Shown in pieces: positions 1 to 64,000 of a stretch of 64,000 nt of DNA. Within the stretch, counting starts at the first letter, position 1, and every line of letters begins with the position of its first letter. This DNA is from Candidatus Latescibacterota bacterium (GTDB taxonomy: Bacteria; Latescibacterota; UBA2968; GCA-2709665), in NCBI GenBank assembly GCA_965219455.1, contig OZ244744.1, forward strand, positions 5,056,001-5,120,000. The letters run 5' to 3'. The notes under the pieces are model-generated. The model did not search any database and was not told the DNA's origin. It saw nothing but the letters and a program-made list of their open reading frames with translations. The position numbers were made by a program, and so were the translations under genes.

Positions 1-214
1 TACGGGCAAGATCAGCGATGCGGATATCGCGGCGTTGATCCGCCCGCATTTCGAGTTACGGCCGTCTGGCATCATCCGGGCTCTGAAACTGCTGCGCCCT
101 GTGTATGAATCCACCGCCGCCTACGGGCATTTCGGGCGGAAAGGGGATGGGTTTACCTGGGAACGAACGGACAAGGCGGAAGCCCTGAAGGAGGCCGCGA
201 GAAAGCTGGTGTAA
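1..214 (+). CDS. metK: S-adenosylmethionine synthetase, 3' end (partial)
   Basis: Frame 2 reads [48 protein letters not shown], ending at TAA 212-214. This is the typical MetK C-terminus; it lies directly upstream of ahcY. Confidence 0.92.
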
Positions 215-241
215 CCATCCGAGGATGGAGAGGAGACAGAC

Positions 242-1492
242 GTGGGGTACGAGGTTAGGGATATTGGTCTGGCGGAACAAGGGTTCAGAAATATCGAGTG
301 GGCCGAGAAGCAGATGGGCGCCCTGCTGAAGATACGGAAACGCTTCGAGCAGGAAAAGCCGCTCAGGGGATACCGGATTGGCATGGCGCTCCATGTTACC
401 AAGGAGACCGCGGTGCTGGTGCGCACGCTGCGGGCCGGCGGCGCCACCGTATCGATAACCGGCTGCAATCCGCTTTCCACGCAGGACGACGTGGCGGCGG
501 CGCTCGCTTCCGAGGACGTCGCGGTTTATGCCTACAAGGGTGAGACGCGGGAGGACTATTACCGGTATCTCCGCGCGGTTATCGAGACCCGGCCGCATGT
601 GACCATCGACGACGGCTGCGACCTGGTGAACGAGGTGCACACGAATTACCCGGATCAGATTCCGGAAATTATCTGCGGTTGTGAAGAGACCACAACGGGC
701 ATTGTCCGCCTACGCGCAATGGAGAAGGACAATGCGTTGAAATATCCCATCATTGCCGTTAACGATTGCGACACCAAACACCTGATGGACAATTTCTATG
801 GAACGGGGCAGTCGGCGCTGGACGGCGTTGTGCGGGCGTCCAACCTCTTGATCAGCGGCAGCGCAGTCGTTGTTGTGGGCTATGGCAGTTGTGGCAAGGG
901 CGTGGCTTCAAGGGCGCGAGGATTGGGAGCAGAGGTTATTGTCACGGAAGTGGAACCCTTTCGAGCGCTGCAGGCGCGGATGGACGGGTTCCGGGTGATG
1001 CCGATGGCGCTCGCGGCCGAGATCGGCGATTTGTTCGTCACGGTCACCGGTAACAAGCATGTCGTCAACGTGGAACATATGAAGGTCATGAAGGACGGGG
1101 CGGTGGTGGCCAATGCCGGCCATTTCGATCTGGAAATCGACGTGGACGGGCTCGAGGCGATGGCAGAAAAGAAGGAGGAAGTGCGGCCTCTTTTTCACGA
1201 ATATACCCTGGACAGTCGCTCGCTGTTCCTGTGTGGCGAGGGCCGTCTCGTGAACCTGGCCTGTGCGGAGGGACATCCGTCCACCGTGATGTCACTGTCG
1301 TTCTGCGATCAGGCCCTCGGGGTGGAATACGGCATCAAGAACGCCGATTCACTGGAGCCCAGGGTCTACCAGTTGCCCGACGAGATTGACCGGGAGGTTG
1401 CCCGGCTGCAACTCGAGGCGATGGACATTCAGATTGATTCGCTCACCTCAGACCAGGAGCGGTATCTCAGTTCCTGGCAAGAAGGCACGTAA
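242..1492 (+). CDS. ahcY: Adenosylhomocysteinase
   Basis: Motifs NPLSTQDDVAAAL, DDGCD, EETTTG, GYGSCGKG, NAGHFD and GRLVNL..AEGHP; GGAG RBS before the GTG start. Confidence 0.97.
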   Translation: MGYEVRDIGLAEQGFRNIEWAEKQMGALLKIRKRFEQEKPLRGYRIGMALHVTKETAVLVRTLRAGGATVSITGCNPLSTQDDVAAALASEDVAVYAYKGETREDYYRYLRAVIETRPHVTIDDGCDLVNEVHTNYPDQIPEIICGCEETTTGIVRLRAMEKDNALKYPIIAVNDCDTKHLMDNFYGTGQSALDGVVRASNLLISGSAVVVVGYGSCGKGVASRARGLGAEVIVTEVEPFRALQARMDGFRVMPMALAAEIGDLFVTVTGNKHVVNVEHMKVMKDGAVVANAGHFDLEIDVDGLEAMAEKKEEVRPLFHEYTLDSRSLFLCGEGRLVNLACAEGHPSTVMSLSFCDQALGVEYGIKNADSLEPRVYQLPDEIDREVARLQLEAMDIQIDSLTSDQERYLSSWQEGT

Positions 1493-1608
1493 ACCGGCCG
1501 ATCCGTCCCGGCACCGTATTGTATTCCCGAACGTGTTTTGGGTCCTGCGAACCGCGCCGGTCCGTCGCCCGACCGCTGCAAGACGGTCCCGGACCCGCGA
1601 TTGAAGGA

Positions 1609-1637
1609 GCCCCGGAGAGAGATCCCCGGGGCCTTTT
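1609..1637. terminator. Intrinsic terminator between convergent ahcY and the OMP gene
   Basis: GCCCCGG...CCGGGGC stem followed by CTTTT. Confidence 0.55.
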
Positions 1638-1671
1638 CATTGACCGCTGCGGCGGCGTCACAGGGGTCGAA

Positions 1672-2808
1672 TCAGAGATCGAATCTGAGTCTGACGGAAA
1701 GGGTCCAGGCGCCATCGGACCTGTCCAGCCGGCGGACGACGTTCAGTCGGAGGAGCTGCCGGGGAAGTGCAACGCCCAGGCCGGTACTTGTCTTGAAGGA
1801 CCTGAAGCCAAGGTCTCCGAATCCTTCGAACAGGTAGGCGGATTCCGGCGCCAGTCCGGTCCATCCGGTATCCGCGAAGACGGTAAGGTTGAGCAGATGG
1901 AAACCTCTAATGGGGATTCGCGTCAGGACGTCGCCGCGGAAGGCATATTCGAAGTTGAAAAAAACCAGTCGATTGGCGGGGAATTCCTTGATGTCGTATC
2001 CGCGCAGGGTGCCGACGCCGCCGAGCCCGAAAAGGAATTGCGGCGCCGTGCTTTCTCGGGTGCTCAGCCGGGCCCGGACAATCAGGCCCTGTCTTCCGAA
2101 ATTGACCTTCTGATAGCGTTTGGCCTCCATGGTGAGTCCGTGGAAGGCGAAGTCCCGAAGGCCGCGTTCGTAGTTTACTCTGCCGTACCAGGCATTTCGG
2201 AAGAGCGGGCTCCTGACGCGTGTGTCGACCACAACCCCGGCGTGCAGCACGCCGACGTCGCCGGTCCGGGCAGGCGGGTTGACTCGAAATGGCCGGCCGT
2301 GGAAGAACAGGCTCCAGGCCGTTCTGACCGGCATGGGCTCGCATCGGTACGCGCTGAGGCCGCCCAGGAGGACAAGCGTTCGTCGTGGCCTGAAGGAAAC
2401 GTTCGTTGCGAATCCGTTTTTCGCCCGGAAGTAGTCACGGTGGTCCCATTTGAAGAGGACACTGAACAGGCTGTTTTCGATCGTACCGACGATGTCCCGA
2501 TCGTGCGTATCGGTTCTGTCGAAAACGGCGACGGTGAGGCCGGCTCCCGGTCCGCGGTAGTCCACGCCGGCTTCCCACCTGGGCGAGGCGCTGGCGAAGC
2601 CATATCCGCTTTCCGCGAAGACTGTGAGTCGCGGCCGATCTTTCTGGCTGACGGAAAGGCGATACCCCAGGTAGGAACCCTCCACGCGATTGTATCTTAT
2701 TTGGGCGCCGCGGTAGAGTTTCTCCAACCAGGAGAAGTTTTCCGGCTGCGCATGGGCATCGGAGATCCAGGCAAGGATCGGGAGAAGGATAAGAAATGCT
2801 GCTTTCAA
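1672..2808 (-). CDS. Omp85/BamA-TamA-type beta-barrel outer membrane protein, no POTRA domain evident
   Basis: Signal peptide (AHA), amphipathic beta-strands, LRGY loop motif (GTLRGYD), C-terminal RLRFDL. Confidence 0.65.
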   Translation of the reverse strand: MKAAFLILLPILAWISDAHAQPENFSWLEKLYRGAQIRYNRVEGSYLGYRLSVSQKDRPRLTVFAESGYGFASASPRWEAGVDYRGPGAGLTVAVFDRTDTHDRDIVGTIENSLFSVLFKWDHRDYFRAKNGFATNVSFRPRRTLVLLGGLSAYRCEPMPVRTAWSLFFHGRPFRVNPPARTGDVGVLHAGVVVDTRVRSPLFRNAWYGRVNYERGLRDFAFHGLTMEAKRYQKVNFGRQGLIVRARLSTRESTAPQFLFGLGGVGTLRGYDIKEFPANRLVFFNFEYAFRGDVLTRIPIRGFHLLNLTVFADTGWTGLAPESAYLFEGFGDLGFRSFKTSTGLGVALPRQLLRLNVVRRLDRSDGAWTLSVRLRFDL

Positions 2809-2880
2809 GCGAAGTCTCTTGGCGCGGACTGACTGATCCTGACGTCCGCATTTTCAGAAGCGTGACCATCTCCTGCCCTG

Positions 2881-4263
2881 TCAGCGCTCGATATGGTAGT
2901 ACTTGATTTTCTTGTGGAGGTTTGTGCGGTCAACGCCCAGCAATCTGGCGGCCCTCGTGACGTTCCAGGCGTTGTCTTTCAACGCATCCGTAATGTAGGT
3001 CTTTTCGACGGCTTCACGGACTTCATGGAGGCTTTTTCCGGACTCGACTCCTGGCAGTGGAGTGACCGCGCCCGGGGTCTCGCCGGCACGGGCGAGTTGT
3101 GGGCCGTCCAGTCCTGGCAGGTGATGGACGTCGACCGTCTCTTCGGTGACCATGATGGAGAGGCGTTCTATCAGGTTCTTGAGTTCCCTGATATTGCCTG
3201 GCCAGCCGTAGTTCTTCAGAGCCTCCATCGCGACGGGGGTGAGGTCCTTGGGGCGGAAATCGTTTTCTTCGGCATACCCCTTGAGAAAATGTTCCGACAG
3301 CAGGGGTATGTCTTCCTTTCGATCCCTCAGCGGCGGGGCCGTGATGGGCACGACATTGAGCCTGAAGTAGAGATCCTCGCGGAAATCCCCGTTCTCAACC
3401 TGTTGTTGAAGGTTCTTGTTGGTTGCGGCGATCACCCGCACATCCACTTTCAGGGTCTTCGACCCGCCAACCCGCTCGAATTCCCCCTGCTCGAGGGCAC
3501 GCAATACCTTGGCCTGGACGCTCAGGCTCATGTCGCCGATTTCATCCAGGAATAGCGTTCCGCCATCCGCAAGCAGGAACTTCCCATCGCGGGTTTTCAC
3601 CGAGCCCGTAAACGCGCCGCGGTCGCTGCCGAACAGTTCGCTCTCGATGAGCTCCTCAGGAATCGCAGCACAGTTGACCTTGACGAACGGACCCCCGGAC
3701 CGCCGGCTGTTTCGGTGGATATCCCTGGCAACCAGTTCTTTGCCGGTACCGCTTTCACCCAGGATGAGGACACGTCCGTTCGTTGGAGCGACCTTCCCGA
3801 TCTGTTCGCGTACGGACGCGATGGCATTGCTTTTGCCCACCATCTCGAAACGCGTCTCGAACTTTCGGCGCAGATTGCGATTTTCTTCCGTGAGTTCGAC
3901 ACTCTCGAGAGCGTGGGAGAGGGTAAGCAGCACTTTTTCCCGGGAAAGCGGCTTTTCCAGGAAATCATAGGCTCCCAGTTTCGTCGCCACGACCGCGTCG
4001 TGGACGGTCCCGTGACCGGATATCATAATGACGGCCAGGTTCGGGTAGCTCTGCCGGGCGGTCTTCAGGATTTCAATCCCGTCTGATCCGGGCAGGACAA
4101 TATCCAGCAGGACCACCTGCGGCGACTCGGATTTCATCGCGGCCAGGGCTTCCGTGCCGGAGGCCGCGCAGAGAACCCGGTAACCTTCGGCCGAAAGGAT
4201 CATCTCAAGGGACCGCCGTATGTTGCGTTCGTCGTCCACCACCAGAATGGTTGGTTCCGTCAT
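2881..4263 (-). CDS. ntrX: Sigma54-dependent response regulator (NtrX/NtrC family)
   Basis: Receiver domain (VVDDE, LLDI, KP), GESGTGKE, GAFTGS, FLDEI, WPGNIREL and Fis HTH; follows an NtrY-like kinase. Confidence 0.85.
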   Translation of the reverse strand: MTEPTILVVDDERNIRRSLEMILSAEGYRVLCAASGTEALAAMKSESPQVVLLDIVLPGSDGIEILKTARQSYPNLAVIMISGHGTVHDAVVATKLGAYDFLEKPLSREKVLLTLSHALESVELTEENRNLRRKFETRFEMVGKSNAIASVREQIGKVAPTNGRVLILGESGTGKELVARDIHRNSRRSGGPFVKVNCAAIPEELIESELFGSDRGAFTGSVKTRDGKFLLADGGTLFLDEIGDMSLSVQAKVLRALEQGEFERVGGSKTLKVDVRVIAATNKNLQQQVENGDFREDLYFRLNVVPITAPPLRDRKEDIPLLSEHFLKGYAEENDFRPKDLTPVAMEALKNYGWPGNIRELKNLIERLSIMVTEETVDVHHLPGLDGPQLARAGETPGAVTPLPGVESGKSLHEVREAVEKTYITDALKDNAWNVTRAARLLGVDRTNLHKKIKYYHIER

Positions 4264-5756
4264 ATCCTCTCCTCCGGCTCTCTTGTCTGTTCCATGGGAA
4301 TGGGCAGCGTAATCTCAAACTGCGCGCCCCCTCGTGGCGCTCTCGCCGCGACGATCTGGCCGCCATGGCTCTCGACGATGCTGCGGACCACGGCCAGCCC
4401 CATGCCCATTCCACTTTGTTTGGAAGACACATGCGGCTGAAAGATGCGCTCCCGGTCCCTTTCGGGCACGCCGGGGCCCGAGTCCACGACCAGGAGTCTG
4501 ACCGCATTCGGATGACTTTCGGTCTGAATGACGATCCGGCCCTCCTGGCCGGCGGCTTCCAGGCCGTTTTCGATCAGGTTGATGAGTACGCGGCGCATCT
4601 GTTCGGTGTCGAGATCCAGTTCGGGAATCTCCGGCGTGAGTTCGAGTGCCACTCCGGCTTCGGGATAGAGCCGCACGATATCGATAATCACACCGTTCAG
4701 ACTGTGTCTTCCAAGGGACAGCGAAGGCATGCGCGCGAAGTCGGCGAATTCCTGCACCAGTTTTCTCAGGCTCTCCACCTCTTCCGTTACGATTTCAGTG
4801 CAGTCCTGAACAAGCTTCCTGTAGGTAGGATCTTCGCCCGGATATTTGTCCCGGATTTGCTGGACCGTGAGCTGAATCGGTGTCAGCGGGTTCTTGATTT
4901 CGTGGGCCAGGCGCCGGGCAATTTCACGCCAGGCCACGATTTTTTCGGCCTCGACTCGCTGCTTTCGGTTCTGCGTCAGATCTTCCGCCATCCGATTGAA
5001 GGAACCGATCAGAAGCCCTATTTCGTCGTCCCGTCCGGGAGGAATACGGTAGTCCAGGTTGTCCCGGGCCAGTTCGCGGGTGCCTTTGACGAGTTCATCC
5101 AGCGGATGGGTGACGCGGAAGCCGATGCGAACACCCATCAGGCAGGCCAGCAGGAGCAGGACAATGGTTGCAACCAGGAAATAAAAGACAAACTCCCCCC
5201 GAAGGTCGCGCCCGATCATCCGAAGGTACTGATGGGCCTGGACAGCCTGCTCAACACGATGCAGTTCAGCCATGGGGCTTGTGATGACGAGGGCCGCGTC
5301 GGTCGGTCCATTCTGTCGTGCGGGTACGAAGAGTTCCAGGGACGCATCGCGTCCGCCGGCCCTGCGCACCGCGGGGCTGGAAGCAGACGCTTGCAGGTTG
5401 AGCGAGGCTATTTCCTCCTCAACCGCAAACCGAACGCGGGTGTCATCCAGACCATATTTGTCCAGGAAGGTGCGGATTGGCTGAAGGTCTTGCGTACGAA
5501 AGGCTTCCGATGGCAACGGGGATTGGAACAGGCGATTCCCGATGTCGGTAAGTGCGGATTTGCGCCGTTCGTAGTGATCCCTCGCCAATTCAACAGCGTC
5601 GTTCAATGCCAGGCCGGTGCTTGTGCTGATGTTGTCCTGTAACCGCAGGCTGGATTCAAGAAAATGCTGCGCAAGCAGAGATAATGCCAGTGTGGTGCCC
5701 AGCGTCAGGGCGATGAGGGCGATGATGATGCGCCAGCGCAGGGGTAGGGATCTCAT
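4260..5756 (-). CDS. ntrY: HAMP sensor histidine kinase (NtrY-like)
   Basis: Two TM segments, HAMP, WREIARRLAHEIKNPLTPIQL H-box and HATPase. ATG 5756 overlaps the upstream stop (ATGA). Confidence 0.85.
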   Translation of the reverse strand: MRSLPLRWRIIIALIALTLGTTLALSLLAQHFLESSLRLQDNISTSTGLALNDAVELARDHYERRKSALTDIGNRLFQSPLPSEAFRTQDLQPIRTFLDKYGLDDTRVRFAVEEEIASLNLQASASSPAVRRAGGRDASLELFVPARQNGPTDAALVITSPMAELHRVEQAVQAHQYLRMIGRDLRGEFVFYFLVATIVLLLLACLMGVRIGFRVTHPLDELVKGTRELARDNLDYRIPPGRDDEIGLLIGSFNRMAEDLTQNRKQRVEAEKIVAWREIARRLAHEIKNPLTPIQLTVQQIRDKYPGEDPTYRKLVQDCTEIVTEEVESLRKLVQEFADFARMPSLSLGRHSLNGVIIDIVRLYPEAGVALELTPEIPELDLDTEQMRRVLINLIENGLEAAGQEGRIVIQTESHPNAVRLLVVDSGPGVPERDRERIFQPHVSSKQSGMGMGLAVVRSIVESHGGQIVAARAPRGGAQFEITLPIPMEQTREPEERI

Positions 5757-6379
5757 TGCAGATCCTCCGGCGAAAATTGGCTTATTTCGATCCACGGCGT
5801 CCGTTCCGAGGGGCGGTCCAGTGAGAAGAAAAGCTCCAACAGGCTTCCTTTTTGCAGGACATTGAGCCATCGGCGACTACGCTGCTCCTGTTCGATGGAA
5901 ATGGGGGTGACGCCAACGCGAAGACGCAGCTGGAAGTTACGCCCTTCGGGCAGTGGCCCGAACGCGAGCCCATGGAACGTCGAACAGAAAATTCTGACAC
6001 TGTCGAAATTGGTGGTCTGGAGGGTATCCCGCCGGCCGGCCTCACGCACAACCTGGTACCGTCCTTCCCAGATGTCGTGGTCCAGGCGCAGGCCGACGGC
6101 GAACTCTCTTGCTTTCGACTGCCGTTCCGAATCCAACCGGAATTCCATGACCGCGGAGGTGATCAGTCCGGACGCGATGGCGTCCAGCGCACGCCGGGAA
6201 AACAGAGAATCCAGTTTGACATCCAGTCTGAGCGTGTCCGCCTGCAGGTACAGCGTCCGGGCGGCGATAACGACGTCCCCGGCGTCGGAGCGCCCCGGGA
6301 ATACCACAAAAAAAAAGAGGCACGCGCAGATGGTAACGCTTCGCCCGAAAGCCTCGGCTGTGCCTCTATAAGTGTACAT
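5753..6379 (-). CDS. DUF4390-type periplasmic protein (NtrZ-like)
   Basis: Signal-like N-terminus, ALDAIASG and DIWEGRY pattern; position directly before ntrYX is typical. Confidence 0.65.
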   Translation of the reverse strand: MYTYRGTAEAFGRSVTICACLFFFVVFPGRSDAGDVVIAARTLYLQADTLRLDVKLDSLFSRRALDAIASGLITSAVMEFRLDSERQSKAREFAVGLRLDHDIWEGRYQVVREAGRRDTLQTTNFDSVRIFCSTFHGLAFGPLPEGRNFQLRLRVGVTPISIEQEQRSRRWLNVLQKGSLLELFFSLDRPSERTPWIEISQFSPEDLQ

Positions 6380-6442
6380 TTTGGGAGATTGGTGAGGTTC
6401 TTGTCGTCTGGGAACGTAACCGGGTATGTGGGTCGCTGAATC

Positions 6443-6457
6443 GCAGATTACGTGCCA
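6443..6457 (-). promoter_or_regulatory. Candidate sigma54 -24/-12 promoter for ntrZYX
   Basis: Minus strand reads TGGCACGTAATCTGC (GG-N10-GC, perfect TGGCACG), about 65 bp upstream of the first gene. Confidence 0.6.
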
Positions 6458-6577
6458 CTTTGATCTGGATTTCCGGCCTCTGTATTCAGCAGGTTCAGTC
6501 AGGACCGCCCCCTACGTTTTCGGGTGATCCTTCCAGGGGACGGATTCATCCCCGCTTCGCAACCCGATCAAACCGAC

Positions 6578-7867
6578 TCATAAGCCCATATTAATACCGC
6601 CGAACCGGTGGAATTTGACAATTAGAGTGCCCCTTTTCAAGCCGTAGCTGATATCGATCCGGTTAAACAGCAACGCGCCGATACCATAGGTACCGTTTGA
6701 GTCCCGGAGATGCTTTTCCGCGACCGGCCTACGAATCGCTGCCCACTCGGCAAAGCAATAGATCCTGCCGATCGGCCGGGTTGCAATCGCATAGACACCT
6801 TCAATTGAAACAAACTCCGTGCCGCCCTCGGGGCCTATCGCGCGTCGTTCGAACCCCCTGAGTTGATTTTGGCCGTCCAGGTAGAACCGCTCGAAGAACG
6901 GCGGCGATCCAAAAATCAACCCCGCTCGTCCACCAACGCTCAGGCTCTGTCCGGGCAGGGTCGCAAAATGGCGGTAGGCCTCCACTCTGGACCGGAGGTA
7001 GCTCGGGTTGGTGCCCAGGGCGCCGGGGGCGTAGTCCAGCCGGAAGTTGAGATCGAATCCCGGTGCGTTGCCCCAGAACCTCGATGCGGGCTGGCGGTAG
7101 AGTTCGATGCCGAAGGTGGATATGGGCGTGCGGCCCAGTGCCGAGCTGACTTCCCGGGTGAACTCGGGGCCCGAAATGAAGACCTCCGGCTCGTCGAAGT
7201 CGTTGACGCGAATCTCGTCGAAGGCGTAACGGACAACCAGCCGGTATTTCTCGCTGATCGGCTTACCAACGCCAACCGCGCCGCCGATTCTGTCCAGGTC
7301 GTACAGGCCGCGCTTGAGCGGGTCGGAACTGCGATACATGTCCCTGTCGGCTCGTGAAAAAAGGGCTTTCACGTGAAGGGAGATACAGTCGCTGGTGAGC
7401 CAGGGGTCGGTGTAGCTGAATCCGAAGCGCGTCAGACGTTCGCCAAGCGAATACTCGGCGCCAACGGTTTTGCCCTCTCCCCCGAGATTGACGTGGTAGG
7501 CGTCGGCGGCAAGCCCGAATCCGTCCAGTTCGGTGTATTCGAAACTGACGCCGACGTCGCCGAACCGTTTCTCGTCGACGTAAACCACCAGAACGGCCTT
7601 GCCCTGTTCCGTGCCGGGCTTTGGCGCAACGTGCACCGTTCGGAAGAGGCGGGTGCGGTACAGAGACTCCCGGCTGGCATCCAGTCTGCCGGGTGTGAGC
7701 CGGTCACCCTTGTGGATCGGAAGGGATCGAAGGATAATGTCGGCCTTTGTCTTGTGATTCCCGCGAACCTCAATTCGTTCGACCACGTATCCGGTTGCAT
7801 CCTGGGCGTACAATGAGGAATACGTGCTGGCGAAAAGGAGGGAGAGAAGAACAATCGTGCGCCACAT
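6578..7867 (-). CDS. Omp85/BamA-TamA family protein with a single POTRA domain
   Basis: Start at MWRTIVLL (signal peptide), POTRA (VERIEVRGNHKTK..LFRTV..VYVDEK), YTDPW and LRGF motif. The ORF-track N-terminal extension runs through a MITE. Confidence 0.8.
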   Translation of the reverse strand: MWRTIVLLSLLFASTYSSLYAQDATGYVVERIEVRGNHKTKADIILRSLPIHKGDRLTPGRLDASRESLYRTRLFRTVHVAPKPGTEQGKAVLVVYVDEKRFGDVGVSFEYTELDGFGLAADAYHVNLGGEGKTVGAEYSLGERLTRFGFSYTDPWLTSDCISLHVKALFSRADRDMYRSSDPLKRGLYDLDRIGGAVGVGKPISEKYRLVVRYAFDEIRVNDFDEPEVFISGPEFTREVSSALGRTPISTFGIELYRQPASRFWGNAPGFDLNFRLDYAPGALGTNPSYLRSRVEAYRHFATLPGQSLSVGGRAGLIFGSPPFFERFYLDGQNQLRGFERRAIGPEGGTEFVSIEGVYAIATRPIGRIYCFAEWAAIRRPVAEKHLRDSNGTYGIGALLFNRIDISYGLKRGTLIVKFHRFGGINMGL

Positions 7868-7989
7868 CGTGCTCGTGTTCTGTCCCGGAAATAGGTTGCC
7901 TGAATTCGGCCGACGAGTCGCCCGACTCGCGAGGCGCTTGAGCGCAGGCGACCTGCGTAAGGTCTGCGAGCGAAGGCAACGCAGCGAGA

Positions 7990-8022
7990 CCTGCCTGCCG
8001 CGCGTTGTTTGGCGCAGGCAGG
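7990..8022. repeat. 33-bp palindromic insert CCTGCCTGC...GCAGGCAGG
   Basis: Present in MITE copy 1, absent at the equivalent position of copy 2. Confidence 0.75.
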
Positions 8023-8035
8023 CTGGATGAATCGG

Positions 8036-8071
8036 CCTGCCTGTGCGTGCTGTCTCACGCACGCAGACAGG
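8036..8071. repeat. 36-bp palindromic insert CCTGCCTGTGCGTG...CACGCACGCAGACAGG
   Basis: Present in copy 1, absent in copy 2; its right half is retained in copy 3. Confidence 0.75.
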
Positions 8072-8405
8072 CGGGAGAATGGTGAGATATTTCTGGGACA
8101 GAACACTAACCTCCGCTGGAATCCGTCCACCACGTTCAGAGAGGTTAATCAAAGTGCGCAAAAACCGTACCAGGATGACAGCAGCACGTCAGACCCGAAT
8201 GGGACTCAAAATCAATCATTTGCGTCGAAAACAAAGATCGGCGCCTGGCCGGATCCTGTGAAAGAATAACACAGATGTGTATATTTTGCAACAGTTTTGT
8301 GGTTTTCGGCGTACGGTCGGGGATCCTGAAAGGGTTCAGGACGGACGTGAGGTTGCAGGCGGGGTTTCCGAAAATTGGAGCAGCAAGTGTTTCCGGGACG
8401 GGGCA

Positions 8406-9401
8406 CTAAAACGCCGATATGGGGGCGATGTCGACCATGGTGCGCAGGCCGGGCGGCGCATGATGGATGACTGGAATGGCATTGGTAACGATTGAACACG
8501 TGGCGACGTCTCCGTTGATTCCGCCGGCAATCGTGAGATCGATTTCCGGGGTGCCGAGGATGTGGATGCGGTCTCTGGGGTGCGTTTCGCCCACGGATGC
8601 GCGAAACACGAGCGTGAGGACTTCGCGGTTGCCTGCATAACCCCGGCCGGTCTGGTTTACGCCTGTGGTATCGCCGGCTCGAACCGACCAGTCCTCCCCC
8701 CGCACCACCGTTCGCGCGACGACCGGTTCCACGATATCCTCGGTTTTGTCCAGACGCCAACCGAGTCCGGATGCAACCATGTGCATGGACTGGGTCAATC
8801 CGACGTGGCGGATTTGACGGCACCTGACACGCTCCTCGAAGGATTCGACGGAAAGACCGGCGCCTATTTTTTGACGGAAAGGCAGGCGCCGAAGGGAGGC
8901 GTTCTGAATTCGTTCGATCAGGATGGAGTCCACGTTCCGGCAGACGGCGGTCGCCGCCGTGGGCAGAAAATCCATCAGGAACCCCGGGTTCACGCCCGTG
9001 CCCAGGACTGAGACCCGGTTTACCCTCGCGAGATCGTCGATGCGCCGGGCGAGTTCCGGCTCCGCAACCCAGGGATATGCCAGTTCCTCGCAGGTGGAAA
9101 CGACGTGGAGGCCGCCTTCGATCAATTGTACGAGCGTGGGGAATAGCGCGCGGAGTTCGGACACCGTCGTGAGAACGGCCACGTCGGCGTTGTTCGTTAT
9201 CCCGGCGTCCAATTTTCCCCCGACGGCGACGTCCAACGGCCGATCCAGGTTGTACAGGGTTCCCAGATCCCTGCCGATCTTTGCGGGATCCACGTCGACG
9301 GCGCCGACAAGCTGCAAATTTTCCTTTTCCGTCAGATACGGCCCGAGCATCTGGCCGAGGGGCCCCAGACCGATATGCAGAATGCGAATGGGTTTCGCCA
9401 T
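8406..9401 (-). CDS. DapB-like NAD(P)-dependent amine dehydrogenase (2,4-diaminopentanoate dehydrogenase-like family)
   Basis: GLGPLG Rossmann motif, VVSTCEELAYPW, LGTGVNPGFLMD and GGINGDVAT; start at MAKPIR with GGAG RBS. Confidence 0.8.
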   Translation of the reverse strand: MAKPIRILHIGLGPLGQMLGPYLTEKENLQLVGAVDVDPAKIGRDLGTLYNLDRPLDVAVGGKLDAGITNNADVAVLTTVSELRALFPTLVQLIEGGLHVVSTCEELAYPWVAEPELARRIDDLARVNRVSVLGTGVNPGFLMDFLPTAATAVCRNVDSILIERIQNASLRRLPFRQKIGAGLSVESFEERVRCRQIRHVGLTQSMHMVASGLGWRLDKTEDIVEPVVARTVVRGEDWSVRAGDTTGVNQTGRGYAGNREVLTLVFRASVGETHPRDRIHILGTPEIDLTIAGGINGDVATCSIVTNAIPVIHHAPPGLRTMVDIAPISAF

Positions 9402-9634
9402 CGGGAATGCTCCTTGGGCGTCATGCGAACGTCGTAAAAAGGGAAATGGGCATGGAAAGATCTGTAAACGCGCCGCGTACGGGAGACCGCATCGCCCGGT
9501 ACTGATTGGAAAGAAGACGCCTGGAAGAGGCGCGGAATGAGGTCTCGACCGGGGACTGATGAATATACGATTCAGTCGGATTCGCGCCAAACGAAAATGA
9601 ACAGGTACGGGTGAATCGTCCGTTTGTGAGACGG

Positions 9635-9663
9635 TTGACCGGAGGCCGTTTTGCACTTACCTT
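9635..9663 (+). promoter_or_regulatory. Candidate sigma70 promoter for the lut-like operon
   Basis: TTGACC-17 bp-TACCTT. Confidence 0.45.
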
Positions 9664-9715
9664 GATGGCGCCCGATCCGCATAACGTCGGGGTGTCATCG
9701 AAAGGGGACGGGGTT

Positions 9716-10282
9716 ATGGCCGTCGAAGCGATTGAACGGTTTGTCTCAAAGTACGAAACGCTTTCCGGACGCGTACACCTGGCGGACAGCGTGGAGTCCG
9801 CTGCGGAGGCGGTGCTTTCCGTCCTTCGCGAGGACCGCGGGACCCGCCTGGCCGCGGCCGAACTTCCGGAAGCGCTGATGCAGGCACTGGAGCGGCGGTG
9901 TGCGGATGCGGGGGTTGACCTGTTGAAGCCGCCATACGACGGCCGGACGCTGCCGGGCGCCATCGATGCCGCGCACGTAGGTGTGTCCTGGGCGGAGTTT
10001 GCGGTGGCGGACGCCGGTGCGCTTGTCGAATTCGCGACAAACGACGCAACCCGCCTCGTATCCACGTTGCCGAGGATACACCTGGGCGTCGTTCGTGCCG
10101 CGGATATTAAAGAGACGCTGATGGACGCCGGTCCGCGGATCCGGACGTTTATGACACAGCAGCGGGAGAATGCCACCGTGACGTTCATATCCGGCCCGAG
10201 CCGCACGGCGGACATCGAGATGCGGCTTACGCTGGGCGTGCACGGTCCGGAAATGGCTCATGCGGTTATTTTGGACCCGTAG
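9716..10282 (+). CDS. lutC: LutC/YkgG (LUD domain) protein
   Basis: FISGPSRTADIEMRLTLGVHGP signature. Confidence 0.85.
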   Translation: MAVEAIERFVSKYETLSGRVHLADSVESAAEAVLSVLREDRGTRLAAAELPEALMQALERRCADAGVDLLKPPYDGRTLPGAIDAAHVGVSWAEFAVADAGALVEFATNDATRLVSTLPRIHLGVVRAADIKETLMDAGPRIRTFMTQQRENATVTFISGPSRTADIEMRLTLGVHGPEMAHAVILDP

Positions 10283-10347
10283 AAGACAATTTTGCGACGC
10301 GGATTCAACAGGAGTCACTTAAAGCCGAGCACGAAAGGATAGGGAAG

Positions 10348-12489
10348 ATGCCGAAGGGCCGGTATCAGCAACTGGAAAAAAAGATCGATGGGGCACTGAA
10401 AGAGAGATCAAGCCGGACGGCGCTATACCGCGCGATGAAACGCGGCCGGGACAGCCGGCATAGGGCGGTGGGCGCGTTGCCGGGAGGTGAGGGATTTCGC
10501 GACACGGTTCGTTCCATCAAGGTCCGGTGCCTTGAGCAGCAGGACGAACTGGTGGACAGGTTTGCGCAAAAGGTGCGGGACCGCGGCGCACGGGTATTCA
10601 TGGCCAACGACGGCCCCGAAGCGATTTCATACATTCTGGACATTGTGAAGGAACGCGGCGCCAGGTCCGTGGCGAAGTCCAAGTCGCTGACGAGCGAGGA
10701 GATCGAGGTAAACCATCCTCTGGAGGAAGCGGGGGTGGATGTAATTGAGACGGACCTGGGTGAACTGATCATTCAGAAGGTGAAGGAAAAACCCTTTCAC
10801 CTGGTCTTCCCCGCGGTGCACAAAACCGCGGCGGAGGTGGCGGAGATATTCCGGAAGGTGACGCAGCAGGACGTGCCGCAGGACGTCGACGCCATCATGC
10901 GAGTCGTGCGCAAATATCTCCGGCCGATTTTTCTGAATGCGGATATCGGGATGACCGGCGCCAACGTGGGGATCGCCGAAACCGGCGCCATTGTCATCGA
11001 GACCAATGAGGGCAATGCGCGCCTCGTGTCCAGCATTCCCGACGTGCATATCTGCATCATGGGTCAGGAGAAGATTGTGGATACGGTGGAGGATGCGTTG
11101 CAGATGATGCTTGCGCATCCCATCAGCGCGGTGGGTCAGCATCTCACCACGTATGTGACGATGATGGGGGGGAGGTCCCCTCTCGGCATCGGCGGTGGAC
11201 GGAGCCCGCGCGAGTCTCATATCATCATCCTGGACAACGGGCGCAGCCGGATGCGGGAAGACCCGCTGTTCAAGGACGCGTTGAATTGCATCCGTTGCGG
11301 CGCCTGCATGAATATCTGCCCCACCTACGGCGTGGTGGGCGGGCATACGTTCGGCTATATATATCCGGGACCGATCGGGATCCCCTGGACATCGGAGGTT
11401 CACGGACTGGAGAAGGCCGCCGAATTCGCGCCGCTTTGTATTTCCTGCGGGCTCTGTAAGGAGATCTGTCCCGCGGAAATCGATATCCCCATGATGATCG
11501 CCGGCGTGAAGGATCGAGACGGCGAGGAAAACGGGCATCCCCGGGTGAACCGGATGCTGATGGCCGCGGAGGGCTTTGCGAAGTTCGGCTGCGCCACCGC
11601 GCCGGTCTCCAACTGGATGCTTAAGAACGGGTGGTTTCGGTGGGCGATGGAGGTGTTTTCGGGTATCGACCGGAGGCGTGCGTTACCGCCGTTCAGGCGC
11701 CGTACGTTGGCGAAATGGTTCAGGAAGCGCGGCGCAGCGCCACGGGTGAAGGATCCGGTGCGACAGGTGGTATTCTTCGCGGATATATATGCGGCCTACA
11801 ATGCGCCGGAACTCGGCCGGGCGGCTGTCGAGGCACTGGAAGCGCTCGGATGCGAGGTCGTTCTGCCCAGGCAGCGCGGCAGCGGTTACCCCTATGTGGG
11901 CTATGGCGACCTGAAGCGGGCCGAGAAGGTGGCCGACGAGAACGTGCGTTTGATGATTCCCTACGTCGAGGCCGGGTACGATGTTGTAACCACCGAGCCG
12001 ACGGCGGCCTATTGTCTGAAGGTTTCGTACCCCAAGTTGCTCCACGGACGCGCGGACGCCAGCGCGCTGGGAGAACGGACGCACGAATTGTTCGCGTATC
12101 TGGAAATGCTCGAAACGCTCGCCGGCGATGGCGGTCGGGAACCTGTATTGGAGGGCCGGCGGTTCGGATTCCACGTATCCTGTCATCAGCGGCCACTGGG
12201 TTCGGGTCAGGAGGCGAGGGACTATCTCAGGCGGCGAGGCGCGGAGGTCGAGTTGATTGAGACCGGTACGTGTTGCGGGATGGCGGGTACGTTCGGTTTG
12301 AAGAAAGGGCTGCTCGGATACGAACTTGCACAGGCCGTGGGAGAGCCGCTGTTTCAGGCATTCCAGGAGGCGAAGGTGGATACCATCGTCACCGAGAGCA
12401 GCGTGTGCGCGATCCATCTGCGCGAGGGCACGGGTATCAACGTCGTGCACCCGCTGGAACTGTTGATGGACAAAGGTGAAACAGGGTGA
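10348..12489 (+). CDS. lutB: LutB/YkgF-type LUD + 4Fe-4S protein fused to CCG (Cys-rich) domains
   Basis: KSKSLTSEEI, ETDLGE, TNEGN, CIRCGACMNICP, YPGPIG, CISCGLCKEICP; C-terminal HVSCHQ and CCGMAGTFG. Confidence 0.85.
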   Translation: MPKGRYQQLEKKIDGALKERSSRTALYRAMKRGRDSRHRAVGALPGGEGFRDTVRSIKVRCLEQQDELVDRFAQKVRDRGARVFMANDGPEAISYILDIVKERGARSVAKSKSLTSEEIEVNHPLEEAGVDVIETDLGELIIQKVKEKPFHLVFPAVHKTAAEVAEIFRKVTQQDVPQDVDAIMRVVRKYLRPIFLNADIGMTGANVGIAETGAIVIETNEGNARLVSSIPDVHICIMGQEKIVDTVEDALQMMLAHPISAVGQHLTTYVTMMGGRSPLGIGGGRSPRESHIIILDNGRSRMREDPLFKDALNCIRCGACMNICPTYGVVGGHTFGYIYPGPIGIPWTSEVHGLEKAAEFAPLCISCGLCKEICPAEIDIPMMIAGVKDRDGEENGHPRVNRMLMAAEGFAKFGCATAPVSNWMLKNGWFRWAMEVFSGIDRRRALPPFRRRTLAKWFRKRGAAPRVKDPVRQVVFFADIYAAYNAPELGRAAVEALEALGCEVVLPRQRGSGYPYVGYGDLKRAEKVADENVRLMIPYVEAGYDVVTTEPTAAYCLKVSYPKLLHGRADASALGERTHELFAYLEMLETLAGDGGREPVLEGRRFGFHVSCHQRPLGSGQEARDYLRRRGAEVELIETGTCCGMAGTFGLKKGLLGYELAQAVGEPLFQAFQEAKVDTIVTESSVCAIHLREGTGINVVHPLELLMDKGETG

Positions 12490-12572
12490 GGGTTGGGGGA
12501 TCGGTCTGCGGAGAAGCATCCGAACCTGGAATTCACGTCTAAACTGAATCTGTCTGCAAGGGCACTTCTGCA

Positions 12573-15500
12573 ATGGCAGAGATGACACCTGGAAGTGTAA
12601 TCGACGGGCGGTACGAGACACTCGAAGTCCTTGGCAGTGGGGGCGTGGGGGTGGTTTATAAGGCGCGGGACCTGGATCGGGGGGGCGAGGTTGCGCTCAA
12701 GGTGCTGAAAAAGGGAGTAAGACAGGAGGAAGACCGCCGGCGGTTTATGCGGGAGTTTCACATGCTCTCACGCATTCGGCATCCGCGTGTTCTGAGAACC
12801 CATACCTGGGGGGTGCATGAAGGCCGGCCTTATTTTTCCATGGATTATCTGCAAGGCCAGACCCTGGCGAGCATGATCAGTGACAATGTAAAGAAGGAGG
12901 TGCTGCGGGGGTCGGGATTCTTGCGGCTGGTTCGGCAAATAGCCGACGGGCTGACCTGTATTCACGGTCAGGGCCTGCTGCACCTCGACCTGAAACCGTC
13001 GAACATCATGATCGTGGAGCAGGACCACCGGATCGAAGCAGCAATACTGGATCTGGGTCTGGCGCATTCCGGTAGTGGGCGCGCAGTATCGCTCACCGGT
13101 GACGTTTCAGCGACGGGTACGGCGGAATATATGTCTCCGGAACAGGGACGTGGCGGACGGGTCGACGAACGTTCCGACCTCTATTCCCTGGGCATTGTCC
13201 TCTACGAAATATTGGCGGGCGCGCCACCGTTTACCGGCGATAGTCCGGCTGCCGTCATCCTGAGGCATTTGGGGGAACAGCCGCGGCCGCTGCAGGCCCT
13301 TGAACCGAAGCAGGGGATGCCCGTACTGGCAATCGTGATGAAGCTTCTCGCCAAAGAACCCATAGACCGATTCCGGTCTGCCCGCGAACTCCTCGCCGGA
13401 CTTGACGCAATCGTCTCGGAGGGTGCGCTGCCGAAAGAAGAGCCAGGACCAGCTGGAACACGCCTCCCGGAGCCTCCCCTTGTGGGTAGGGAAAGGGAAG
13501 TGAAAGCGATGCGGAAAATCATTTCGGGGGCATACGAGGGCAGGCGGCAGACTGTGCTGGTTACCGGGCATCCAGGCATGGGCAAGTCGCGTTTGATGGA
13601 GGCAGTTAAGGGCGACGCCGCACTCTATGGTATGGAGGTGCTGTCGGGCGCGTGCCGACAGGATCGTCGTGAGGTCCACCTACCACTGATTGACGCGCTC
13701 CGAAACGTCTTACGGCTGGAACTCGTCTCTGACACCGGGAGTACTGATGCCTGCGCCGCATTGGAAAGGATCTGGCATCATTTGCGAAAGCTGGCGCGCA
13801 ACCGGCCGGTCCTGCTGTGTATCGAAGATCTTCAGTGGTCGGATGAACTCACGGACCGGTTTTTGCGGCGATGCCGGAGCGACGCCGAAGATTTTCCGCT
13901 TATGATCCTTGTGACCTGTCCAGGTGTTGGAAGCACGTCCATGGACGGGCACAAGGAAAGCCTCTTTAGGGACGGAGGGACCGGCAGGATTCACGAAATT
14001 CACCTCGGTTGTCTCACAAGGACTGAGACGGCGCGCCTGGCGGCTTCGATACTCGGCGAACGGCGGATCCCCGAGAAAGTCGGAGGTAGACTCTTTGAAG
14101 AGACCGGCGGTTGTCCCCTTTTTGTCGTGGAATCCGTCCGTACTCTGGTTGCGGAAGGCGTTGTTCGGGACGAGGGCGAAGATGGGTGGCGGTGGGATTC
14201 GATTCCGGCGGGGCTGATGCTCGATCGTGCGGTGGAGGTCCTTCGCAGACGCCTGGAGGTAATTCACCCGATACCGCGTCGGGTTTTGGATTACGCCTCC
14301 GTCTGCGCAAGCGGATTTACGTTTGATCTGATCGAGGGAGTCTGGCGGGAGAGTGGGTCAAATCTGGTGGAAATCCTGGATGATCTGGTGCGCCTGGACC
14401 TGTTGCGGAAGAGCACGGGAGCGGGCGCTCCGTACGAGTATCGACTTTCCAGTATGCTTCTGCGGCGCACGATCTACAATAGCCTGGATGCAGAGCGGCG
14501 TATTCTATTGCATCGGGCGGTCGCAAGGACACTGGAGGTCCTGAATTCCGAATCGAGGCCCCAGGCAGTCGAAGACCTGGCGTTTCACTATCTGAAATCC
14601 GGAGAAGTCGAAAAGGCCGATCAATACCTCATTCAGGCGGGTAAGCAGGCGCTCAGTGCAGACCGCGCATTGAGCATGTTCAAGGACGTATCGGAGCCGC
14701 GTCTTCAAGGAGATGATTTATCCGCTGTACCCATCGAGAAAATCAAATCCAGGGTGAGGTTCCTATGCGACTATTCGAACGCATTGTCGTCCCGCGGTTA
14801 TATGGAGGAAGCAAAGGAAAAAGCGCAGGATGCATTGTCGCTGGTTTCAGAAACGACCCCCGGTGAGAGGGCGCTGGTTCTGTGCCAATTCGGCATTGTA
14901 TACGCCCGTTCACGGTCGCATCCTGAAGCGGAACGGGCGTTTCTGGACGCGATTGCCATCTACCGAAAGCACGGACCGAGGAAAAGAGAAAGAGAAACGA
15001 GGCTTTGTTTGGCCTCCCTTTATGAACGGATGGAGAGACGAGAGGAAGCCAGGGTTCAAATAAAGCTCATATCCGAAGATTACGTGCGCGCCGGTGGCGC
15101 CCTGAGCAGGTCGAGAGCCAGCTATTTCAGCGGATATATTGCACACCTGGACGGGCGCCTTGGAGACGCCCATACGCTGTTCGAGTCTGCTTTGGAACGG
15201 GCAAAGAAAGTGGGAGACAGAGCTGAGAATATCGGCAACATGAATCTGATCGGAACGACCGCATTTAGGACTGGCAATTATCAGCGTGCTGAAGAGATCT
15301 TTCAGTCACAGCAACTGTCTAACCTTGATTGGAGACGTACGGCGACAGGGGGCGTTAGCCATTTTTATCTCGGTTCGATTGCGCTGGAAAAGAAAGATGC
15401 AAAGACCGCGGTGGTGTTTGGTGAAAAGGCCGTGGAGATCCTGTCTCATATAAGGGATGCGCATCAGGTGTACTGGGTATTTGGCCTGATGGCCGAGGCT

Positions 15501-17390
15501 CATGCAGCTTTGGGAAACGCCGACGAGGCGGTGAGGTGGGCAGACAGAGCCCGACCCGGCACCCAAATGGCCGGCGAAACCCCTACGGTGGCCTGGCGCG
15601 GGATCGGGGTCGCGTTAGCCGCGGCGAAGCGATGTGAAGAGGCCGAGGATGCGTTCAAACGGGCCATCGCGAACAAACCGGTAATCCAGCGATTTGAATG
15701 GTTCCGCTCGTTGCTGGCGGCTGGCCGATTTTACCTTGGGCACGGTAATCTGGATATGGCGCGTTTGCGGCTCGAGGCGGCAGAACGCAAGGCGGAGGCC
15801 CTGCAGACGCCCTTCTATGCACGGAAAGCGTCGAATCTTCTCTCGAGGTTGGCACGGCTGGAGGCACAATCTGAATCCAGGGTTTCAGCAGAGTCGCGGC
15901 CGATATATGACAGGATCGCGGCGGTATCCGAACTTGCCGCGGATCTGGGGGGGGGTCTCGATCTGCCGTCACTGATGGAAAGGACGCTGGACGGGTGTTT
16001 GAAGGTGGCAGGGGCGGAAAAGGCGATCGTCGTGTTTAAAGATGCACAGTCAGGCGGATTGCGCATCGAAGCGACACGGTCTGGCGAGGGTGGAAATGCA
16101 ACGTCGAAGGGCATAAACCGGGGTGTGGTACGGCGTGCAATTGAGAACAACGAACCGGTGTTTGGCGCGGACGCCTTGGCGGATAAGCGATTCAAGAAAC
16201 GGCAGAGTGTGTTCGACTTCGACGTCCGCTCGGTGGCGTGCGTGCCGCTATATCATCGAGAGGCAGGTTCGCTGGGGGCATTGTATTTAGACCTTCGCGG
16301 TTTCGGAAACGCCGTTTCCGACGCGGACAGGAGGTTCTTGATCGCACTTGCCGGCCTGCTGTCCGCGGGGGTAATTCAGGCCCGGATGAGTAGCAGGTTA
16401 AAGGAACGGGCATTGTATCGGGCGCGTGACGAGTCCGGCAGGAAGGGATTGGGAGAGCTGGTCGGAGTCAGTCGTGTGATGCAGGCGGTCTATCGTCTGA
16501 TCGAGCGGGCGGCCCGTACGGATATGACGGTACTCATACAGGGAGAGACCGGGACGGGCAAGGAACTGGCGGCCCGTGCTATCCACGATAACAGTGTCGT
16601 CAAAGATTGCTTGTTTCTGTCACAGAATTGCGGAGCCCTTTCCGGAGAGTTGCTGTATAGCGAATTATTCGGCCACAAGAGAGGTTCGTTTACGGGGGCC
16701 GTGTCGGATCGCACCGGGCTATTTGAGACCGCGCAAGGAGGTACGGTCTTCCTTGATGAGATCGCAGATGCCGCGCCCGAGGTCCAGGCCAGCCTGCTCC
16801 GAGTCCTACAGAACGGAGAGGTTCGGCGGGTTGGTGAGAGTGTGCCGCGAAGGGTGAACGTGCGCATCATTGCGGCAACGAACGCAGATTTGGAGGCGGA
16901 GGTTTCTAAGGGGGCGTTTCGGAAGGACCTATTCTACCGTCTTCAGGTGCTTCCCATCAAGATGCCGGCGCTGAAGGACAGAAAGGACGATATTCCCCTG
17001 CTGGCGGGGCATCTGCTGCGGAACGCCGCCCGCGAAGCCGGGAAAACCGTGGAGGGTTTCACGGAGGGGGCTGTGAAAGCTCTGATGAAGTACGACTGGC
17101 CCGGTAATGTACGCCAGCTGGATAACGAGATACGCCTTGCGGTTGCCCTGGTGGAAAATGGCGGCGTGTTCGAGATGGAACTGCTTTCTGAGCGCCTACG
17201 ACCTGAAGCGGGTTGGGATGATGGCGCGGCAGGCACTTTGAGAGCGTTTCTGCAATCGGTTGAGAAGCGGTATCTTTCCCAGGTTCTCGACATGCACAAT
17301 GGGAACGTAACCCGAACGGCTTTGGAACTGGGGCTTACGCGATCCGGACTGTACAAAAAGCTGGAGCGTCACGGCCTGCGGGGCCCGTGA
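12573..17390 (+). CDS. Ser/Thr kinase-AAA ATPase-TPR-GAF-sigma54 activator-Fis HTH fusion
   Basis: GSGGVG, VALK, HLDLKPSN, DLG, GTAEYMSPEQ; Walker A GHPGMGKS and Walker B CIEDLQW; TPR-like helices; GAF (SVACVPL..GALYLD); GETGTGKE, GSFTGA, FLDEI, WPGNVRQL; C-terminal HTH. Confidence 0.9.
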   Translation: MAEMTPGSVIDGRYETLEVLGSGGVGVVYKARDLDRGGEVALKVLKKGVRQEEDRRRFMREFHMLSRIRHPRVLRTHTWGVHEGRPYFSMDYLQGQTLASMISDNVKKEVLRGSGFLRLVRQIADGLTCIHGQGLLHLDLKPSNIMIVEQDHRIEAAILDLGLAHSGSGRAVSLTGDVSATGTAEYMSPEQGRGGRVDERSDLYSLGIVLYEILAGAPPFTGDSPAAVILRHLGEQPRPLQALEPKQGMPVLAIVMKLLAKEPIDRFRSARELLAGLDAIVSEGALPKEEPGPAGTRLPEPPLVGREREVKAMRKIISGAYEGRRQTVLVTGHPGMGKSRLMEAVKGDAALYGMEVLSGACRQDRREVHLPLIDALRNVLRLELVSDTGSTDACAALERIWHHLRKLARNRPVLLCIEDLQWSDELTDRFLRRCRSDAEDFPLMILVTCPGVGSTSMDGHKESLFRDGGTGRIHEIHLGCLTRTETARLAASILGERRIPEKVGGRLFEETGGCPLFVVESVRTLVAEGVVRDEGEDGWRWDSIPAGLMLDRAVEVLRRRLEVIHPIPRRVLDYASVCASGFTFDLIEGVWRESGSNLVEILDDLVRLDLLRKSTGAGAPYEYRLSSMLLRRTIYNSLDAERRILLHRAVARTLEVLNSESRPQAVEDLAFHYLKSGEVEKADQYLIQAGKQALSADRALSMFKDVSEPRLQGDDLSAVPIEKIKSRVRFLCDYSNALSSRGYMEEAKEKAQDALSLVSETTPGERALVLCQFGIVYARSRSHPEAERAFLDAIAIYRKHGPRKRERETRLCLASLYERMERREEARVQIKLISEDYVRAGGALSRSRASYFSGYIAHLDGRLGDAHTLFESALERAKKVGDRAENIGNMNLIGTTAFRTGNYQRAEEIFQSQQLSNLDWRRTATGGVSHFYLGSIALEKKDAKTAVVFGEKAVEILSHIRDAHQVYWVFGLMAEAHAALGNADEAVRWADRARPGTQMAGETPTVAWRGIGVALAAAKRCEEAEDAFKRAIANKPVIQRFEWFRSLLAAGRFYLGHGNLDMARLRLEAAERKAEALQTPFYARKASNLLSRLARLEAQSESRVSAESRPIYDRIAAVSELAADLGGGLDLPSLMERTLDGCLKVAGAEKAIVVFKDAQSGGLRIEATRSGEGGNATSKGINRGVVRRAIENNEPVFGADALADKRFKKRQSVFDFDVRSVACVPLYHREAGSLGALYLDLRGFGNAVSDADRRFLIALAGLLSAGVIQARMSSRLKERALYRARDESGRKGLGELVGVSRVMQAVYRLIERAARTDMTVLIQGETGTGKELAARAIHDNSVVKDCLFLSQNCGALSGELLYSELFGHKRGSFTGAVSDRTGLFETAQGGTVFLDEIADAAPEVQASLLRVLQNGEVRRVGESVPRRVNVRIIAATNADLEAEVSKGAFRKDLFYRLQVLPIKMPALKDRKDDIPLLAGHLLRNAAREAGKTVEGFTEGAVKALMKYDWPGNVRQLDNEIRLAVALVENGGVFEMELLSERLRPEAGWDDGAAGTLRAFLQSVEKRYLSQVLDMHNGNVTRTALELGLTRSGLYKKLERHGLRGP

Positions 17391-17427
17391 TGACGCCGGT
17401 CGACCCGCGGGTAGTATTGAAGACTTT

Positions 17428-17445
17428 TGTCAACTCGCGTTGACA
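17428..17445. promoter_or_regulatory. Palindrome TGTCAAC-N4-GTTGACA, candidate enhancer (UAS1)
   Basis: Perfect 7-bp inverted repeat with TGT-N12-ACA geometry. Confidence 0.5.
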
Positions 17446-17513
17446 GGCGATTTGCTCATTGGTATCAACGGGTTACGCATACGCCCGGGCAAGTCGTTCT
17501 TTCCCGGTAAAGT

Positions 17514-17537
17514 GGGTGTATACGTGGGTAAACACCC
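17514..17537. promoter_or_regulatory. Palindrome GGGTGTATAC-N4-GTAAACACCC, candidate enhancer (UAS2)
   Basis: 10-bp inverted repeat with 1 mismatch; same TGT-N12-ACA core as UAS1. Confidence 0.5.
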
Positions 17538-17579
17538 GGAAGAATAAATCCGGCTTGATTGTGCTTGAGGTTGAAACTT

Positions 17580-17592
17580 TAAATCGTTGTTT
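17580..17592 (-). promoter_or_regulatory. IHF-like site
   Basis: AAACAACGATTTA versus WATCAANNNNTTR (1 mismatch), located between the UAS and the -24/-12 element. Confidence 0.4.
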
Positions 17593-17632
17593 TGAAAGCG
17601 TCTGTGATGAATCAGGGCGTTTTTTTGTTTCC

Positions 17633-17648
17633 GGGTACAATGTTTGCA
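17633..17648 (+). promoter_or_regulatory. Candidate sigma54 promoter
   Basis: GGGTACAATGTTTGCA: GG-N10-GC with TTGCA, about 100 bp before the ATG at 17750. Confidence 0.6.
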
Positions 17649-17749
17649 ACATGGAACCATTGAAGCGCTTACGCGCGCATTGCCGGCAAACCACAATTTG
17701 AAACCAGTTTTCCCTCGCGTGCCCGCACGAGGGGTCCCGGTGTCGAGAC

Positions 17750-18787
17750 ATGTCTGAAAGGTCCCGTTGCAGGAACGATCCGATGGTGGGCGTTCATCCC
17801 GCTTTCGGTGAGGTGCGAATGCTTGCCGGCCGCGCCGGAGCGAGTGAACTACCCGTTCTGGTCACCGGCGAGTCAGGGACCGGGAAGGAACTCATCGCCC
17901 GCGAGGTCCACGACCGGAGCCCCCGATCCGGCGCGCCTTTTGTGGTTGTTGACTGCGGCATGCTGGCGAGGGAAATGGGGCGGAGCGAACTGTTCGGACA
18001 TGTCAGGGGGGCATTCACCGGAGCCACGGAGTCCCGCCCGGGGCTGGTGGGGGTCGCACGCGGCGGAACGCTCTTTTTCGACGAAGTGGGTGAACTCGAT
18101 GAGCCGCTGCAGCGGCAGTTGCTGCGCCTGATTCAGGAGGGCGAATACCGGACGGTTGGCGATCACCGATGGAAGAGGGCGGGTGTCCGGGTGGTCGCCG
18201 CGACGAACAGAGACCTGAAGCAGGGGGTCGAGGCGGGGCGTTTTCGAAACGATCTATACTACCGTCTCCGGGTCATTCATCTGCATCTGCCCGCTCTGAG
18301 GGAACGTCGAAGCGACATTCCGCTTCTGGTCGCCCATTTTCTGGATCAGTTCGGTGACGTCGGAAAAGCAGCCCGCGGGATATCTCCCGAAACCGGCGCT
18401 TTGCTGGAGGGATATGACTGGCCTGGCAATATCAGAGAACTCGCTCATACCATTGCGGGCGCGCTGGCGCTTACCGACGGAGACGTATTAACGCCTGACG
18501 ACCTGCCCTCCGAGGTTCAGGACGCGGAGACAAGACGGGACCGTGGCATCTACAGTCTGCCGTACAAGGACGCGCGAAGGATCTGCATGGACCGGTTCAC
18601 ACAAGAGTATCTGCACCGGGCACTCGTCAAGACAGGCGGAAATGTATCCCGGGCAGCCCGAAAAAGCGGTATCGGGCGCCAGTATTTTCAGCTTCGAATG
18701 TCGGAACACGGCATGGCCGCGGCGCAATACAGGAAGCAATCGAACGATGCGCATATGCAGGTATACCGCGCGGCGTCAGGTGATTGA
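17750..18787 (+). CDS. Stand-alone sigma54 activator (AAA+ and HTH, no sensory domain)
   Basis: GESGTGKE near residue 41, GAFTGA, FFDEV, WPGNIREL, GNVSRAARKSGI HTH. Confidence 0.88.
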   Translation: MSERSRCRNDPMVGVHPAFGEVRMLAGRAGASELPVLVTGESGTGKELIAREVHDRSPRSGAPFVVVDCGMLAREMGRSELFGHVRGAFTGATESRPGLVGVARGGTLFFDEVGELDEPLQRQLLRLIQEGEYRTVGDHRWKRAGVRVVAATNRDLKQGVEAGRFRNDLYYRLRVIHLHLPALRERRSDIPLLVAHFLDQFGDVGKAARGISPETGALLEGYDWPGNIRELAHTIAGALALTDGDVLTPDDLPSEVQDAETRRDRGIYSLPYKDARRICMDRFTQEYLHRALVKTGGNVSRAARKSGIGRQYFQLRMSEHGMAAAQYRKQSNDAHMQVYRAASGD

Positions 18788-18890
18788 TCTGATTATTTCA
18801 TCTTTCGGGAAGTGGAAGCCAGTACAGGCGATCTGTCTGGCTCATATGGTCGATGCGTCAAACCGATACCTCGAATAAAAGCTTTAAAAG

Positions 18891-18917
18891 GTGGAGCAGA
18901 CATTCTTGTCTGCTCAC
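18891..18917. repeat. REP-like palindrome
   Basis: GTG-GAGCAGACA-TTCT-TGTCTGCTC, a perfect 9-bp stem. Confidence 0.5.
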
Positions 18918-19199
18918 ATACATCAACCCGAAATCTCGAAATCACGTTTCCAGTTGGCGTGTCGTCACTTGATTAGGGACCAGAGAGCACGGCCGACGTC
19001 ATACGATACGCATCTTTTTCGAATTGCGGTTTTTACCATTCGCCTTGATACAATCGCTTTGTGCTTGATCCTGGCCGGGAAAAGGATTATCGTTCGGCTG
19101 TATCGCTGAAACACAGAAGGCGGGTAAATTATCTCGTGCGAGCCGGGCTCGGCGCTGATGCCGGGCGCGGCCTTATACTTTTTGCCGGAAGGAGTTAAC

Positions 19200-20261
19200 G
19201 TGCCCAGATTCAAGCCCGATGTATTGCGGGAAGTGGGGTATACGCTTTTCAGGGCGGCGGGATGCCGCGAAGAGGACGCGCGGACGGTGGTGGACCATCT
19301 GGTGGATTCCAATCTGTACGGGCACGATTCCCACGGCGCCATCCGCTTTTACGAGTATGCGAAGGCGGTGCAGGACGGCCGGTTCAATCCGAATGCGTCT
19401 CCCGAGGTGGTGAGTGAACGCGCCTGCACAGCCGTCGTGGACGGCGGCGGGGCCATGGGGCAGGTCGGGGCGACGTTTGCCACCCGGCTGGCGATGGAGA
19501 AGGCCCGTCACAGCGGCATTGCTACCGTGGTCCTGCGAAATACGAGCCATATTGGACGGGTGGGCGCGTATCCGTTAATGGCCGCCAGGGCGGGGATGAT
19601 CGGGCAGATCTTCGTGAATGCGGGCAGGCTGGGATATCAGATTGCGCCATTCGGCGGCATTGACGGCCGGTTGAGTACGAATCCGATCGCATTCGCTGCG
19701 CCGCGGCGGGACGCGGATCCCATCCTCGTCGATATGACGACGTCCGTCGTTGCCGAAGGGAAGATCCGCCTGGCGATCAACCAGGGCGTCAAGGTGCCGG
19801 AAGGATGGCTGATCGACGGGTACGGTGAGCCCACAACAGAGCCGAACGACTTCAAGGACGATCCCCCTGGCGCCATTCTGCCGTTGGGGGGAGCAGCGGG
19901 TCATAAGGGATACGGGTTGAGCATCATGGTCGAGCTATTGGGCGGGGCGCTGAGCGGCCAGGGGTGCGCGGCGGGGGACCGGGAGATGATCAGCAACGGC
20001 GTGTTGATCAATGCCTACGATATCGAACACTTCACGGATATGGAGACGTTCTACGACGAGGTGGAGGGGCTGATGTGCCACGTGAAATCCAGCCGCCTCG
20101 CGCCGGGATTCAGTGAAATCCTCGCGCCGGGCGAACCGGAGTTCAGGACCGCCGAACGCCGCGCCACCGAGGGCATCGAGGTGGACGACCGGACATGGGA
20201 AATGGTCTGCGAAATCGGGGCCGAATTCGGGGTGGATCTGGCGGAAATGGGGGAGGGTTGA
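19200..20261 (+). CDS. Ldh_2 family oxidoreductase (malate/L-lactate, YbiC/AllD-like)
   Basis: GHDSHG, SHIGRVG, STNPIAF, DMTTS, LPLGG..GHKGYGL and PGEPE; AAGGAG before GTG 19200. Confidence 0.9.
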   Translation: MPRFKPDVLREVGYTLFRAAGCREEDARTVVDHLVDSNLYGHDSHGAIRFYEYAKAVQDGRFNPNASPEVVSERACTAVVDGGGAMGQVGATFATRLAMEKARHSGIATVVLRNTSHIGRVGAYPLMAARAGMIGQIFVNAGRLGYQIAPFGGIDGRLSTNPIAFAAPRRDADPILVDMTTSVVAEGKIRLAINQGVKVPEGWLIDGYGEPTTEPNDFKDDPPGAILPLGGAAGHKGYGLSIMVELLGGALSGQGCAAGDREMISNGVLINAYDIEHFTDMETFYDEVEGLMCHVKSSRLAPGFSEILAPGEPEFRTAERRATEGIEVDDRTWEMVCEIGAEFGVDLAEMGEG

Positions 20262-20412
20262 GTTCGTCTTGGGGCCGGCGTGGGCAAATATAAGCGGCGT
20301 TAACTGGTGCCCCGCGGTTGATGATCGCCCATATGCGGCCGGCTGATGATCGGTCTAATCGGGCCGCCTGGCAGCCCCGGTTTACGGATTTCCGAAAACT
20401 CGTGGGATGCAA

Positions 20413-20440
20413 TTGACTTTCCGCCCCGATCCCGTATCTT
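20413..20440 (+). promoter_or_regulatory. Candidate sigma70 promoter of the rpn gene
   Basis: TTGACT-16 bp-TATCTT. Confidence 0.4.
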
Positions 20441-20487
20441 GTTTACGCGGAGCCGTCCCTCTCCCCCAGGGCCCCGGAGCATCCTGA

Positions 20488-21417
20488 ATGGCGCAATTCG
20501 ATGCGGTTTCCAAACACCTGATTCAATCCTATCCCCACGACTTCGCTGGTTTCACCCTGGGACGGGACGACATTGAGGTTCTTGAAGTCATTGACACCGA
20601 GCAGCTCACGGTTTCGGCAAGCCACGCCGACAGCCTCATTCGCGTCCGCGTCGATGGCCTTGAGGTATTGGTCCACAGCGAATTTCAAACGACCGACAGT
20701 ACGAATCCGGACATGCCGCGACGCATGGCCGGTTATATCGGGCGGGCCATTGAACGTCATGGCGTGGCCGTCTACTCGAGCGTCATCTACCTGCGGCCCG
20801 ATGCGGGTAAACGGGATCCGGGTCAATATCTTCAGTCGCATCCCGTCCATCGGGTGCACGTGCAGTACAGGGTGATTCGGCTGAGTGAACTGCATGGTCA
20901 AGAGATTCTCGATGCAGGACACGCGGGGCTGATCGCCTTTGCTCCCTTGATGAGGCCGCCACAAGGGATGACTTCACGGGCATGGTTGCGCCACTGTATG
21001 CACACTGCTAATGCGCGGTCAATGGCAATGCCGGCAAGAGCCGATTACCTGGCCGGTATGTCGCTGCTGAGCGGGTTGGTGTACGCGCCGGAAACCATTT
21101 CTGATATTGTCTCGAAGGAGGGCATGATGGACCTCATACGCGAATCATCCTTTGCACAATACCTTACCCGACAGGGCATCGAGCAAGGCATCGAAAAAGG
21201 GATCGAGCGAGGGATCGAAAGAGGCGTTGAGCAAGGTCTCCGGGAGAGTATCCTCGCCGTACTGGAGACTCGATTCGGTCTTCCTGCGCCGCATCCTCTG
21301 GCTGCTCGCATTGAGACGATTGACAACGTCCAACGCCTTAAAGCGTTGCTTCGCACGGCGGTCCAGGTATCCAGTCCGGAGGAATTCGGACAATTGTTGG
21401 ATCGGGAACAGCCCTGA
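20488..21417 (+). CDS. Rpn/YhgA-like PD-(D/E)xK nuclease family protein
   Basis: HADSLI..LVHSEFQT..MPRRMAGY..SSVIYL; C-terminal GIEQGIEKGIERGIERGVEQG repeats and a helical tail. Confidence 0.8.
   Translation: MAQFDAVSKHLIQSYPHDFAGFTLGRDDIEVLEVIDTEQLTVSASHADSLIRVRVDGLEVLVHSEFQTTDSTNPDMPRRMAGYIGRAIERHGVAVYSSVIYLRPDAGKRDPGQYLQSHPVHRVHVQYRVIRLSELHGQEILDAGHAGLIAFAPLMRPPQGMTSRAWLRHCMHTANARSMAMPARADYLAGMSLLSGLVYAPETISDIVSKEGMMDLIRESSFAQYLTRQGIEQGIEKGIERGIERGVEQGLRESILAVLETRFGLPAPHPLAARIETIDNVQRLKALLRTAVQVSSPEEFGQLLDREQP
21127..21417 (+). CDS. Putative internally translated RpnS (in-frame C-terminal protein)
   Basis: AAGGAGGG at 21115-21122 immediately before in-frame ATGATG (21124/21127). Confidence 0.5.
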   Translation: MDLIRESSFAQYLTRQGIEQGIEKGIERGIERGVEQGLRESILAVLETRFGLPAPHPLAARIETIDNVQRLKALLRTAVQVSSPEEFGQLLDREQP

Positions 21418-21454
21418 TACCCATTCGCTGAATACCCTTCGCGGGGAATGCGAC

Positions 21455-21494
21455 AACAGGACAATGCACTATTGTAGTGTGTTGTCCTGTTTGA
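21455..21494 (+). terminator. 17-bp hairpin after rpn
   Basis: AACAGGACAATGCACTA-TTG-TAGTGTGTTGTCCTGTT; its two G:U pairs favour a + strand RNA; weak U tract. Confidence 0.5.
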
Positions 21495-21546
21495 ATTAGA
21501 TCAACTCAGGCGCTTCAGTCCGGACGTGGAGCAATCTGCCGATCTA

Positions 21547-22115
21547 CTGCGCCGCGTTCGCGGGATGGGCATCCCATTTTCGTTGTTACGACGACGTCTT
21601 GTCGCCGAGGACAAGATTCGCCTCGCGATCAACCAGGGAGTACAGGTGCTGGAAGGATGGCTTATTGACGGGAAGGGTCAGCCCACCACGGAACCGAACG
21701 ACTTCAAGGAGGATCCGCCGGGCGCCATATTGCCGCTGGGGGGTGACGCGGGTCACAAGGGATACGGGCTGAGCATTATGGTCGAGCTATTGGGCGGGGC
21801 GCTGAGCGGCCAGGGGTAGCGCGGCGGGGGACAGGGAGATGATCAGCAACGGCGTGTTGATCAATGCGTACGACATCGAACACTTCACGGATATGGAGAC
21901 GTTCTACGATGAAGTGGAAGGGTTGATGCGCCACGTGAAATCCAGCCGCCTCGCGCCGGGATTCGATGAAATCCTCGCCCCGGGCGAGCCGGAGTTCCGG
22001 ACGGCCGAACGCCGCGCAACGGAGGGCATCGAGGTGGACGACCGGACGTGGGAAATGGTCTGCGAAAATCGGAGCGGAATTCGGTGTGAACCTTGTGGGG
22101 GCGGTGGATGGGTGA
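21547..22115 (+). pseudogene. Ldh_2 3'-half copy 2 (5'-truncated, frameshifted)
   Basis: Aligns to about 19706-20261. A +1 insertion creates TAG (GGGGTAGC vs GGGGTGC) at about 21817, and there is an extra A at about 22067. Confidence 0.9.
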
Positions 22116-22855
22116 GTTAGCGTACATAAGATTTCAGGAAAACTTCGAGGACGTCAACCAAATTCCGAAATCATCGGGAGGTAGTCTTAAGCGTGCTTTT
22201 TTTGTGGTGGTGAATGGTAGTGAAAGTTCCTATTTGGATTCTCGTTTGGTAAATCATCGGGGTAGACGTTCGGAATTGAAAAAAATGGTTATACACAAGA
22301 GTGTCAGCAGGATATCCCGCAAGAATCCAGTTTATTGCTATCTACAAAACCGTAACACAAATTGGCCTTCCTGTTCAGCATACAACAAAACTCGCTTATT
22401 TGACGACTAGCGGTCGAGGCGAGCCACCTTGCGGATCTGAAAGTTACGTTTTGATTCTGACTAACCATAATTACACATATTTGGCTGATCTTCACTGGGA
22501 TTTGGCCGGAAGCACAACGGCGAATTGGTCCCGCACGTCGAAGATTGTTGAAGTCACCGGTTATAAACTTAGAAAAGACGTATTTGAACGACCGTAATGC
22601 CACCTTTCTCTCGGGTTTACTGAATTGTCGACTGCTTATATTGTCGAATTAACGCCAAGTACCGAGGGCGTTTGGAATCTCCGGTCTCGTCGCACACGAT
22701 CACCGTCATCGGGATAGTGTGATGCAACTTCAAGTCAGCGGTGGCATGCGAATACGTGTGTCAGGGTGTCGCGTACGAATCCCGTTGCGTCTATTGGCCG
22801 AATAACGTACATCGGAATTTGACGCGTTATCCTGCCAACCCGAAGGTTTGATTCT

Positions 22856-23761
22856 ATGCGGTTTTCCGTAGCTTTTCCGATGGTGAGTGTCGTTCAATCC
22901 GAGATCATTTTGCGAGTGGTCGCGGGTATTTACTTGATGATCAGGAGGATTCTTGTTATGCCGATGATGCGTAGGAAAAAGCGCCTGCTATTGGCGGCTC
23001 TTGTGATGTGGCTTGCGATTGAACCGTTGGATGTGCAATGCCAGGTACAAAAGGCTTTGGACGATTCGGCCACGATGGTATGGCTGAGTGGGTTGCTTGA
23101 AAAGGGCATTGCGGACGGAAAAGACTCGATTCTTGAGGATGAATACATTCGCAAAATGCTGATAGAAAGAGGCCGAAGTCCCATCGGAAAGAGGATGATA
23201 CAAATCGGACCACGAGAAATTCAAGTGGAGCGTTTCTTTTGGACAGTTTCAGCAATGAGGAATAGGTTTGCGAAGGAACCGAAAAGGAGCTTGCAGTGGA
23301 ACTTGATAATGACGGATCTGATTGTGATCGGACGGGTTTTGTCAGTCACTAGGGAAGAAAAACTGTGTGCATACGGAACCCAGGTGGCTATCGAAGTTGA
23401 CAGATACCTCAAGGGCACGGGACTCAATACGGTTTACGTAAAGCTCGTCCGAGGTAGAAAGGTTTCGGAGAGAAGCGTTATAGTCTCTTCTGGTGAACCC
23501 AAATTTGAGGTCGGGGAAGAGGTCCTCTTGCATCTGTCGGCAACGCCGATTGTCGGACACGATATGGCAGTCGTATATTCTATGTCGAACTGTACGGGCT
23601 TTTTTTACGTGACGAATACTGGCGGCGATTACTATGAGGTCGCGGGAGTAGACGACGCCAAGCGAACCATAGTTGACGGCAAGTTGAAATGGCGAGGAAA
23701 GACGTGCACCTTAGAGGAAGTTGAATCGAGCATTCTGACGGATCTCCAAACCACGTTCTAA
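22856..23761 (+). CDS. Hypothetical exported protein with an NTR/TIMP-like OB-fold pattern
   Basis: RRKKRLLLAALVMW signal (true start probably near 22957-22966); DLIVIGRVLSV..VDRYLKG..GEPKFEVGEEVLLHL; AT-richer. Confidence 0.55.
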   Translation: MRFSVAFPMVSVVQSEIILRVVAGIYLMIRRILVMPMMRRKKRLLLAALVMWLAIEPLDVQCQVQKALDDSATMVWLSGLLEKGIADGKDSILEDEYIRKMLIERGRSPIGKRMIQIGPREIQVERFFWTVSAMRNRFAKEPKRSLQWNLIMTDLIVIGRVLSVTREEKLCAYGTQVAIEVDRYLKGTGLNTVYVKLVRGRKVSERSVIVSSGEPKFEVGEEVLLHLSATPIVGHDMAVVYSMSNCTGFFYVTNTGGDYYEVAGVDDAKRTIVDGKLKWRGKTCTLEEVESSILTDLQTTF

Positions 23762-23796
23762 TTGCATTCTCCCTGACACAAGAAAGGGCTGCGCCC

Positions 23797-24090
23797 ATGT
23801 TCGTCGACGGGTTTATACGAAGGCATGGAATTGTACACAAAGCGGCTTTCGCCATCATCGTAATCGGTCTAACCGTTGGGCGACTACACGCTGGTCAGAT
23901 AGAAATCGGTCCTAATGATTCATGGGCATTTAGTCCACCTTCCCTCTGTGCCTATATTAAAGAGACAGCGGTCCCCGGTAAATTAGTGAGCAATCGAGAG
24001 GGCAAAGGAGCAGCAGACCATGTTGGATACAGCAGCAAAGACGCCGATGCCTCTTGCACTACATCCGCCAAAGCTTCTACGAGAACTTGA
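23797..24090 (+). CDS. Short hypothetical secreted protein or truncated gene
   Basis: Hydrophobic stretch ending in LHA; co-oriented 35 bp after the previous gene. Confidence 0.3.
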   Translation: MFVDGFIRRHGIVHKAAFAIIVIGLTVGRLHAGQIEIGPNDSWAFSPPSLCAYIKETAVPGKLVSNREGKGAADHVGYSSKDADASCTTSAKASTRT

Positions 24091-24114
24091 ACCTTGCAGT
24101 TGAGCATGTCTTTA

Positions 24115-24681
24115 TTACTCACTAGTTGAACCCCTTCCTGACACCCACTGCATATCTACCTCTCTCGCCATCTTAGCTATATACTTTGTGCTTCCCTTTA
24201 TCTTGAAATTGAACGTCCACGCGCGTTCTAAAAGTGGGGATTGAACTCTAATCAACATCTGTTTTCTGTTACTGTTCATTAACCCACTCATGATCGAAGA
24301 AACGTGCTCAATGGGAGATACCAACCCATAAATTCCACCAAGCTCCGTGTAGTGAATTGGCCAATTGGGAAGGCGTAGGGTCTTCGAGCTATCAAATCGA
24401 ATCATCACGTTGGCTTTTGATTCTAAATCATTCCTCAAAGGGTCTATATTCGGCTCCCAGAAGAATATCATTATATTTCCTTGTTTGCCATCTGATGATA
24501 TCAAAAAAACTCCTTTGTTTTTAGTTTCATCAAGCGATTTGCCCGTTGTGGATATGATGATCCTTTGGGCGTCCGTGACTGGATTTTTTTTCCTTTCTAT
24601 ACTCCACCCTCCACCAAAGGGCCATCCCTCCCCCGTACTTGTCCATAACAACAGCACAAGTGCTGTAATTGCCGTCCTCAT
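24115..24681 (-). CDS. Hypothetical secreted protein (VasI/TagO-like pattern)
   Basis: Signal peptide, WSIERKKNPVTD, VMIRFD, WTFNFKIKG; low GC. Confidence 0.6.
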   Translation of the reverse strand: MRTAITALVLLLWTSTGEGWPFGGGWSIERKKNPVTDAQRIIISTTGKSLDETKNKGVFLISSDGKQGNIMIFFWEPNIDPLRNDLESKANVMIRFDSSKTLRLPNWPIHYTELGGIYGLVSPIEHVSSIMSGLMNSNRKQMLIRVQSPLLERAWTFNFKIKGSTKYIAKMAREVDMQWVSGRGSTSE

Positions 24682-24870
24682 GCTTTATCCTTTGCAATGC
24701 GGTGACGATTTGGGCGTCCTGAGGAGGATTGAAGGTCACTTGAAAGATTATCATCCAAAACGTTTGTCATCCTCCTTTTTCCCGTCTAACTACAGAAAAG
24801 CCAGGCATTTGTCAAGCCTTTTGTAGTTATCTTTGTAATTCCAAAACGAAAGGCCACGTAAAGTGAGACG

Positions 24871-25215
24871 GGTCAAGTCCTTAATTTTCTGAAAAATCGT
24901 CTATCAGAGGAAGGGCCATTTGTCAATCGGCACCTTGGGTCGAGCCCCGGTGTAGAATTGGACGCTTCCAACGTGCTCATATCGAGGTACCGCCTGCTGG
25001 TGAGGCACTCCTCGGACTGCTCCATTGACAAGGCCCCGATCAACCTGAGACAGGAGGCATCATTGGGGAAGATGCGTGCCACCCGGCTTCTTCTTTTGAT
25101 CTCTTCGCGAAAGCGCTCCAAGCCATTGGTGGTACGAATTCTCTTTCGGTAATCCTTGGGAAAGGAAAAGCAGGTGAGCGTCTGTTCGATCTCTTCAACC
25201 GTGCAGGCCACGTCC
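24871..25215 (-). mobile_element. IS256-family transposase 3' remnant with right end
   Basis: FSFPKDYRKRIRTTNGLERFREEIKRRSRVARIFPNDASCLRL (Mutator-type C-terminus); terminal TTTCAGAAAATTAAGGACTTGACC. Confidence 0.85.
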
Positions 25216-25331
25216 TGCGACCCGAAGGGCGTCTTAAGCTGCGCCTGCAACCGACCAAACAGACCGAAAAACAGTACCGAAGAATCTACACCATCGCGCG
25301 AAACTCCGCCTGACTTTTTTCGAATCAACGT

Positions 25332-26537
25332 CTATTCCCGCTCCTCGCGCTGGTCTAAAATGTCGTGCGAGAGGTTGCTCGCCAGTTCGTTCTCCGCAAG
25401 TTGGATACGATCCGCTTTTTCTCCAATGAGGATGCCGATTCGTTGCTTGCCTTTCGGCGAATTGCCGATGCGGTTGTTGACAAAGGTCAGGTCGCGGGTT
25501 TCTCCCAGGATGCGGATGCCACAGCCATCGGCTCCGGTTCCGTTGTCCAGTATGTCGTTCTCCTCGAAGTAATTCCGATGCCCAGCCATCGCATCGGATT
25601 CGTCGCGGAAGAGGACGCCCTCGTTTCCGTTTCCGATGGCGCGGTTATTCAGAAACGTGTTGTCGGTGTCCTTGTGGCCGATGGAGATGCCGGTCTCGCC
25701 GTTGTCAATGAGGGCGTTGTTTTCAAAACGCCCGTTTCTGACCCGCCAGCAGAGAAATAGGCCGATACGCCCGTTCCCTGCTGCCCGGCAGTTTCGTATC
25801 GTGGGCGACCCGCTGCCGCTGCCGGGGTGAAGGCCCAGGTGGGTATTCCCGTTGCAGGCGCAGTCTTCCACCGACACTTCGTTGCTTTGCTGGAAGCTGA
25901 TCCCGTCGCCGTTGAAGTCTTCAACCGTGCAGCGGGTCATTCGTGTGCCGTGGCTCCGATACAGGAAAATGCCGGCGCCCCTGCATCCGTTGAGGTAGGC
26001 GTTGTTTTCTTTGTTGCCCTGAATCGTCAGATCTTCGATCCCCGCGCCCTCGACGCCATACCCGCTGATGATCGGAAAGGTGGTTGCCGCGCGGGCGTTT
26101 CGCGAAACGAGATAGTCGCCCAGCATGGGTCTATCCGTGCCGAACGTGTTGCCTTCTGCCCATATCAATGTGCAGACAACGGTGTGGAATCCGCCCGAGT
26201 TGTCGTCCGTTACGCTCACGCCGTATCCGGTCGTGAAGCCCGAAGGGTCGGCAACGGTGATCTGTTCCTCGCCGTAATCGCCATCCAGCGTGAGCGGGCT
26301 CTCAACGGCATCCGCTTTGAGGAGAACGGACTCCGGCCCCTGTCCACGGACGGTGACGTGGTCCCTCAGGTGCAGCGAGTCCCGCATCGTGTAGGTCCCC
26401 GGACCGATTTCCACGGTCCCGCCTCCGAGGCCCGCGATATAATCCACGGCAGCCTGGAGTGCCGTGTTATTGCAGCCGACGATATCTGCCCCGGAGTGAC
26501 CTACAGTGACGGTGGGGGTGCTTCGATTGGAGGTCAT
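25332..26537 (-). CDS. Right-handed parallel beta-helix (pectate lyase-like) protein, paralog 1
   Basis: NTALQAAVD..GGGTVEIGPGTY followed by repeated N/G-rich coils; no signal peptide. Confidence 0.85.
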   Translation of the reverse strand: MTSNRSTPTVTVGHSGADIVGCNNTALQAAVDYIAGLGGGTVEIGPGTYTMRDSLHLRDHVTVRGQGPESVLLKADAVESPLTLDGDYGEEQITVADPSGFTTGYGVSVTDDNSGGFHTVVCTLIWAEGNTFGTDRPMLGDYLVSRNARAATTFPIISGYGVEGAGIEDLTIQGNKENNAYLNGCRGAGIFLYRSHGTRMTRCTVEDFNGDGISFQQSNEVSVEDCACNGNTHLGLHPGSGSGSPTIRNCRAAGNGRIGLFLCWRVRNGRFENNALIDNGETGISIGHKDTDNTFLNNRAIGNGNEGVLFRDESDAMAGHRNYFEENDILDNGTGADGCGIRILGETRDLTFVNNRIGNSPKGKQRIGILIGEKADRIQLAENELASNLSHDILDQREERE

Positions 26538-26559
26538 GGTGATTCCTCAGTTGTTTGGG

Positions 26560-29500
26560 CTATGAGCCGCGCGATCCGAAAGCACCTGCGAATATCAGAA
26601 AATCCGAAAATCCCACGCTACCGTTTCCGTCCAGATCATATCGCGTTTCGAATCCGTCGTCGTCCTTACTCAGACCGAACTTTGCCGCGAACTTGACGAA
26701 GTCCGAAAAGCCAACCTCGCCATCGAAGTCGAAGTCCGGATTTGCCTGGGCGTTGGCGGTAAAAACCGCCGGCTTGAGATCGGCTACCGTTGCCACGACG
26801 GTGTTCGTCCCCGGCTGGCTCCCCAGCGTCAGGGTCGTCGCGGCACGTCCGTTGGCATCGGTGGTGTCTGTGGTTACAGACAGCGTCCCGCCACCGGCGG
26901 TAACGGCAAAAGTGACCGTGGCGCCGGCATACGGTTCTCCATTCTGGTCCTGCAGAGAGACGACAAACGGCTTGGCCAACGCCGTCCCGGCCGGAGCTTT
27001 CTGCTCAAGCCCGGAGACCTCCTTCAGGATATTTGGCCGGGATTGAACGCGATGCATGTCCCATATCAGCATGGTGCCATCATCAGAGCCGGAAACCAAC
27101 GTGGTTCCGTCAGGCGAGAAAAGGACAGAATGCACCAGAGCAGTATGACCCTCCAAAGTGCCAATCTCTTCTCGATCAGCCACATCCCACAGCTTGACAG
27201 TGCGATCCTGAGATCCGGAAGCCAAAGTAGCACCATCGGGCGAAAACACCACAGAGGTGACCGAAGCGCTATGCCCTTTCAGTGTGGCAACCGCTTTGCC
27301 GGTTTCCGTATCCCACAGCTTTATCGTCTTATCGTATGATCCAGACGCCAGGATCTTCCCATCGTGCGAAAAATTAACAGACCTGACCCAATGCGTGTGA
27401 CCCTCCATTGTGACTGCTTCATCGCGGGTTTCCGTATCCCACAGCTTTATCGTTTTGTCGAATGATCCCGAAGCCAGAGTGGTCCCATCAGGCGAAAATA
27501 CCACAGTATCGACTCTATGCGCGTGCCCCTGCAACGTGGCGATTACTTCCAGGGTCGCCACGTCCCATAGTTTAACCTCATGTACCCACACCCCCGAAGC
27601 CAGAGTTGTACCATCGGGTGAAAACACCACAGAAGAAACACTAAAACCATGCCCTTCCAGAGTTGCGATTTCTTCTCGGGTCTCGGTATCCCAAAGTCTT
27701 ATCGTGCCATTGTATGATCCGGAAGCCAGAGTGGTACCATCGGGAGAAAACACCACAGAACTGACCCAACAACGGGTTTGCCCCTTCAGTGTGGTGATCT
27801 TTTTCCGGGTTGCCACATCCCATAACTGGATCGCGCCATACCCTGATCCCGAAGCCAGGGTGGTCCCGTCAGGTGATAACCCTAACGAGCGGACGCTCGA
27901 ATGCCCGGTGAACCCGACGGCATTCCTCGTCTCTACATCCCATAGCAGTACCACACCGTCCTGTGACCCTGAAACGAGGGTAGACCCATTGGCCGAAAAT
28001 ACCACCGAATCGACCCTATATCTGTGCCCCACCAGGGTGTCGATCTCTTCGCGACTCGCCACGTTCCACAGCTGAATTGCACCATCTACAGATCCGGAAG
28101 CCAGAGTGGTCCCGTCGGGCGAAAACACCACAGAACTGCCCCAACCCCGATGCGTGTACCCCTCCAGTGTGCCGATCCTTTCTCGGGCGGCCACGTCCCA
28201 CAGCACGATCGGGCCATATTCCGTCGCGGAAGCCAGGATGGAACCGTCAGGCGAAAACGCCACCGACACAACAAGAGGACGTTGCTGTCGCAGAGTGCCA
28301 ATCTCGTTTCGGGTCTCCATATCCCAAAGCTTGATCGTTTGGTCGAATGATCCCGAAGCCAGGGTGATGCCGTCGGGCGAAAACGCCAAAGAATTGACCC
28401 CAAGTGTATGCCCTTCCAGAGTGGCGATCTTTTCACGGGACGTCACATCCCACAGGACGATTGAGGGATCTTCTGACGCCGATGCCAGGATGGCGCCGTC
28501 GGGCGAAAACGCCACTGCATTGACTCGATACCGGGTGCTCCCTTCCAGTTTGGCAATCCGCGTGCCCGAATCGACCTCCCATAACTCGATACTGCCATTG
28601 ACCAACCCCAAAGCGAGCGTTGCACCCCCTGGGGAATACGACACCGAGTAGACCGAACTCGCACTCGGAAGCAGTGTCAGGACACTGGTCGCCGCTACCT
28701 CGTACAGCCACACCCCGATGCCACTGGCAACGGCGAGATATTTCCCGTCAGGCGAAAGTGCCACCGCCCGGTCGCTTGCACCAATGGCTCCCTTTCCAAG
28801 GCGGACAATCGCACCGTCGGGCAGATGCTGCGTCCGGTGATCCTCCCCCCCTACGGTTACGGCGGCTTCTACTCCCTCCACTTGAAACACGACTGAATCG
28901 CGCAGACCGATGGATACTCTCACGGTGTTCGTGCCCGGACGGGGACCCAGAGTAAGTGCCCGCTCGGCCCGGCCATTGACATCCGTCTTAGTGTGCTCAA
29001 TCGTGAACCTTCCGCTGAGCTTTCCCCCGCCAGCGGTTACCGTGAACGTGACGGACGCATCGGGCAGGAGATTTTCGTACTGATCTCGCACTTCGACGAT
29101 CAAGGGATCGGCCAGCGCCGCTCCGGGCTGACCATGCTGGTCATCGCCGGAGATGATTTTTAGCCCGGAAGGAAGTGGCCGCATCCATTTGGAGGTATCC
29201 CATAAACGCACCGTGCCATCTCTTGCCCCGGAAGCCAAAATAGCGCCGACGGGAGAAAACGACACAGAAAGGACCGAAGACACTTGCGCGAAATCCTCAA
29301 TCTTTTCTCTCGTCAACACGTCCCACAGTTTGACCGTCCCATACGATGTCCCCAAAGCCAGAGTGGCGCCGTCGGGCGAAAACACCACAGAACTGACCGC
29401 TTCCCACACTTTCACGGCAGCGATTTCTTCACGTGACGCCACATCCCACAGCTTGACCGTGCGATCCTGAGAACCTGAAGCCAAAGTGGCGCCATCGGGC

Positions 29501-30042
29501 GAAAACACCACAGAATTGACCGAACCGCTATGCCCCTCCAGAGTGGTGATTTCTTCACGTGACGCCACATCCCACAGCTTGACCGTGCGATCCTGAGAAC
29601 CTGAAGCCAAAGTGGCGCCATCGGGCGAAAACACCACAGAATTGACCGAACCGCTATGCCCCTCCAGAGTGGTGATTTCTTCACGTGATGCCACATCCCA
29701 CAGCTTGACCGTCCCATACGATGTCCCCAAAGCCAAAGTGGCGCCATCGGGCGAAAACACCACAGAATTGACCGAACCGCTATGCCCCTCCAGAGTGGTG
29801 ATTTCTTCACGTGATGCCACATCCCACAGCTTGACCGTCCCATACGATGTCCCCAAAGCCAAAGTGGCGCCATCGGGCGAAAACACCACAGAATTAACCG
29901 AACCGCTATGCCTCTCCAGAGTGGTGATTTCTTCACGTGATGCCACATCCCACAGCTTGACCGTCCCATACGATGTCCCCAAAGCCAAAGTGGCGCCATC
30001 GGGCGAAAACACCACAGAATTGACCGAACCGCTATGTTCCAC
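26560..30042 (-). CDS. WD40 repeat protein with two Ig-like (Big_1) domains and a C-terminal dockerin/EF-hand-like module (3' part of a split gene)
   Basis: About 20 GH..FSPDG..LWD repeats; VTFTVTAGGG..TD.NGRA..LTLG..PGTN twice; DFDFDGEVGFSDF..DLDGNGSVGFSDF. Confidence 0.85.
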   Translation of the reverse strand: MEHSGSVNSVVFSPDGATLALGTSYGTVKLWDVASREEITTLERHSGSVNSVVFSPDGATLALGTSYGTVKLWDVASREEITTLEGHSGSVNSVVFSPDGATLALGTSYGTVKLWDVASREEITTLEGHSGSVNSVVFSPDGATLASGSQDRTVKLWDVASREEITTLEGHSGSVNSVVFSPDGATLASGSQDRTVKLWDVASREEIAAVKVWEAVSSVVFSPDGATLALGTSYGTVKLWDVLTREKIEDFAQVSSVLSVSFSPVGAILASGARDGTVRLWDTSKWMRPLPSGLKIISGDDQHGQPGAALADPLIVEVRDQYENLLPDASVTFTVTAGGGKLSGRFTIEHTKTDVNGRAERALTLGPRPGTNTVRVSIGLRDSVVFQVEGVEAAVTVGGEDHRTQHLPDGAIVRLGKGAIGASDRAVALSPDGKYLAVASGIGVWLYEVAATSVLTLLPSASSVYSVSYSPGGATLALGLVNGSIELWEVDSGTRIAKLEGSTRYRVNAVAFSPDGAILASASEDPSIVLWDVTSREKIATLEGHTLGVNSLAFSPDGITLASGSFDQTIKLWDMETRNEIGTLRQQRPLVVSVAFSPDGSILASATEYGPIVLWDVAARERIGTLEGYTHRGWGSSVVFSPDGTTLASGSVDGAIQLWNVASREEIDTLVGHRYRVDSVVFSANGSTLVSGSQDGVVLLWDVETRNAVGFTGHSSVRSLGLSPDGTTLASGSGYGAIQLWDVATRKKITTLKGQTRCWVSSVVFSPDGTTLASGSYNGTIRLWDTETREEIATLEGHGFSVSSVVFSPDGTTLASGVWVHEVKLWDVATLEVIATLQGHAHRVDTVVFSPDGTTLASGSFDKTIKLWDTETRDEAVTMEGHTHWVRSVNFSHDGKILASGSYDKTIKLWDTETGKAVATLKGHSASVTSVVFSPDGATLASGSQDRTVKLWDVADREEIGTLEGHTALVHSVLFSPDGTTLVSGSDDGTMLIWDMHRVQSRPNILKEVSGLEQKAPAGTALAKPFVVSLQDQNGEPYAGATVTFAVTAGGGTLSVTTDTTDANGRAATTLTLGSQPGTNTVVATVADLKPAVFTANAQANPDFDFDGEVGFSDFVKFAAKFGLSKDDDGFETRYDLDGNGSVGFSDFLIFAGAFGSRGS
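29413..30042 (-). repeat. Five near-identical 126-bp tandem WD40 units
   Basis: Units are almost identical in DNA, with two patch variants (LALGTSYG and LASGSQDR). Confidence 0.9.
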
Positions 30043-30043
30043 G

Positions 30044-31186
30044 TCAGCAACCGCCCTTCCACGTCAGCAATTTGTGTGGGGAAATCTCGGAAAGCACGAC
30101 AAGGTCCCAGACCACATTTCCGTCCGTATCAACGACCCCAACCGAAAATCGGTGTATAGAACGACTTGGAATCAAGCTGTCATATTTGAATTCGACGACA
30201 GTCTCTTTTTCGCCCGTCAATCCACGACACGCTTCGAACTGAGAACCGCCCCAACCCCTATTGAGATCTCTCAGGATCACCTCGTGAACCCCCTCTGAAT
30301 CACCGACTTTGAGTAGGATGGAAACGCTCTTCGAGGCATGAGGGTACCTGGTGGGTGAAATGAGCTCGATGGTGGGCGGATGTATCTCCTCAGCTGCGCT
30401 ATCAGGATTGAAGTAGGGATGCACGGCCAGGAACCGGGCAGCACACGCAGAAAACCGATATACCCCATCCTGTCTTACGCCACGCATGATGTAGGCGTCG
30501 TCGCGGGGGTCGTGCCACACCATGCCGAAAGCATGGCCAAGTTCATGGACCGCTGTGTAGAAGTCGATTCTGCGAGGCGCCGACCCACGGTCTTCATCCC
30601 ACTGGGCTCCCATCATCGCATTTCCACCATTCTTCCCCCTCGAGTATCCGAATCCCGCCAGTTCAACGTAGTCTACAACAGTGAGGTAAATGTTCGCGCG
30701 TAAATTGAACGTCTGAAGAACATCCTCGTAAATCATGTCAGCCGCTTCAACCGAATACTCAGGGTAGCGACTAGCGACGTGCTGCCCTTTCACGCGATGC
30801 ACCAGCGGCGCGCCCTGGGCATCTGTTTCAAAGCGAAAGGTCTTTTTGCCGTAGCCGTGCGCCTGCATCTGCTCGGTACAGAACGTCTGAACCCGGCGAA
30901 TCAACGTTTTCATCGAATCGACCACTTCTTGACGATACGGACGGTCATTGGGGTGGAAGTAGATCATCCGCACCGTGCGCGGCGGGCCCACGTTCAGATC
31001 CGCCGCGCGCTTTCTGCCCGGCGCGGGGTTGTCCCGCAGCCACTGCTCGTAATCGAACAGCGCGCAGAAATGCACGCTGTCAGGCGGCGGCGAGGAAGCA
31101 GATCCCGCAGTCGGAAGACAGGCCAACACCAGTAAACATGCCGCCAGGGCGAGCGATTCATTGAAACGATAGACACGCAAACACAT
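30044..31186 (-). CDS. Secreted zinc metallopeptidase domain (5' part of a split gene)
   Basis: Signal peptide; HELGHAFGMVWH plus AYIM Met-turn. It ends out of frame 1 nt before the WD40 ORF, at a 14-bp direct repeat. Confidence 0.75.
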   Translation of the reverse strand: MCLRVYRFNESLALAACLLVLACLPTAGSASSPPPDSVHFCALFDYEQWLRDNPAPGRKRAADLNVGPPRTVRMIYFHPNDRPYRQEVVDSMKTLIRRVQTFCTEQMQAHGYGKKTFRFETDAQGAPLVHRVKGQHVASRYPEYSVEAADMIYEDVLQTFNLRANIYLTVVDYVELAGFGYSRGKNGGNAMMGAQWDEDRGSAPRRIDFYTAVHELGHAFGMVWHDPRDDAYIMRGVRQDGVYRFSACAARFLAVHPYFNPDSAAEEIHPPTIELISPTRYPHASKSVSILLKVGDSEGVHEVILRDLNRGWGGSQFEACRGLTGEKETVVEFKYDSLIPSRSIHRFSVGVVDTDGNVVWDLVVLSEISPHKLLTWKGGC

Positions 31187-32288
31187 GGCCCCATCACTCC
31201 ATTCAAGTCATCCCCAAAATCACGATGTTTTGCCTATTTCAAAGTGAGGCAATCGACGTGTTTTTGGAAGTGAGAAGTTTGCGAAGTTGAGCTTTCGGAT
31301 TGGGTTTGCCAATACAGTCTGCGACGTTCAGCGCCGCGGGGGAGTTTTGGTTCACGTTGTGCGTCGCAAGAGCAGGTCTGCCAGTGACGACCATGCTCGG
31401 AATGTGTCACAAAATGCAATAGTGACGAAGCCAATCAGGAATACTGTGATAAGACTTCTGATGATGTCTCGCATGATCGCTCTCCCTGCGGCCACTCTCG
31501 CCATTGTCCCTCTCCGGCGGGATGCGATGAAAATGCTCTGATGCAAACCTGAAATCGATTCTCGATCAGGCTGTTCGTGTTGTGGTGGGGGACCCTCGGA
31601 TAGACCCTGCGGTCGGTGTACGGGAACTGTGGATCGATTATCCGCTTCGGGCTTTGAGACTCCTGATTCCGGATCCCTGCATTTGACATCATGGGCTCCA
31701 TATATTTACCAAAATTGCAGGGGCCGCATCCCGTCTAACTGCGCAAAAACGCCCGGGGACAATTGGGGTTGCGCGACTTCCAGGATAACCGTGGGTTTTC
31801 GACTGCGGCCGGTCAGGGAACCGACGATATTTGGGGGTCGGGACAAGCCCTGAATTAAGAACTGACGAACTCGCCCGACAGCTCTGCAGGATACAGGATC
31901 TGCAATGTACACAACGAATCGTTTTTTGTCCAAATTTATATTTTTTATTATCTTACTTTAATTTTCCGAATTTATATACACCTTCCGTTTGTGTAGACAA
32001 AATCAGTAGTGATTTACATGCATCGAGTAATATTTTTTGGTGAGAGAGACCTCAAGCCAATCGATTGACGTCGGACCCGTGGATGAAATCGTTGGGGTCA
32101 CCCTAGTGGTTGCCCAGGTCGCGTGGTGCGGACAACCCCTACCAATAGACGGCCGTGCCATGAAGTTGCGGGCGCTGTAAGGGTACAGCGAGGCTGAGGG
32201 GCGACCAGCGGGTAGCTCCAAGGGATACCACGAATCGATCAGCGGACAGCGAACGAAAAGAAACGAACATGGACCTGGCTTCAACGGC

Positions 32289-32771
32289 GTTCCGCATTGC
32301 GGCGGGATGCCACGACGAGGATGTGCGTACGGTGGTGGATCACCTGGTGGATTCCAATCTGTTCGGGTACGATCCACCGGGCGCCATATTGCCGCTGGGA
32401 GGTGACGCGGGTCACAAGGGATACCGGTTGAGCACTATGGTCGAAAATTACTGGGCGGGACGCTGAGCGGCCAGGGGTGCGCGGCGGGCGACCGGGAGAT
32501 GATCAGCAACGGCGCCCTGATCAATGCCTACGATATCGAACACTTTACGGATCTGGAGACGTTCTACGACGAAGTGGAGGGGTTGATGCGCCACGTGAAA
32601 TCCAGCAGCCTCGCGCCGGGATTCAATGAAATCCTCGCACCGGGCGAGCCGGAATTCCGGACGGCGGAACGCCGCGCCACGGAGGGCATCGAGGTGGACG
32701 AGACGACATGGCAGATGGTCTGCGAAATCGGCGAGGAATTTGGGGTGAATCTGGAGGGGGAGGAGAACTGA
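32289..32771 (+). pseudogene. Ldh_2 copy 3 with a 534-bp internal deletion and a frameshift
   Basis: AAGC..D.RTVVDHLVDSNL.G is fused directly to DPPGAILPLGG; +2 shift at about 32445. Confidence 0.9.
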
Positions 32772-33524
32772 GTCTGAACATAACCCGGCGGATTATAATA
32801 CACCCCGTCAACCGGCGCCCAATGCGTGGACGGATGCGAGCTTAATGACGCAGCGATATCGGTTCTTGCCGGGACCCTAGGCTCTCCTCTCCGCCCAATA
32901 TACGACATTAAACTCGGAGGGGAGGTCGTCTCACTCTATATTGGCGCGTAGGGAAACTCATTCATTTGACTACGTAGAAAAGGTAGTACGGGGCAAGTAC
33001 TATTTTGGGGTCGAAAAAGGAGAGGCGTTCAGTCGGCGGCGAAAGCCTCTTGAGCGTCAAGATCGAGGTTGAGATGTTTGCGTAGGGCAGGTCTGAGTGT
33101 GGGAAGGAATCGGCATCCTTTGATTGTCCGCAAACGGGGCTGTATATCCAACAGCGCGGCTGCCAACCACCGATATCGCTGATCGGAGTTGCTCCATCGC
33201 TATACATTCCGTGTGGTCGTCGATTTCGAGTCTAATGTCCCCGCATACGTTGTTGTCCCTGAGTTCGATACGGTCCAATTTTTTTCCAACTGAGATATCG
33301 ATTCGCTGTCTTTTAATGATCGCCGATATGCGGCCACTGCAGGATCGGTTTAATCAGGCCAGTCGAAGATCGTTTCAGTATTCGTCCGAATTACTATTGT
33401 ATCAGCGATAAAGTCGTGAATGGCACGTCGTCGGCGAGCCGCTGGGCAATTTAAGTAATCGAGTAATAGCCCAAGGGCCTCGTTGTGTTACGCGAACACC
33501 TTGTCCTGGTCTCTCTCGACACCT

Positions 33525-34664
33525 TCATTGCGCCCCAACCTCCATGAAGAACCTTCTTTCCCCATCCCGAATAGTCAATATCGCCGTACTCTTGGTCGGA
33601 TGTCGGTTTTCATCATACCGCGCGATCTGAGTCGCTCCCCGGTAATCTTGCGTTGCCGTTAGCTGGTTCCGGACCACCTCTCCCTCAAAACTTCTCGCCC
33701 GTTCTACCGCCTCAGAGAGTACCCATACAGCGTCATAACTAACTGCATCCCCACCGCTGGGGGTACGTTGGTATGCGGCCACGTACGCCTCTACGAACAT
33801 CCTCGCGCCAGGTTCGGTTGACTCCGCGGAGAAGTGTCCGCTAAAGAAACTTCCTTCGACCTCGGCCAGTACCGCATCCAGAAACAACGGATTGTCCCAA
33901 GCATCAGCGCCCAGGAGGACTACAGGTGTGCCCTGGGCGTTCAGCACGGGAGCAGTTCTCGTTTCCCGGACCACGTGGGTCATATCCGAGACCAAGCCCG
34001 AAATAAAGAATACATCCGGTTCGGCTTTGGAGATCCGCCCAAGCTGTTCTGTAAAGGTGGTATCGCCGCCAGAGAAAACCTCGTTTGCGACGACCGTCCC
34101 GCCGAGCTCAGTGAAATGGGAAACAAAGAACATTGAAATACCTTCAGTATATACATCACCCTCTAGGGTCAGGACCGCCGCTACAGACTTACCCAAATCT
34201 TCCCACGCAAAACGGGCGAGAACCGCGCCCTGGAACTGATCAGTAAAAGCTGCCATAAATACGAAGTGACCCGCCCGCGTCACGTTCGGGTTAGTGGCCC
34301 CGGTCGTTATCATAGGAATCTGTGCCTGCTGAGCAACCGGCCCCACGTGAACCGCGTGGGTTGAGCGGTTGGGGCCGAGGATCGCAAAGACCCGATCATT
34401 CTGGATCATCTGTTGAGCGGCCTGGACCGCTACTGAGGCATCCACAATATTGGTTCGTGTTACCAGTTCGACTGTTCTGTCGAGCAGCCCACCGTTCGTG
34501 TTGATCTCGTCTACAGCCAATGAGGCCGCATCTGCATACGAGGAACGATCGCCGGAGACCAGGAAACCGATTCTTATTGTATCGTTGGAGATCGGGTCCT
34601 GGGACTTGGAACAGGAGAGGGACAGCGAGAGGAGACAGGCGATGTAGAAAAATCGGAAACTCAT
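33525..34664 (-). CDS. Branched-chain amino acid-type ABC substrate-binding lipoprotein (orphan)
   Basis: Lipobox SLSC; AVDEINTNGGLLDR, GATNPNVT, TDQFQG and YDAV; no permease nearby. Confidence 0.85.
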   Translation of the reverse strand: MSFRFFYIACLLSLSLSCSKSQDPISNDTIRIGFLVSGDRSSYADAASLAVDEINTNGGLLDRTVELVTRTNIVDASVAVQAAQQMIQNDRVFAILGPNRSTHAVHVGPVAQQAQIPMITTGATNPNVTRAGHFVFMAAFTDQFQGAVLARFAWEDLGKSVAAVLTLEGDVYTEGISMFFVSHFTELGGTVVANEVFSGGDTTFTEQLGRISKAEPDVFFISGLVSDMTHVVRETRTAPVLNAQGTPVVLLGADAWDNPLFLDAVLAEVEGSFFSGHFSAESTEPGARMFVEAYVAAYQRTPSGGDAVSYDAVWVLSEAVERARSFEGEVVRNQLTATQDYRGATQIARYDENRHPTKSTAILTIRDGERRFFMEVGAQ

Positions 34665-34691
34665 TATATTTTCATTCCACCTATGATTAAT

Positions 34692-35273
34692 TCAATTGTG
34701 TCGTGTGCTGTCGCGCAACCTTCTAACCGCCGACCTACCGCCCGCCAGATCAAACTTGAATGTCCAATCAACAAGGTTCTTTATAAAGGCCCTGGGATCT
34801 TTTGGCATTTCTCTCGGAAAAGAACCCAGGTAAACAGAAAGGGTGTGGTACCGGTTTGATTGTATATCTCTCAGTATGCGTTTAGAAAAATTCGCCGGGA
34901 TCAGAATTATATTCCGGCCATTCTTGGTTTCGGTAAATACCTCAGGAACTACACAAACTCGATCTCTACCTTTCTGTTTACCACTCATTCTAAAAGCCAC
35001 GTCTTGTTGAGAGGATTCAGGGCGTTCGCCAGCTAGAAAACGAGTCTTGGGATACTCAATCGCGACAACGGTGGTTAAAAGTAACAGAGAACAATTTACC
35101 GTGTCACTGTGTCCAAAGTGCCAATTGCGATAAGTGGGTGCAATTTCACCCTTCCGCTCTAATACAGTAAAACCCTCAAACGGTGAACGTACTTGACTTA
35201 TCTGCCAAATAGACGAATAACCCGCCGCGCAACTGCCCAGCATTACCATCAAGATGAGAAAAGATTTCCTCAT
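34692..35273 (-). CDS. Hypothetical lipoprotein
   Basis: MRKSFLILMVMLGSC lipobox; C-terminal WTFKFDLAG; low GC. Confidence 0.6.
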   Translation of the reverse strand: MRKSFLILMVMLGSCAAGYSSIWQISQVRSPFEGFTVLERKGEIAPTYRNWHFGHSDTVNCSLLLLTTVVAIEYPKTRFLAGERPESSQQDVAFRMSGKQKGRDRVCVVPEVFTETKNGRNIILIPANFSKRILRDIQSNRYHTLSVYLGSFPREMPKDPRAFIKNLVDWTFKFDLAGGRSAVRRLRDSTRHN

Positions 35274-35300
35274 AACCTCTATCCACAAGTGCGCGAACAC

Positions 35301-36047
35301 TTATCGTGCTCGAATCTTATCAATCGCGTATTGTGCCATACGTCGATTTAGATATTTTCGACCACCGAACCCGGTTAATGTGTCCTTAGTGGCAATTTGT
35401 CTCAAAATAGGTATGGTTGTCGAATCGCCAAACGTAGCCAAGGCAAAACAATATGTGCCCTTATACACATATCGTTCTAAATTCTCCATAAGCATGCGTC
35501 TTATCAACTTTATCTGTGATTCACTAAACAAAGACGGTTTACTCATGTACATTCTGACCAAAGTGTGACCCGCTGTACCACGTGTACGTAATTGATCATA
35601 TTGTAGGTAAGTTATCACACTGTCAACAGCAGAGTCCATTTTAGCCAAGCCAATGTGCGCAGTCCCAATTGACTTTCGAATCGCCCTTAATAGAATCGAC
35701 TTGGATCCAGGGTCTCCAATCTTACCCAAAAACCCCACCAGGCTAAGGGCGTATTCTCCTTCACATTCACCAGAACGTTCTTCTTTGTCCAGAAGCTGTG
35801 TAAGTTTAGCGTGTACGGCAGGAACAGCCACACGAACAGATTCAATACCTTTCTCTTGTAAGACAATATCCAGACGGGCCATCACACGACTCGAAGCCTG
35901 ACAGTCGCCATGCTCTATGGTATAGAGTTCAACTTGTGTAACGGGGGTTATTGGTATGTGTCCAATTACCGGGTCTGAGAAATGATGATCACCGAAAACT
36001 AACGTTGGGACGAATAATAGATACCACATCACGATAAGTAAACGCAT
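35301..36047 (-). CDS. Hypothetical secreted protein with HEAT-like helices
   Basis: GGAGG RBS, signal peptide, LGKIGDP and ALATFGDSTTIPILRQI; low GC. Confidence 0.6.
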   Translation of the reverse strand: MRLLIVMWYLLFVPTLVFGDHHFSDPVIGHIPITPVTQVELYTIEHGDCQASSRVMARLDIVLQEKGIESVRVAVPAVHAKLTQLLDKEERSGECEGEYALSLVGFLGKIGDPGSKSILLRAIRKSIGTAHIGLAKMDSAVDSVITYLQYDQLRTRGTAGHTLVRMYMSKPSLFSESQIKLIRRMLMENLERYVYKGTYCFALATFGDSTTIPILRQIATKDTLTGFGGRKYLNRRMAQYAIDKIRAR

Positions 36048-36116
36048 CTCGCCCCTCCTCTTTGCTACCGATTAGCTAACCTCAACACTGGAGTTACCCC
36101 GGTTTAGCGGACGGTT

Positions 36117-36647
36117 TTACTCCACACACTTCCCGTCCGGCTTGTTCACCTTGTTCCACGCGTCGACAAACTGGTCAGCTAGACTGCGCACGGTAGACAT
36201 GACAGAGCCGCTCCTGCCCTCATGTTTCTCAAACGTCCCGATCCGCTAGGTTTGCGCGAAGTTCAACTGCCCGGAAAGGGGTTCGTTAACCCACTTTTTC
36301 AATTCAACGGGAACGCTGAACGCGTCTCCTTTCACATTGACATCCACATATAGGTGCGGGAAGAAAACCACGGACCCCTCGGGGAACCCGAAATAACCGG
36401 ATTGATACAGGCCGGCGGCGCGCAGTCTGGATTCCACCGCGGCGATAATCTCCTTTCTCTTGAGACCTGCTTCCTCCTCATCAAGCGACTTGTGCTCAAC
36501 CACGAGAGCAACGCCCACGCATTTTGTGTACAGTTTGAACTCTTCTATCGAACCCTTGGTCTTGGCACTCTTATCAGACGCCGCACAAACACCTGCAGCG
36601 ATCGCTACCAGCGCAACGACAAACACGACTCGCGCTTTCATATTCAA
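36117..36647 (-). pseudogene. Secreted hypothetical protein with an internal TAG
   Basis: The frame continues 42 codons past TAG 36246-48 (RIGTFEKH..LADQFVDAWNKVNKP..), consistent with TGG>TAG. Confidence 0.55.
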
Positions 36648-36801
36648 ATCCCTCTGAAGTCAGATGAAGCAAGTCCTTCCGCGAGAACCGTATAGAATTC
36701 ACGAAGGCAGGGCCAAGAAGCCGCAGGTGAGTAAAACGAAAGGCGTCTGTGCGACAATTGGTGGCGTTTTTTTGGAAGATCGAGAGAAGATGCTTCGGGT
36801 C

Positions 36802-36847
36802 TTAATCAGCTTTTAATCCTGGTCAATCGTGGTCAATCCTGGTCCGG
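36802..36847. repeat. AATC-periodic element A
   Basis: TTAATCAGCTTTTAATCCTGGTCAATCGTGGTCAATCCTGGTCCGGG. Confidence 0.6.
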
Positions 36848-36875
36848 GTGTTGATGTTGCATCTGGCCGAAACGC

Positions 36876-38081
36876 CTACTCCCGCCCTTCCCGTCTGTCG
36901 ACAATGTCGTGCGCAAGGTTGCCGGATAACTCATTCTCCGCCAATTGGATACGATCCGCTTTTTGTCCAATAAAGATGCCGATTCGCTGTTGACCCGTTG
37001 GTGCATTGCCGATGCGGTTGTTGACGAAGGTCAGGTCGCGGGTTTCTCCCAGGATGCGGATGCCGCAGCCGTCGGCTCCGGTTCCGTTGTCCAGTATTTC
37101 GTTCTTCTCAAAGTAATTCCGATGGCCCGCCATCGGTTCGGATTCGTCGCGGAAGAGGACGCCCTCGTTTCCGTTTCCGATGGCGCGGTTATTGGAGAAG
37201 GTGTTGTCCGTGTCCTTGTGGCCGATGGAGATGCCAGTCTCGCCGTTGTCCAGGAGAGCGTTGTTTTCAAAACGCCCATTCCTGACCCGCCAGCAGAGGA
37301 AAAGGCCGATGCGGCCGTTCCCGATCGACCGGCAGTTGCGGATGGTGGGTGACCCGCTTCCGCTGCCGGGGTGAAGGCCCAGTTGGGTATTCCCATTGCA
37401 GACGCAGTCTTCCACCGACACATCGTTGCTCTGCTGGAAGCTGATCCCGTCGCCGTTGAAGTCTTCAACCGTGCAGCGGGCAATTCGTGCTCCGTGGCTT
37501 CGATACAGGAAGATGCCGGCACCCCTGCAACCGTTGAGGTAGGGGTTGTTTTGTTTGTTGCCCTGAATCGCCAGATGTTCGATTACCGCGCCTTCGACGC
37601 CATAGCCGCTGATGACCGGGAACGTTGTCGCCGCGTGTGCGTTTCGGGAGACGAGGTAGTCGCCCAGCATGGGCTTGTTGGTGCCGAATGTGTTGCCTTG
37701 TGCCCATATCAGTGTGCAGACGGCGGTGTGAAATCCGCCCGAACTGTCGTCCGTAACGCTGACCCCGTAGCCCGGCGCGAACCCGGTGGGGGAGGCAACG
37801 GTGATCTGTTCCTCGCCATAGTCGCCATCCAGGACAAGCGGACTCTCGGCGGCGTCTGCCTTAAAAAGAACGGATTCTTTCCCGCGCCCGCGGATTGTGA
37901 CACAGTCTCTCAGGTGGAGCGAGTTCCGCATCGTGTAGGTTCCGGGGCCGACCTCTACGGTGCCGCCGCCCAGACCCGCGATATAATCGACGGCAGCCTG
38001 AAGGGCCGTGTTGTCACTGCCGATAATATCGGCTGCGGCATGACCGACGGTGACGCTGGGAGTACGACGTTGGAAAGCCAT
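36876..38081 (-). CDS. Right-handed parallel beta-helix protein, paralog 2
   Basis: 401 aa, collinear with paralog 1; about 60 differences by manual count (about 85% identity). Confidence 0.85.
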   Translation of the reverse strand: MAFQRRTPSVTVGHAAADIIGSDNTALQAAVDYIAGLGGGTVEVGPGTYTMRNSLHLRDCVTIRGRGKESVLFKADAAESPLVLDGDYGEEQITVASPTGFAPGYGVSVTDDSSGGFHTAVCTLIWAQGNTFGTNKPMLGDYLVSRNAHAATTFPVISGYGVEGAVIEHLAIQGNKQNNPYLNGCRGAGIFLYRSHGARIARCTVEDFNGDGISFQQSNDVSVEDCVCNGNTQLGLHPGSGSGSPTIRNCRSIGNGRIGLFLCWRVRNGRFENNALLDNGETGISIGHKDTDNTFSNNRAIGNGNEGVLFRDESEPMAGHRNYFEKNEILDNGTGADGCGIRILGETRDLTFVNNRIGNAPTGQQRIGIFIGQKADRIQLAENELSGNLAHDIVDRREGRE

Positions 38082-38229
38082 CGCGATGCCTCTGCTGTTT
38101 TTGGTTGGGTTGATCCGATCCTCGAAACCGATCGGGCTTATTCAAGATGAACACCCCATCTCATCAAGTCGCCCTCACTCACTTAAGGCCTTCCCCAAAA
38201 TCACATCAAACAAGGTCTCTCTATGGCAT

Positions 38230-38274
38230 TTAATCAGCCTTTAATCACACCAATCACACGAATCACAGTCCGGG
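38230..38274. repeat. AATC-periodic element B
   Basis: TTAATCAGCCTTTAATCACACCAATCACACGAATCACAGTCCGGG. Confidence 0.6.
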
Positions 38275-38291
38275 CTGGGTGGCGATGTCGA

Positions 38292-39326
38292 TTACCGGAT
38301 CCTGATATCGTATTTCCCGGGTACGGTAACCGGAAGATCCTGGTTGTCGATCATCCGATGCAGCGGTGAGGGTCCCGATGCGAGCGGAAAGGTAACCGTG
38401 TCGCGGATGCGGGCGGATTCATAGATGGCCATGAGTATCTCAATGACGGTGCGGTTCTTGCGGATGGCGCAACGGTGCTCGCTGACGCGGCCTTCCATCC
38501 AGTCCACGAGTTCCACCGCCTGTGCGACGCCCACGTCGATGGAATCGGTCGAATCGAGGTCCTGCGATCCTTCGCCATTGAGCAATTGCGCCTTCCGAGG
38601 TCCGACGACGAGGGTGCCCTCCGTTCCGTGCAGTGCCATCGCGCCATAGGGGGGAGCCGGCTCGGGCGCATCGCTTTCAATCAGGATGCGCGCGCCGTTT
38701 TTAAGCGCGACGATTCCCGCGCAGAGATCTTCGATAGGTTCGTGGCGTTCGTGGCGGTCGGTGTGTCGCGCCACCTGGCCGATCGCCCAGACGGGTGCGG
38801 GATCATCCATCAGGTATTGCGCGATGTCGACAAGGTGGCTGCCGTTGTTGAGCAGGCCGCCCGTCGTGTTTCCGTGAAAGAGTCCGGGCTGCCCGATAGC
38901 GCCTCCCGACACCAGTTCCCGGCCCTTCTCGCATGCGCCGCGGAACCGCTGGTGATGACCCACGGCGACGCGGGTGCCGGCTCTTTCTGCGGCGTACAGG
39001 ATGCGGTCGACTTCCTCGAGGCTGCCGGCCAGCGGTTTTTCACACAGGATGCCGCCAATGCCGGCCTCCGCCGCGGAGACGGCGATTTCCGCGTGGGTAT
39101 TCATCCACGTACAGATGCTGATAATGTCGAGATTGCCCTTGCTGAACATGTCCGGATAACGGGTATACCGGTTCCGGATGCCGAATTCATCCGCACGGCT
39201 GTTCGCGGCCTGTTCGCTGATGTCCGCGATGCAGGTCAGGTCGACGTCGGGATGGGCCTGCCATGCGTTGATGTGTCTGCGGGAAATACTTCCGGCGCCC
39301 ACCACACCGGCACGAAGAGATGCCAT
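38292..39326 (-). CDS. Gfo/Idh/MocA family oxidoreductase
   Basis: GVVGAGSIS, CEKP, GGLLNNGSHLVD. Confidence 0.9.
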   Translation of the reverse strand: MASLRAGVVGAGSISRRHINAWQAHPDVDLTCIADISEQAANSRADEFGIRNRYTRYPDMFSKGNLDIISICTWMNTHAEIAVSAAEAGIGGILCEKPLAGSLEEVDRILYAAERAGTRVAVGHHQRFRGACEKGRELVSGGAIGQPGLFHGNTTGGLLNNGSHLVDIAQYLMDDPAPVWAIGQVARHTDRHERHEPIEDLCAGIVALKNGARILIESDAPEPAPPYGAMALHGTEGTLVVGPRKAQLLNGEGSQDLDSTDSIDVGVAQAVELVDWMEGRVSEHRCAIRKNRTVIEILMAIYESARIRDTVTFPLASGPSPLHRMIDNQDLPVTVPGKYDIRIR

Positions 39327-39381
39327 AGCGTTCCTTTCAGTTTTGTCGTACACGAATTAGAATCACAGACCGCCAATTCGC

Positions 39382-39411
39382 TTGACGGGCCGCCTCCGGC
39401 GCTGTTATCAT
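39382..39411 (+). promoter_or_regulatory. Candidate sigma70 promoter upstream of MITE copy 2 and the peptidase
   Basis: TTGACG-18 bp-TATCAT with extended -10 TG. Confidence 0.45.
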
Positions 39412-39509
39412 ACGACAGAAACCGAATTCTGAACAGAAAAACAACCCGGCTAACATTCCGTTGATAAAGTTGCTCCGCAGACCGGATGGACTTTTTCAAC
39501 GGGATGCTA

Positions 39510-39672
39510 ATGTTCTGTCCCGAAAATAGGTTGCCTAAATTCGGCCGACGAGTCGCCCGTCTCGCAAGGCGCCTGAGCGCAGCCGACCTGCGTAAGGTCT
39601 GCGAGCGAAGGAAACGCAGCGAGTCGGGATGAATCGGCGGGAGAATGGTGAGATATTTTTGGGACAGAACAC
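39510..39672. mobile_element. MITE copy 2 (163 bp, without nested hairpins)
   Basis: Same TIRs and body as 7875-8106; TA on both flanks. Confidence 0.85.
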
Positions 39673-39692
39673 TACGGAAAGGAGTCCCTATC

Positions 39693-40832
39693 ATGTTGAC
39701 ACCGGAAGGCTGCAGGCACCGGCAGAACAGGCTGCGCGCAAAACTGAACGCAGATCGAATTGACGCAATCGTGTTTTCGGATCATATCGAAATCTACTAT
39801 CTGACGGGACTGCTGCTGTCAGGTTATCCCGCGTTCTATTTCCCGGCCTTCCTGTTCCTCGAGACGAATGGCGGTTCCTGGCTGGCGGCGCATACGGAGG
39901 AGGGCGACGCGCTGGTGGACGACCGGATCACCTACGAATGGCACCGTATGAGTACGATGAATCCCGATCCCCTCCGTCTGCTCAACAGGGTCGTGGCGGC
40001 GAGACTGAGCGGCGGGAAGCCGGTCTCCCGCATCGGGTGGCAACAGGAGGGCCTTGAGAGGCTGCTGGCGGAGACGGTGGACGCTACGCTGTTTCCCGAT
40101 ACCTGGGTGCCCGTTGATGATTTGCTGGCGGACCTGCACAAGCGGAAAGAATCCGACGAAGTCTCATTGTTGCGGAAGAGCATCGAGGTCGATCTGGCGG
40201 CGTATACGCGGGCACAGGAAGTGATTGAACCGGGGGTTAGCGAACTGGACGTGCTGGCCGAGGCGCAGCAGGCGGCGATGAGGGCCGCGGGGGAGGTGGT
40301 CTACCACGGGGGCGACTATCAGGCCGGCGTCATTGGCGGGACGGCGAGGGATCGGAAGATAGAGGCGGGCGAACTTTACATCATCGACGCCCAGTCCACA
40401 TATCGCGGATACTGGTCGGATCTGGCGCGGACCTTTGCGGTCGGCGGGGAGCCCACGGATCTGCAGATGTCGGTCTACGAGCACCTTGCTGGAATCCTGG
40501 AGGAAGTTTCAGGTCTGGTCCGCCCGGGGGGAAGCGCCACGGCGCTCTGGAACACGATCGACGCGCGCATTCGTGAACACGCTCACCTGGCGGATATCGG
40601 GTTGATCCACCATGGCGGCCACGGCGTGGGGCTGCGGCCCCATGAAGCGCCGGACATCAATCGCGACCGCGACGCGATTTTCGAAGTTGGAGACGTGTTT
40701 TCCTGCGAGCCCGGGGCATACAGTAACGACCTGCGTTCGGGAATCCGCCTGGAGAACACCTTCGTGATTAGGCCCTCAGGCGTGGAAACGCTGTCTGAGT
40801 ATCCCTTGAATCTCGTACCGGTCAAGGTGTAA
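39693..40832 (+). CDS. M24 family Xaa-Pro peptidase
   Basis: IIDA..GYWSDLART, HHGGHGVGL..HEAP, EPGAY, GIRLEN; AAGGAG RBS. Confidence 0.9.
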   Translation: MLTPEGCRHRQNRLRAKLNADRIDAIVFSDHIEIYYLTGLLLSGYPAFYFPAFLFLETNGGSWLAAHTEEGDALVDDRITYEWHRMSTMNPDPLRLLNRVVAARLSGGKPVSRIGWQQEGLERLLAETVDATLFPDTWVPVDDLLADLHKRKESDEVSLLRKSIEVDLAAYTRAQEVIEPGVSELDVLAEAQQAAMRAAGEVVYHGGDYQAGVIGGTARDRKIEAGELYIIDAQSTYRGYWSDLARTFAVGGEPTDLQMSVYEHLAGILEEVSGLVRPGGSATALWNTIDARIREHAHLADIGLIHHGGHGVGLRPHEAPDINRDRDAIFEVGDVFSCEPGAYSNDLRSGIRLENTFVIRPSGVETLSEYPLNLVPVKV

Positions 40833-41024
40833 TGTGCTTGGCGATAGGACCTTACGGACGAGGACCAGGGAAATGGAGGTCCAGGGCCGGTCGCGTGCAA
40901 TTTCAGTTGACTTCCGTACGTCGACCGGCCTAATTCTAACGGGGCCGTTGATTGCCTCGGCTCCGCCTATTGCAAGCCAGAACGTGGGTTACAACTGCGG
41001 CGTTTCAGATCGCCGGGGGCTACC

Positions 41025-42182
41025 GTGGCCATCATTGTAGATAGCGGAAGGCGCATTCCGTTCCTGAGAGGAATGCTCACGCACTATCTGCTGGAGCAGG
41101 GATTCTCCTTCCGGGAGGCATACCAGGTCGCAGACCGGGTCAGAAGTTCCATCCAGAAGCAGAAAAAGGTACCCGCTGGCAAGATGATCGATCTGGTACA
41201 TACCCACGCGCGTGAGCTTTTCGCCGACCGTCCGGTGGGAGACGGTGTTTTCTGGGCGCCCAGGTCCCGGCAGATACTCGTCGAAGACGACCTGGGAACC
41301 CGCCCTTTTTCAAAGGACCATCTCTCCGACTCCCTGGCGATAACCGGCGTTGACGAAAGCCAGGCCTATCGTATCGCCGAGCGAATCGAGGGCGATTTCA
41401 TCCGGAACGACCGCACGGTCGTTACCCGTGACGACATCCTGCAAGCGACGTTGAACATACTTCGAAAAGATTCCGGCGATGTGTTTGCCGAACGGTACGG
41501 CATCTGGAACCAGTTTCGCAAAGGCGGGCAGACAACACCCCTGATCGTCCTGATCGGCGGGGGAACGGGCGTCGGCAAGACAACGGTAGGCGTGGCGCTC
41601 GCCAATCTTCTGCGGGTGTCGCGGGTGGCGTCCACCGACGGGATCCGGCAGGTTATGCGGTTGATGATCGCGTCGGACCTCATGCCCGCATTGCAGGTCT
41701 CATCTTATGCGGCCTGGGAGGTGATCCCCGTACCGACCGTCGAGGCGCCCGATCCCGTGGTCTACGGTTTTCGCGAGCAGGCGGCCCGGGTCTGTGTCGG
41801 CGTACGGGCAACCATTGAACGGGCGATTGACGAAAACGTCAGCCTGATCGTGGACGGTGTTCACCTGATGCCCGACCTGCTCGAACTGGAAGTGTATGCC
41901 AAAAATGCGCTTTTTATCCATTTGAATCTATATCTTACTGATCTGCAGCAATTTGCGGATCGTTTTGAAAGTCGGGGAAAAGGCGCCGCGGGTCGAACGC
42001 GGCATCGGTATATCAAATATCTGGACCAGATAATGAAGATCCAGCAGCATATTCTGGACGTCGGCGATGGCGCCGAGGTACCGGCATTTGAGAACTCGGA
42101 TCTGGATGAGACCGTACAGTCGATTTCGCTACTCATCATGGATACACTGCGGAAGGTTCCGAAAGGCGGGGAAGGCAGGTAG
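41025..42182 (+). CDS. 2-phosphoglycerate kinase-like protein with two ATP-cone domains
   Basis: PFLRGML and PFSKDHL ATP-cone starts, GGGTGVGKT, STDGIRQVMR, IERAIDENVSLIVDGVHL. Confidence 0.8.
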   Translation: MAIIVDSGRRIPFLRGMLTHYLLEQGFSFREAYQVADRVRSSIQKQKKVPAGKMIDLVHTHARELFADRPVGDGVFWAPRSRQILVEDDLGTRPFSKDHLSDSLAITGVDESQAYRIAERIEGDFIRNDRTVVTRDDILQATLNILRKDSGDVFAERYGIWNQFRKGGQTTPLIVLIGGGTGVGKTTVGVALANLLRVSRVASTDGIRQVMRLMIASDLMPALQVSSYAAWEVIPVPTVEAPDPVVYGFREQAARVCVGVRATIERAIDENVSLIVDGVHLMPDLLELEVYAKNALFIHLNLYLTDLQQFADRFESRGKGAAGRTRHRYIKYLDQIMKIQQHILDVGDGAEVPAFENSDLDETVQSISLLIMDTLRKVPKGGEGR

Positions 42183-42249
42183 AAATCCGGGAAACGGGTT
42201 TTCGAGACAGAGATATGGATGTAATTCTCTTTAATGTGGAGCGAGGGAA

Positions 42250-43071
42250 ATGATCGACACACATGTTCATCTGGGGCAACTCCTGTTTGACAACCCGGGA
42301 TTGACACCCTCCAAACTGCTTCGGTGGATGGATCGGCACGGGATCGAAAAGGCGGTGGTGATGGCGGTGGAGGTGCCGGAAGAGCTGGATTTCTTTGTGA
42401 CAACAAAGGAATTGCTGAGAATGACGCGTCCCCATCGCGACCGATTGAAGCCTCTATGCGCCGTGGATCCCCGTCATCGCTATCCGGGGCGGTTTGAGCC
42501 GTACCCGATCATCGCGAGTTACATGGATCAGGGCTGTGTCGGATACGGAGAGAATCTGTGCGGATTGCCCGTGGACGATCCGATGCAGCAACGGGTCTAC
42601 GAGGCGTGCGACCGGTTGAATATTGCCATTGTTATGCATTTCGATTCTTGGATTAATCGGGATAAACCAGGGCTCACCGGGTTTGAACGAATGCTGAAGA
42701 CCTACCGAAACGTAGAGTTCATCGGGCATTCACCCCATTTCTGGCGCGAGATATCAGGAAACGTGGACGCAGGGGCGGGGTATCCCGGTGGAAAGGTGGC
42801 GCCAGGCGGCAGGGTTGAAGCGCTGTTTCGAATGTACCCGAATCTGTTCGCGGACCTTTCCGCTGGATCCGGGTACGGGGCCATTACGCGGGACCCGGAA
42901 TTCGGGCTGAAATTCCTGAAGCGATGGAAACACCGATTGATGTTCGCTACCGACTATCTGCGCGTGGGACAGGAAACGCCAATTATCGACTACATCAGAA
43001 ATGCGCCGCTCTCGAAAGATGCGTTCGAACGAATTACGCGGAAAAATGCCGAGAAATTATTCCGGCTCTAA
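42250..43071 (+). CDS. Amidohydrolase_2 family protein, paralog 1
   Basis: IDTHVH, GYGE, VMH, IGH, ADLSAGSG, LMFATD. Confidence 0.9.
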   Translation: MIDTHVHLGQLLFDNPGLTPSKLLRWMDRHGIEKAVVMAVEVPEELDFFVTTKELLRMTRPHRDRLKPLCAVDPRHRYPGRFEPYPIIASYMDQGCVGYGENLCGLPVDDPMQQRVYEACDRLNIAIVMHFDSWINRDKPGLTGFERMLKTYRNVEFIGHSPHFWREISGNVDAGAGYPGGKVAPGGRVEALFRMYPNLFADLSAGSGYGAITRDPEFGLKFLKRWKHRLMFATDYLRVGQETPIIDYIRNAPLSKDAFERITRKNAEKLFRL

Positions 43072-43133
43072 CGGGTTTGCGATGGCCTGAAAGTGTCACT
43101 TATTTGTGGAGACGGGATACCAGGGAGTCGACA

Positions 43134-43982
43134 ATGATTGATACCCATTTACATCTCGGACAGCTTGTGAGGGAGGATCCCGGCCTGACCCCCGCCAGAC
43201 TGTTGCGCTGGATGGACCGTCACGGGATCGAGAAGGGGATCGTGATGGCGGTGGAAGTGCCCGAGGAGCTTGACTTTTACATGACGACGAAAGAGTTGTT
43301 GAGGTTGACTCGATCGCACCGGGACCGGTTGCTGCCGCTGTGCGCCGTGGATCCGAGGCATCGATACCCCGGCAGATTCAATCCCTACCCGATCATCGAG
43401 CATTATATGGATCGGGGATGCGTGGGATATGGGGAGAATCTGTGCGGCCTCCCGGTGGACGATCCGATGCAGCAGCGCGTCTATGAGGCCTGCGACCGGC
43501 TGGGTCTGGCGGTTGTTATGCATATTGACCACTGGATCAACCGGGACGACACCGGATTGCCCGGTTTTGAGCGGATGGTGAAGACGTACCGGAATGTGAA
43601 TTGGGTGGGCCACGCGCAATATTTCTGGCGGGAGATCTCAGGGGAGATCAGGCCGGGCGAGCGCTATCCGCAGGGACCGGTGGCGCCTGGCGGACGTCTG
43701 GACGCATTGTTTCGGAAACATTCGAACCTGTACGCGGACCTTTCGGCGCAGTCGGGTTATGGGGCCATAACGCGGGATCCGGCATTCGGACTGAAGTTCC
43801 TGAAGCGCTGGAAGCATCGGTTGATGTTCGCTACAGATACCATCCACACGCGGCCGATGCCCGCATGTTCGATCGTTGGCACCCCGCCCCTGCTGGACTA
43901 TATCCGGAAAGCCGATCTGTCCAAAGATGCCCACGAACGCATAACGGCGAAAAACGCGGAATCGGTGTTCCGGATATCGTGA
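43134..43982 (+). CDS. Amidohydrolase_2 family protein, paralog 2
   Basis: Start at MIDTHLH after GGGAG; long blocks identical to paralog 1. Confidence 0.9.
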   Translation: MIDTHLHLGQLVREDPGLTPARLLRWMDRHGIEKGIVMAVEVPEELDFYMTTKELLRLTRSHRDRLLPLCAVDPRHRYPGRFNPYPIIEHYMDRGCVGYGENLCGLPVDDPMQQRVYEACDRLGLAVVMHIDHWINRDDTGLPGFERMVKTYRNVNWVGHAQYFWREISGEIRPGERYPQGPVAPGGRLDALFRKHSNLYADLSAQSGYGAITRDPAFGLKFLKRWKHRLMFATDTIHTRPMPACSIVGTPPLLDYIRKADLSKDAHERITAKNAESVFRIS

Positions 43983-44099
43983 ATCCACCTCGCCTCCTGC
44001 GATTGGAATCCGCATGCGTACGTAGGCCCCGGCTCTAACGCGCGTATCCGATCTCCTCGTCCGAATCCGCTTTTCAATGACCCAACGTGATGGAGAAGG

Positions 44100-44489
44100 A
44101 TGGAAATGGATTTTCCCCGGATGTTTCCGTTGCGGCAGACGTTTGCCGCGGAGAGTCTGGCGGATCCTGTCGGGCAGACACGCCGGTGTGTCATGAACTC
44201 ATCGCTGGGCGAACGCATTTCCGGGGGTGAACGGGTCGCGATAACAGCCGGCAGCAGGGGTATTCACCGGATCGCGCAGTTGACCCGGACGATCGTGGAC
44301 TGCGTCCGGGAACTGGGGGGCAGTCCATTCATTCTGGCGTCAATGGGCAGTCACGGCGGGGCTACGGCCGACGGGCAGAAGGCGATTCTGACCTCATATG
44401 AGATTGACGAATCGGCGATGGGAGCGCCGGTCGACATGCACTTCGACGGAGAAGGCAATCTATCCGCGTCCGGATCGCGATCCGGATAA
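44100..44489 (+). pseudogene. LarA-N/DUF362-like protein, internally deleted or truncated
   Basis: VAITAGSRGI..SMGSHGGATADGQ..MGAPV joined to a terminal FDGEGNL motif; only 129 aa. Confidence 0.6.
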
Positions 44490-44568
44490 TGGCCGAAGGC
44501 TTATAATCACTTCCGTGCGTATTGAGTGTCCCTCATCGGAGCGAGGGAGTCAGACCGAGTCGCAGGAC

Positions 44569-45519
44569 TCACAGCACCCCGGTTTTCCTTAACAGGTTTC
44601 GAACCCTGGAGCGGTCTTCCGCCGAGAGAACATCGCCGGACGGGGCTCCGGTCACTTGCGCTTGCGGCGTGTCCCTCATGGGCCCGCCGGCAAGCCCCAT
44701 CATTTCCAGCCCGGCCTTGAGCATGGGCGTTCCGAGTTCGCCCCTCAAGGAAGCCAGCGGCTCGAAATAGTCGCGCAGTTCCATTGCTGTTTTCCATCGC
44801 CGCCGAATACCGGCGTTGTGCATGCTGATGGACATGGGCAGGGTGAGGTTGGCCATTCCCGTTGTGAAACCCCTGGCGCCCGCGAGATAGTAGTAGGGCG
44901 CCATATTTTCGCCACCCCCGGTGATGATGGGTACGCTGTGTCCCACGGCCCTGCAACCGGTGCGCACCCAGTCGACGGCATTGCTTTCCTCCTTTATGGC
45001 GACGACGTTCTCGAGTCTTGAAAACCGCTTCACAAGATCTATTGAAAGAAGCTGCCGGGGTGCCCGGAAGGGGATAATTCCGATATCCACGGATTGCCCG
45101 ATTGCACGATGATGTCGCCAGATCGCCCCCTCCCCACGGGCGACGACCGGGTCGTGCGGCATCACGAGCAGGGCGTCGCAGCCGACGTCCTGGGCGTTTT
45201 CTGCCATCTTCACGGCTTTTTTTGCGCTCCAGCCGACACCGCATACAATCTTGCACTTCCCCTGGGCACCCGCAACCGCGGCGGCGGACAGATCTCTGAC
45301 TTCGGATGTCGACAAGGCGTAGAATTCACCCGATCCGCCGCAGATCACGAGGGTTTTCCGGCCATTGATCCCCGCAAAATAACGCGCGTTTTTCTCCATG
45401 CCCGCCGTATCGATCCGGTATCTGCCCTGCCGATTCAGGGCGGTCTTCATGGGTGTCATCACAAAGACGTATACCCCACGCGCGTTCATTGATTCTCGAA
45501 GTTTGCCGCAGTCGCTCAT
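44569..45519 (-). CDS. DapA family lyase (5-dehydro-4-deoxyglucarate dehydratase-like)
   Basis: TPM, GGSGEFYALS, NVVAIKEE, GFTTGMAN, KAGL. Confidence 0.8.
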   Translation of the reverse strand: MSDCGKLRESMNARGVYVFVMTPMKTALNRQGRYRIDTAGMEKNARYFAGINGRKTLVICGGSGEFYALSTSEVRDLSAAAVAGAQGKCKIVCGVGWSAKKAVKMAENAQDVGCDALLVMPHDPVVARGEGAIWRHHRAIGQSVDIGIIPFRAPRQLLSIDLVKRFSRLENVVAIKEESNAVDWVRTGCRAVGHSVPIITGGGENMAPYYYLAGARGFTTGMANLTLPMSISMHNAGIRRRWKTAMELRDYFEPLASLRGELGTPMLKAGLEMMGLAGGPMRDTPQAQVTGAPSGDVLSAEDRSRVRNLLRKTGVL

Positions 45520-45535
45520 GATGGACGTCCTCCGC

Positions 45536-45602
45536 GGGATGAATCGGCGCCTCACGCACGCAGACAGGCGGAAGAATGGTGACACATTTCAGGAAAGGAC
45601 AC
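45536..45602. mobile_element. MITE copy 3 (right-end remnant)
   Basis: GGGATGAATCGG..CTCACGCACGCAGACAGGCGGAAGAATGGTGACACATTTCAGGAAAGGACAC-TAG. Confidence 0.7.
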
Positions 45603-46369
45603 TAGGTTCTGTGGGTGTCGAATGCCGCCGCGATGTTCTGCATGCCAGCCGCGACAAGACCACCGTCGGATCCAAGCGCAACAAAGGTAAACCCATCCCT
45701 TACCGTGGAATCGACATGATTGGGATCCAGCAGCAGGATTCCCGCGGCTTTGCCCGCCCGCCTCGCGGCTTCCGAGACCCTGGCCCTGGCATCCAGAAAC
45801 CTGGGATGGTCGAATTGCTGCGGAATACCCAGGTTGACGCTGAGATCGAGGGGGCCGATAAACAGAACGTCCACACCGTCTACCGAGGCGATATCGTCAA
45901 TGCAGTTCACGGCTTCCGGGGTTTCGATCTGTACGACGGTGAGCAGGAGGTCGTGGGACGTTTCGAAATATTCATCGAAATCCCGGCCGAACTCGCTGCC
46001 CCGGTTCAACTTGGCAACACCCCGAATACCCCGGGGGGGATAACGGATCGAGGCCACCGCCTGCTCGGCTTCGGCCATTGTGCTCACGTAGGGTACCATG
46101 ACTCCCGATGCGCCCATATCCAGCACGCGTTTGAAGCGGGGGGGTTCATTGGCCGCAATACGGACAATGGGCACCGCCTGTGTACCGGAAACGACCTGAA
46201 GCTGGATTCGCAGTGTCTCCAGGTCTGACGCGCCGTGTTCGATGTCGATCAGAACCCAATCGAGACCGCTTTTACCGGCGATTTCGGCCGTGACAGCGGA
46301 ACCCAGGTTCAAAAACGTTCCTGCCACAAATTCCCGGTCCAGCGCGCGGCGTCGGATACTCTTTACCAT
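45602..46369 (-). CDS. HpcH/HpaI family aldolase (GarL-like)
   Basis: IDIEHG, LDMGASG, YPPRGIRG, QIET, FIGPLDLS. Confidence 0.9.
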   Translation of the reverse strand: MVKSIRRRALDREFVAGTFLNLGSAVTAEIAGKSGLDWVLIDIEHGASDLETLRIQLQVVSGTQAVPIVRIAANEPPRFKRVLDMGASGVMVPYVSTMAEAEQAVASIRYPPRGIRGVAKLNRGSEFGRDFDEYFETSHDLLLTVVQIETPEAVNCIDDIASVDGVDVLFIGPLDLSVNLGIPQQFDHPRFLDARARVSEAARRAGKAAGILLLDPNHVDSTVRDGFTFVALGSDGGLVAAGMQNIAAAFDTHRT

Positions 46370-46516
46370 GGCGAAGCCTTTCTGCATTGCGGAAGGGATG
46401 CGTCGGGCGCAGCCGGGGTCGGGTCGGTCGGCTCGGGAATCCGCGAGGCCCGCGCGGTCAAGGGCCCTCGGGTTGAAATCCGGATCCGTGGAACAACCCT
46501 CAGCGCATACCGGCGA

Positions 46517-46765
46517 CTATGTATCGTCGTCGCAGTCGGGGCGGCGCGGGTCCTCAATAACGATACCGTTCCGGAGGTATTCGAGCGCCTTTGTATAACT
46601 TCTGTTTTGCAGGAAGTGATTCAACTGTGGGGACGTGACGGGGGCAAGTTTCTTTTGGAGTCTGGACAAATGAAGCAGGTGGTCCGTGATCGGTTCCCTT
46701 TTTTCGATGCTATCCATCAGGTTTTCCAGGGCGTTTTGTAGCGGTGCGGCCTGTTCCGACGTCAC
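46517..46765 (-). CDS. Small hypothetical protein
   Basis: AAGGAGG before GTG; helical, HFLQNRSYTKALEYL. Confidence 0.6.
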   Translation of the reverse strand: MTSEQAAPLQNALENLMDSIEKREPITDHLLHLSRLQKKLAPVTSPQLNHFLQNRSYTKALEYLRNGIVIEDPRRPDCDDDT

Positions 46766-46860
46766 GACAACCTCCTTTGCTTTCCTGGTTGCGGTCAGTG
46801 TGTCCGGAGTGCCCACCGCGTAAACGTCGCCGGGCAGGCGGCGGCGGTTCACGTTTTTGC

Positions 46861-47655
46861 CTATTTGAAATAGGCCCCGGGCGTGCGTTCAACTTCAGCA
46901 ACAAGGGTATCGACGTACGACCTTATCGAGAAGAGCCGGCCTTCGGCATCGCCCACCCGTCCCCGGCTGAGCTTGCCGTTCTCTTCCCAGAACGCGCCCA
47001 GTGCAGTCCGGTTGATCCAGGCATATCTGGCGCGTGGATCGCTTTCGATGCGCCGGTGCCAGCAGAGGACTTCAACGAGGTGAATGTACGTTGAAGACTC
47101 GTAGGTCACGCCCAGCATCACAAGTTTGGCGTCCGACTCATATGCTCTGACCATCGGTGAGTTGTCTCCGTAGGTTTTTCCCCACGGATCGAGGTCCCAG
47201 GGTGAAGAACGCCCTTTTCCGTCGCGATGGCTGTCAACAAACGCCCCGGCGTCTCTGCCTCGGGCGGCGACGGAATGGGAATAGTGGTCGGAGCGATACG
47301 TGTCAGGCATGGTGCGAAAAAACTCGGTGAGCCAACCCACCGTGGACGGGGTTGTTTCCGGGTCCCACGTCTGGGCGCGCAACCGGGTATTGTCCAGGAG
47401 GTTGAACGAGGGCATCAGGATGAGTCCATCCGGATTCGCGGCTTCCTCCAGGGCCCGGACAACCGCGGAAGCACCGCCTTCGACCTGGCCGAGGCTTCTG
47501 AACGAAGAGTGTATGAAAAGGGTATCGCCTGAATCGATACCTAGGTTTCTCAGGTCCCGGCTCAGTGTACCGACCGTGTGCGACCGCAACACGAGATCTT
47601 TCCCTGCGGATGTCAATTCGCCGATTGTTCCCTTGATTATGCAAAATTCTCCCAT
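46861..47655 (-). CDS. AAC(3)/Antibiotic_NAT family N-acetyltransferase
   Basis: LFIHSSFRSLGQVEGG, MPSF, GWLTEFFR..RSDH..HSVAA, STYIHLVE. Confidence 0.85.
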   Translation of the reverse strand: MGEFCIIKGTIGELTSAGKDLVLRSHTVGTLSRDLRNLGIDSGDTLFIHSSFRSLGQVEGGASAVVRALEEAANPDGLILMPSFNLLDNTRLRAQTWDPETTPSTVGWLTEFFRTMPDTYRSDHYSHSVAARGRDAGAFVDSHRDGKGRSSPWDLDPWGKTYGDNSPMVRAYESDAKLVMLGVTYESSTYIHLVEVLCWHRRIESDPRARYAWINRTALGAFWEENGKLSRGRVGDAEGRLFSIRSYVDTLVAEVERTPGAYFK

Positions 47656-47695
47656 GACACGCCGTTCAGGGAGAATTTTGGGATCGAGAACCGGT

Positions 47696-48241
47696 TCAGG
47701 TACGCGTTTCCGCCGGGAACACGGCGGTCTGTACAATTTTGTCGTGCAGCGCCTGTCTGGCGGCGCCAAGGGCGAGGAAGCATCCGATAACGACGATGAC
47801 GCCACCCGCCAAACCGACCACCGTCAGCAGCTGGCTCCCTGTCAGCGCAACAAGGAACGTCGCAACAACCTTGACCTGCTTTACAACCATGCGCAGGATA
47901 AGCGTACCAGTGGCCGCCACCGCGCCGTTTGCGTCTCGGATCTGCATCTTGAGAATCATCTTGCCGGGTGAAGCGCCGGTGAGACCCTCGATCAGACAGT
48001 AGAGGAGTTGAAGAGTGGATACGACCACGCCCACACCCGCCATCAGGCGGGTCAGATCGGAAAGATGGTGCAGGCTCGATCGATCCGAGGTTCCTTTCTC
48101 TCCGGTGATATATTCTGAGATGGACGTCAGGATCCAGATGATGATGAGGTCGATCGCAAATGCCCCGAGCCGTCTGCTGAATCCGATTCTACCGGCTGTG
48201 GCGTCAACCGGGTGGATCTCCGCGGAATAGTCGTCTGCCAT
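47696..48241 (-). CDS. RDD family membrane protein
   Basis: RRLGAFAID, GASPGK, RQALHDKI. Confidence 0.88.
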   Translation of the reverse strand: MADDYSAEIHPVDATAGRIGFSRRLGAFAIDLIIIWILTSISEYITGEKGTSDRSSLHHLSDLTRLMAGVGVVVSTLQLLYCLIEGLTGASPGKMILKMQIRDANGAVAATGTLILRMVVKQVKVVATFLVALTGSQLLTVVGLAGGVIVVIGCFLALGAARQALHDKIVQTAVFPAETRT

Positions 48242-48292
48242 GGGCGTTTCCCTTCCTGCTCTGCCGCGAGTTTCGAATCGGGGTTATCGCTG

Positions 48293-48321
48293 AAGCTAAG
48301 GTCAAGCAAGCGCATTGTCAA
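48293..48321 (-). promoter_or_regulatory. Candidate sigma70 promoter of the RDD gene
   Basis: TTGACA-17 bp-TAGCTT. Confidence 0.5.
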
Positions 48322-48377
48322 CAAGAAAGTAGATGAACCCGGGTCGGTTGGCCGATGGCGTCGGGGGGACGTCAGGG

Positions 48378-48410
48378 AAAAAAAAAACCGGCTATTCGCC
48401 GAAAATCCGG
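48378..48410 (-). terminator. Intrinsic terminator after speDE
   Basis: CCGGATTTTC-GGC-GAATAGCCGG (8/10 stem) followed by T10. Confidence 0.6.
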
Positions 48411-48438
48411 ATGCAGCTCCCGCGAGACGACGTGAAGC

Positions 48439-49746
48439 TCACCCGTGGATCTCTCGGCGTTTGGAACACTCCGGCGATGGTGTTTCGTCTCGCAGAAGAC
48501 GTCTGATAAAGGTGGGGAGGACAAAAGCAGCTTTGTGAATTTCGTCGTTGTAGTATTGCAGGCCGTGTGCTTCCGAGAATTGGCGGGCGTTCATCGGGTC
48601 GAGGGCGTTCAGCGGATCCACGCACCCCTTTGCGGCATAGGAAAAGCTGAGCAACCCGGTCGTATTCGTGGGGATGCAGGCGAGGTAGCAGTGTACGTTT
48701 GCCAGGCCGAAGACCGACTCCTGGCGCCTGTATATTGTCGCGAAGGTCCGGCTGTTGAGCGTGGGTGGTTCGGTTTGCGCTACCATGACGCCCGCGGGAC
48801 AGAGGCTCTCCAGAACGCGCCGGTAGAATGGTTCCGAGAAAAGGTGCCCGGACCGGCCGGAGGGATTTGCGACGTCGACGATAACGAGATCGAAGGATTC
48901 GGCGGGACAGGTTTGCAGGAAGGCGAAACCGTCGTCAATCTGAAGCGAGAGTCTGGGATCGTCGAAAGCCGGCGCAAGGGCCGGGAAGTACTGCCTGCAG
49001 GCTTTGACAACCGTGGCGTCGAGTTCAACGACGACAACCTGCTCGATCCGCTCGTAACGCATCAATTCCCGGACGGCCCCGCCGTCGCCGCCCCCGATGA
49101 CCAGGGCCCGCTTCGCATCGGGGCGGGTTTGCATGGGTACGTGGACGATCATCTCATGGTAGATGTACTCGTCTTGTTCCGTGCAGGTAACGGCCCCGTC
49201 GATCACCAGCATCTTACCGTATCCGTAGGTGTCGAGGACTTCGATCTTCTGATGGGGCGACTGCTGCTGAAAAAGCGCGCCGGCGTGTCTGAGCGAGAGG
49301 GCGATCTGTTCTTCCCTCCTGGTAAACCAGAGATTGCGGATGTGTACGGAAGGCGCTTCCGAGGCTGCCTGCGCCGGCATTGCGGCGGACTGAGCCTGGG
49401 CGTTGAGGTGTCCGCGGTCAATTTCGCGGGTTGTGCCGTGAGTGGCCTTCAGGTCCGACTTCAGAACTTCGTACGCCGTCCACGGGTTGATCGTGTCGCC
49501 GCAGGTGAACAGGTCGACGGCGGCGAAACCATGCTCGGGCCAGGTGTGGATGGACAGGTGGCTCTCGTGGATGACAACGACGCCGGAGACGCCGTAGGGC
49601 GAGAAACGGTGGAAGGAGGTGTTGATAACTGTGGCGTTCGCCGCGCGAGCCGCGCGAACCATGCACGCTTCAATGCGGATGACGTCGTCCAGTACGGATG
49701 CGGGAGACCCGTAAAGCTCCACCAGAATGTGTCTCCCAAGCGGCAC
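48439..49746 (-). CDS. speE: S-adenosylmethionine decarboxylase-spermidine synthase fusion (SpeD-SpeE)
   Basis: [26 protein letters not shown] (SpeD) followed by [21 protein letters not shown] and [11 protein letters not shown] (SpeE). Confidence 0.92.
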
Positions 49747-49838
49747 TGTTTACGGCCTCCGCTGTACGTGCGTGCATCTTCGCGCCGGGCGAGGGGCTGC
49801 GGGGGACGCCGGGGGAGAGTAGAGGGGGCGGGTTCGCA

Positions 49839-52800
49839 TCAGACGCTCTCCCCGGCGGACTGCAGAGTCGACGCCTGGCCCTTCTCGATCAGGACACTGC
49901 CGTCGTTCCTGTATTGAAGCTGGCTTTCTTCCGGGATGGTACGCCAGATGAGAAACTGTTTTCGGATCTGGTTCATAAAGCGCTGGTTGCATCGTTTCCA
50001 CGAGGCAAGGTCGCCCGACAGCCTGTCAATGGTGATTTCGAGGGCGTGGATGCCGAAGGCGCCCGTAGGCGTGGACGACAGGCGGATGGTCTGGCTGACG
50101 CCAAGGTCGAAAGGCGCCAGCCAGATGGTCGTGTCAATCCGATACCCCCGTTCCGTTTCCGCGTCATAGGTGGACAGGTTGGCCCCGTGGGTAAAGAAAG
50201 TGCCCATCGAACTTTCTGTATGAAAGTCGAAGTATTTGGTGAGAAACGTAAACAGCCCCAGGACCTCGTTGCCGGAAATGGTGAACGGAAATTCGAAATG
50301 CCAGCGGTCCGCGTCCGGATCGGGGAGTTTCCAGCGCCGTGTGACATCCGGAACCGCCAGCTGGGAAGCCCGCCGGGCGGGGTAAACGGTGGACAGGATC
50401 ACGACGACCATGACAAGCGTGGAGGATGCCACGGCCGACACGGAGGAATAGTTAACTGTAATGCCCTCCAGAAGCCCCTGCCAGAGAAGAAATTTTGACA
50501 CGCCCTGTGCGAGGAGATAACCGGACACCGCGCCAAGCACCGCGTACACGCAGGACTCGGCCAGGAACAGGAAGGCAATATGTACGGGCGCCAGGCCGAC
50601 CGAGGAATAAATGCCGATTTCCCGGAATCGTTCGTACACCGAACCCATCATCGTGTTCAACACGATGAGGGCCGCAATGGCGATGGGAACAAACAGGTTG
50701 CTCAGGCCCTGCGCCGACGCGTGTCCGAACGAAGAGTAGACGGAAACAGAAATGCGCCCGATCTTTCCCTCCGGCGAGACTTCCGGTATCCCCGCAAAGA
50801 GGACAACGGAGAGCCGCGAGACAAAGCTCTCCACCCGTTCCTTGACCACTGTTGGATCCCGAAACCGCACGGCGACCGCCTGAAGCGGGCTGCTTACCTC
50901 CCTGAGGGTCTGGTATGGGACCACCATAACGTTTGCCGGGTCGAGGTGTTCAAATTCCATGATTTCGACATCGGTCTCTTCCAGGCCGGCTTTCTCCCGC
51001 TTTTCCTGTTGGGCCATCTGCATAAACACGTTCTCATCGGTCAGGACAAAATCCGCGGGCGTGACGGGCTCGCCGTCGAGGTCTTCGAGATCTTTCATGC
51101 GCTCGGCGTCAATCAGTCCGACCACCTTGAAACGCTCTCCAAAAAGGCGTACCTCAGCCTTTCCGACATCGGATTCGCTGATCTTCAGGAGTTCGGCCAT
51201 TGCCTGGGGCAACACGGCGACGTTTCGTTCACCCGGCTGAAACCATCGACCAGCGGACAGGCAGTTTTGAATCCCGATCACTTCGGTCTCCTGCGCGGTC
51301 AGTCCGACAATGCCGAGCGCGTTGGCCGATGCGCTGTCCGATACGACCTGGATGGCCTTTTTCTCCTTGGAAGCGTACCAGCTGCGCGCCGCCACAACGG
51401 CTTCCTTTCCGAAGTTGGCGCGAGCGTAGTCCAGAACCGATTCCTCAAGCGGCGCCCAGTATTTGCTGCGGATAAGCATTCCCGGGTATGTGCCCAGATT
51501 GTCTCGTTTGATCTGGTGATAGCTGAGCTGGGATTTGATCGAGGAGAACGACAACACGGTGAAGGTGAGGAGGACGAGCGTGGAGAAGGTGAGCAGCGTT
51601 CTGAGTTTACGCCTTTTCATATTGGCAATACCCAGATGAAAGGCTGCCAGCGAGGCGGAAATCCGGCCCACGTCCACGTCGTGGATAATGGCGGCCTCCG
51701 TTCGGAGGTTGCGCATCTGACTGTTGAAGCGGGAGAAAACCAGGGTGATGACGAAGGTGGCCAGCGACAGGAGCACAAAGGCGAGGAGAATGACGAAAGG
51801 ATTGGACAGGTCGAATGCAGGATGAACGATGGACAGGAAGATCCAGATGACCAGAAAAATTCCGGCGAAACCGACAGTCTGCCATCGGATGTCCACCGAC
51901 GTAAAAATGAGCCGCTCGCTAAAAAACGCACAGGGAAGAACCAGCGCCATAAAGAAGATGATGCCATGGATCACGTCGTTCTGTGTCCCTTTCACATCCG
52001 GATACGCGCGTGACTCGAGGCCAAGCGCGGCCCGGGAATGCCTCACGAAATCGTCCCATCGCAATTGTTGCCGGGCCGCGTCCGCCCGGTCCAGATGTTC
52101 CCTCGCCCTTTGGTGCAGATCGGTAAGGCGGTCGTTTTCGATTCCGTAGACCTGAAGTTCACGCATCCTGGCGTGGTCCAGGATCCACATGTCTTTAGCG
52201 GCCTGGTAAGCGGTATGCGTGATTGCACCGTGCGTGGAGGCCACAAACCCGCTCTTGCGTGCGGCTTCAACGCTGGTCGTATCGGTTGCATTCAGCAGCA
52301 GGTAGCGGATACCGATACCACGTGTATGCATGGTGATTTTGAGTTTGACGCCGGGGCGTGTGAAAACCACGCCGACCGGTTCGTTGGGGCCGTAACCCAG
52401 GGAATAGCCATATTCCTGCGGGGCGGTGTTCCCGTCGCCGTACAGGGAGAGATTGGGGAGCTTGGTGAGGTAACGCGGATCCACGGTTTCGTAGAAGTCT
52501 GTTGAAACACAGGGAAACATGATGCGCGTGGCGCGGGTAATCCACCAGTCCATTCCGAATTCGGGTTTGTAGATCCGGGCGCTCTGCCCGCGATCCGACG
52601 CGTAGGTGATTTCGCCGCTTTCCGGGTCCAGGTGATACGCGTCCAGGCCGACCCAGCGCACGGCGAGACCGGGAACGTGGAACTCGCCGTTCTCGTCGGC
52701 CTTATCGTAGAATATGGCGCGCACGCCCTTGACGGACTTTTCGTAAGACATTCGCAATACCGCCACCGCTCCCTTGCGCGGCCGGTCCGGGGTCATGCTG

Positions 52801-54377
52801 CGCCGCGGATAGGTGAGCAGGCGCCCTTTCAGGGCGCGCATCCGATCTTTCATCTTGACGCGATAGTCGGGCAGGAACGTCGGCTCGTCGAGCGCTTTGC
52901 TGAGCACCGCGGTAAGCAACCGTATCTGGTTCGTCAGGTTGGTCAGATTGACTTGCTCCACGGTGTCATGGGGTGTATCCACTCTGAAGCGCGCATCGTT
53001 GATGGTCACGAAAGCGAGTGTCGGCATGCCCGCGGTAAGTACGACCTGCGAATCGGTCTTTAATTTTCCGCCCGGAATGAACATGCGCCAACTCATTCCC
53101 GACGGTGGGTTGATACCGTCAACGAGCGACCGCTTTGCGTCCATGCCGAACGCCGGCGCCAGGTCCGCGCCGAGGTTGCTGAAGCGTTTCCCAAACGGCG
53201 TAAAAAAACGCTGGTAGTAGAACGCAGTGGAACCATTCCAGACGGCCATCTGGTCGGTCTGCGAGGAGAGATCCAGGGAAATCCAGAGCCGGATATCGAT
53301 CGGGTCCGTCATCAGGGCCGCGAAGTGTTCCTCTTTTCGGGCATGCCTTCCGAGAAAGTCGCAGACGCCACGAAAACCGAGATGGTGGGCCGACGTGGCC
53401 AGGAAAAGGACGGTGTGAGCGGGCGGATGCGCTTTGAAGTATTCGGCCATTTCAAGCAGGGCGACGATGCCGGATGCCTGCTCGGCGCCGGGGGCGAGCG
53501 CGGGGACCACTGACATGGCGTCGTAATAGGCGTCCACGAGAACCACGCGTTCCCGAAGCTGCGGATCCGTGCCCGTAATCCAGCCAATGATGTTTCGCGT
53601 CGGGTGCGTTTCCCAGTCCATCCGCGCCTTCAATTCCACTTCGATCCGCTCGCCCGCGGCCAGGCGCCGCCGGAGGCGTTCCCCGTCGGACCTGCCGATC
53701 CAGAAACGGGGCGCGTTGAGCGGAACCTGGAAGAACTTCTGTTCTGCTTCGGCCGTTGTGGTGGAGTCCGGAGCGACGAAGATGATTGCCCTGGTGCCCA
53801 GCATGGCGGCATTCATCCAGCGATTCCAGGAGTTGAAATCCATCAGAATGACGCTGCCTTCGGGTTCCTTGCCGTTGAGATCCGCGAAATTGCCGGCGCC
53901 CGCGTCAATAAGCGGGGCTCGCAGTCCGGCGCCCGGCAGCGTGGACGTACGGACCAGGTTGGGCCAGACCGCATGAATAGGTACAATACCGGGTTCGCCC
54001 AGGATGCGGAGGCCGCCGCCCTTGTCTACCGGCGACGTGACGTCGTAGGTTTCCACGGAGACGTTTTCCAGACCCACACGTTTGAACTCTTCTTCTATAT
54101 AGAGAGATGCGGACCTGTGGCCCGGATAGCCCACCACCCGCGAACCCGATCCGCTGAGTCGGAGCAAACGCGATTCGATTTCGGCCGGCGTTATCTCTTC
54201 TCGGATGGTGTCCGCCAGTTCCTGTTGGCCGGTGGCCACCCTGGTGGGCGGCAATTCGGGATAACGGATGTTGAACCAGTCGAACAGGAGGTCGGTGAGC
54301 GCCTGCGGAGAAAAGAGGGTCAAACTGAGAAAAGCAATCAGGATGACCAGGCCGAGGGTGATGTTGTTTGTTTTCAC
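49839..54377 (-). CDS. M28/PA peptidase-like domain fused to a MacB/FtsX-like permease
   Basis: SRVVGYPG, PA-like insert, NIIG..VLVDAYYD, PGAEQASG; TM block; RRKLRTLLT; NTMMGSVYERFREIGIYSSVGL. Confidence 0.8.
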   Translation of the reverse strand: MKTNNITLGLVILIAFLSLTLFSPQALTDLLFDWFNIRYPELPPTRVATGQQELADTIREEITPAEIESRLLRLSGSGSRVVGYPGHRSASLYIEEEFKRVGLENVSVETYDVTSPVDKGGGLRILGEPGIVPIHAVWPNLVRTSTLPGAGLRAPLIDAGAGNFADLNGKEPEGSVILMDFNSWNRWMNAAMLGTRAIIFVAPDSTTTAEAEQKFFQVPLNAPRFWIGRSDGERLRRRLAAGERIEVELKARMDWETHPTRNIIGWITGTDPQLRERVVLVDAYYDAMSVVPALAPGAEQASGIVALLEMAEYFKAHPPAHTVLFLATSAHHLGFRGVCDFLGRHARKEEHFAALMTDPIDIRLWISLDLSSQTDQMAVWNGSTAFYYQRFFTPFGKRFSNLGADLAPAFGMDAKRSLVDGINPPSGMSWRMFIPGGKLKTDSQVVLTAGMPTLAFVTINDARFRVDTPHDTVEQVNLTNLTNQIRLLTAVLSKALDEPTFLPDYRVKMKDRMRALKGRLLTYPRRSMTPDRPRKGAVAVLRMSYEKSVKGVRAIFYDKADENGEFHVPGLAVRWVGLDAYHLDPESGEITYASDRGQSARIYKPEFGMDWWITRATRIMFPCVSTDFYETVDPRYLTKLPNLSLYGDGNTAPQEYGYSLGYGPNEPVGVVFTRPGVKLKITMHTRGIGIRYLLLNATDTTSVEAARKSGFVASTHGAITHTAYQAAKDMWILDHARMRELQVYGIENDRLTDLHQRAREHLDRADAARQQLRWDDFVRHSRAALGLESRAYPDVKGTQNDVIHGIIFFMALVLPCAFFSERLIFTSVDIRWQTVGFAGIFLVIWIFLSIVHPAFDLSNPFVILLAFVLLSLATFVITLVFSRFNSQMRNLRTEAAIIHDVDVGRISASLAAFHLGIANMKRRKLRTLLTFSTLVLLTFTVLSFSSIKSQLSYHQIKRDNLGTYPGMLIRSKYWAPLEESVLDYARANFGKEAVVAARSWYASKEKKAIQVVSDSASANALGIVGLTAQETEVIGIQNCLSAGRWFQPGERNVAVLPQAMAELLKISESDVGKAEVRLFGERFKVVGLIDAERMKDLEDLDGEPVTPADFVLTDENVFMQMAQQEKREKAGLEETDVEIMEFEHLDPANVMVVPYQTLREVSSPLQAVAVRFRDPTVVKERVESFVSRLSVVLFAGIPEVSPEGKIGRISVSVYSSFGHASAQGLSNLFVPIAIAALIVLNTMMGSVYERFREIGIYSSVGLAPVHIAFLFLAESCVYAVLGAVSGYLLAQGVSKFLLWQGLLEGITVNYSSVSAVASSTLVMVVVILSTVYPARRASQLAVPDVTRRWKLPDPDADRWHFEFPFTISGNEVLGLFTFLTKYFDFHTESSMGTFFTHGANLSTYDAETERGYRIDTTIWLAPFDLGVSQTIRLSSTPTGAFGIHALEITIDRLSGDLASWKRCNQRFMNQIRKQFLIWRTIPEESQLQYRNDGSVLIEKGQASTLQSAGESV

Positions 54378-54442
54378 AATGAGCCCTGCATCAGGATAAG
54401 GATTTTGGGCGAATCGTTATTTCGACGCCGCGGCGCAGAACG

Positions 54443-56452
54443 TCAGTACCATTTATGAACCACGTGCCCGTCCGGCTGGAACCAGATGGCGTCCACGACA
54501 ACGCCGGCGGCGACGGACAGAATGTAACCCACCAGCATGCCGATGAAGAATGGTCTCGATTTCCGGTAAAAGGCGGCGCCGGCAAGCCTGATCATGGTCA
54601 GTTTGACCAGCCACGCGACAAATATGGTCGCGCTGGTGAGCCGCGAAAGCGCCGTGCCGGACAGGGCGAACCCGATCGGATGGAGCGGCCACCTGACGAA
54701 GCGATACCGCATCAGATTCAAGAAAGCCATGGCGCCGGCGCCGGCAAAAAAGAACCAGTAGTTGACCGGTTCGATGGGGCTGTTGACGGCCTTGATGGAA
54801 TTGGCGATGCCGCGTACCTGCCCGATCCCCGCGCGGATAATCAGCCAGTTGGGTTGTACATTGTACCCGCCAATGGTATAACCGAGCCACACGGTATAAA
54901 GCGTGGAGGTGACCATCCCCACCACGAATGCGGCGGAGATCGCCCAGAACAGTCGCCGTTTGCCCTTTGGCAGGAATTCCGCCAGTCGATTGATATGGGC
55001 CATCGTACCCATGGAGAGGCCCCGATAGTGGTTTACGGCCCGAGAGGAAAGTCCGAGCGCCATTTTGGTGGGCGCGGTATACGTGTGGGAACCACCCAGA
55101 AACCGGCTGACAAGGCCCCACGCCGACGTGGGCGGGTTCAGGTAGACAATACCCGAGTCCGCGAGGATTTTTGCAACGGTGGCATAGACGACGAGCATAC
55201 ACAGGATAAGCAGGACGATCACCTTGACCTGCATGCCGATCCAACCCAGCCACAGCGCCATGTAAAGACATCCCACGACAAGCCCCAACACGGCATGCCG
55301 GCACGATAGTAATTCCTGGCTGTCGTCCGGAGTCGATCGATCCGGGTTGAGGGCCTTCCGGAAGACGTCAAGCAGGTGATGTCTCGCGATCCAGATCGCC
55401 CAGAGAGCAAGGACCGTGAACCCCCCGGCCGTCTGCCAGATGTAACGGCCTCGACCATAGTAGGGTGAGATGGCCGAGACGCCCAATCCGCTCAGGATTC
55501 CGCCCTCGAGAATGAACAAAGCGTCGAAAAACCAGAGGCTGAAGAGGATCTCGAGGCTCGCGAAGTACGAAAAGCAGATGACGACCGCACTCAAAAAGAA
55601 AAAAGCGGGCGGGTAATCGGGAGAGAAAAAGATCCAGCGGGCGGAAGCCGTGGGAAACCGGGGGAACTGGGGATAGAACCATGCAATCATGTTCCAGCCG
55701 AAAACGAACGTGGTGAGCATGAATCCGGCCCAGAACGCCTTGCCTTTCATGAATTCGGGCAACCAGCGTCTGCCGGTTCCGGCCTGCGTGGTGAATTCTA
55801 TGATGGGTTCCATTGCCGGGAAGACGAGGCGCTCGTTTTCGGACCATTGCTTGCGGAAGATGATGGACAGGCAGGCTGCGGCCAGAGCGACGGCGCAGAG
55901 AAACGTGAACCACCAGAAGAGAGGCACGGCCCAGACGCCCCATGGAATGGATGCGCCATGGGGCAGGCCCTCGTAGAACCACGCCATCGCATTGCCTTCG
56001 TTGTCCGGAATCAGCCACCCGGGGAGATACGGGTGAAGGTATCTGGCCCATTCGTTCTCCATGGTGGCGAAATAATGGGGCGCGACCATAACACCCACGA
56101 GGTAACCACTGATCCCGTAGGTGGGCCCCAGAGAACTGATGAAACCCATGCAGAAAATGGTGATCCATTCCGAAGACGAGAAGATAAACCGCCGGCCGAA
56201 CTTGTAGGCAAGCATCGAACAGAGGATGATGGAGACCAGGCTGAGGATCAGATTGCCCATGGGCATATGGCTGTACGCCATAAACGACGCGTGGAGGACG
56301 TAGCGCACCGTGTCGCCCAGAATACCGATGGATACCGAAAGGAAAAGCCCGCAGACGATGGACCTGAAGGTCACGCCGCGATTCCGGATAGTATCCGAAC
56401 CGGAGGACGTGTCGACATCAGATTCCGTCGAGTTCGTGGATCGTATTGACAT
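54443..56452 (-). CDS. DUF6785/DUF6784-type polytopic membrane protein
   Basis: GVTFRSI, IPWGVWAVP, RKQWSENERLVFP, WPLHPIG, YRKSRPFFIG; start uncertain (56452 or 56494). Confidence 0.7.
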   Translation of the reverse strand: MSIRSTNSTESDVDTSSGSDTIRNRGVTFRSIVCGLFLSVSIGILGDTVRYVLHASFMAYSHMPMGNLILSLVSIILCSMLAYKFGRRFIFSSSEWITIFCMGFISSLGPTYGISGYLVGVMVAPHYFATMENEWARYLHPYLPGWLIPDNEGNAMAWFYEGLPHGASIPWGVWAVPLFWWFTFLCAVALAAACLSIIFRKQWSENERLVFPAMEPIIEFTTQAGTGRRWLPEFMKGKAFWAGFMLTTFVFGWNMIAWFYPQFPRFPTASARWIFFSPDYPPAFFFLSAVVICFSYFASLEILFSLWFFDALFILEGGILSGLGVSAISPYYGRGRYIWQTAGGFTVLALWAIWIARHHLLDVFRKALNPDRSTPDDSQELLSCRHAVLGLVVGCLYMALWLGWIGMQVKVIVLLILCMLVVYATVAKILADSGIVYLNPPTSAWGLVSRFLGGSHTYTAPTKMALGLSSRAVNHYRGLSMGTMAHINRLAEFLPKGKRRLFWAISAAFVVGMVTSTLYTVWLGYTIGGYNVQPNWLIIRAGIGQVRGIANSIKAVNSPIEPVNYWFFFAGAGAMAFLNLMRYRFVRWPLHPIGFALSGTALSRLTSATIFVAWLVKLTMIRLAGAAFYRKSRPFFIGMLVGYILSVAAGVVVDAIWFQPDGHVVHKWY

Positions 56453-56551
56453 GGATTGCCGATTTCCCGAAACACGGTTGCGTATGCCCGACATTCAGCG
56501 CGCGGAAAGAGGGCGCCAATCTGTCAGATGAAAGCCCCGGAACCGGTCAGC

Positions 56552-57562
56552 TCAGAAGCGATCAGTTCCCATCACTTCCAGGGGGGCGGTGACCAGAGGG
56601 TTCAGCGCCGTCGCCCTCTGCAGGCACGCGGCGGCCAGGCTGTCTTTCCCCGCCAGACTGTAGAAGTGCGACAGGGTCTGATAGCGTTCCGCCGTCGGGT
56701 TCTCCGCGGCGGTCAGTTCCAGAAAGCGAATACGTCCGGCCAACCTGCTCTGGCGTTCGAAAACATTCAGGTGCCCTTCGGCTTCCAGCTCCTGCCCGAG
56801 AGCCAGCAGGGTTTGTCCCAGCAGATATCGTGTGCGAGGATGAAAGGGATCCAGCGCGACCGCGCGACGGAGGTGGCGTACCCCCAGGTTTGCTCGTTTC
56901 CTCCGGAGTTCGTTCCGGGCGATGTCGCAGAGTAAATCGATATCTTCCCGGTTCTCTTGAAGGGCCTGCCGGAAGCAGGCCGCAGCCGAGTCGAGTTCGC
57001 CGCGGCTGAAGTGAATGCGCCCCAGGCCGGCGTAAATTCCGCCCCGTGCGCCGCCTAGCGATGCGGCGCGCCCGTAATGGCGTTCGGCGTTATCGAGGTT
57101 CCCGGCCGCCACGTAAAGCTCGGCCAACGCCAGGGAAGGCCCGGGATTGTCCGGCATTTCCTCGGCGGCTCTCAAAAAGGCAGCTTCGGCCCGCTCGTCC
57201 GCCCGGGCATCTCGAAGGGCGCGCGCGTATTCCATCCATTCTCGGGGGCCCGACACGAGGGGCGAAATCGCCATCAGGGTTTCCGTCGCTTCGGCAAACC
57301 GTCGGCGTCCGGTCAGGAGGGCCGCCAGACCAAACCGGGCACGGACGGATTCAGGGTGAACGGCGATGGCTTCACGGTAGGACGCCATTGCAGATTCGTC
57401 GTCTCCGTGTCTCAACGCGGTCTCGGCGCCGTCGCACAGATTGACCGCCCGCTGTTCCGGCGTCCCGGATGCCGGCCGGAAACAGACGACTGCCAGCGCC
57501 ACCAGAAGGAACGCGGCAAGCGGCCTATAGTTTCGTACCACAGTGTCGACAATAGTTCGCAT
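56552..57562 (-). CDS. Exported tetratricopeptide repeat protein
   Basis: N-terminal hydrophobic segment; repeated A..L.P TPR units. Confidence 0.8.
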   Translation of the reverse strand: MRTIVDTVVRNYRPLAAFLLVALAVVCFRPASGTPEQRAVNLCDGAETALRHGDDESAMASYREAIAVHPESVRARFGLAALLTGRRRFAEATETLMAISPLVSGPREWMEYARALRDARADERAEAAFLRAAEEMPDNPGPSLALAELYVAAGNLDNAERHYGRAASLGGARGGIYAGLGRIHFSRGELDSAAACFRQALQENREDIDLLCDIARNELRRKRANLGVRHLRRAVALDPFHPRTRYLLGQTLLALGQELEAEGHLNVFERQSRLAGRIRFLELTAAENPTAERYQTLSHFYSLAGKDSLAAACLQRATALNPLVTAPLEVMGTDRF

Positions 57563-58355
57563 CGGCCTCCAGGGTCTCGGCGTTGCATCCTGAACAGGAC
57601 CGGGTGGCGACCCGGTCTTTCATGGCCTGCGAGATTTCGACCGAAAGGATGCCCGTGGGCACGGCGATGATGCTGTACCCCAGCATCATGACAACGACCG
57701 CAAGAGCCTGGCCAGGCGCGGTTTTGGGAGAAATATCGCCGTATCCCACGGTCGTGAGGGTGACGACGGCCCAGTAGATGCTGCGGGGGATGCTGGTAAA
57801 GCCGTTTTCGGGTTTTTCTATCACGTACATCAGTGAGCCCAGGATGACAACGGCAGTCATCACGGTGACCGTGAAAACCGCGATTTTTCGGTGGCTCGAC
57901 CGGATCGCCCGGACCATAATTCGGGCCGCTCGGAGGTACTGCACCAGTTTAAGTATGCGAAACACGCGCAGTACACGGAGGATACGGATGACCACGAGGT
58001 ACTGGCTGCCCGGCAGGAGCAGACTGATATACGTGGGAATGATGGCAAGCAGGTCCACGATGCCGAAGAAGGAAGACGCATAACGCAGGGGGCGGCCGAC
58101 GCATATCAGCCGCATGATGTACTCGATGGTGAAGAGGAGCGTAAAAAACCATTCGAGACCGTACAACAGGTCGCCGTGGGTCTCCCGCACAGCGGCGATG
58201 CTGTCCAGCATCACGGTCAGTACACTCAGAATGATGCTGGCAATAAGCAGGACGTCGAACCTGTTGCCCGCCGGAGTGTCTGATTCAAATATGATATTCC
58301 GAAGACGCCGACGCCATCCTGAAACCGGATGAGCGCTTCTTTTTCCGTAGGCCAT
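57525..58355 (-). CDS. Voltage-gated potassium channel / ion transporter
   Basis: S4 RILRVLRVFRILK, filter TTVGYGD, C-terminal CxxC..CxxC. Confidence 0.92.
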   Translation of the reverse strand: MAYGKRSAHPVSGWRRRLRNIIFESDTPAGNRFDVLLIASIILSVLTVMLDSIAAVRETHGDLLYGLEWFFTLLFTIEYIMRLICVGRPLRYASSFFGIVDLLAIIPTYISLLLPGSQYLVVIRILRVLRVFRILKLVQYLRAARIMVRAIRSSHRKIAVFTVTVMTAVVILGSLMYVIEKPENGFTSIPRSIYWAVVTLTTVGYGDISPKTAPGQALAVVVMMLGYSIIAVPTGILSVEISQAMKDRVATRSCSGCNAETLEADANYCRHCGTKL

Positions 58356-58505
58356 ATGCAATTGAGGATCTATTGCCCCGTGATTGCCGCCGGACTCGCA
58401 AATCTTACGCCGCAACCGGAACCTTATCCGCAGGCAGGTATGTCCGGTATCCGGCTTGCGGGCGACCGTGGTCGCAGGCGGGCTCACCCGGGAGGTCGCG
58501 CTCTG

Positions 58506-59297
58506 TCAGTAGCGGGTATCCACAAGCCATGCTTCCCCGGGATGGGTTTCCCAGCGTTTTCTCAGGGCTGTCTCGTTGGGGCAGAACTTTCCGCCGTAAG
58601 ATATGCCGCCGTGCGAGATGTTTACACTCACGGCGACGCTGTCACCCGCAGGCACCCAATGGGGGGTGAGTATCTGATTCCAGAGCAGGTCGCCCTTTTC
58701 CATCTTGTATGAGAGAACGTCGTCCGGTTCGTGGTCGGGAGGGCCGTAAGGCCTTCTGAGTGTCTCGCGGTTGTTGACGGCGACGTCGAGGGGTGCATAT
58801 TTGTAGGGGTTTTTGAATGCATTGAAGTATTTTACGCCCCAGATCTGCCAGGCCACGACATGCGACGTATCCATGTGGTAGGAGGAGTGGCAATGCTTCC
58901 CGGAAATGAAAATGATGGGATAACAGCGTTGCCACGTAAATCCATTGGACGCCAGAAAGCTGCGCCACGGAATCATGACCTTTCGCTGGAAGTCCTTCAG
59001 AAATTGCCCCTCGCCGTAGAAGTTCTGCAAGTGAAAGTGGGCCAGCGAGAAGGGCCGGTCGATAACGTCCGCGACGGGAAACGTTTTGAATTCCGCAATC
59101 CTCTGTTTTTTTTCATCTTCCGGGAGGTCGCCGGGAATGTTGATCCGTGCCTGGCTGTCCTTTCGAAGGATGTCCACGATTTCTTCCGCGGAAGGGAACG
59201 CCATGTCGAAACCGAAGTACTCCGGGTCGAAGAGAAAGTTCTGAAGGCCCTTCCAGCGATCCATGAGTTCGTCTTCGTTACGGACAATGATCTGCAT
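58506..59297 (-). CDS. JmjC/cupin-like Fe(II)/2OG-type protein
   Basis: YHMD..WQIWGVK..GDLLW..PHWV (HxD...H triad); GGAGG RBS. Confidence 0.7.
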   Translation of the reverse strand: MQIIVRNEDELMDRWKGLQNFLFDPEYFGFDMAFPSAEEIVDILRKDSQARINIPGDLPEDEKKQRIAEFKTFPVADVIDRPFSLAHFHLQNFYGEGQFLKDFQRKVMIPWRSFLASNGFTWQRCYPIIFISGKHCHSSYHMDTSHVVAWQIWGVKYFNAFKNPYKYAPLDVAVNNRETLRRPYGPPDHEPDDVLSYKMEKGDLLWNQILTPHWVPAGDSVAVSVNISHGGISYGGKFCPNETALRKRWETHPGEAWLVDTRY

Positions 59298-59325
59298 GGT
59301 TCCTCCGTCGTTTTGGGCGCGGGAC

Positions 59326-59868
59326 TCAGTTGGCGCAGGCCTCGCAGACGAGACTGAAGCGCATCCGACCGCCATCCGGGATTTCGGTTTCAAAGTCGGT
59401 CTTTACAAATACATCAGTTGAACCGCAGAAGTCACATCTGCCGCATTCGGTGTATTGGGTTCTCGCTGCCGCTTCCAGCGCGAAATCCGCATGTCCCCGG
59501 CGGGCTTTCAGATAGGCGGCAGCCTGGCGCCGGATCCCTTTGTCGGAATCGCCTTGCGCCGCGCGTTCAAATATGGCATCCAGAGCGGGGTCGTCCGGTC
59601 GTCCACCGTCTTCAAGGGTGTGCCACGCGGCTTTGCGCACGCCGTGGTCAGGATCTTCGAGCATGCGGTAGAGCGCGCGCCAGGCTTCCTCCACGCGGCG
59701 GCGGAGGTGACAGGGGCACAGGAAATCGGCGGCGGTTTTGCGATCTTCCGGGTCCCGACTGCGAGAGAGTTCTATAAGTCTCGAGATGTTCTCGCCATTG
59801 ACGCGCGCTTCCCCGATTCCGAATGCTCTTTTCTGATATCTGTTGAGTCCGATCCTCTTCCGACTCAC
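59326..59868 (-). CDS. HEAT-repeat protein with a CPCH motif and C-terminal Zn ribbon
   Basis: DPEDRKTAA..LCPCH, EDPDHGVRKAA, CDFC..CEAC; GTG start after GGAG. Confidence 0.65.
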   Translation of the reverse strand: MSRKRIGLNRYQKRAFGIGEARVNGENISRLIELSRSRDPEDRKTAADFLCPCHLRRRVEEAWRALYRMLEDPDHGVRKAAWHTLEDGGRPDDPALDAIFERAAQGDSDKGIRRQAAAYLKARRGHADFALEAAARTQYTECGRCDFCGSTDVFVKTDFETEIPDGGRMRFSLVCEACAN

Positions 59869-60191
59869 GATGACTCCAGCGCGAAGTTTCCGGGTCGAAT
59901 CTCTTCTTTTTCGATGCCTGCCGACTGTTGCGCCCAGTGAGGACGATGATCGGCATTGTCGTCTGCAATATAACATATGGCAGTGCAATATCAAAATCCT
60001 AGTCGCCCGGTCAACACCGGAGAGATTCTTACCTGGACATACCGGCAATACCGAAAAACGCGGTTTTCAATTCTGAGATTGCCTCGGCTCCTGCGCCGCC
60101 CCTGGAAGCGCCGGGAACCGGGCCGCCGGAATCCCATCGACCACTGGCCTGCGGGCAGTCGTCATTACACCTTGAAAGGGAGCATGGTACA

Positions 60192-61490
60192 ATGGAAAGA
60201 GTTCAGGAGGATGTTCGGTTAGACTTGCTGCTTAAAAGCGGGTACGTCATCGATCCCGTGAATGGAGTGGACGGAATTCGGGACGTGGGCATTCGGGACG
60301 GAGAGATCGCCGAGGTTTCCGACGCGATCGCCGGGGAACGGGCGGCGCGCGTTATCGACGTTTCCGGCCTGTTGGTCACGCCGGGGCTGGTGGACATTCA
60401 CGTCCACGCCTACGACAGTCGGCTGGACCCGGCGCCGGACAAATTTACGGGCAGTCTGAACGCGGATGCGCATTTTTTGAGCGACGGGGTGACGACCTGC
60501 GTGGATACCGGGACTGCAGGTTGCGGCGAGATTTCGCATTTCAGACAGACCGTGATGGAAAAAAAGACCTGCCGGATTCTGGCTTACGTCAATATCTCGG
60601 CGCCGGGGATGGGAAATTCGGAACAAGATATCCGTACCTTCGACGCGGCGGGCGCGGCGTCGGCCGCGATGGATCACAGGGACGTGGTCGTGGGCATCAA
60701 GACGGCCCATTACTGGCCAAATAAGCCGTTTGACACCGACCATCCCCCATGGGCGTCCGTCGAACGGGCGGTGGAGGCGGGTAACCTGTGCGGGATGCCG
60801 GTGATGGTCGACTTCTGGCCACGGCCGCCGGAGCGGTCCTACCCGGATCTGATTCTGCAAAAGCTGCGTCCCGGCGACATTCACACGCACGTGTTCGCCC
60901 GGCAGTTTCCCGTCATCGATGGGAATGGGCGGGTCCGGGACTACATGTTCAAAGCCAGGGAACGTGGTGTCTGGTTCGATCTGGGCCACGGCGCGGCGAG
61001 TTTCTGGTACCGCAATGGCGTGCGTGCCATAGCGGACGGGTTTCCGCCGGACTCGATCAGTACGGACCTGCATACCGGAAACATCCACGGGTCCGTGGTC
61101 AGCATGACCGACACGATGTCCAAGTGCCTGTTGATGGGAATGCCTTTGCGGGAAGTGATCTACCGGTCGACGGCGGCGCCGGCGCAGGCGATTCGCCGGC
61201 CGGACCTGGGCACGCTCGGGGTGGGGACGGAGGCCGACGTCGCGGTGCTGGCCCGCCTCGAGGGAGCGTTTTCCTTCCGGGATTGCGGATGGGGACGGAT
61301 GGACGGGTCCGAGCGCCTGGTGTGCAAACTGACGCTCCGGAAGGGCGAGGTGGTATGGGATCGGGACGCCCTGACCGTCGCTGCGTGGCAGGATCTGCCC
61401 GACGACTACTGGCAGACGACGGTGGTGCCCGTACCGATTCGCCGGCATTGGCGGGAGATCGACAAGGACACGGGGACGGCTGGCGTGTGA
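60192..61490 (+). CDS. Dihydroorotase-like amidohydrolase/deacetylase family metallohydrolase
   Basis: PGLVDIHVH, GVTTCVDTG, LRPGDIHTH, FDLGHG, ISTDLH, GTLGVGTEADV. Confidence 0.85.
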   Translation: MERVQEDVRLDLLLKSGYVIDPVNGVDGIRDVGIRDGEIAEVSDAIAGERAARVIDVSGLLVTPGLVDIHVHAYDSRLDPAPDKFTGSLNADAHFLSDGVTTCVDTGTAGCGEISHFRQTVMEKKTCRILAYVNISAPGMGNSEQDIRTFDAAGAASAAMDHRDVVVGIKTAHYWPNKPFDTDHPPWASVERAVEAGNLCGMPVMVDFWPRPPERSYPDLILQKLRPGDIHTHVFARQFPVIDGNGRVRDYMFKARERGVWFDLGHGAASFWYRNGVRAIADGFPPDSISTDLHTGNIHGSVVSMTDTMSKCLLMGMPLREVIYRSTAAPAQAIRRPDLGTLGVGTEADVAVLARLEGAFSFRDCGWGRMDGSERLVCKLTLRKGEVVWDRDALTVAAWQDLPDDYWQTTVVPVPIRRHWREIDKDTGTAGV

Positions 61491-61520
61491 TTCGTCGTTA
61501 GCGGGATGGAGGAAGCACCC

Positions 61521-62663
61521 CTACCAGTCGGCCACGCTCCCGTCGGACTCGTAGTGATATTCGCCGCCGAGTTCCTCTCCGTAGTCACTCTTTTTCTGGA
61601 CTTCACGCTCGTCGAGTTCAATGCCGAGGCCGGGTTCGGTGGGGAGCAGGATGTGTCCGTCATTCACCTGCCAGGGATTCGTCAGCAGTCCTTCTCCAAG
61701 ACACGAGTCGACCTGCTCCTGAATCAGAAAGTTGGGTACGGCGGCGTCGACGTGGAGGCATGACGTGAAGGCGACAGGTCCGATGGCGCAATGAGGCATG
61801 ATGTGCAGGTAGTAGACTTCGGCCATGTTGGCGATCTTGAGGGTTTCCGTAATGCCTCCGGCGTGCGAAACGTCCGGCTGGATATAGGCCGCGGCCTGAT
61901 TTTCAAAGATCCGCCGGAATTCCCATCTGCTCAGCAGCCGCTCACCGGTGGCGATAGGAAAGGGAACCCGGTCGGAGACATGCTTGAGGGCATCCACGTT
62001 TTCCTGTGGAACGGGTTCTTCCACAAACATCGGGCGCATGCCTTTGAGTTCGTGGCAGACTTCAACTGCCAACGCCGGTGTCATTTTTCCATGAAAATCG
62101 AAACAGAGTTCGACGTCGGGCCCGACCCACTCCCGCATCAGGTACGCCCGGCGGACGAATTCATCGATGACGGCGGGAGGTTCGTGCGCCCGCCACTTGC
62201 CCCCGGGCCCGGTCTTGAAGGCCTTATAGCCGCCCGTCTTCCGGAGGCTGTCGAGGCGTTGTCTTGAAGCGGCCTTCTCCTCTTCCGTAAGCCCCCCGAT
62301 GCCCCAGTGGGCGTAAACCCGAATCCGGTCCCTGAGGGGTCCACCGAGCAACCGGTACACGGGCACGCCATAATGCTTGCCCGCGATGTCCCAGAGCGCC
62401 TGGTCGATGCCCGACAGGGCGGTCATGAGGACGGCGCCGCCACGGTAGAACGTCGAACGGTAGATATGCTGCCAATGGTGCTGGATTCGGAGTGGGTCCT
62501 TGCCGGTGAGATAGGCTGACAGTTCCTCGACGGCGGCCACGGTGCTTCGGGGTCTGCCTTCCAGGGTGGTTTCTCCCCAGCCCACCAGGCCGTTATCGGT
62601 TGTGATTTTCAGCAGGCGGGTACGCGGCCGCGGAAAAAATTGTTCAATGCGGGCAATTCTCAT
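61521..62663 (-). CDS. dgoD: Galactonate dehydratase
   Basis: GWGETTLEGR, FYRGGAVLMTALSGIDQALWDI, DFHG, EEP, ATGERL, QPDVSHAGG, DGSVADW. Confidence 0.88.
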   Translation of the reverse strand: MRIARIEQFFPRPRTRLLKITTDNGLVGWGETTLEGRPRSTVAAVEELSAYLTGKDPLRIQHHWQHIYRSTFYRGGAVLMTALSGIDQALWDIAGKHYGVPVYRLLGGPLRDRIRVYAHWGIGGLTEEEKAASRQRLDSLRKTGGYKAFKTGPGGKWRAHEPPAVIDEFVRRAYLMREWVGPDVELCFDFHGKMTPALAVEVCHELKGMRPMFVEEPVPQENVDALKHVSDRVPFPIATGERLLSRWEFRRIFENQAAAYIQPDVSHAGGITETLKIANMAEVYYLHIMPHCAIGPVAFTSCLHVDAAVPNFLIQEQVDSCLGEGLLTNPWQVNDGHILLPTEPGLGIELDEREVQKKSDYGEELGGEYHYESDGSVADW

Positions 62664-62714
62664 CCGGTTTTCCTTGGAAAGCGGGTTTGCCCCCTGGCCT
62701 TTCAGTCCAGCCCG

Positions 62715-63401
62715 TTACACGAGGCAGCCGAGGGTTGAGAGGCAGGCGCGGGTGTTAGGAATGGGGTCGGTCAGTCCCGCCTGGAGGTGCGTGCGTGTTT
62801 GGTCAATGAGATGGTCCAGTTGTTCCGGCGTGTCCACGTCGTACCAGGACGGTAACACGCCAACGGTGAGACCGACGGCCTCGGCCCTTTCAAGTGTCTG
62901 AGCGAATACGTGCTCGGTGCTCCACGAGATGTTATCGAAGATCTCGCGGACCGGTCTTGAGAGGCCGACGAGATAATAACCGCCGTCCACGCTGGGCCCG
63001 AGCACGATCTCCTTCAGTACGAGGAGTTCGAATGCCCGATCGATGTGGCGGGGTGGCAGCGATGGAACGTCGGTACCCAGAATCACCACGCGTCCGGCGC
63101 CCAGATCGAAGCAGTGGCAGGCCGCTCGGTACATACGTTGGCCCAGGTCGGCGGAGACCTGCGGAAAAAGGACCCAATCCGCCCCGGCCAGATCGGCGAG
63201 TTCGACTTCCGCCCCAGGTGGATCGCAGGCCACACAGCGCCGGTCCACGTCGGCTTGCGTCGCTGTGTTCACGGTATCCAGGATGAAGGCGCGGTAGATT
63301 GCCGCCGCCTGTTTCGGCGTGTACCGGGAATGAAGACGGGTCTTGACCGCGCCGGGTACGGGGTTCCTGGCGAAGATGACGAGATAGGTGCTCGCGGCCA
63401 T
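62715..63401 (-). CDS. DUF2064/TIGR04282-type (CofC-like) transferase
   Basis: FARNPVPGAVKTRL, DLGQRM, GTDVP, LGPSVDGGYYL, DVDT. Confidence 0.85.
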   Translation of the reverse strand: MAASTYLVIFARNPVPGAVKTRLHSRYTPKQAAAIYRAFILDTVNTATQADVDRRCVACDPPGAEVELADLAGADWVLFPQVSADLGQRMYRAACHCFDLGAGRVVILGTDVPSLPPRHIDRAFELLVLKEIVLGPSVDGGYYLVGLSRPVREIFDNISWSTEHVFAQTLERAEAVGLTVGVLPSWYDVDTPEQLDHLIDQTRTHLQAGLTDPIPNTRACLSTLGCLV

Positions 63402-63483
63402 TTGCGTTGGAAGACCTGTTCAATGCCGGGCGAGGGTAAGAGCAACGGGCTGCTAGAGTCGGTTGTCCCGTTCGGGGGCCGAT

Positions 63484-64000
63484 TCAGCCCTGGGTGGTTC
63501 CATCCTCCAGCTTCTGGCGCAACAGCTGGTTTGCCACTTTGGGGTTCGCCTGGCCTCTTGTGGCCTTCATGATCTGCCCCATAAAGAAGCCCAGCAGTTT
63601 CCTGTCGCCTCTCCTGTATCTATCGACTGCGTCGGGGTGTTCCGAAATCACCCGTTCGATCAGCCCCTCGATTTGGGACGAATCGCTTATCTGAGCGAGT
63701 CCCTTCTGTTCGACGACGGTTTGGGGGGAGGCGCCGGTTTCGGCCATCCGGGCGAATACGGTCCGGGCGATGTTCGCGCTGATGGTGCCGGCTTCGATCA
63801 ATTCGAGCAGCGCCGCGAGGTTTTCCGGGGTCGTCTTGAGTTCATCTATGTCAATTTTGCGCTCGTTGAGCGTGCGAAGGACGTCGCCCTGAACCCAGTT
63901 TGCGGCCGTTATGGGCGCTGCCCCGGCCGACACGGCAGCTTCATAATAGTCGGCCACTTTCCGGTCGGCAATCAGGGTCTCGACCTGGTCTGTCCTGAGG
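63484..64000 (-). CDS. gatB: Asp/Glu-tRNA amidotransferase subunit B, 3' end (partial)
   Basis: ANWV, GTIS, GLAQISD, GFFMGQIMKATRGQANP (GatB_Yqey domain). Confidence 0.92.
   Translation of the reverse strand, partial: LRTDQVETLIADRKVADYYEAAVSAGAAPITAANWVQGDVLRTLNERKIDIDELKTTPENLAALLELIEAGTISANIARTVFARMAETGASPQTVVEQKGLAQISDSSQIEGLIERVISEHPDAVDRYRRGDRKLLGFFMGQIMKATRGQANPKVANQLLRQKLEDGTTQG

Follow-up and report, generated by a model that had tools for sequence, protein, structure and literature searches.

A candidate two-step sigma-54 cascade linking a kinase-STAND-TPR-GAF activator to a sensor-less activator in a Latescibacterota genome

The usual view is that a sigma-54 activator lacking a sensor has to be held back by an inhibitor protein, as in the pairs PspF/PspA and HrpS/HrpV. 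Mixed rings of two activators have precedents in FleT with FleQ and HrpR with HrpS. The upstream site of NifA is TGT-N10-ACA, and at E. coli glnAp1/p2 the sigma-54 promoter is preceded by a sigma-70 promoter that an activator site overlaps. An enhancer-binding-protein cascade in Myxococcus xanthus development was reportedly described by Giglio and colleagues in 2011. According to an excerpt of PMC3824092, one sigma-54 activator of this organism turns on the next activator's gene. The type Ic class, enhancer-binding proteins that lack a sensory domain (PspF, HrpR/HrpS and LafK), is defined in a section of PMC3162934, which describes FleT as devoid of sensor and DNA-binding domains and as working only in a hetero-oligomer with FleQ. 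In Cereibacter (Rhodobacter) sphaeroides, the master activator FleQ turns on a sigma-54 operon that encodes FleT (excerpt of PMC7277832).

Here, we analyzed a locus in a 64-kb stretch of DNA (64,000 nt, hereafter the window) from the 5.84-Mb genome of a Candidatus Latescibacterota bacterium. The first-pass annotation had proposed a two-tier cascade, in which a giant sensor-activator switches on a small activator as an amplifier or feedback element. From the sequence, we consider it likely that the large activator acts on a sigma-54 promoter that drives the small activator gene. The wiring, its conservation and the match of the operators to the large activator stood up in our analysis, and the IHF assignment, the kinase-STAND part as an essential sensor and the amplifier or feedback role found no support in it.

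Two activator genes

Pfam scanning, translation and motif checks gave the following features for the upstream gene, all on the + strand.

12573..17390, +: large sigma-54 activator, 1605 aa
12612-13373, +: Ser/Thr kinase (Pkinase) with HLD, DLG and VALK motifs
13476-13889, +: STAND-type P-loop NTPase (AAA_16), P-loop GHPGMGKS
14880-15680, +: TPR region (Pfam)
15957-16367, +: GAF domain (Pfam)
16461-17207, +: sigma-54 AAA+ domain (Sigma54_activat) with lid, loop GSFTGA
17250-17369, +: HTH_8 (Pfam)

The AAA+ domain matches PF00158 with 224.5 bits (cut-off 20.2) and carries GETGTGKE (Walker A) and VFLDEI (Walker B). AAA_16 and TPR_12 were also matched well above their cut-offs (74.2 versus 32.6 and 65.9 versus 30.1 bits), and a MalT-type TPR model scored 37.4, below its cut-off of 45. 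A full-text literature search found no paper on a kinase-STAND-TPR-GAF sigma-54 activator fusion. In the tree of AAA+ domains, the protein clusters with the giant of a second family (genus g6), which is also linked to the small activator; the two giants group at 87/75 support inside a 100/99 clade. Three observations on this gene bear on the cascade. First, the sigma-54-contact loop reads GSFTGA, not GAFTGA, which counts against the cascade; this variant is conserved in seven of the eight genus orthologues checked, the eighth having been missed by the search pattern, and the paralogue and the g6 giants have GAFTGA. Second, a relative (G005) keeps the module although its large activator is found on a different contig, which also speaks against it. 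Third, the orthologue lacks both kinase and NTPase in 9 of 15 genus genomes despite kept palindromes and promoter, which does not support the kinase-STAND part as the essential sensor.

The downstream gene is as follows.

17750..18787, +: sensor-less sigma-54 activator, 345-aa open reading frame; Sigma54_activat, AAA lid and HTH_8 only, GAFTGA present

This gene had been described as an activator with GAFTGA and HTH and without an input domain, and Pfam agrees, giving 197.3 bits for PF00158, 84.1 for the lid and 25.8 for HTH_8 (cut-off 22). The protein keeps Walker A (GESGTGKE), Walker B, GAFTGA and the sensor motifs, shows 79-89% identity within the genus, and aligns to the receiver-less ZraR fragment 1ojl (residues 12 to 317). 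The open frame begins at 17750, and the start common to all relatives is the ATG at 17783, yielding 334 aa. A start at the first AAA+ core residue is conserved in 13/13 loci, and in 19 of 20 orthologue loci no more than 92 codons of open frame precede the aligned start (L010, fused to foreign sequence, is the exception). Among the open frames listed for 42 genomes, lengths range from 329 to 427 aa, except for one of 569 aa in G001, again a foreign fusion. The small activator forms a single-copy clade with 100/100 support and was found in 42 of the 132 genomes of the class; it is intact and order-restricted. As in type Ic proteins, an N-terminal regulatory domain is absent. An assignment as PspF orthologue was rejected, with a TIGR02974 score of 207.2 against the NCBIfam equivalog cut-off of 443.55. 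The earlier statement that no inhibitor gene is adjacent holds for the neighbouring genes, among which no PspA- or HrpV-type gene was found.

The control region and its conservation

The spacer between the two genes contains these elements.

17388..17405, no strand: predicted distal operator (site 0), overlapping the stop codon of the large gene, 245 nt upstream of GG
17428..17445, no strand: predicted operator palindrome 1, TGTCAAC-N4-GTTGACA, 206 nt upstream of GG
17463..17475, +: perfect match to the IHF consensus, TATCAACGGGTTA, flanked by palindromes 1 and 2
17517..17534, no strand: predicted operator palindrome 2, TGTATAC-N4-GTAAACA, 117 nt upstream of GG
17580..17592, -: IHF-like site, 12/13 match to WATCAANNNNTTR, inside a conserved GTTGTTTT block and beside the hairpin
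17594..17630, +: terminator-like hairpin (17594-17624) and T-tract (17620-17630), ending 4 nt before GG
17633..17648, +: predicted sigma-54 promoter GGGTACAATGTTTGCA, GG-N10-GC with GG at 17634-35 and GC at 17646-47

Direct reading of the sequence placed both palindromes, the -24/-12 element and the sensor-less activator gene where they had first been reported. Palindrome 1 is a perfect 7-N4-7 repeat (TGTCAAC-TCGC-GTTGACA), and palindrome 2 (TGTATAC-GTGG-GTAAACA) has one arm mismatch. The geometry TGTNNAC-N4-GTNNACA occurs twice in the window, both times inside the 360-bp spacer, against an expectation of 0.02, and 0 of 100 shuffles gave two. In the whole genome there are three copies. Of 180 genome hits with up to two mismatches against the 12 fixed consensus positions, palindrome 1 is the sole perfect one. 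The third copy (genome 2438427) is within coding sequence, and a copy with one mismatch (4843365) lies beside a sigma-70-like TTGACA-N17-TATTTT with no GG-N10-GC nearby. The operator is essentially unique in this genome, which fits a dedicated local regulator.

Alignment of the spacer across relatives with the gene pair, which had been suggested as a check, revealed that the palindromes, the -24/-12 element and the domain-less activator gene are conserved in 13 of 14 genus loci; in the remaining one (L010), the upstream region has been swapped for foreign coding sequence. The core of palindrome 1 (GTC.AC / GT.GAC) is retained in most of the 13 aligned relatives' loci, and a few half-sites deviate by one or two bases. 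Palindrome 2 mostly reads TGTCTAC-N4-GTAGACA in relatives. Site 0 is GATGAC-GCCG-GTCGAC here versus GTTGAC-GCCG-GTTGAC in relatives (alignment of 14 genus loci), and related modules have a repeat at the equivalent position, about -245 or -230. Relative to these loci, palindrome 2 and site 0 are degenerate in the present genome, which counts against the cascade.

The promoter lies 243 nt past the stop codon of the large gene, 116 nt before the small open frame and 149 nt before its conserved ATG. Its GG, AC and TTGC are invariant in 13/13 aligned relatives' loci. Since GG-N10-GCA alone is not above chance (175 found versus 169 expected), the promoter call rests on conservation rather than on the pattern. 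Its score of 5.1 is the lowest of the 25 modules because G, not T, precedes GGTAC in the -24 element, a further point against the cascade. Transcription is predicted to start at about 17659, 12 nt after GC. The genome has one Sigma54_DBD match (197 bits, 491-aa open frame) representing rpoN, and four HU/IHF-family genes. At the sequence level, the repeats at -117, -206 and -245 together with the IHF consensus matches have the layout of an enhancer-dependent promoter. The IHF site had been placed at 17580, where the match is just 12/13 and adjoins the hairpin and T-run; the perfect match is instead at 17463. The window holds two perfect and 30 one-mismatch matches to this consensus. The site at 17463 falls within a block conserved in the genus alignment (CAACAGGTTAYGC); read by eye, it is perfect in the closest relatives, and it has two mismatches in more distant genus members.

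Immediately before the promoter is a conserved block that forms a hairpin with a T-run behind it (-10.5 kcal/mol, z -1.82). A simple terminator scan made no call at 17594-17630, and all three modules that were folded or read have a hairpin with T-run ahead of the promoter; an inverted repeat at about -38 to -57 is present in most, not all, of the 25 modules. This element probably halts read-through from the large gene. The sole terminator-like site called by a consensus scan, at 17536, is not the conserved hairpin. An Rfam search of 17300-19250 with E up to 1 gave no match, and the 5' leader of 13 relatives showed no conserved fold (-5.4 kcal/mol, with both-sides change at one pair only).

In the giant-activator family, a GG-N10-GC scoring at least 5.1 was located 237-267 nt past the stop codon of 25 of the 26 genes examined, at loci that come from related genomes and are not independent. 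For comparison, both strands of the 5.84 Mb contain 517 sites with a score of 5.0 or more, about 0.035 per 800 nt. These family modules have inverted repeats at about -120/-130 and, in most, also at -205/-245 relative to GG, and generally a hairpin and T-tract about 45 nt upstream of GG. The proposed wiring from large activator through an enhancer promoter to the sensor-less activator is consistent with this family-wide module. Moreover, the repeats follow the HTH class of the activator encoded upstream. HTH class TRAGLQKKINRL pairs with TGCATCC-N4-GGATGCA in 6/6 loci, class SRNGLQKMM with TGTATAC-N3-GTATACA in 9/9 loci (one degenerate), and class TRSGLYKKLERHGL with TGTCNAC-N4-GTNGACA here and in genus orthologues. 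The HTH of the small activator (GIGRQYFQ) is identical in four genera, in which the repeats before its gene differ or are absent. Since the repeats track the HTH class of the upstream activator and the small HTH does not vary with them, the palindromes are most likely bound by the large activator.

The pairing of giant and small activators recurs in the second family, where the g6 cassette runs giant, promoter, peptide, radical-SAM maturase and small activator; the usual output of related cassettes is a ~60-aa peptide together with a radical-SAM maturase. A hairpin with T-run lies between the maturase and small activator genes of g6, suggesting that their coupling may be partial there. In five g6 genomes the small activator is present and the giant was not found, which indicates that other regulators can drive the small activator; both observations weigh against the cascade.

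Proposed mechanism and alternatives

In the cascade that we favor, the C-terminal Fis-type HTH of the large activator would bind three 16-18-bp sites that begin at its own stop codon (17388, 17428 and 17517). Its TPR and GAF parts would sense a signal, joined in this genome by the kinase and STAND NTPase. The activator would then assemble and contact sigma-54 RNA polymerase at GG 17634 / GC 17646, with a DNA bend at one or both of the IHF-type sites (17463, 17580) aiding contact and the hairpin and T-tract (17594-17630) insulating the promoter against read-through. The transcript, from near 17659 and putatively dependent on sigma-54, would encode the small activator alone, which has no regulatory domain and so should be active immediately upon synthesis. 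In turn, its own HTH, which is different and highly conserved, would direct it to sigma-54 promoters elsewhere. The first of these two tiers is well supported by comparison among genomes; constitutive activity of the small protein and the existence of a regulon under it are what we infer for the second.

We searched for such targets among ~75 sigma-54 promoter candidates listed for the genome. The inverted repeats upstream of them formed no family beyond a REP element, and a genome search for paired repeats in the family layout gave only the paralogue's own module. No conserved GG-N10-GC was found at the neighbouring LUD/LdhH operon and Ldh_2 gene, and this genome's homologue of the helicase encoded after the small gene in g6 lacks a sigma-54 promoter. 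A conserved TTGATC-N17-TATCGT was observed at Ldh_2. There are three PspA/IM30 genes elsewhere in the genome, two of them with conserved sigma-54 promoters. A link of the small activator to PspA was rejected, as these two promoters and their TTGGTG-type operators are also conserved in g4 and g5, where an orthologue of the small activator was not found. With neither a second-tier target nor a shared autoregulatory site found, the amplifier or feedback role is not supported. Four metatranscriptome runs contain 7-10% of the sampled words. Nearly all of their contig pieces on 10000-22000 cover only the repeat hairpin 18877-18926, the remainder being 51 nt at 19953-20003 and 237 nt at 18055-18291 with 11 differences; as matches to a repeat element, they are uninformative on transcription of either activator gene.

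The small activator might instead be a partner of the large one, forming mixed rings that alter its output and having no regulon of its own. This is unlikely, although several findings point that way: the AAA+ cores of small and giant activators are sister clades (83/89), their genes are linked in two families, and an activator gene lies directly upstream (g1, g2 and g3) or one gene away (g6, with some exceptions) in the loci read. The target search, which found no separate targets among the sigma-54 promoter candidates, and the FleQ-to-FleT precedent documented in part of PMC7277832 agree with it as well. However, the HTH of the small activator is complete, with a recognition part that does not vary between genera, and FleT, as characterized in a section of PMC3162934, has no DNA-binding domain. 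The five g6 genomes with the small activator in which no giant was found, and the upstream neighbours in g2 and g3, which are unrelated activators, also argue against a partner role.

Autoregulation, with the palindromes belonging to the small activator and the large one regulating something else, seems very improbable. The palindromes do precede the small gene, and in Myxococcus, activators of a cascade are known to regulate themselves positively (excerpt of PMC3824092). Nevertheless, these palindromes are missing upstream of the orthologues in g2, g3 and g6 despite the invariant small HTH, no 10-mer is common to the upstream regions of the small gene in four genera, and the identical layout stands behind giants whose targets include no activator.

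We give even less credence to a housekeeping promoter formed by TTGACA at 17440 and TATCAA 17 nt downstream, with palindrome 1 as a repressor operator over the -35 box. The alignment, read by eye, shows this TTGACA-N17-TATCAA in the five closest relatives as well, and a sigma-70 promoter that is overlapped by an activator site and precedes a sigma-54 promoter resembles glnAp1/p2. But TTGACA is merely the right arm of palindrome 1, the -10-like hexamer is lost in more distant genus members, and a transcript from this promoter would run into the hairpin and T-tract. Moreover, a sigma-70 and terminator consensus scan of 17200-19300 called no sigma-70 promoter, because TATCAA lacks T at position 6.

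Least credible is a decayed peptide cassette whose cascade lost its use with the peptide and maturase genes: the gene order of the related g6 cassette, the absence of a close homologue of the g6 maturase from this genome and the loss of kinase and NTPase in most genus members are compatible with it, but promoter, operators and hairpin are conserved where the surrounding spacer is not, and 12 of the 14 genus loci retrieved have an intact small gene, with the protein identity given above. In the two others, the start is replaced (L010) or one TAA is listed inside the match at a position not placed (L014); the copy of a 15th genus genome is cut by a contig end.

Returning to the functional cascade, we tentatively suggest an origin for it. 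Giants of this order may be the receptor arm of peptide circuits, in cassettes consisting of sensor-activator, three operators of its own, sigma-54 promoter, ~60-aa precursor peptide and radical-SAM maturase. The mature peptide may be what their TPR/STAND part senses, and this would make a sigma-54-based autoinduction loop. The cassette of the window would have lost peptide and maturase and, in most species of its lineage, also kinase and NTPase, and been rewired into a feed-forward cascade with a constitutively active activator as its sole output. If true, cassettes with matched HTH and operator variants would represent a natural specificity code for Fis-type HTH domains.

The fixed promoter spacing and the co-variation of operator and HTH could link every member of a large and unstudied family of activators to a target, and the paired variants offer a way into how these HTH domains read DNA. 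The locus also suggests that a sensor-less activator can be silenced at the level of transcription, with all sensing placed in the activator upstream. Both genes are packed into 6.2 kb together with three operators, the bend sites, a terminator serving as insulator and the promoter, the control region taking up ~270 bp; such a compact unit should be transferable to a reporter host and is directly testable.

Comparison with known systems

The locus is predicted to share with FleQ/FleT, as portrayed in the sources excerpted above, the switching on of a second, stripped-down activator by a sigma-54 activator. However, the small activator here keeps a conserved HTH, which FleT lacks in those accounts; the top tier is a kinase-STAND-TPR-GAF fusion, and flagellar output is a feature of FleQ/FleT. 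With the type Ic proteins PspF, HrpR/HrpS and LafK, the small activator has in common an architecture of AAA+ core and HTH only. In contrast to PspF and HrpRS, its control appears to be transcriptional, from an enhancer promoter.

The large activator resembles the NifA, NorR and FhlA type, in that the NifA model aligns with its C-terminal 480 residues across GAF and AAA+ (E 1e-99, with a score under the cut-off), and in its predicted binding to upstream inverted repeats with a TGT start and an ACA end. It differs in ~1100 extra N-terminal residues (kinase, STAND NTPase and TPR), in operators directly behind its own stop codon, and in their spacing, which is TGT-N12-ACA rather than the TGT-N10-ACA of NifA. 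As in the Myxococcus xanthus cascade, an activator gene is predicted to be under another sigma-54 activator. The M. xanthus activators, in the part of the source that covers them, each have sensory domains and are scattered around the genome, whereas here the second tier is sensor-less and both genes and all cis elements form a single unit.

Two activator genes and the spacer between them

The large activator, a member of the family of giant kinase-STAND-TPR-GAF sigma-54 activators (giants), and the sensor-less small activator are encoded on the same strand, with 359 bp between the two genes in the window. Translation and motif checks showed that the kinase of the large activator contains the catalytic motifs VALK, HLDLKPSN and DLG, that its NTPase retains the P-loop, and that GSFTGA is its sigma-54-contact loop.

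The large activator and its domains (Pfam)
12573-17390, + strand: open reading frame, 1605 aa
residues 14-267: protein kinase domain
residues 302-439: AAA_16 STAND-type NTPase
about residues 770-1036: TPR repeats
residues 1129-1265: GAF domain
residues 1297-1545: sigma-54 interaction domain and lid
residues 1560-1599: HTH_8

In genus members the locus runs LUD-domain gene, LdhH-like gene, large activator, small activator and Ldh_2-family dehydrogenase. With just 83 nt between them, the LdhH-like gene and the large activator may be co-transcribed. A full-length large activator (1605-1609 aa) was found in just four of the 15 genus genomes (G000, G003, G011 and G013). Nine others carry a short TPR-GAF-AAA+-HTH form of 905-959 aa (range from the five short-form loci read), which begins at about residue 675-700 and lacks the kinase and P-loop motifs in all five cases examined; one genome has fragments only, and no orthologue was found in another. 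Since operators and promoter are retained alongside both forms in the genus alignment, the kinase and NTPase are dispensable for the wiring. The short form is probably derived, because relatives in g6, a genus of a second family of the order, are long.

Elements of the spacer
17388-17405: site 0
17428-17445: palindrome 1
17463-17475: perfect IHF consensus, WATCAANNNNTTR
17517-17534: palindrome 2
17633-17648: candidate sigma-54 promoter

Direct reading of the sequence located both palindromes and the -24/-12 element where the first-pass annotation had placed them. The pattern TGTNNAC-N4-GTNNACA occurs twice in the 64-kb window, both times in this spacer (0.02 expected; 0 of 100 shuffles reached two). 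Across the 5.84-Mb genome there is just one more copy, within coding sequence, making three in all. The operator is thus essentially unique in the genome, which fits a dedicated local regulator. Taken alone, GG-N10-GCA is not rarer than chance (175 found versus 169 expected), so it is conservation that carries the sigma-54 promoter call. The IHF-like site proposed at 17580 does exist as a 12/13 match on the minus strand, but the perfect match, one of just two in the window, lies elsewhere, between palindromes 1 and 2. A conserved hairpin upstream of the promoter (-10.5 kcal/mol in the window), followed by seven T, looks like a terminator of the large gene, situated between the operators and the promoter, 4 nt short of the latter. 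Rfam gave no match in the spacers, and comparison of relatives revealed no conserved fold in the 125-nt leader of the small activator.

No RNA run gave usable cover of the locus; four metatranscriptomes matched almost only a repeated REP-like hairpin (18877-18926) about 100 nt past the stop of the small gene. The genome contains 20 or more copies of this hairpin (regular expression), which is the only part of the window common to several metatranscriptome contigs with unrelated flanks. Further downstream, the Ldh_2-family gene has a conserved leader of about 170 nt (19030-19205) behind a conserved TTGATC-N17-TATCGT, and its start is probably the GTG near 19203, after GAAGGAG. Owing to insertions, relatives differ in the length of the spacer between the small activator and this gene (about 0.4 to 1.2 kb). 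Near-identical GGTATTCCC(G/A)TTGCA matches at 25842 and 37386 lie inside two 401-aa minus-strand ORFs (25332-26537 and 36876-38081) and probably represent a duplicated gene, not promoters. One further candidate promoter region was noted.

A second sigma-54 promoter candidate in the window
about 8171 (8155-8345), minus strand: TGGTACGGTTTTTGC, with a perfect TCCTGAA-N4-TTCAGGA 170 nt upstream
6578-8161, behind this candidate: BamA-like gene
4260-5870, behind this candidate: histidine kinase gene
2881-4263, behind this candidate: NtrC/AtoC-type response-regulator activator gene

A conserved module behind giant genes

The first-pass annotation had suggested aligning the spacer across genomes. In the 480 nt upstream of the small activator from 14 loci, including that of the window, promoter, operators and hairpin proved to be conserved in the 13 loci that align. 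The promoter GG, AC and TTGC are invariant in all 13; palindrome 1 retains the core GTC.AC-N4-GT.GAC, palindrome 2 is mostly TGTCTAC-N4-GTAGACA, and a third site (site 0), GTTGAC-GCCG-GTTGAC, overlaps the stop codon of the large gene. The block surrounding the perfect IHF match, and a GTTGTTTT block followed by the hairpin and T-run, are also retained, and the remaining spacer is far less conserved. The sole exception is locus L010, where foreign coding sequence stands in place of the upstream region and of roughly the first 25 codons of the small activator. This long foreign ORF (L010:1-1420) has a coiled-coil-like start and is possibly a mobile element; in the same genome the large activator is fragmented at a contig end.

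The same arrangement was observed behind other giants. The second giant of this genome (2880828-2885753) has the same downstream layout with different sequences. Of 20 further giant genes whose 3' flanks were fetched from relatives, 19 show a GG-N10-GC element 237-267 nt beyond the stop codon with a score of 5.4 or more on the simple scale of this analysis; repeats accompany it at about -120/-130 and, in the majority, also at -205/-245 (nt upstream of the promoter GG), and only the flank L039 lacks the element. As background, the genome (5.84 Mb, both strands) contains 517 sites with scores of 5.0 or higher, or about 0.035 per 800 nt. Together with six other loci, 25 of 26 giant genes carry the module; the 26 loci, from related genomes, are not independent but span six HTH classes.

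Modules behind three giants
large activator of the window, in line with the family frame: repeats at -245, -206 and -117; hairpin at about -40; promoter 243 nt beyond the stop codon
second giant of the genome: TGTATAC-N3-GTATACA at -244 and -121; hairpin at -38; then TGGTACGAAGATTGCA
g6 giant linked to a small activator: three TGCATCC-N4-GGATGCA at -230, -209 and -128; hairpin at -45; canonical TGGCACGGATCTTGC promoter

The sequence of the downstream repeat tracks the C-terminal HTH of the upstream giant.

HTH class of the giant and its downstream repeat
TRAGLQKKINRL: TGCATCC-N4-GGATGCA, 6/6 loci
SRNGLQKMM: TGTATAC-N3-GTATACA, 9/9 loci, one degenerate
VARISLYRKINRL: TGTATCA-type repeat, 2 loci
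LVRASLYRKMNRL: GTATCTA-type repeat, 2 loci
TRVGLHKKINRL: two related repeat types tracking first-helix differences, 5 loci
TRSGLYKKLERHGL (large activator and genus orthologues): TGTCNAC-N4-GTNGACA, this locus and 12 relatives

The recognition segment of the small activator, GIGRQYFQ, is identical across genera g1, g2, g3 and g6, while its upstream regions in these genera contain other repeats or none and share no common 10-mer. Because the repeats covary with the giant HTH and differ where that of the small activator is invariant, we infer that the palindromes belong to the large activator and not to the small one. The first tier, in which the large activator would act through these operators on the sigma-54 promoter of the small activator, is well supported by these sequence comparisons and quite likely correct.

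In g6, as in some genus paralogues, the promoter is followed by a gene whose ~60-aa peptide product begins with a conserved KLTLINGT-type sequence and ends in an acidic tail of DDDDDWDDFDQ type; behind it comes the gene for a 476-493-aa radical-SAM/SPASM enzyme (L021:8461-10097; also L022, L028 and L040-L056, from the sister family and some genus paralogues). The enzyme resembles SCIFF and ranthipeptide maturases with scores under their cut-offs, and the peptides matched no NCBIfam model. The g6 cassette runs giant, operators, promoter, peptide, maturase, hairpin with T-run, small activator and UvrD-like helicase. In the AAA+ tree, the large activator and the g6 giant group together at 87/75 support, inside a giant clade at 100/99. 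In the window, the small activator stands directly behind the promoter with no peptide or maturase between, and its genome holds no close homologue of the g6 maturase. A conserved GGCATC...GATGCC hairpin and T-rich run precede the g6 small activator (L019:1330-1500, L020:1380-1500, L029:8080-8150), even where the upstream gene differs; this hairpin may be an attenuator or leader element.

The small activator and its possible targets

The small activator contains only a sigma-54 AAA+ core, lid and HTH_8.

The small activator gene
17750-18787, + strand: open reading frame, 345 aa

Walker A, Walker B and GAFTGA are all intact, and residues 12-317 align to the receiver-less ZraR fragment 1ojl. The ATG at 17783 (residue 12) is the sole start kept in all 13 aligned relatives, and in one relative the upstream ATG is directly followed by a stop codon; the protein is thus probably 334 aa long, beginning exactly at the AAA+ core. 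Orthologues with 79-89% identity are present in 14 other genus genomes (protein matches), one copy being severed by a contig end and left out of the fetched loci. The protein forms a single-copy clade (100/100 support in the AAA+ tree). Of 132 genomes of the class, 42 were found to carry it, and these belong to six genera in two families of one order; the remaining two families, with 79 genomes, yielded none. In the genome of the window, 12 genes encode sigma-54 activators; two of these are giants, and only one lacks a sensory domain.

In the loci read, genera g1, g2 and g3 have another activator gene immediately upstream of the small activator, and the g6 cassette has one at a distance of one gene, an arrangement that would suit an obligate FleT-like partner. 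In g2 this neighbour is a Y_Y_Y-domain activator and in g3 another domain-less activator, neither of them related to the giants; some g6 genomes have different upstream neighbours, and five g6 genomes have a small activator with no giant found. Given its conserved HTH, intact ATPase motifs and independence from giants, we favour a regulon of its own over such a partner role. Among about 75 sigma-54 promoter candidates of the genome, no inverted repeat except a REP element is shared; no conserved sigma-54 promoter was found at the flanking LUD/LdhH and Ldh_2 genes, and none at the local homologue of the g6 helicase. The second tier, in which the small activator would regulate independently and be constitutively active, is plausible, its chances being about even.

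A role as the PspF of the organism was rejected: conserved sigma-54 promoters preceded by TTGGTG-N5/6-CACCAA-type operators do lie at two of the three PspA/IM30 genes (L057:1100-1500 and L059:1100-1500), but conservation is just as strong in g4 and g5, genera in which no orthologue of the small activator was found. Both promoters are conserved across the order, that of the first PspA/IM30 paralogue in 29/29 loci with enough upstream sequence, and the second mostly has TTGT, not TTGC, at -12. A GGGCAACC-N5-GGTTGCCC repeat family with a conserved GTAGG flank (58 copies in the genome, e.g. at 2749193 and 644444 of G000:C1, none in the window) accounts for false operators in front of several candidate sigma-54 promoters.

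Comparison with known systems

A search of the full-text literature, which leaves subscription journals outside its coverage, returned no relevant paper on the kinase-STAND-TPR-GAF fusion and nothing relevant on radical-SAM peptides with sigma-54. According to passages of the respective papers, one sigma-54 activator switches on another in FleQ-FleT (PMC7277832), Myxococcus development involves a sigma-54 activator cascade (PMC3824092), and activators without a sensory domain, such as PspF, HrpR/S and LafK, are a recognised class (PMC3162934). Three features are new here: the top-tier protein is an unstudied kinase-STAND-TPR-GAF fusion, a self-adjacent, stereotyped enhancer module lies behind the giant gene, and the sole product of such a module is an intact activator that lacks a sensor but has a conserved HTH of its own.
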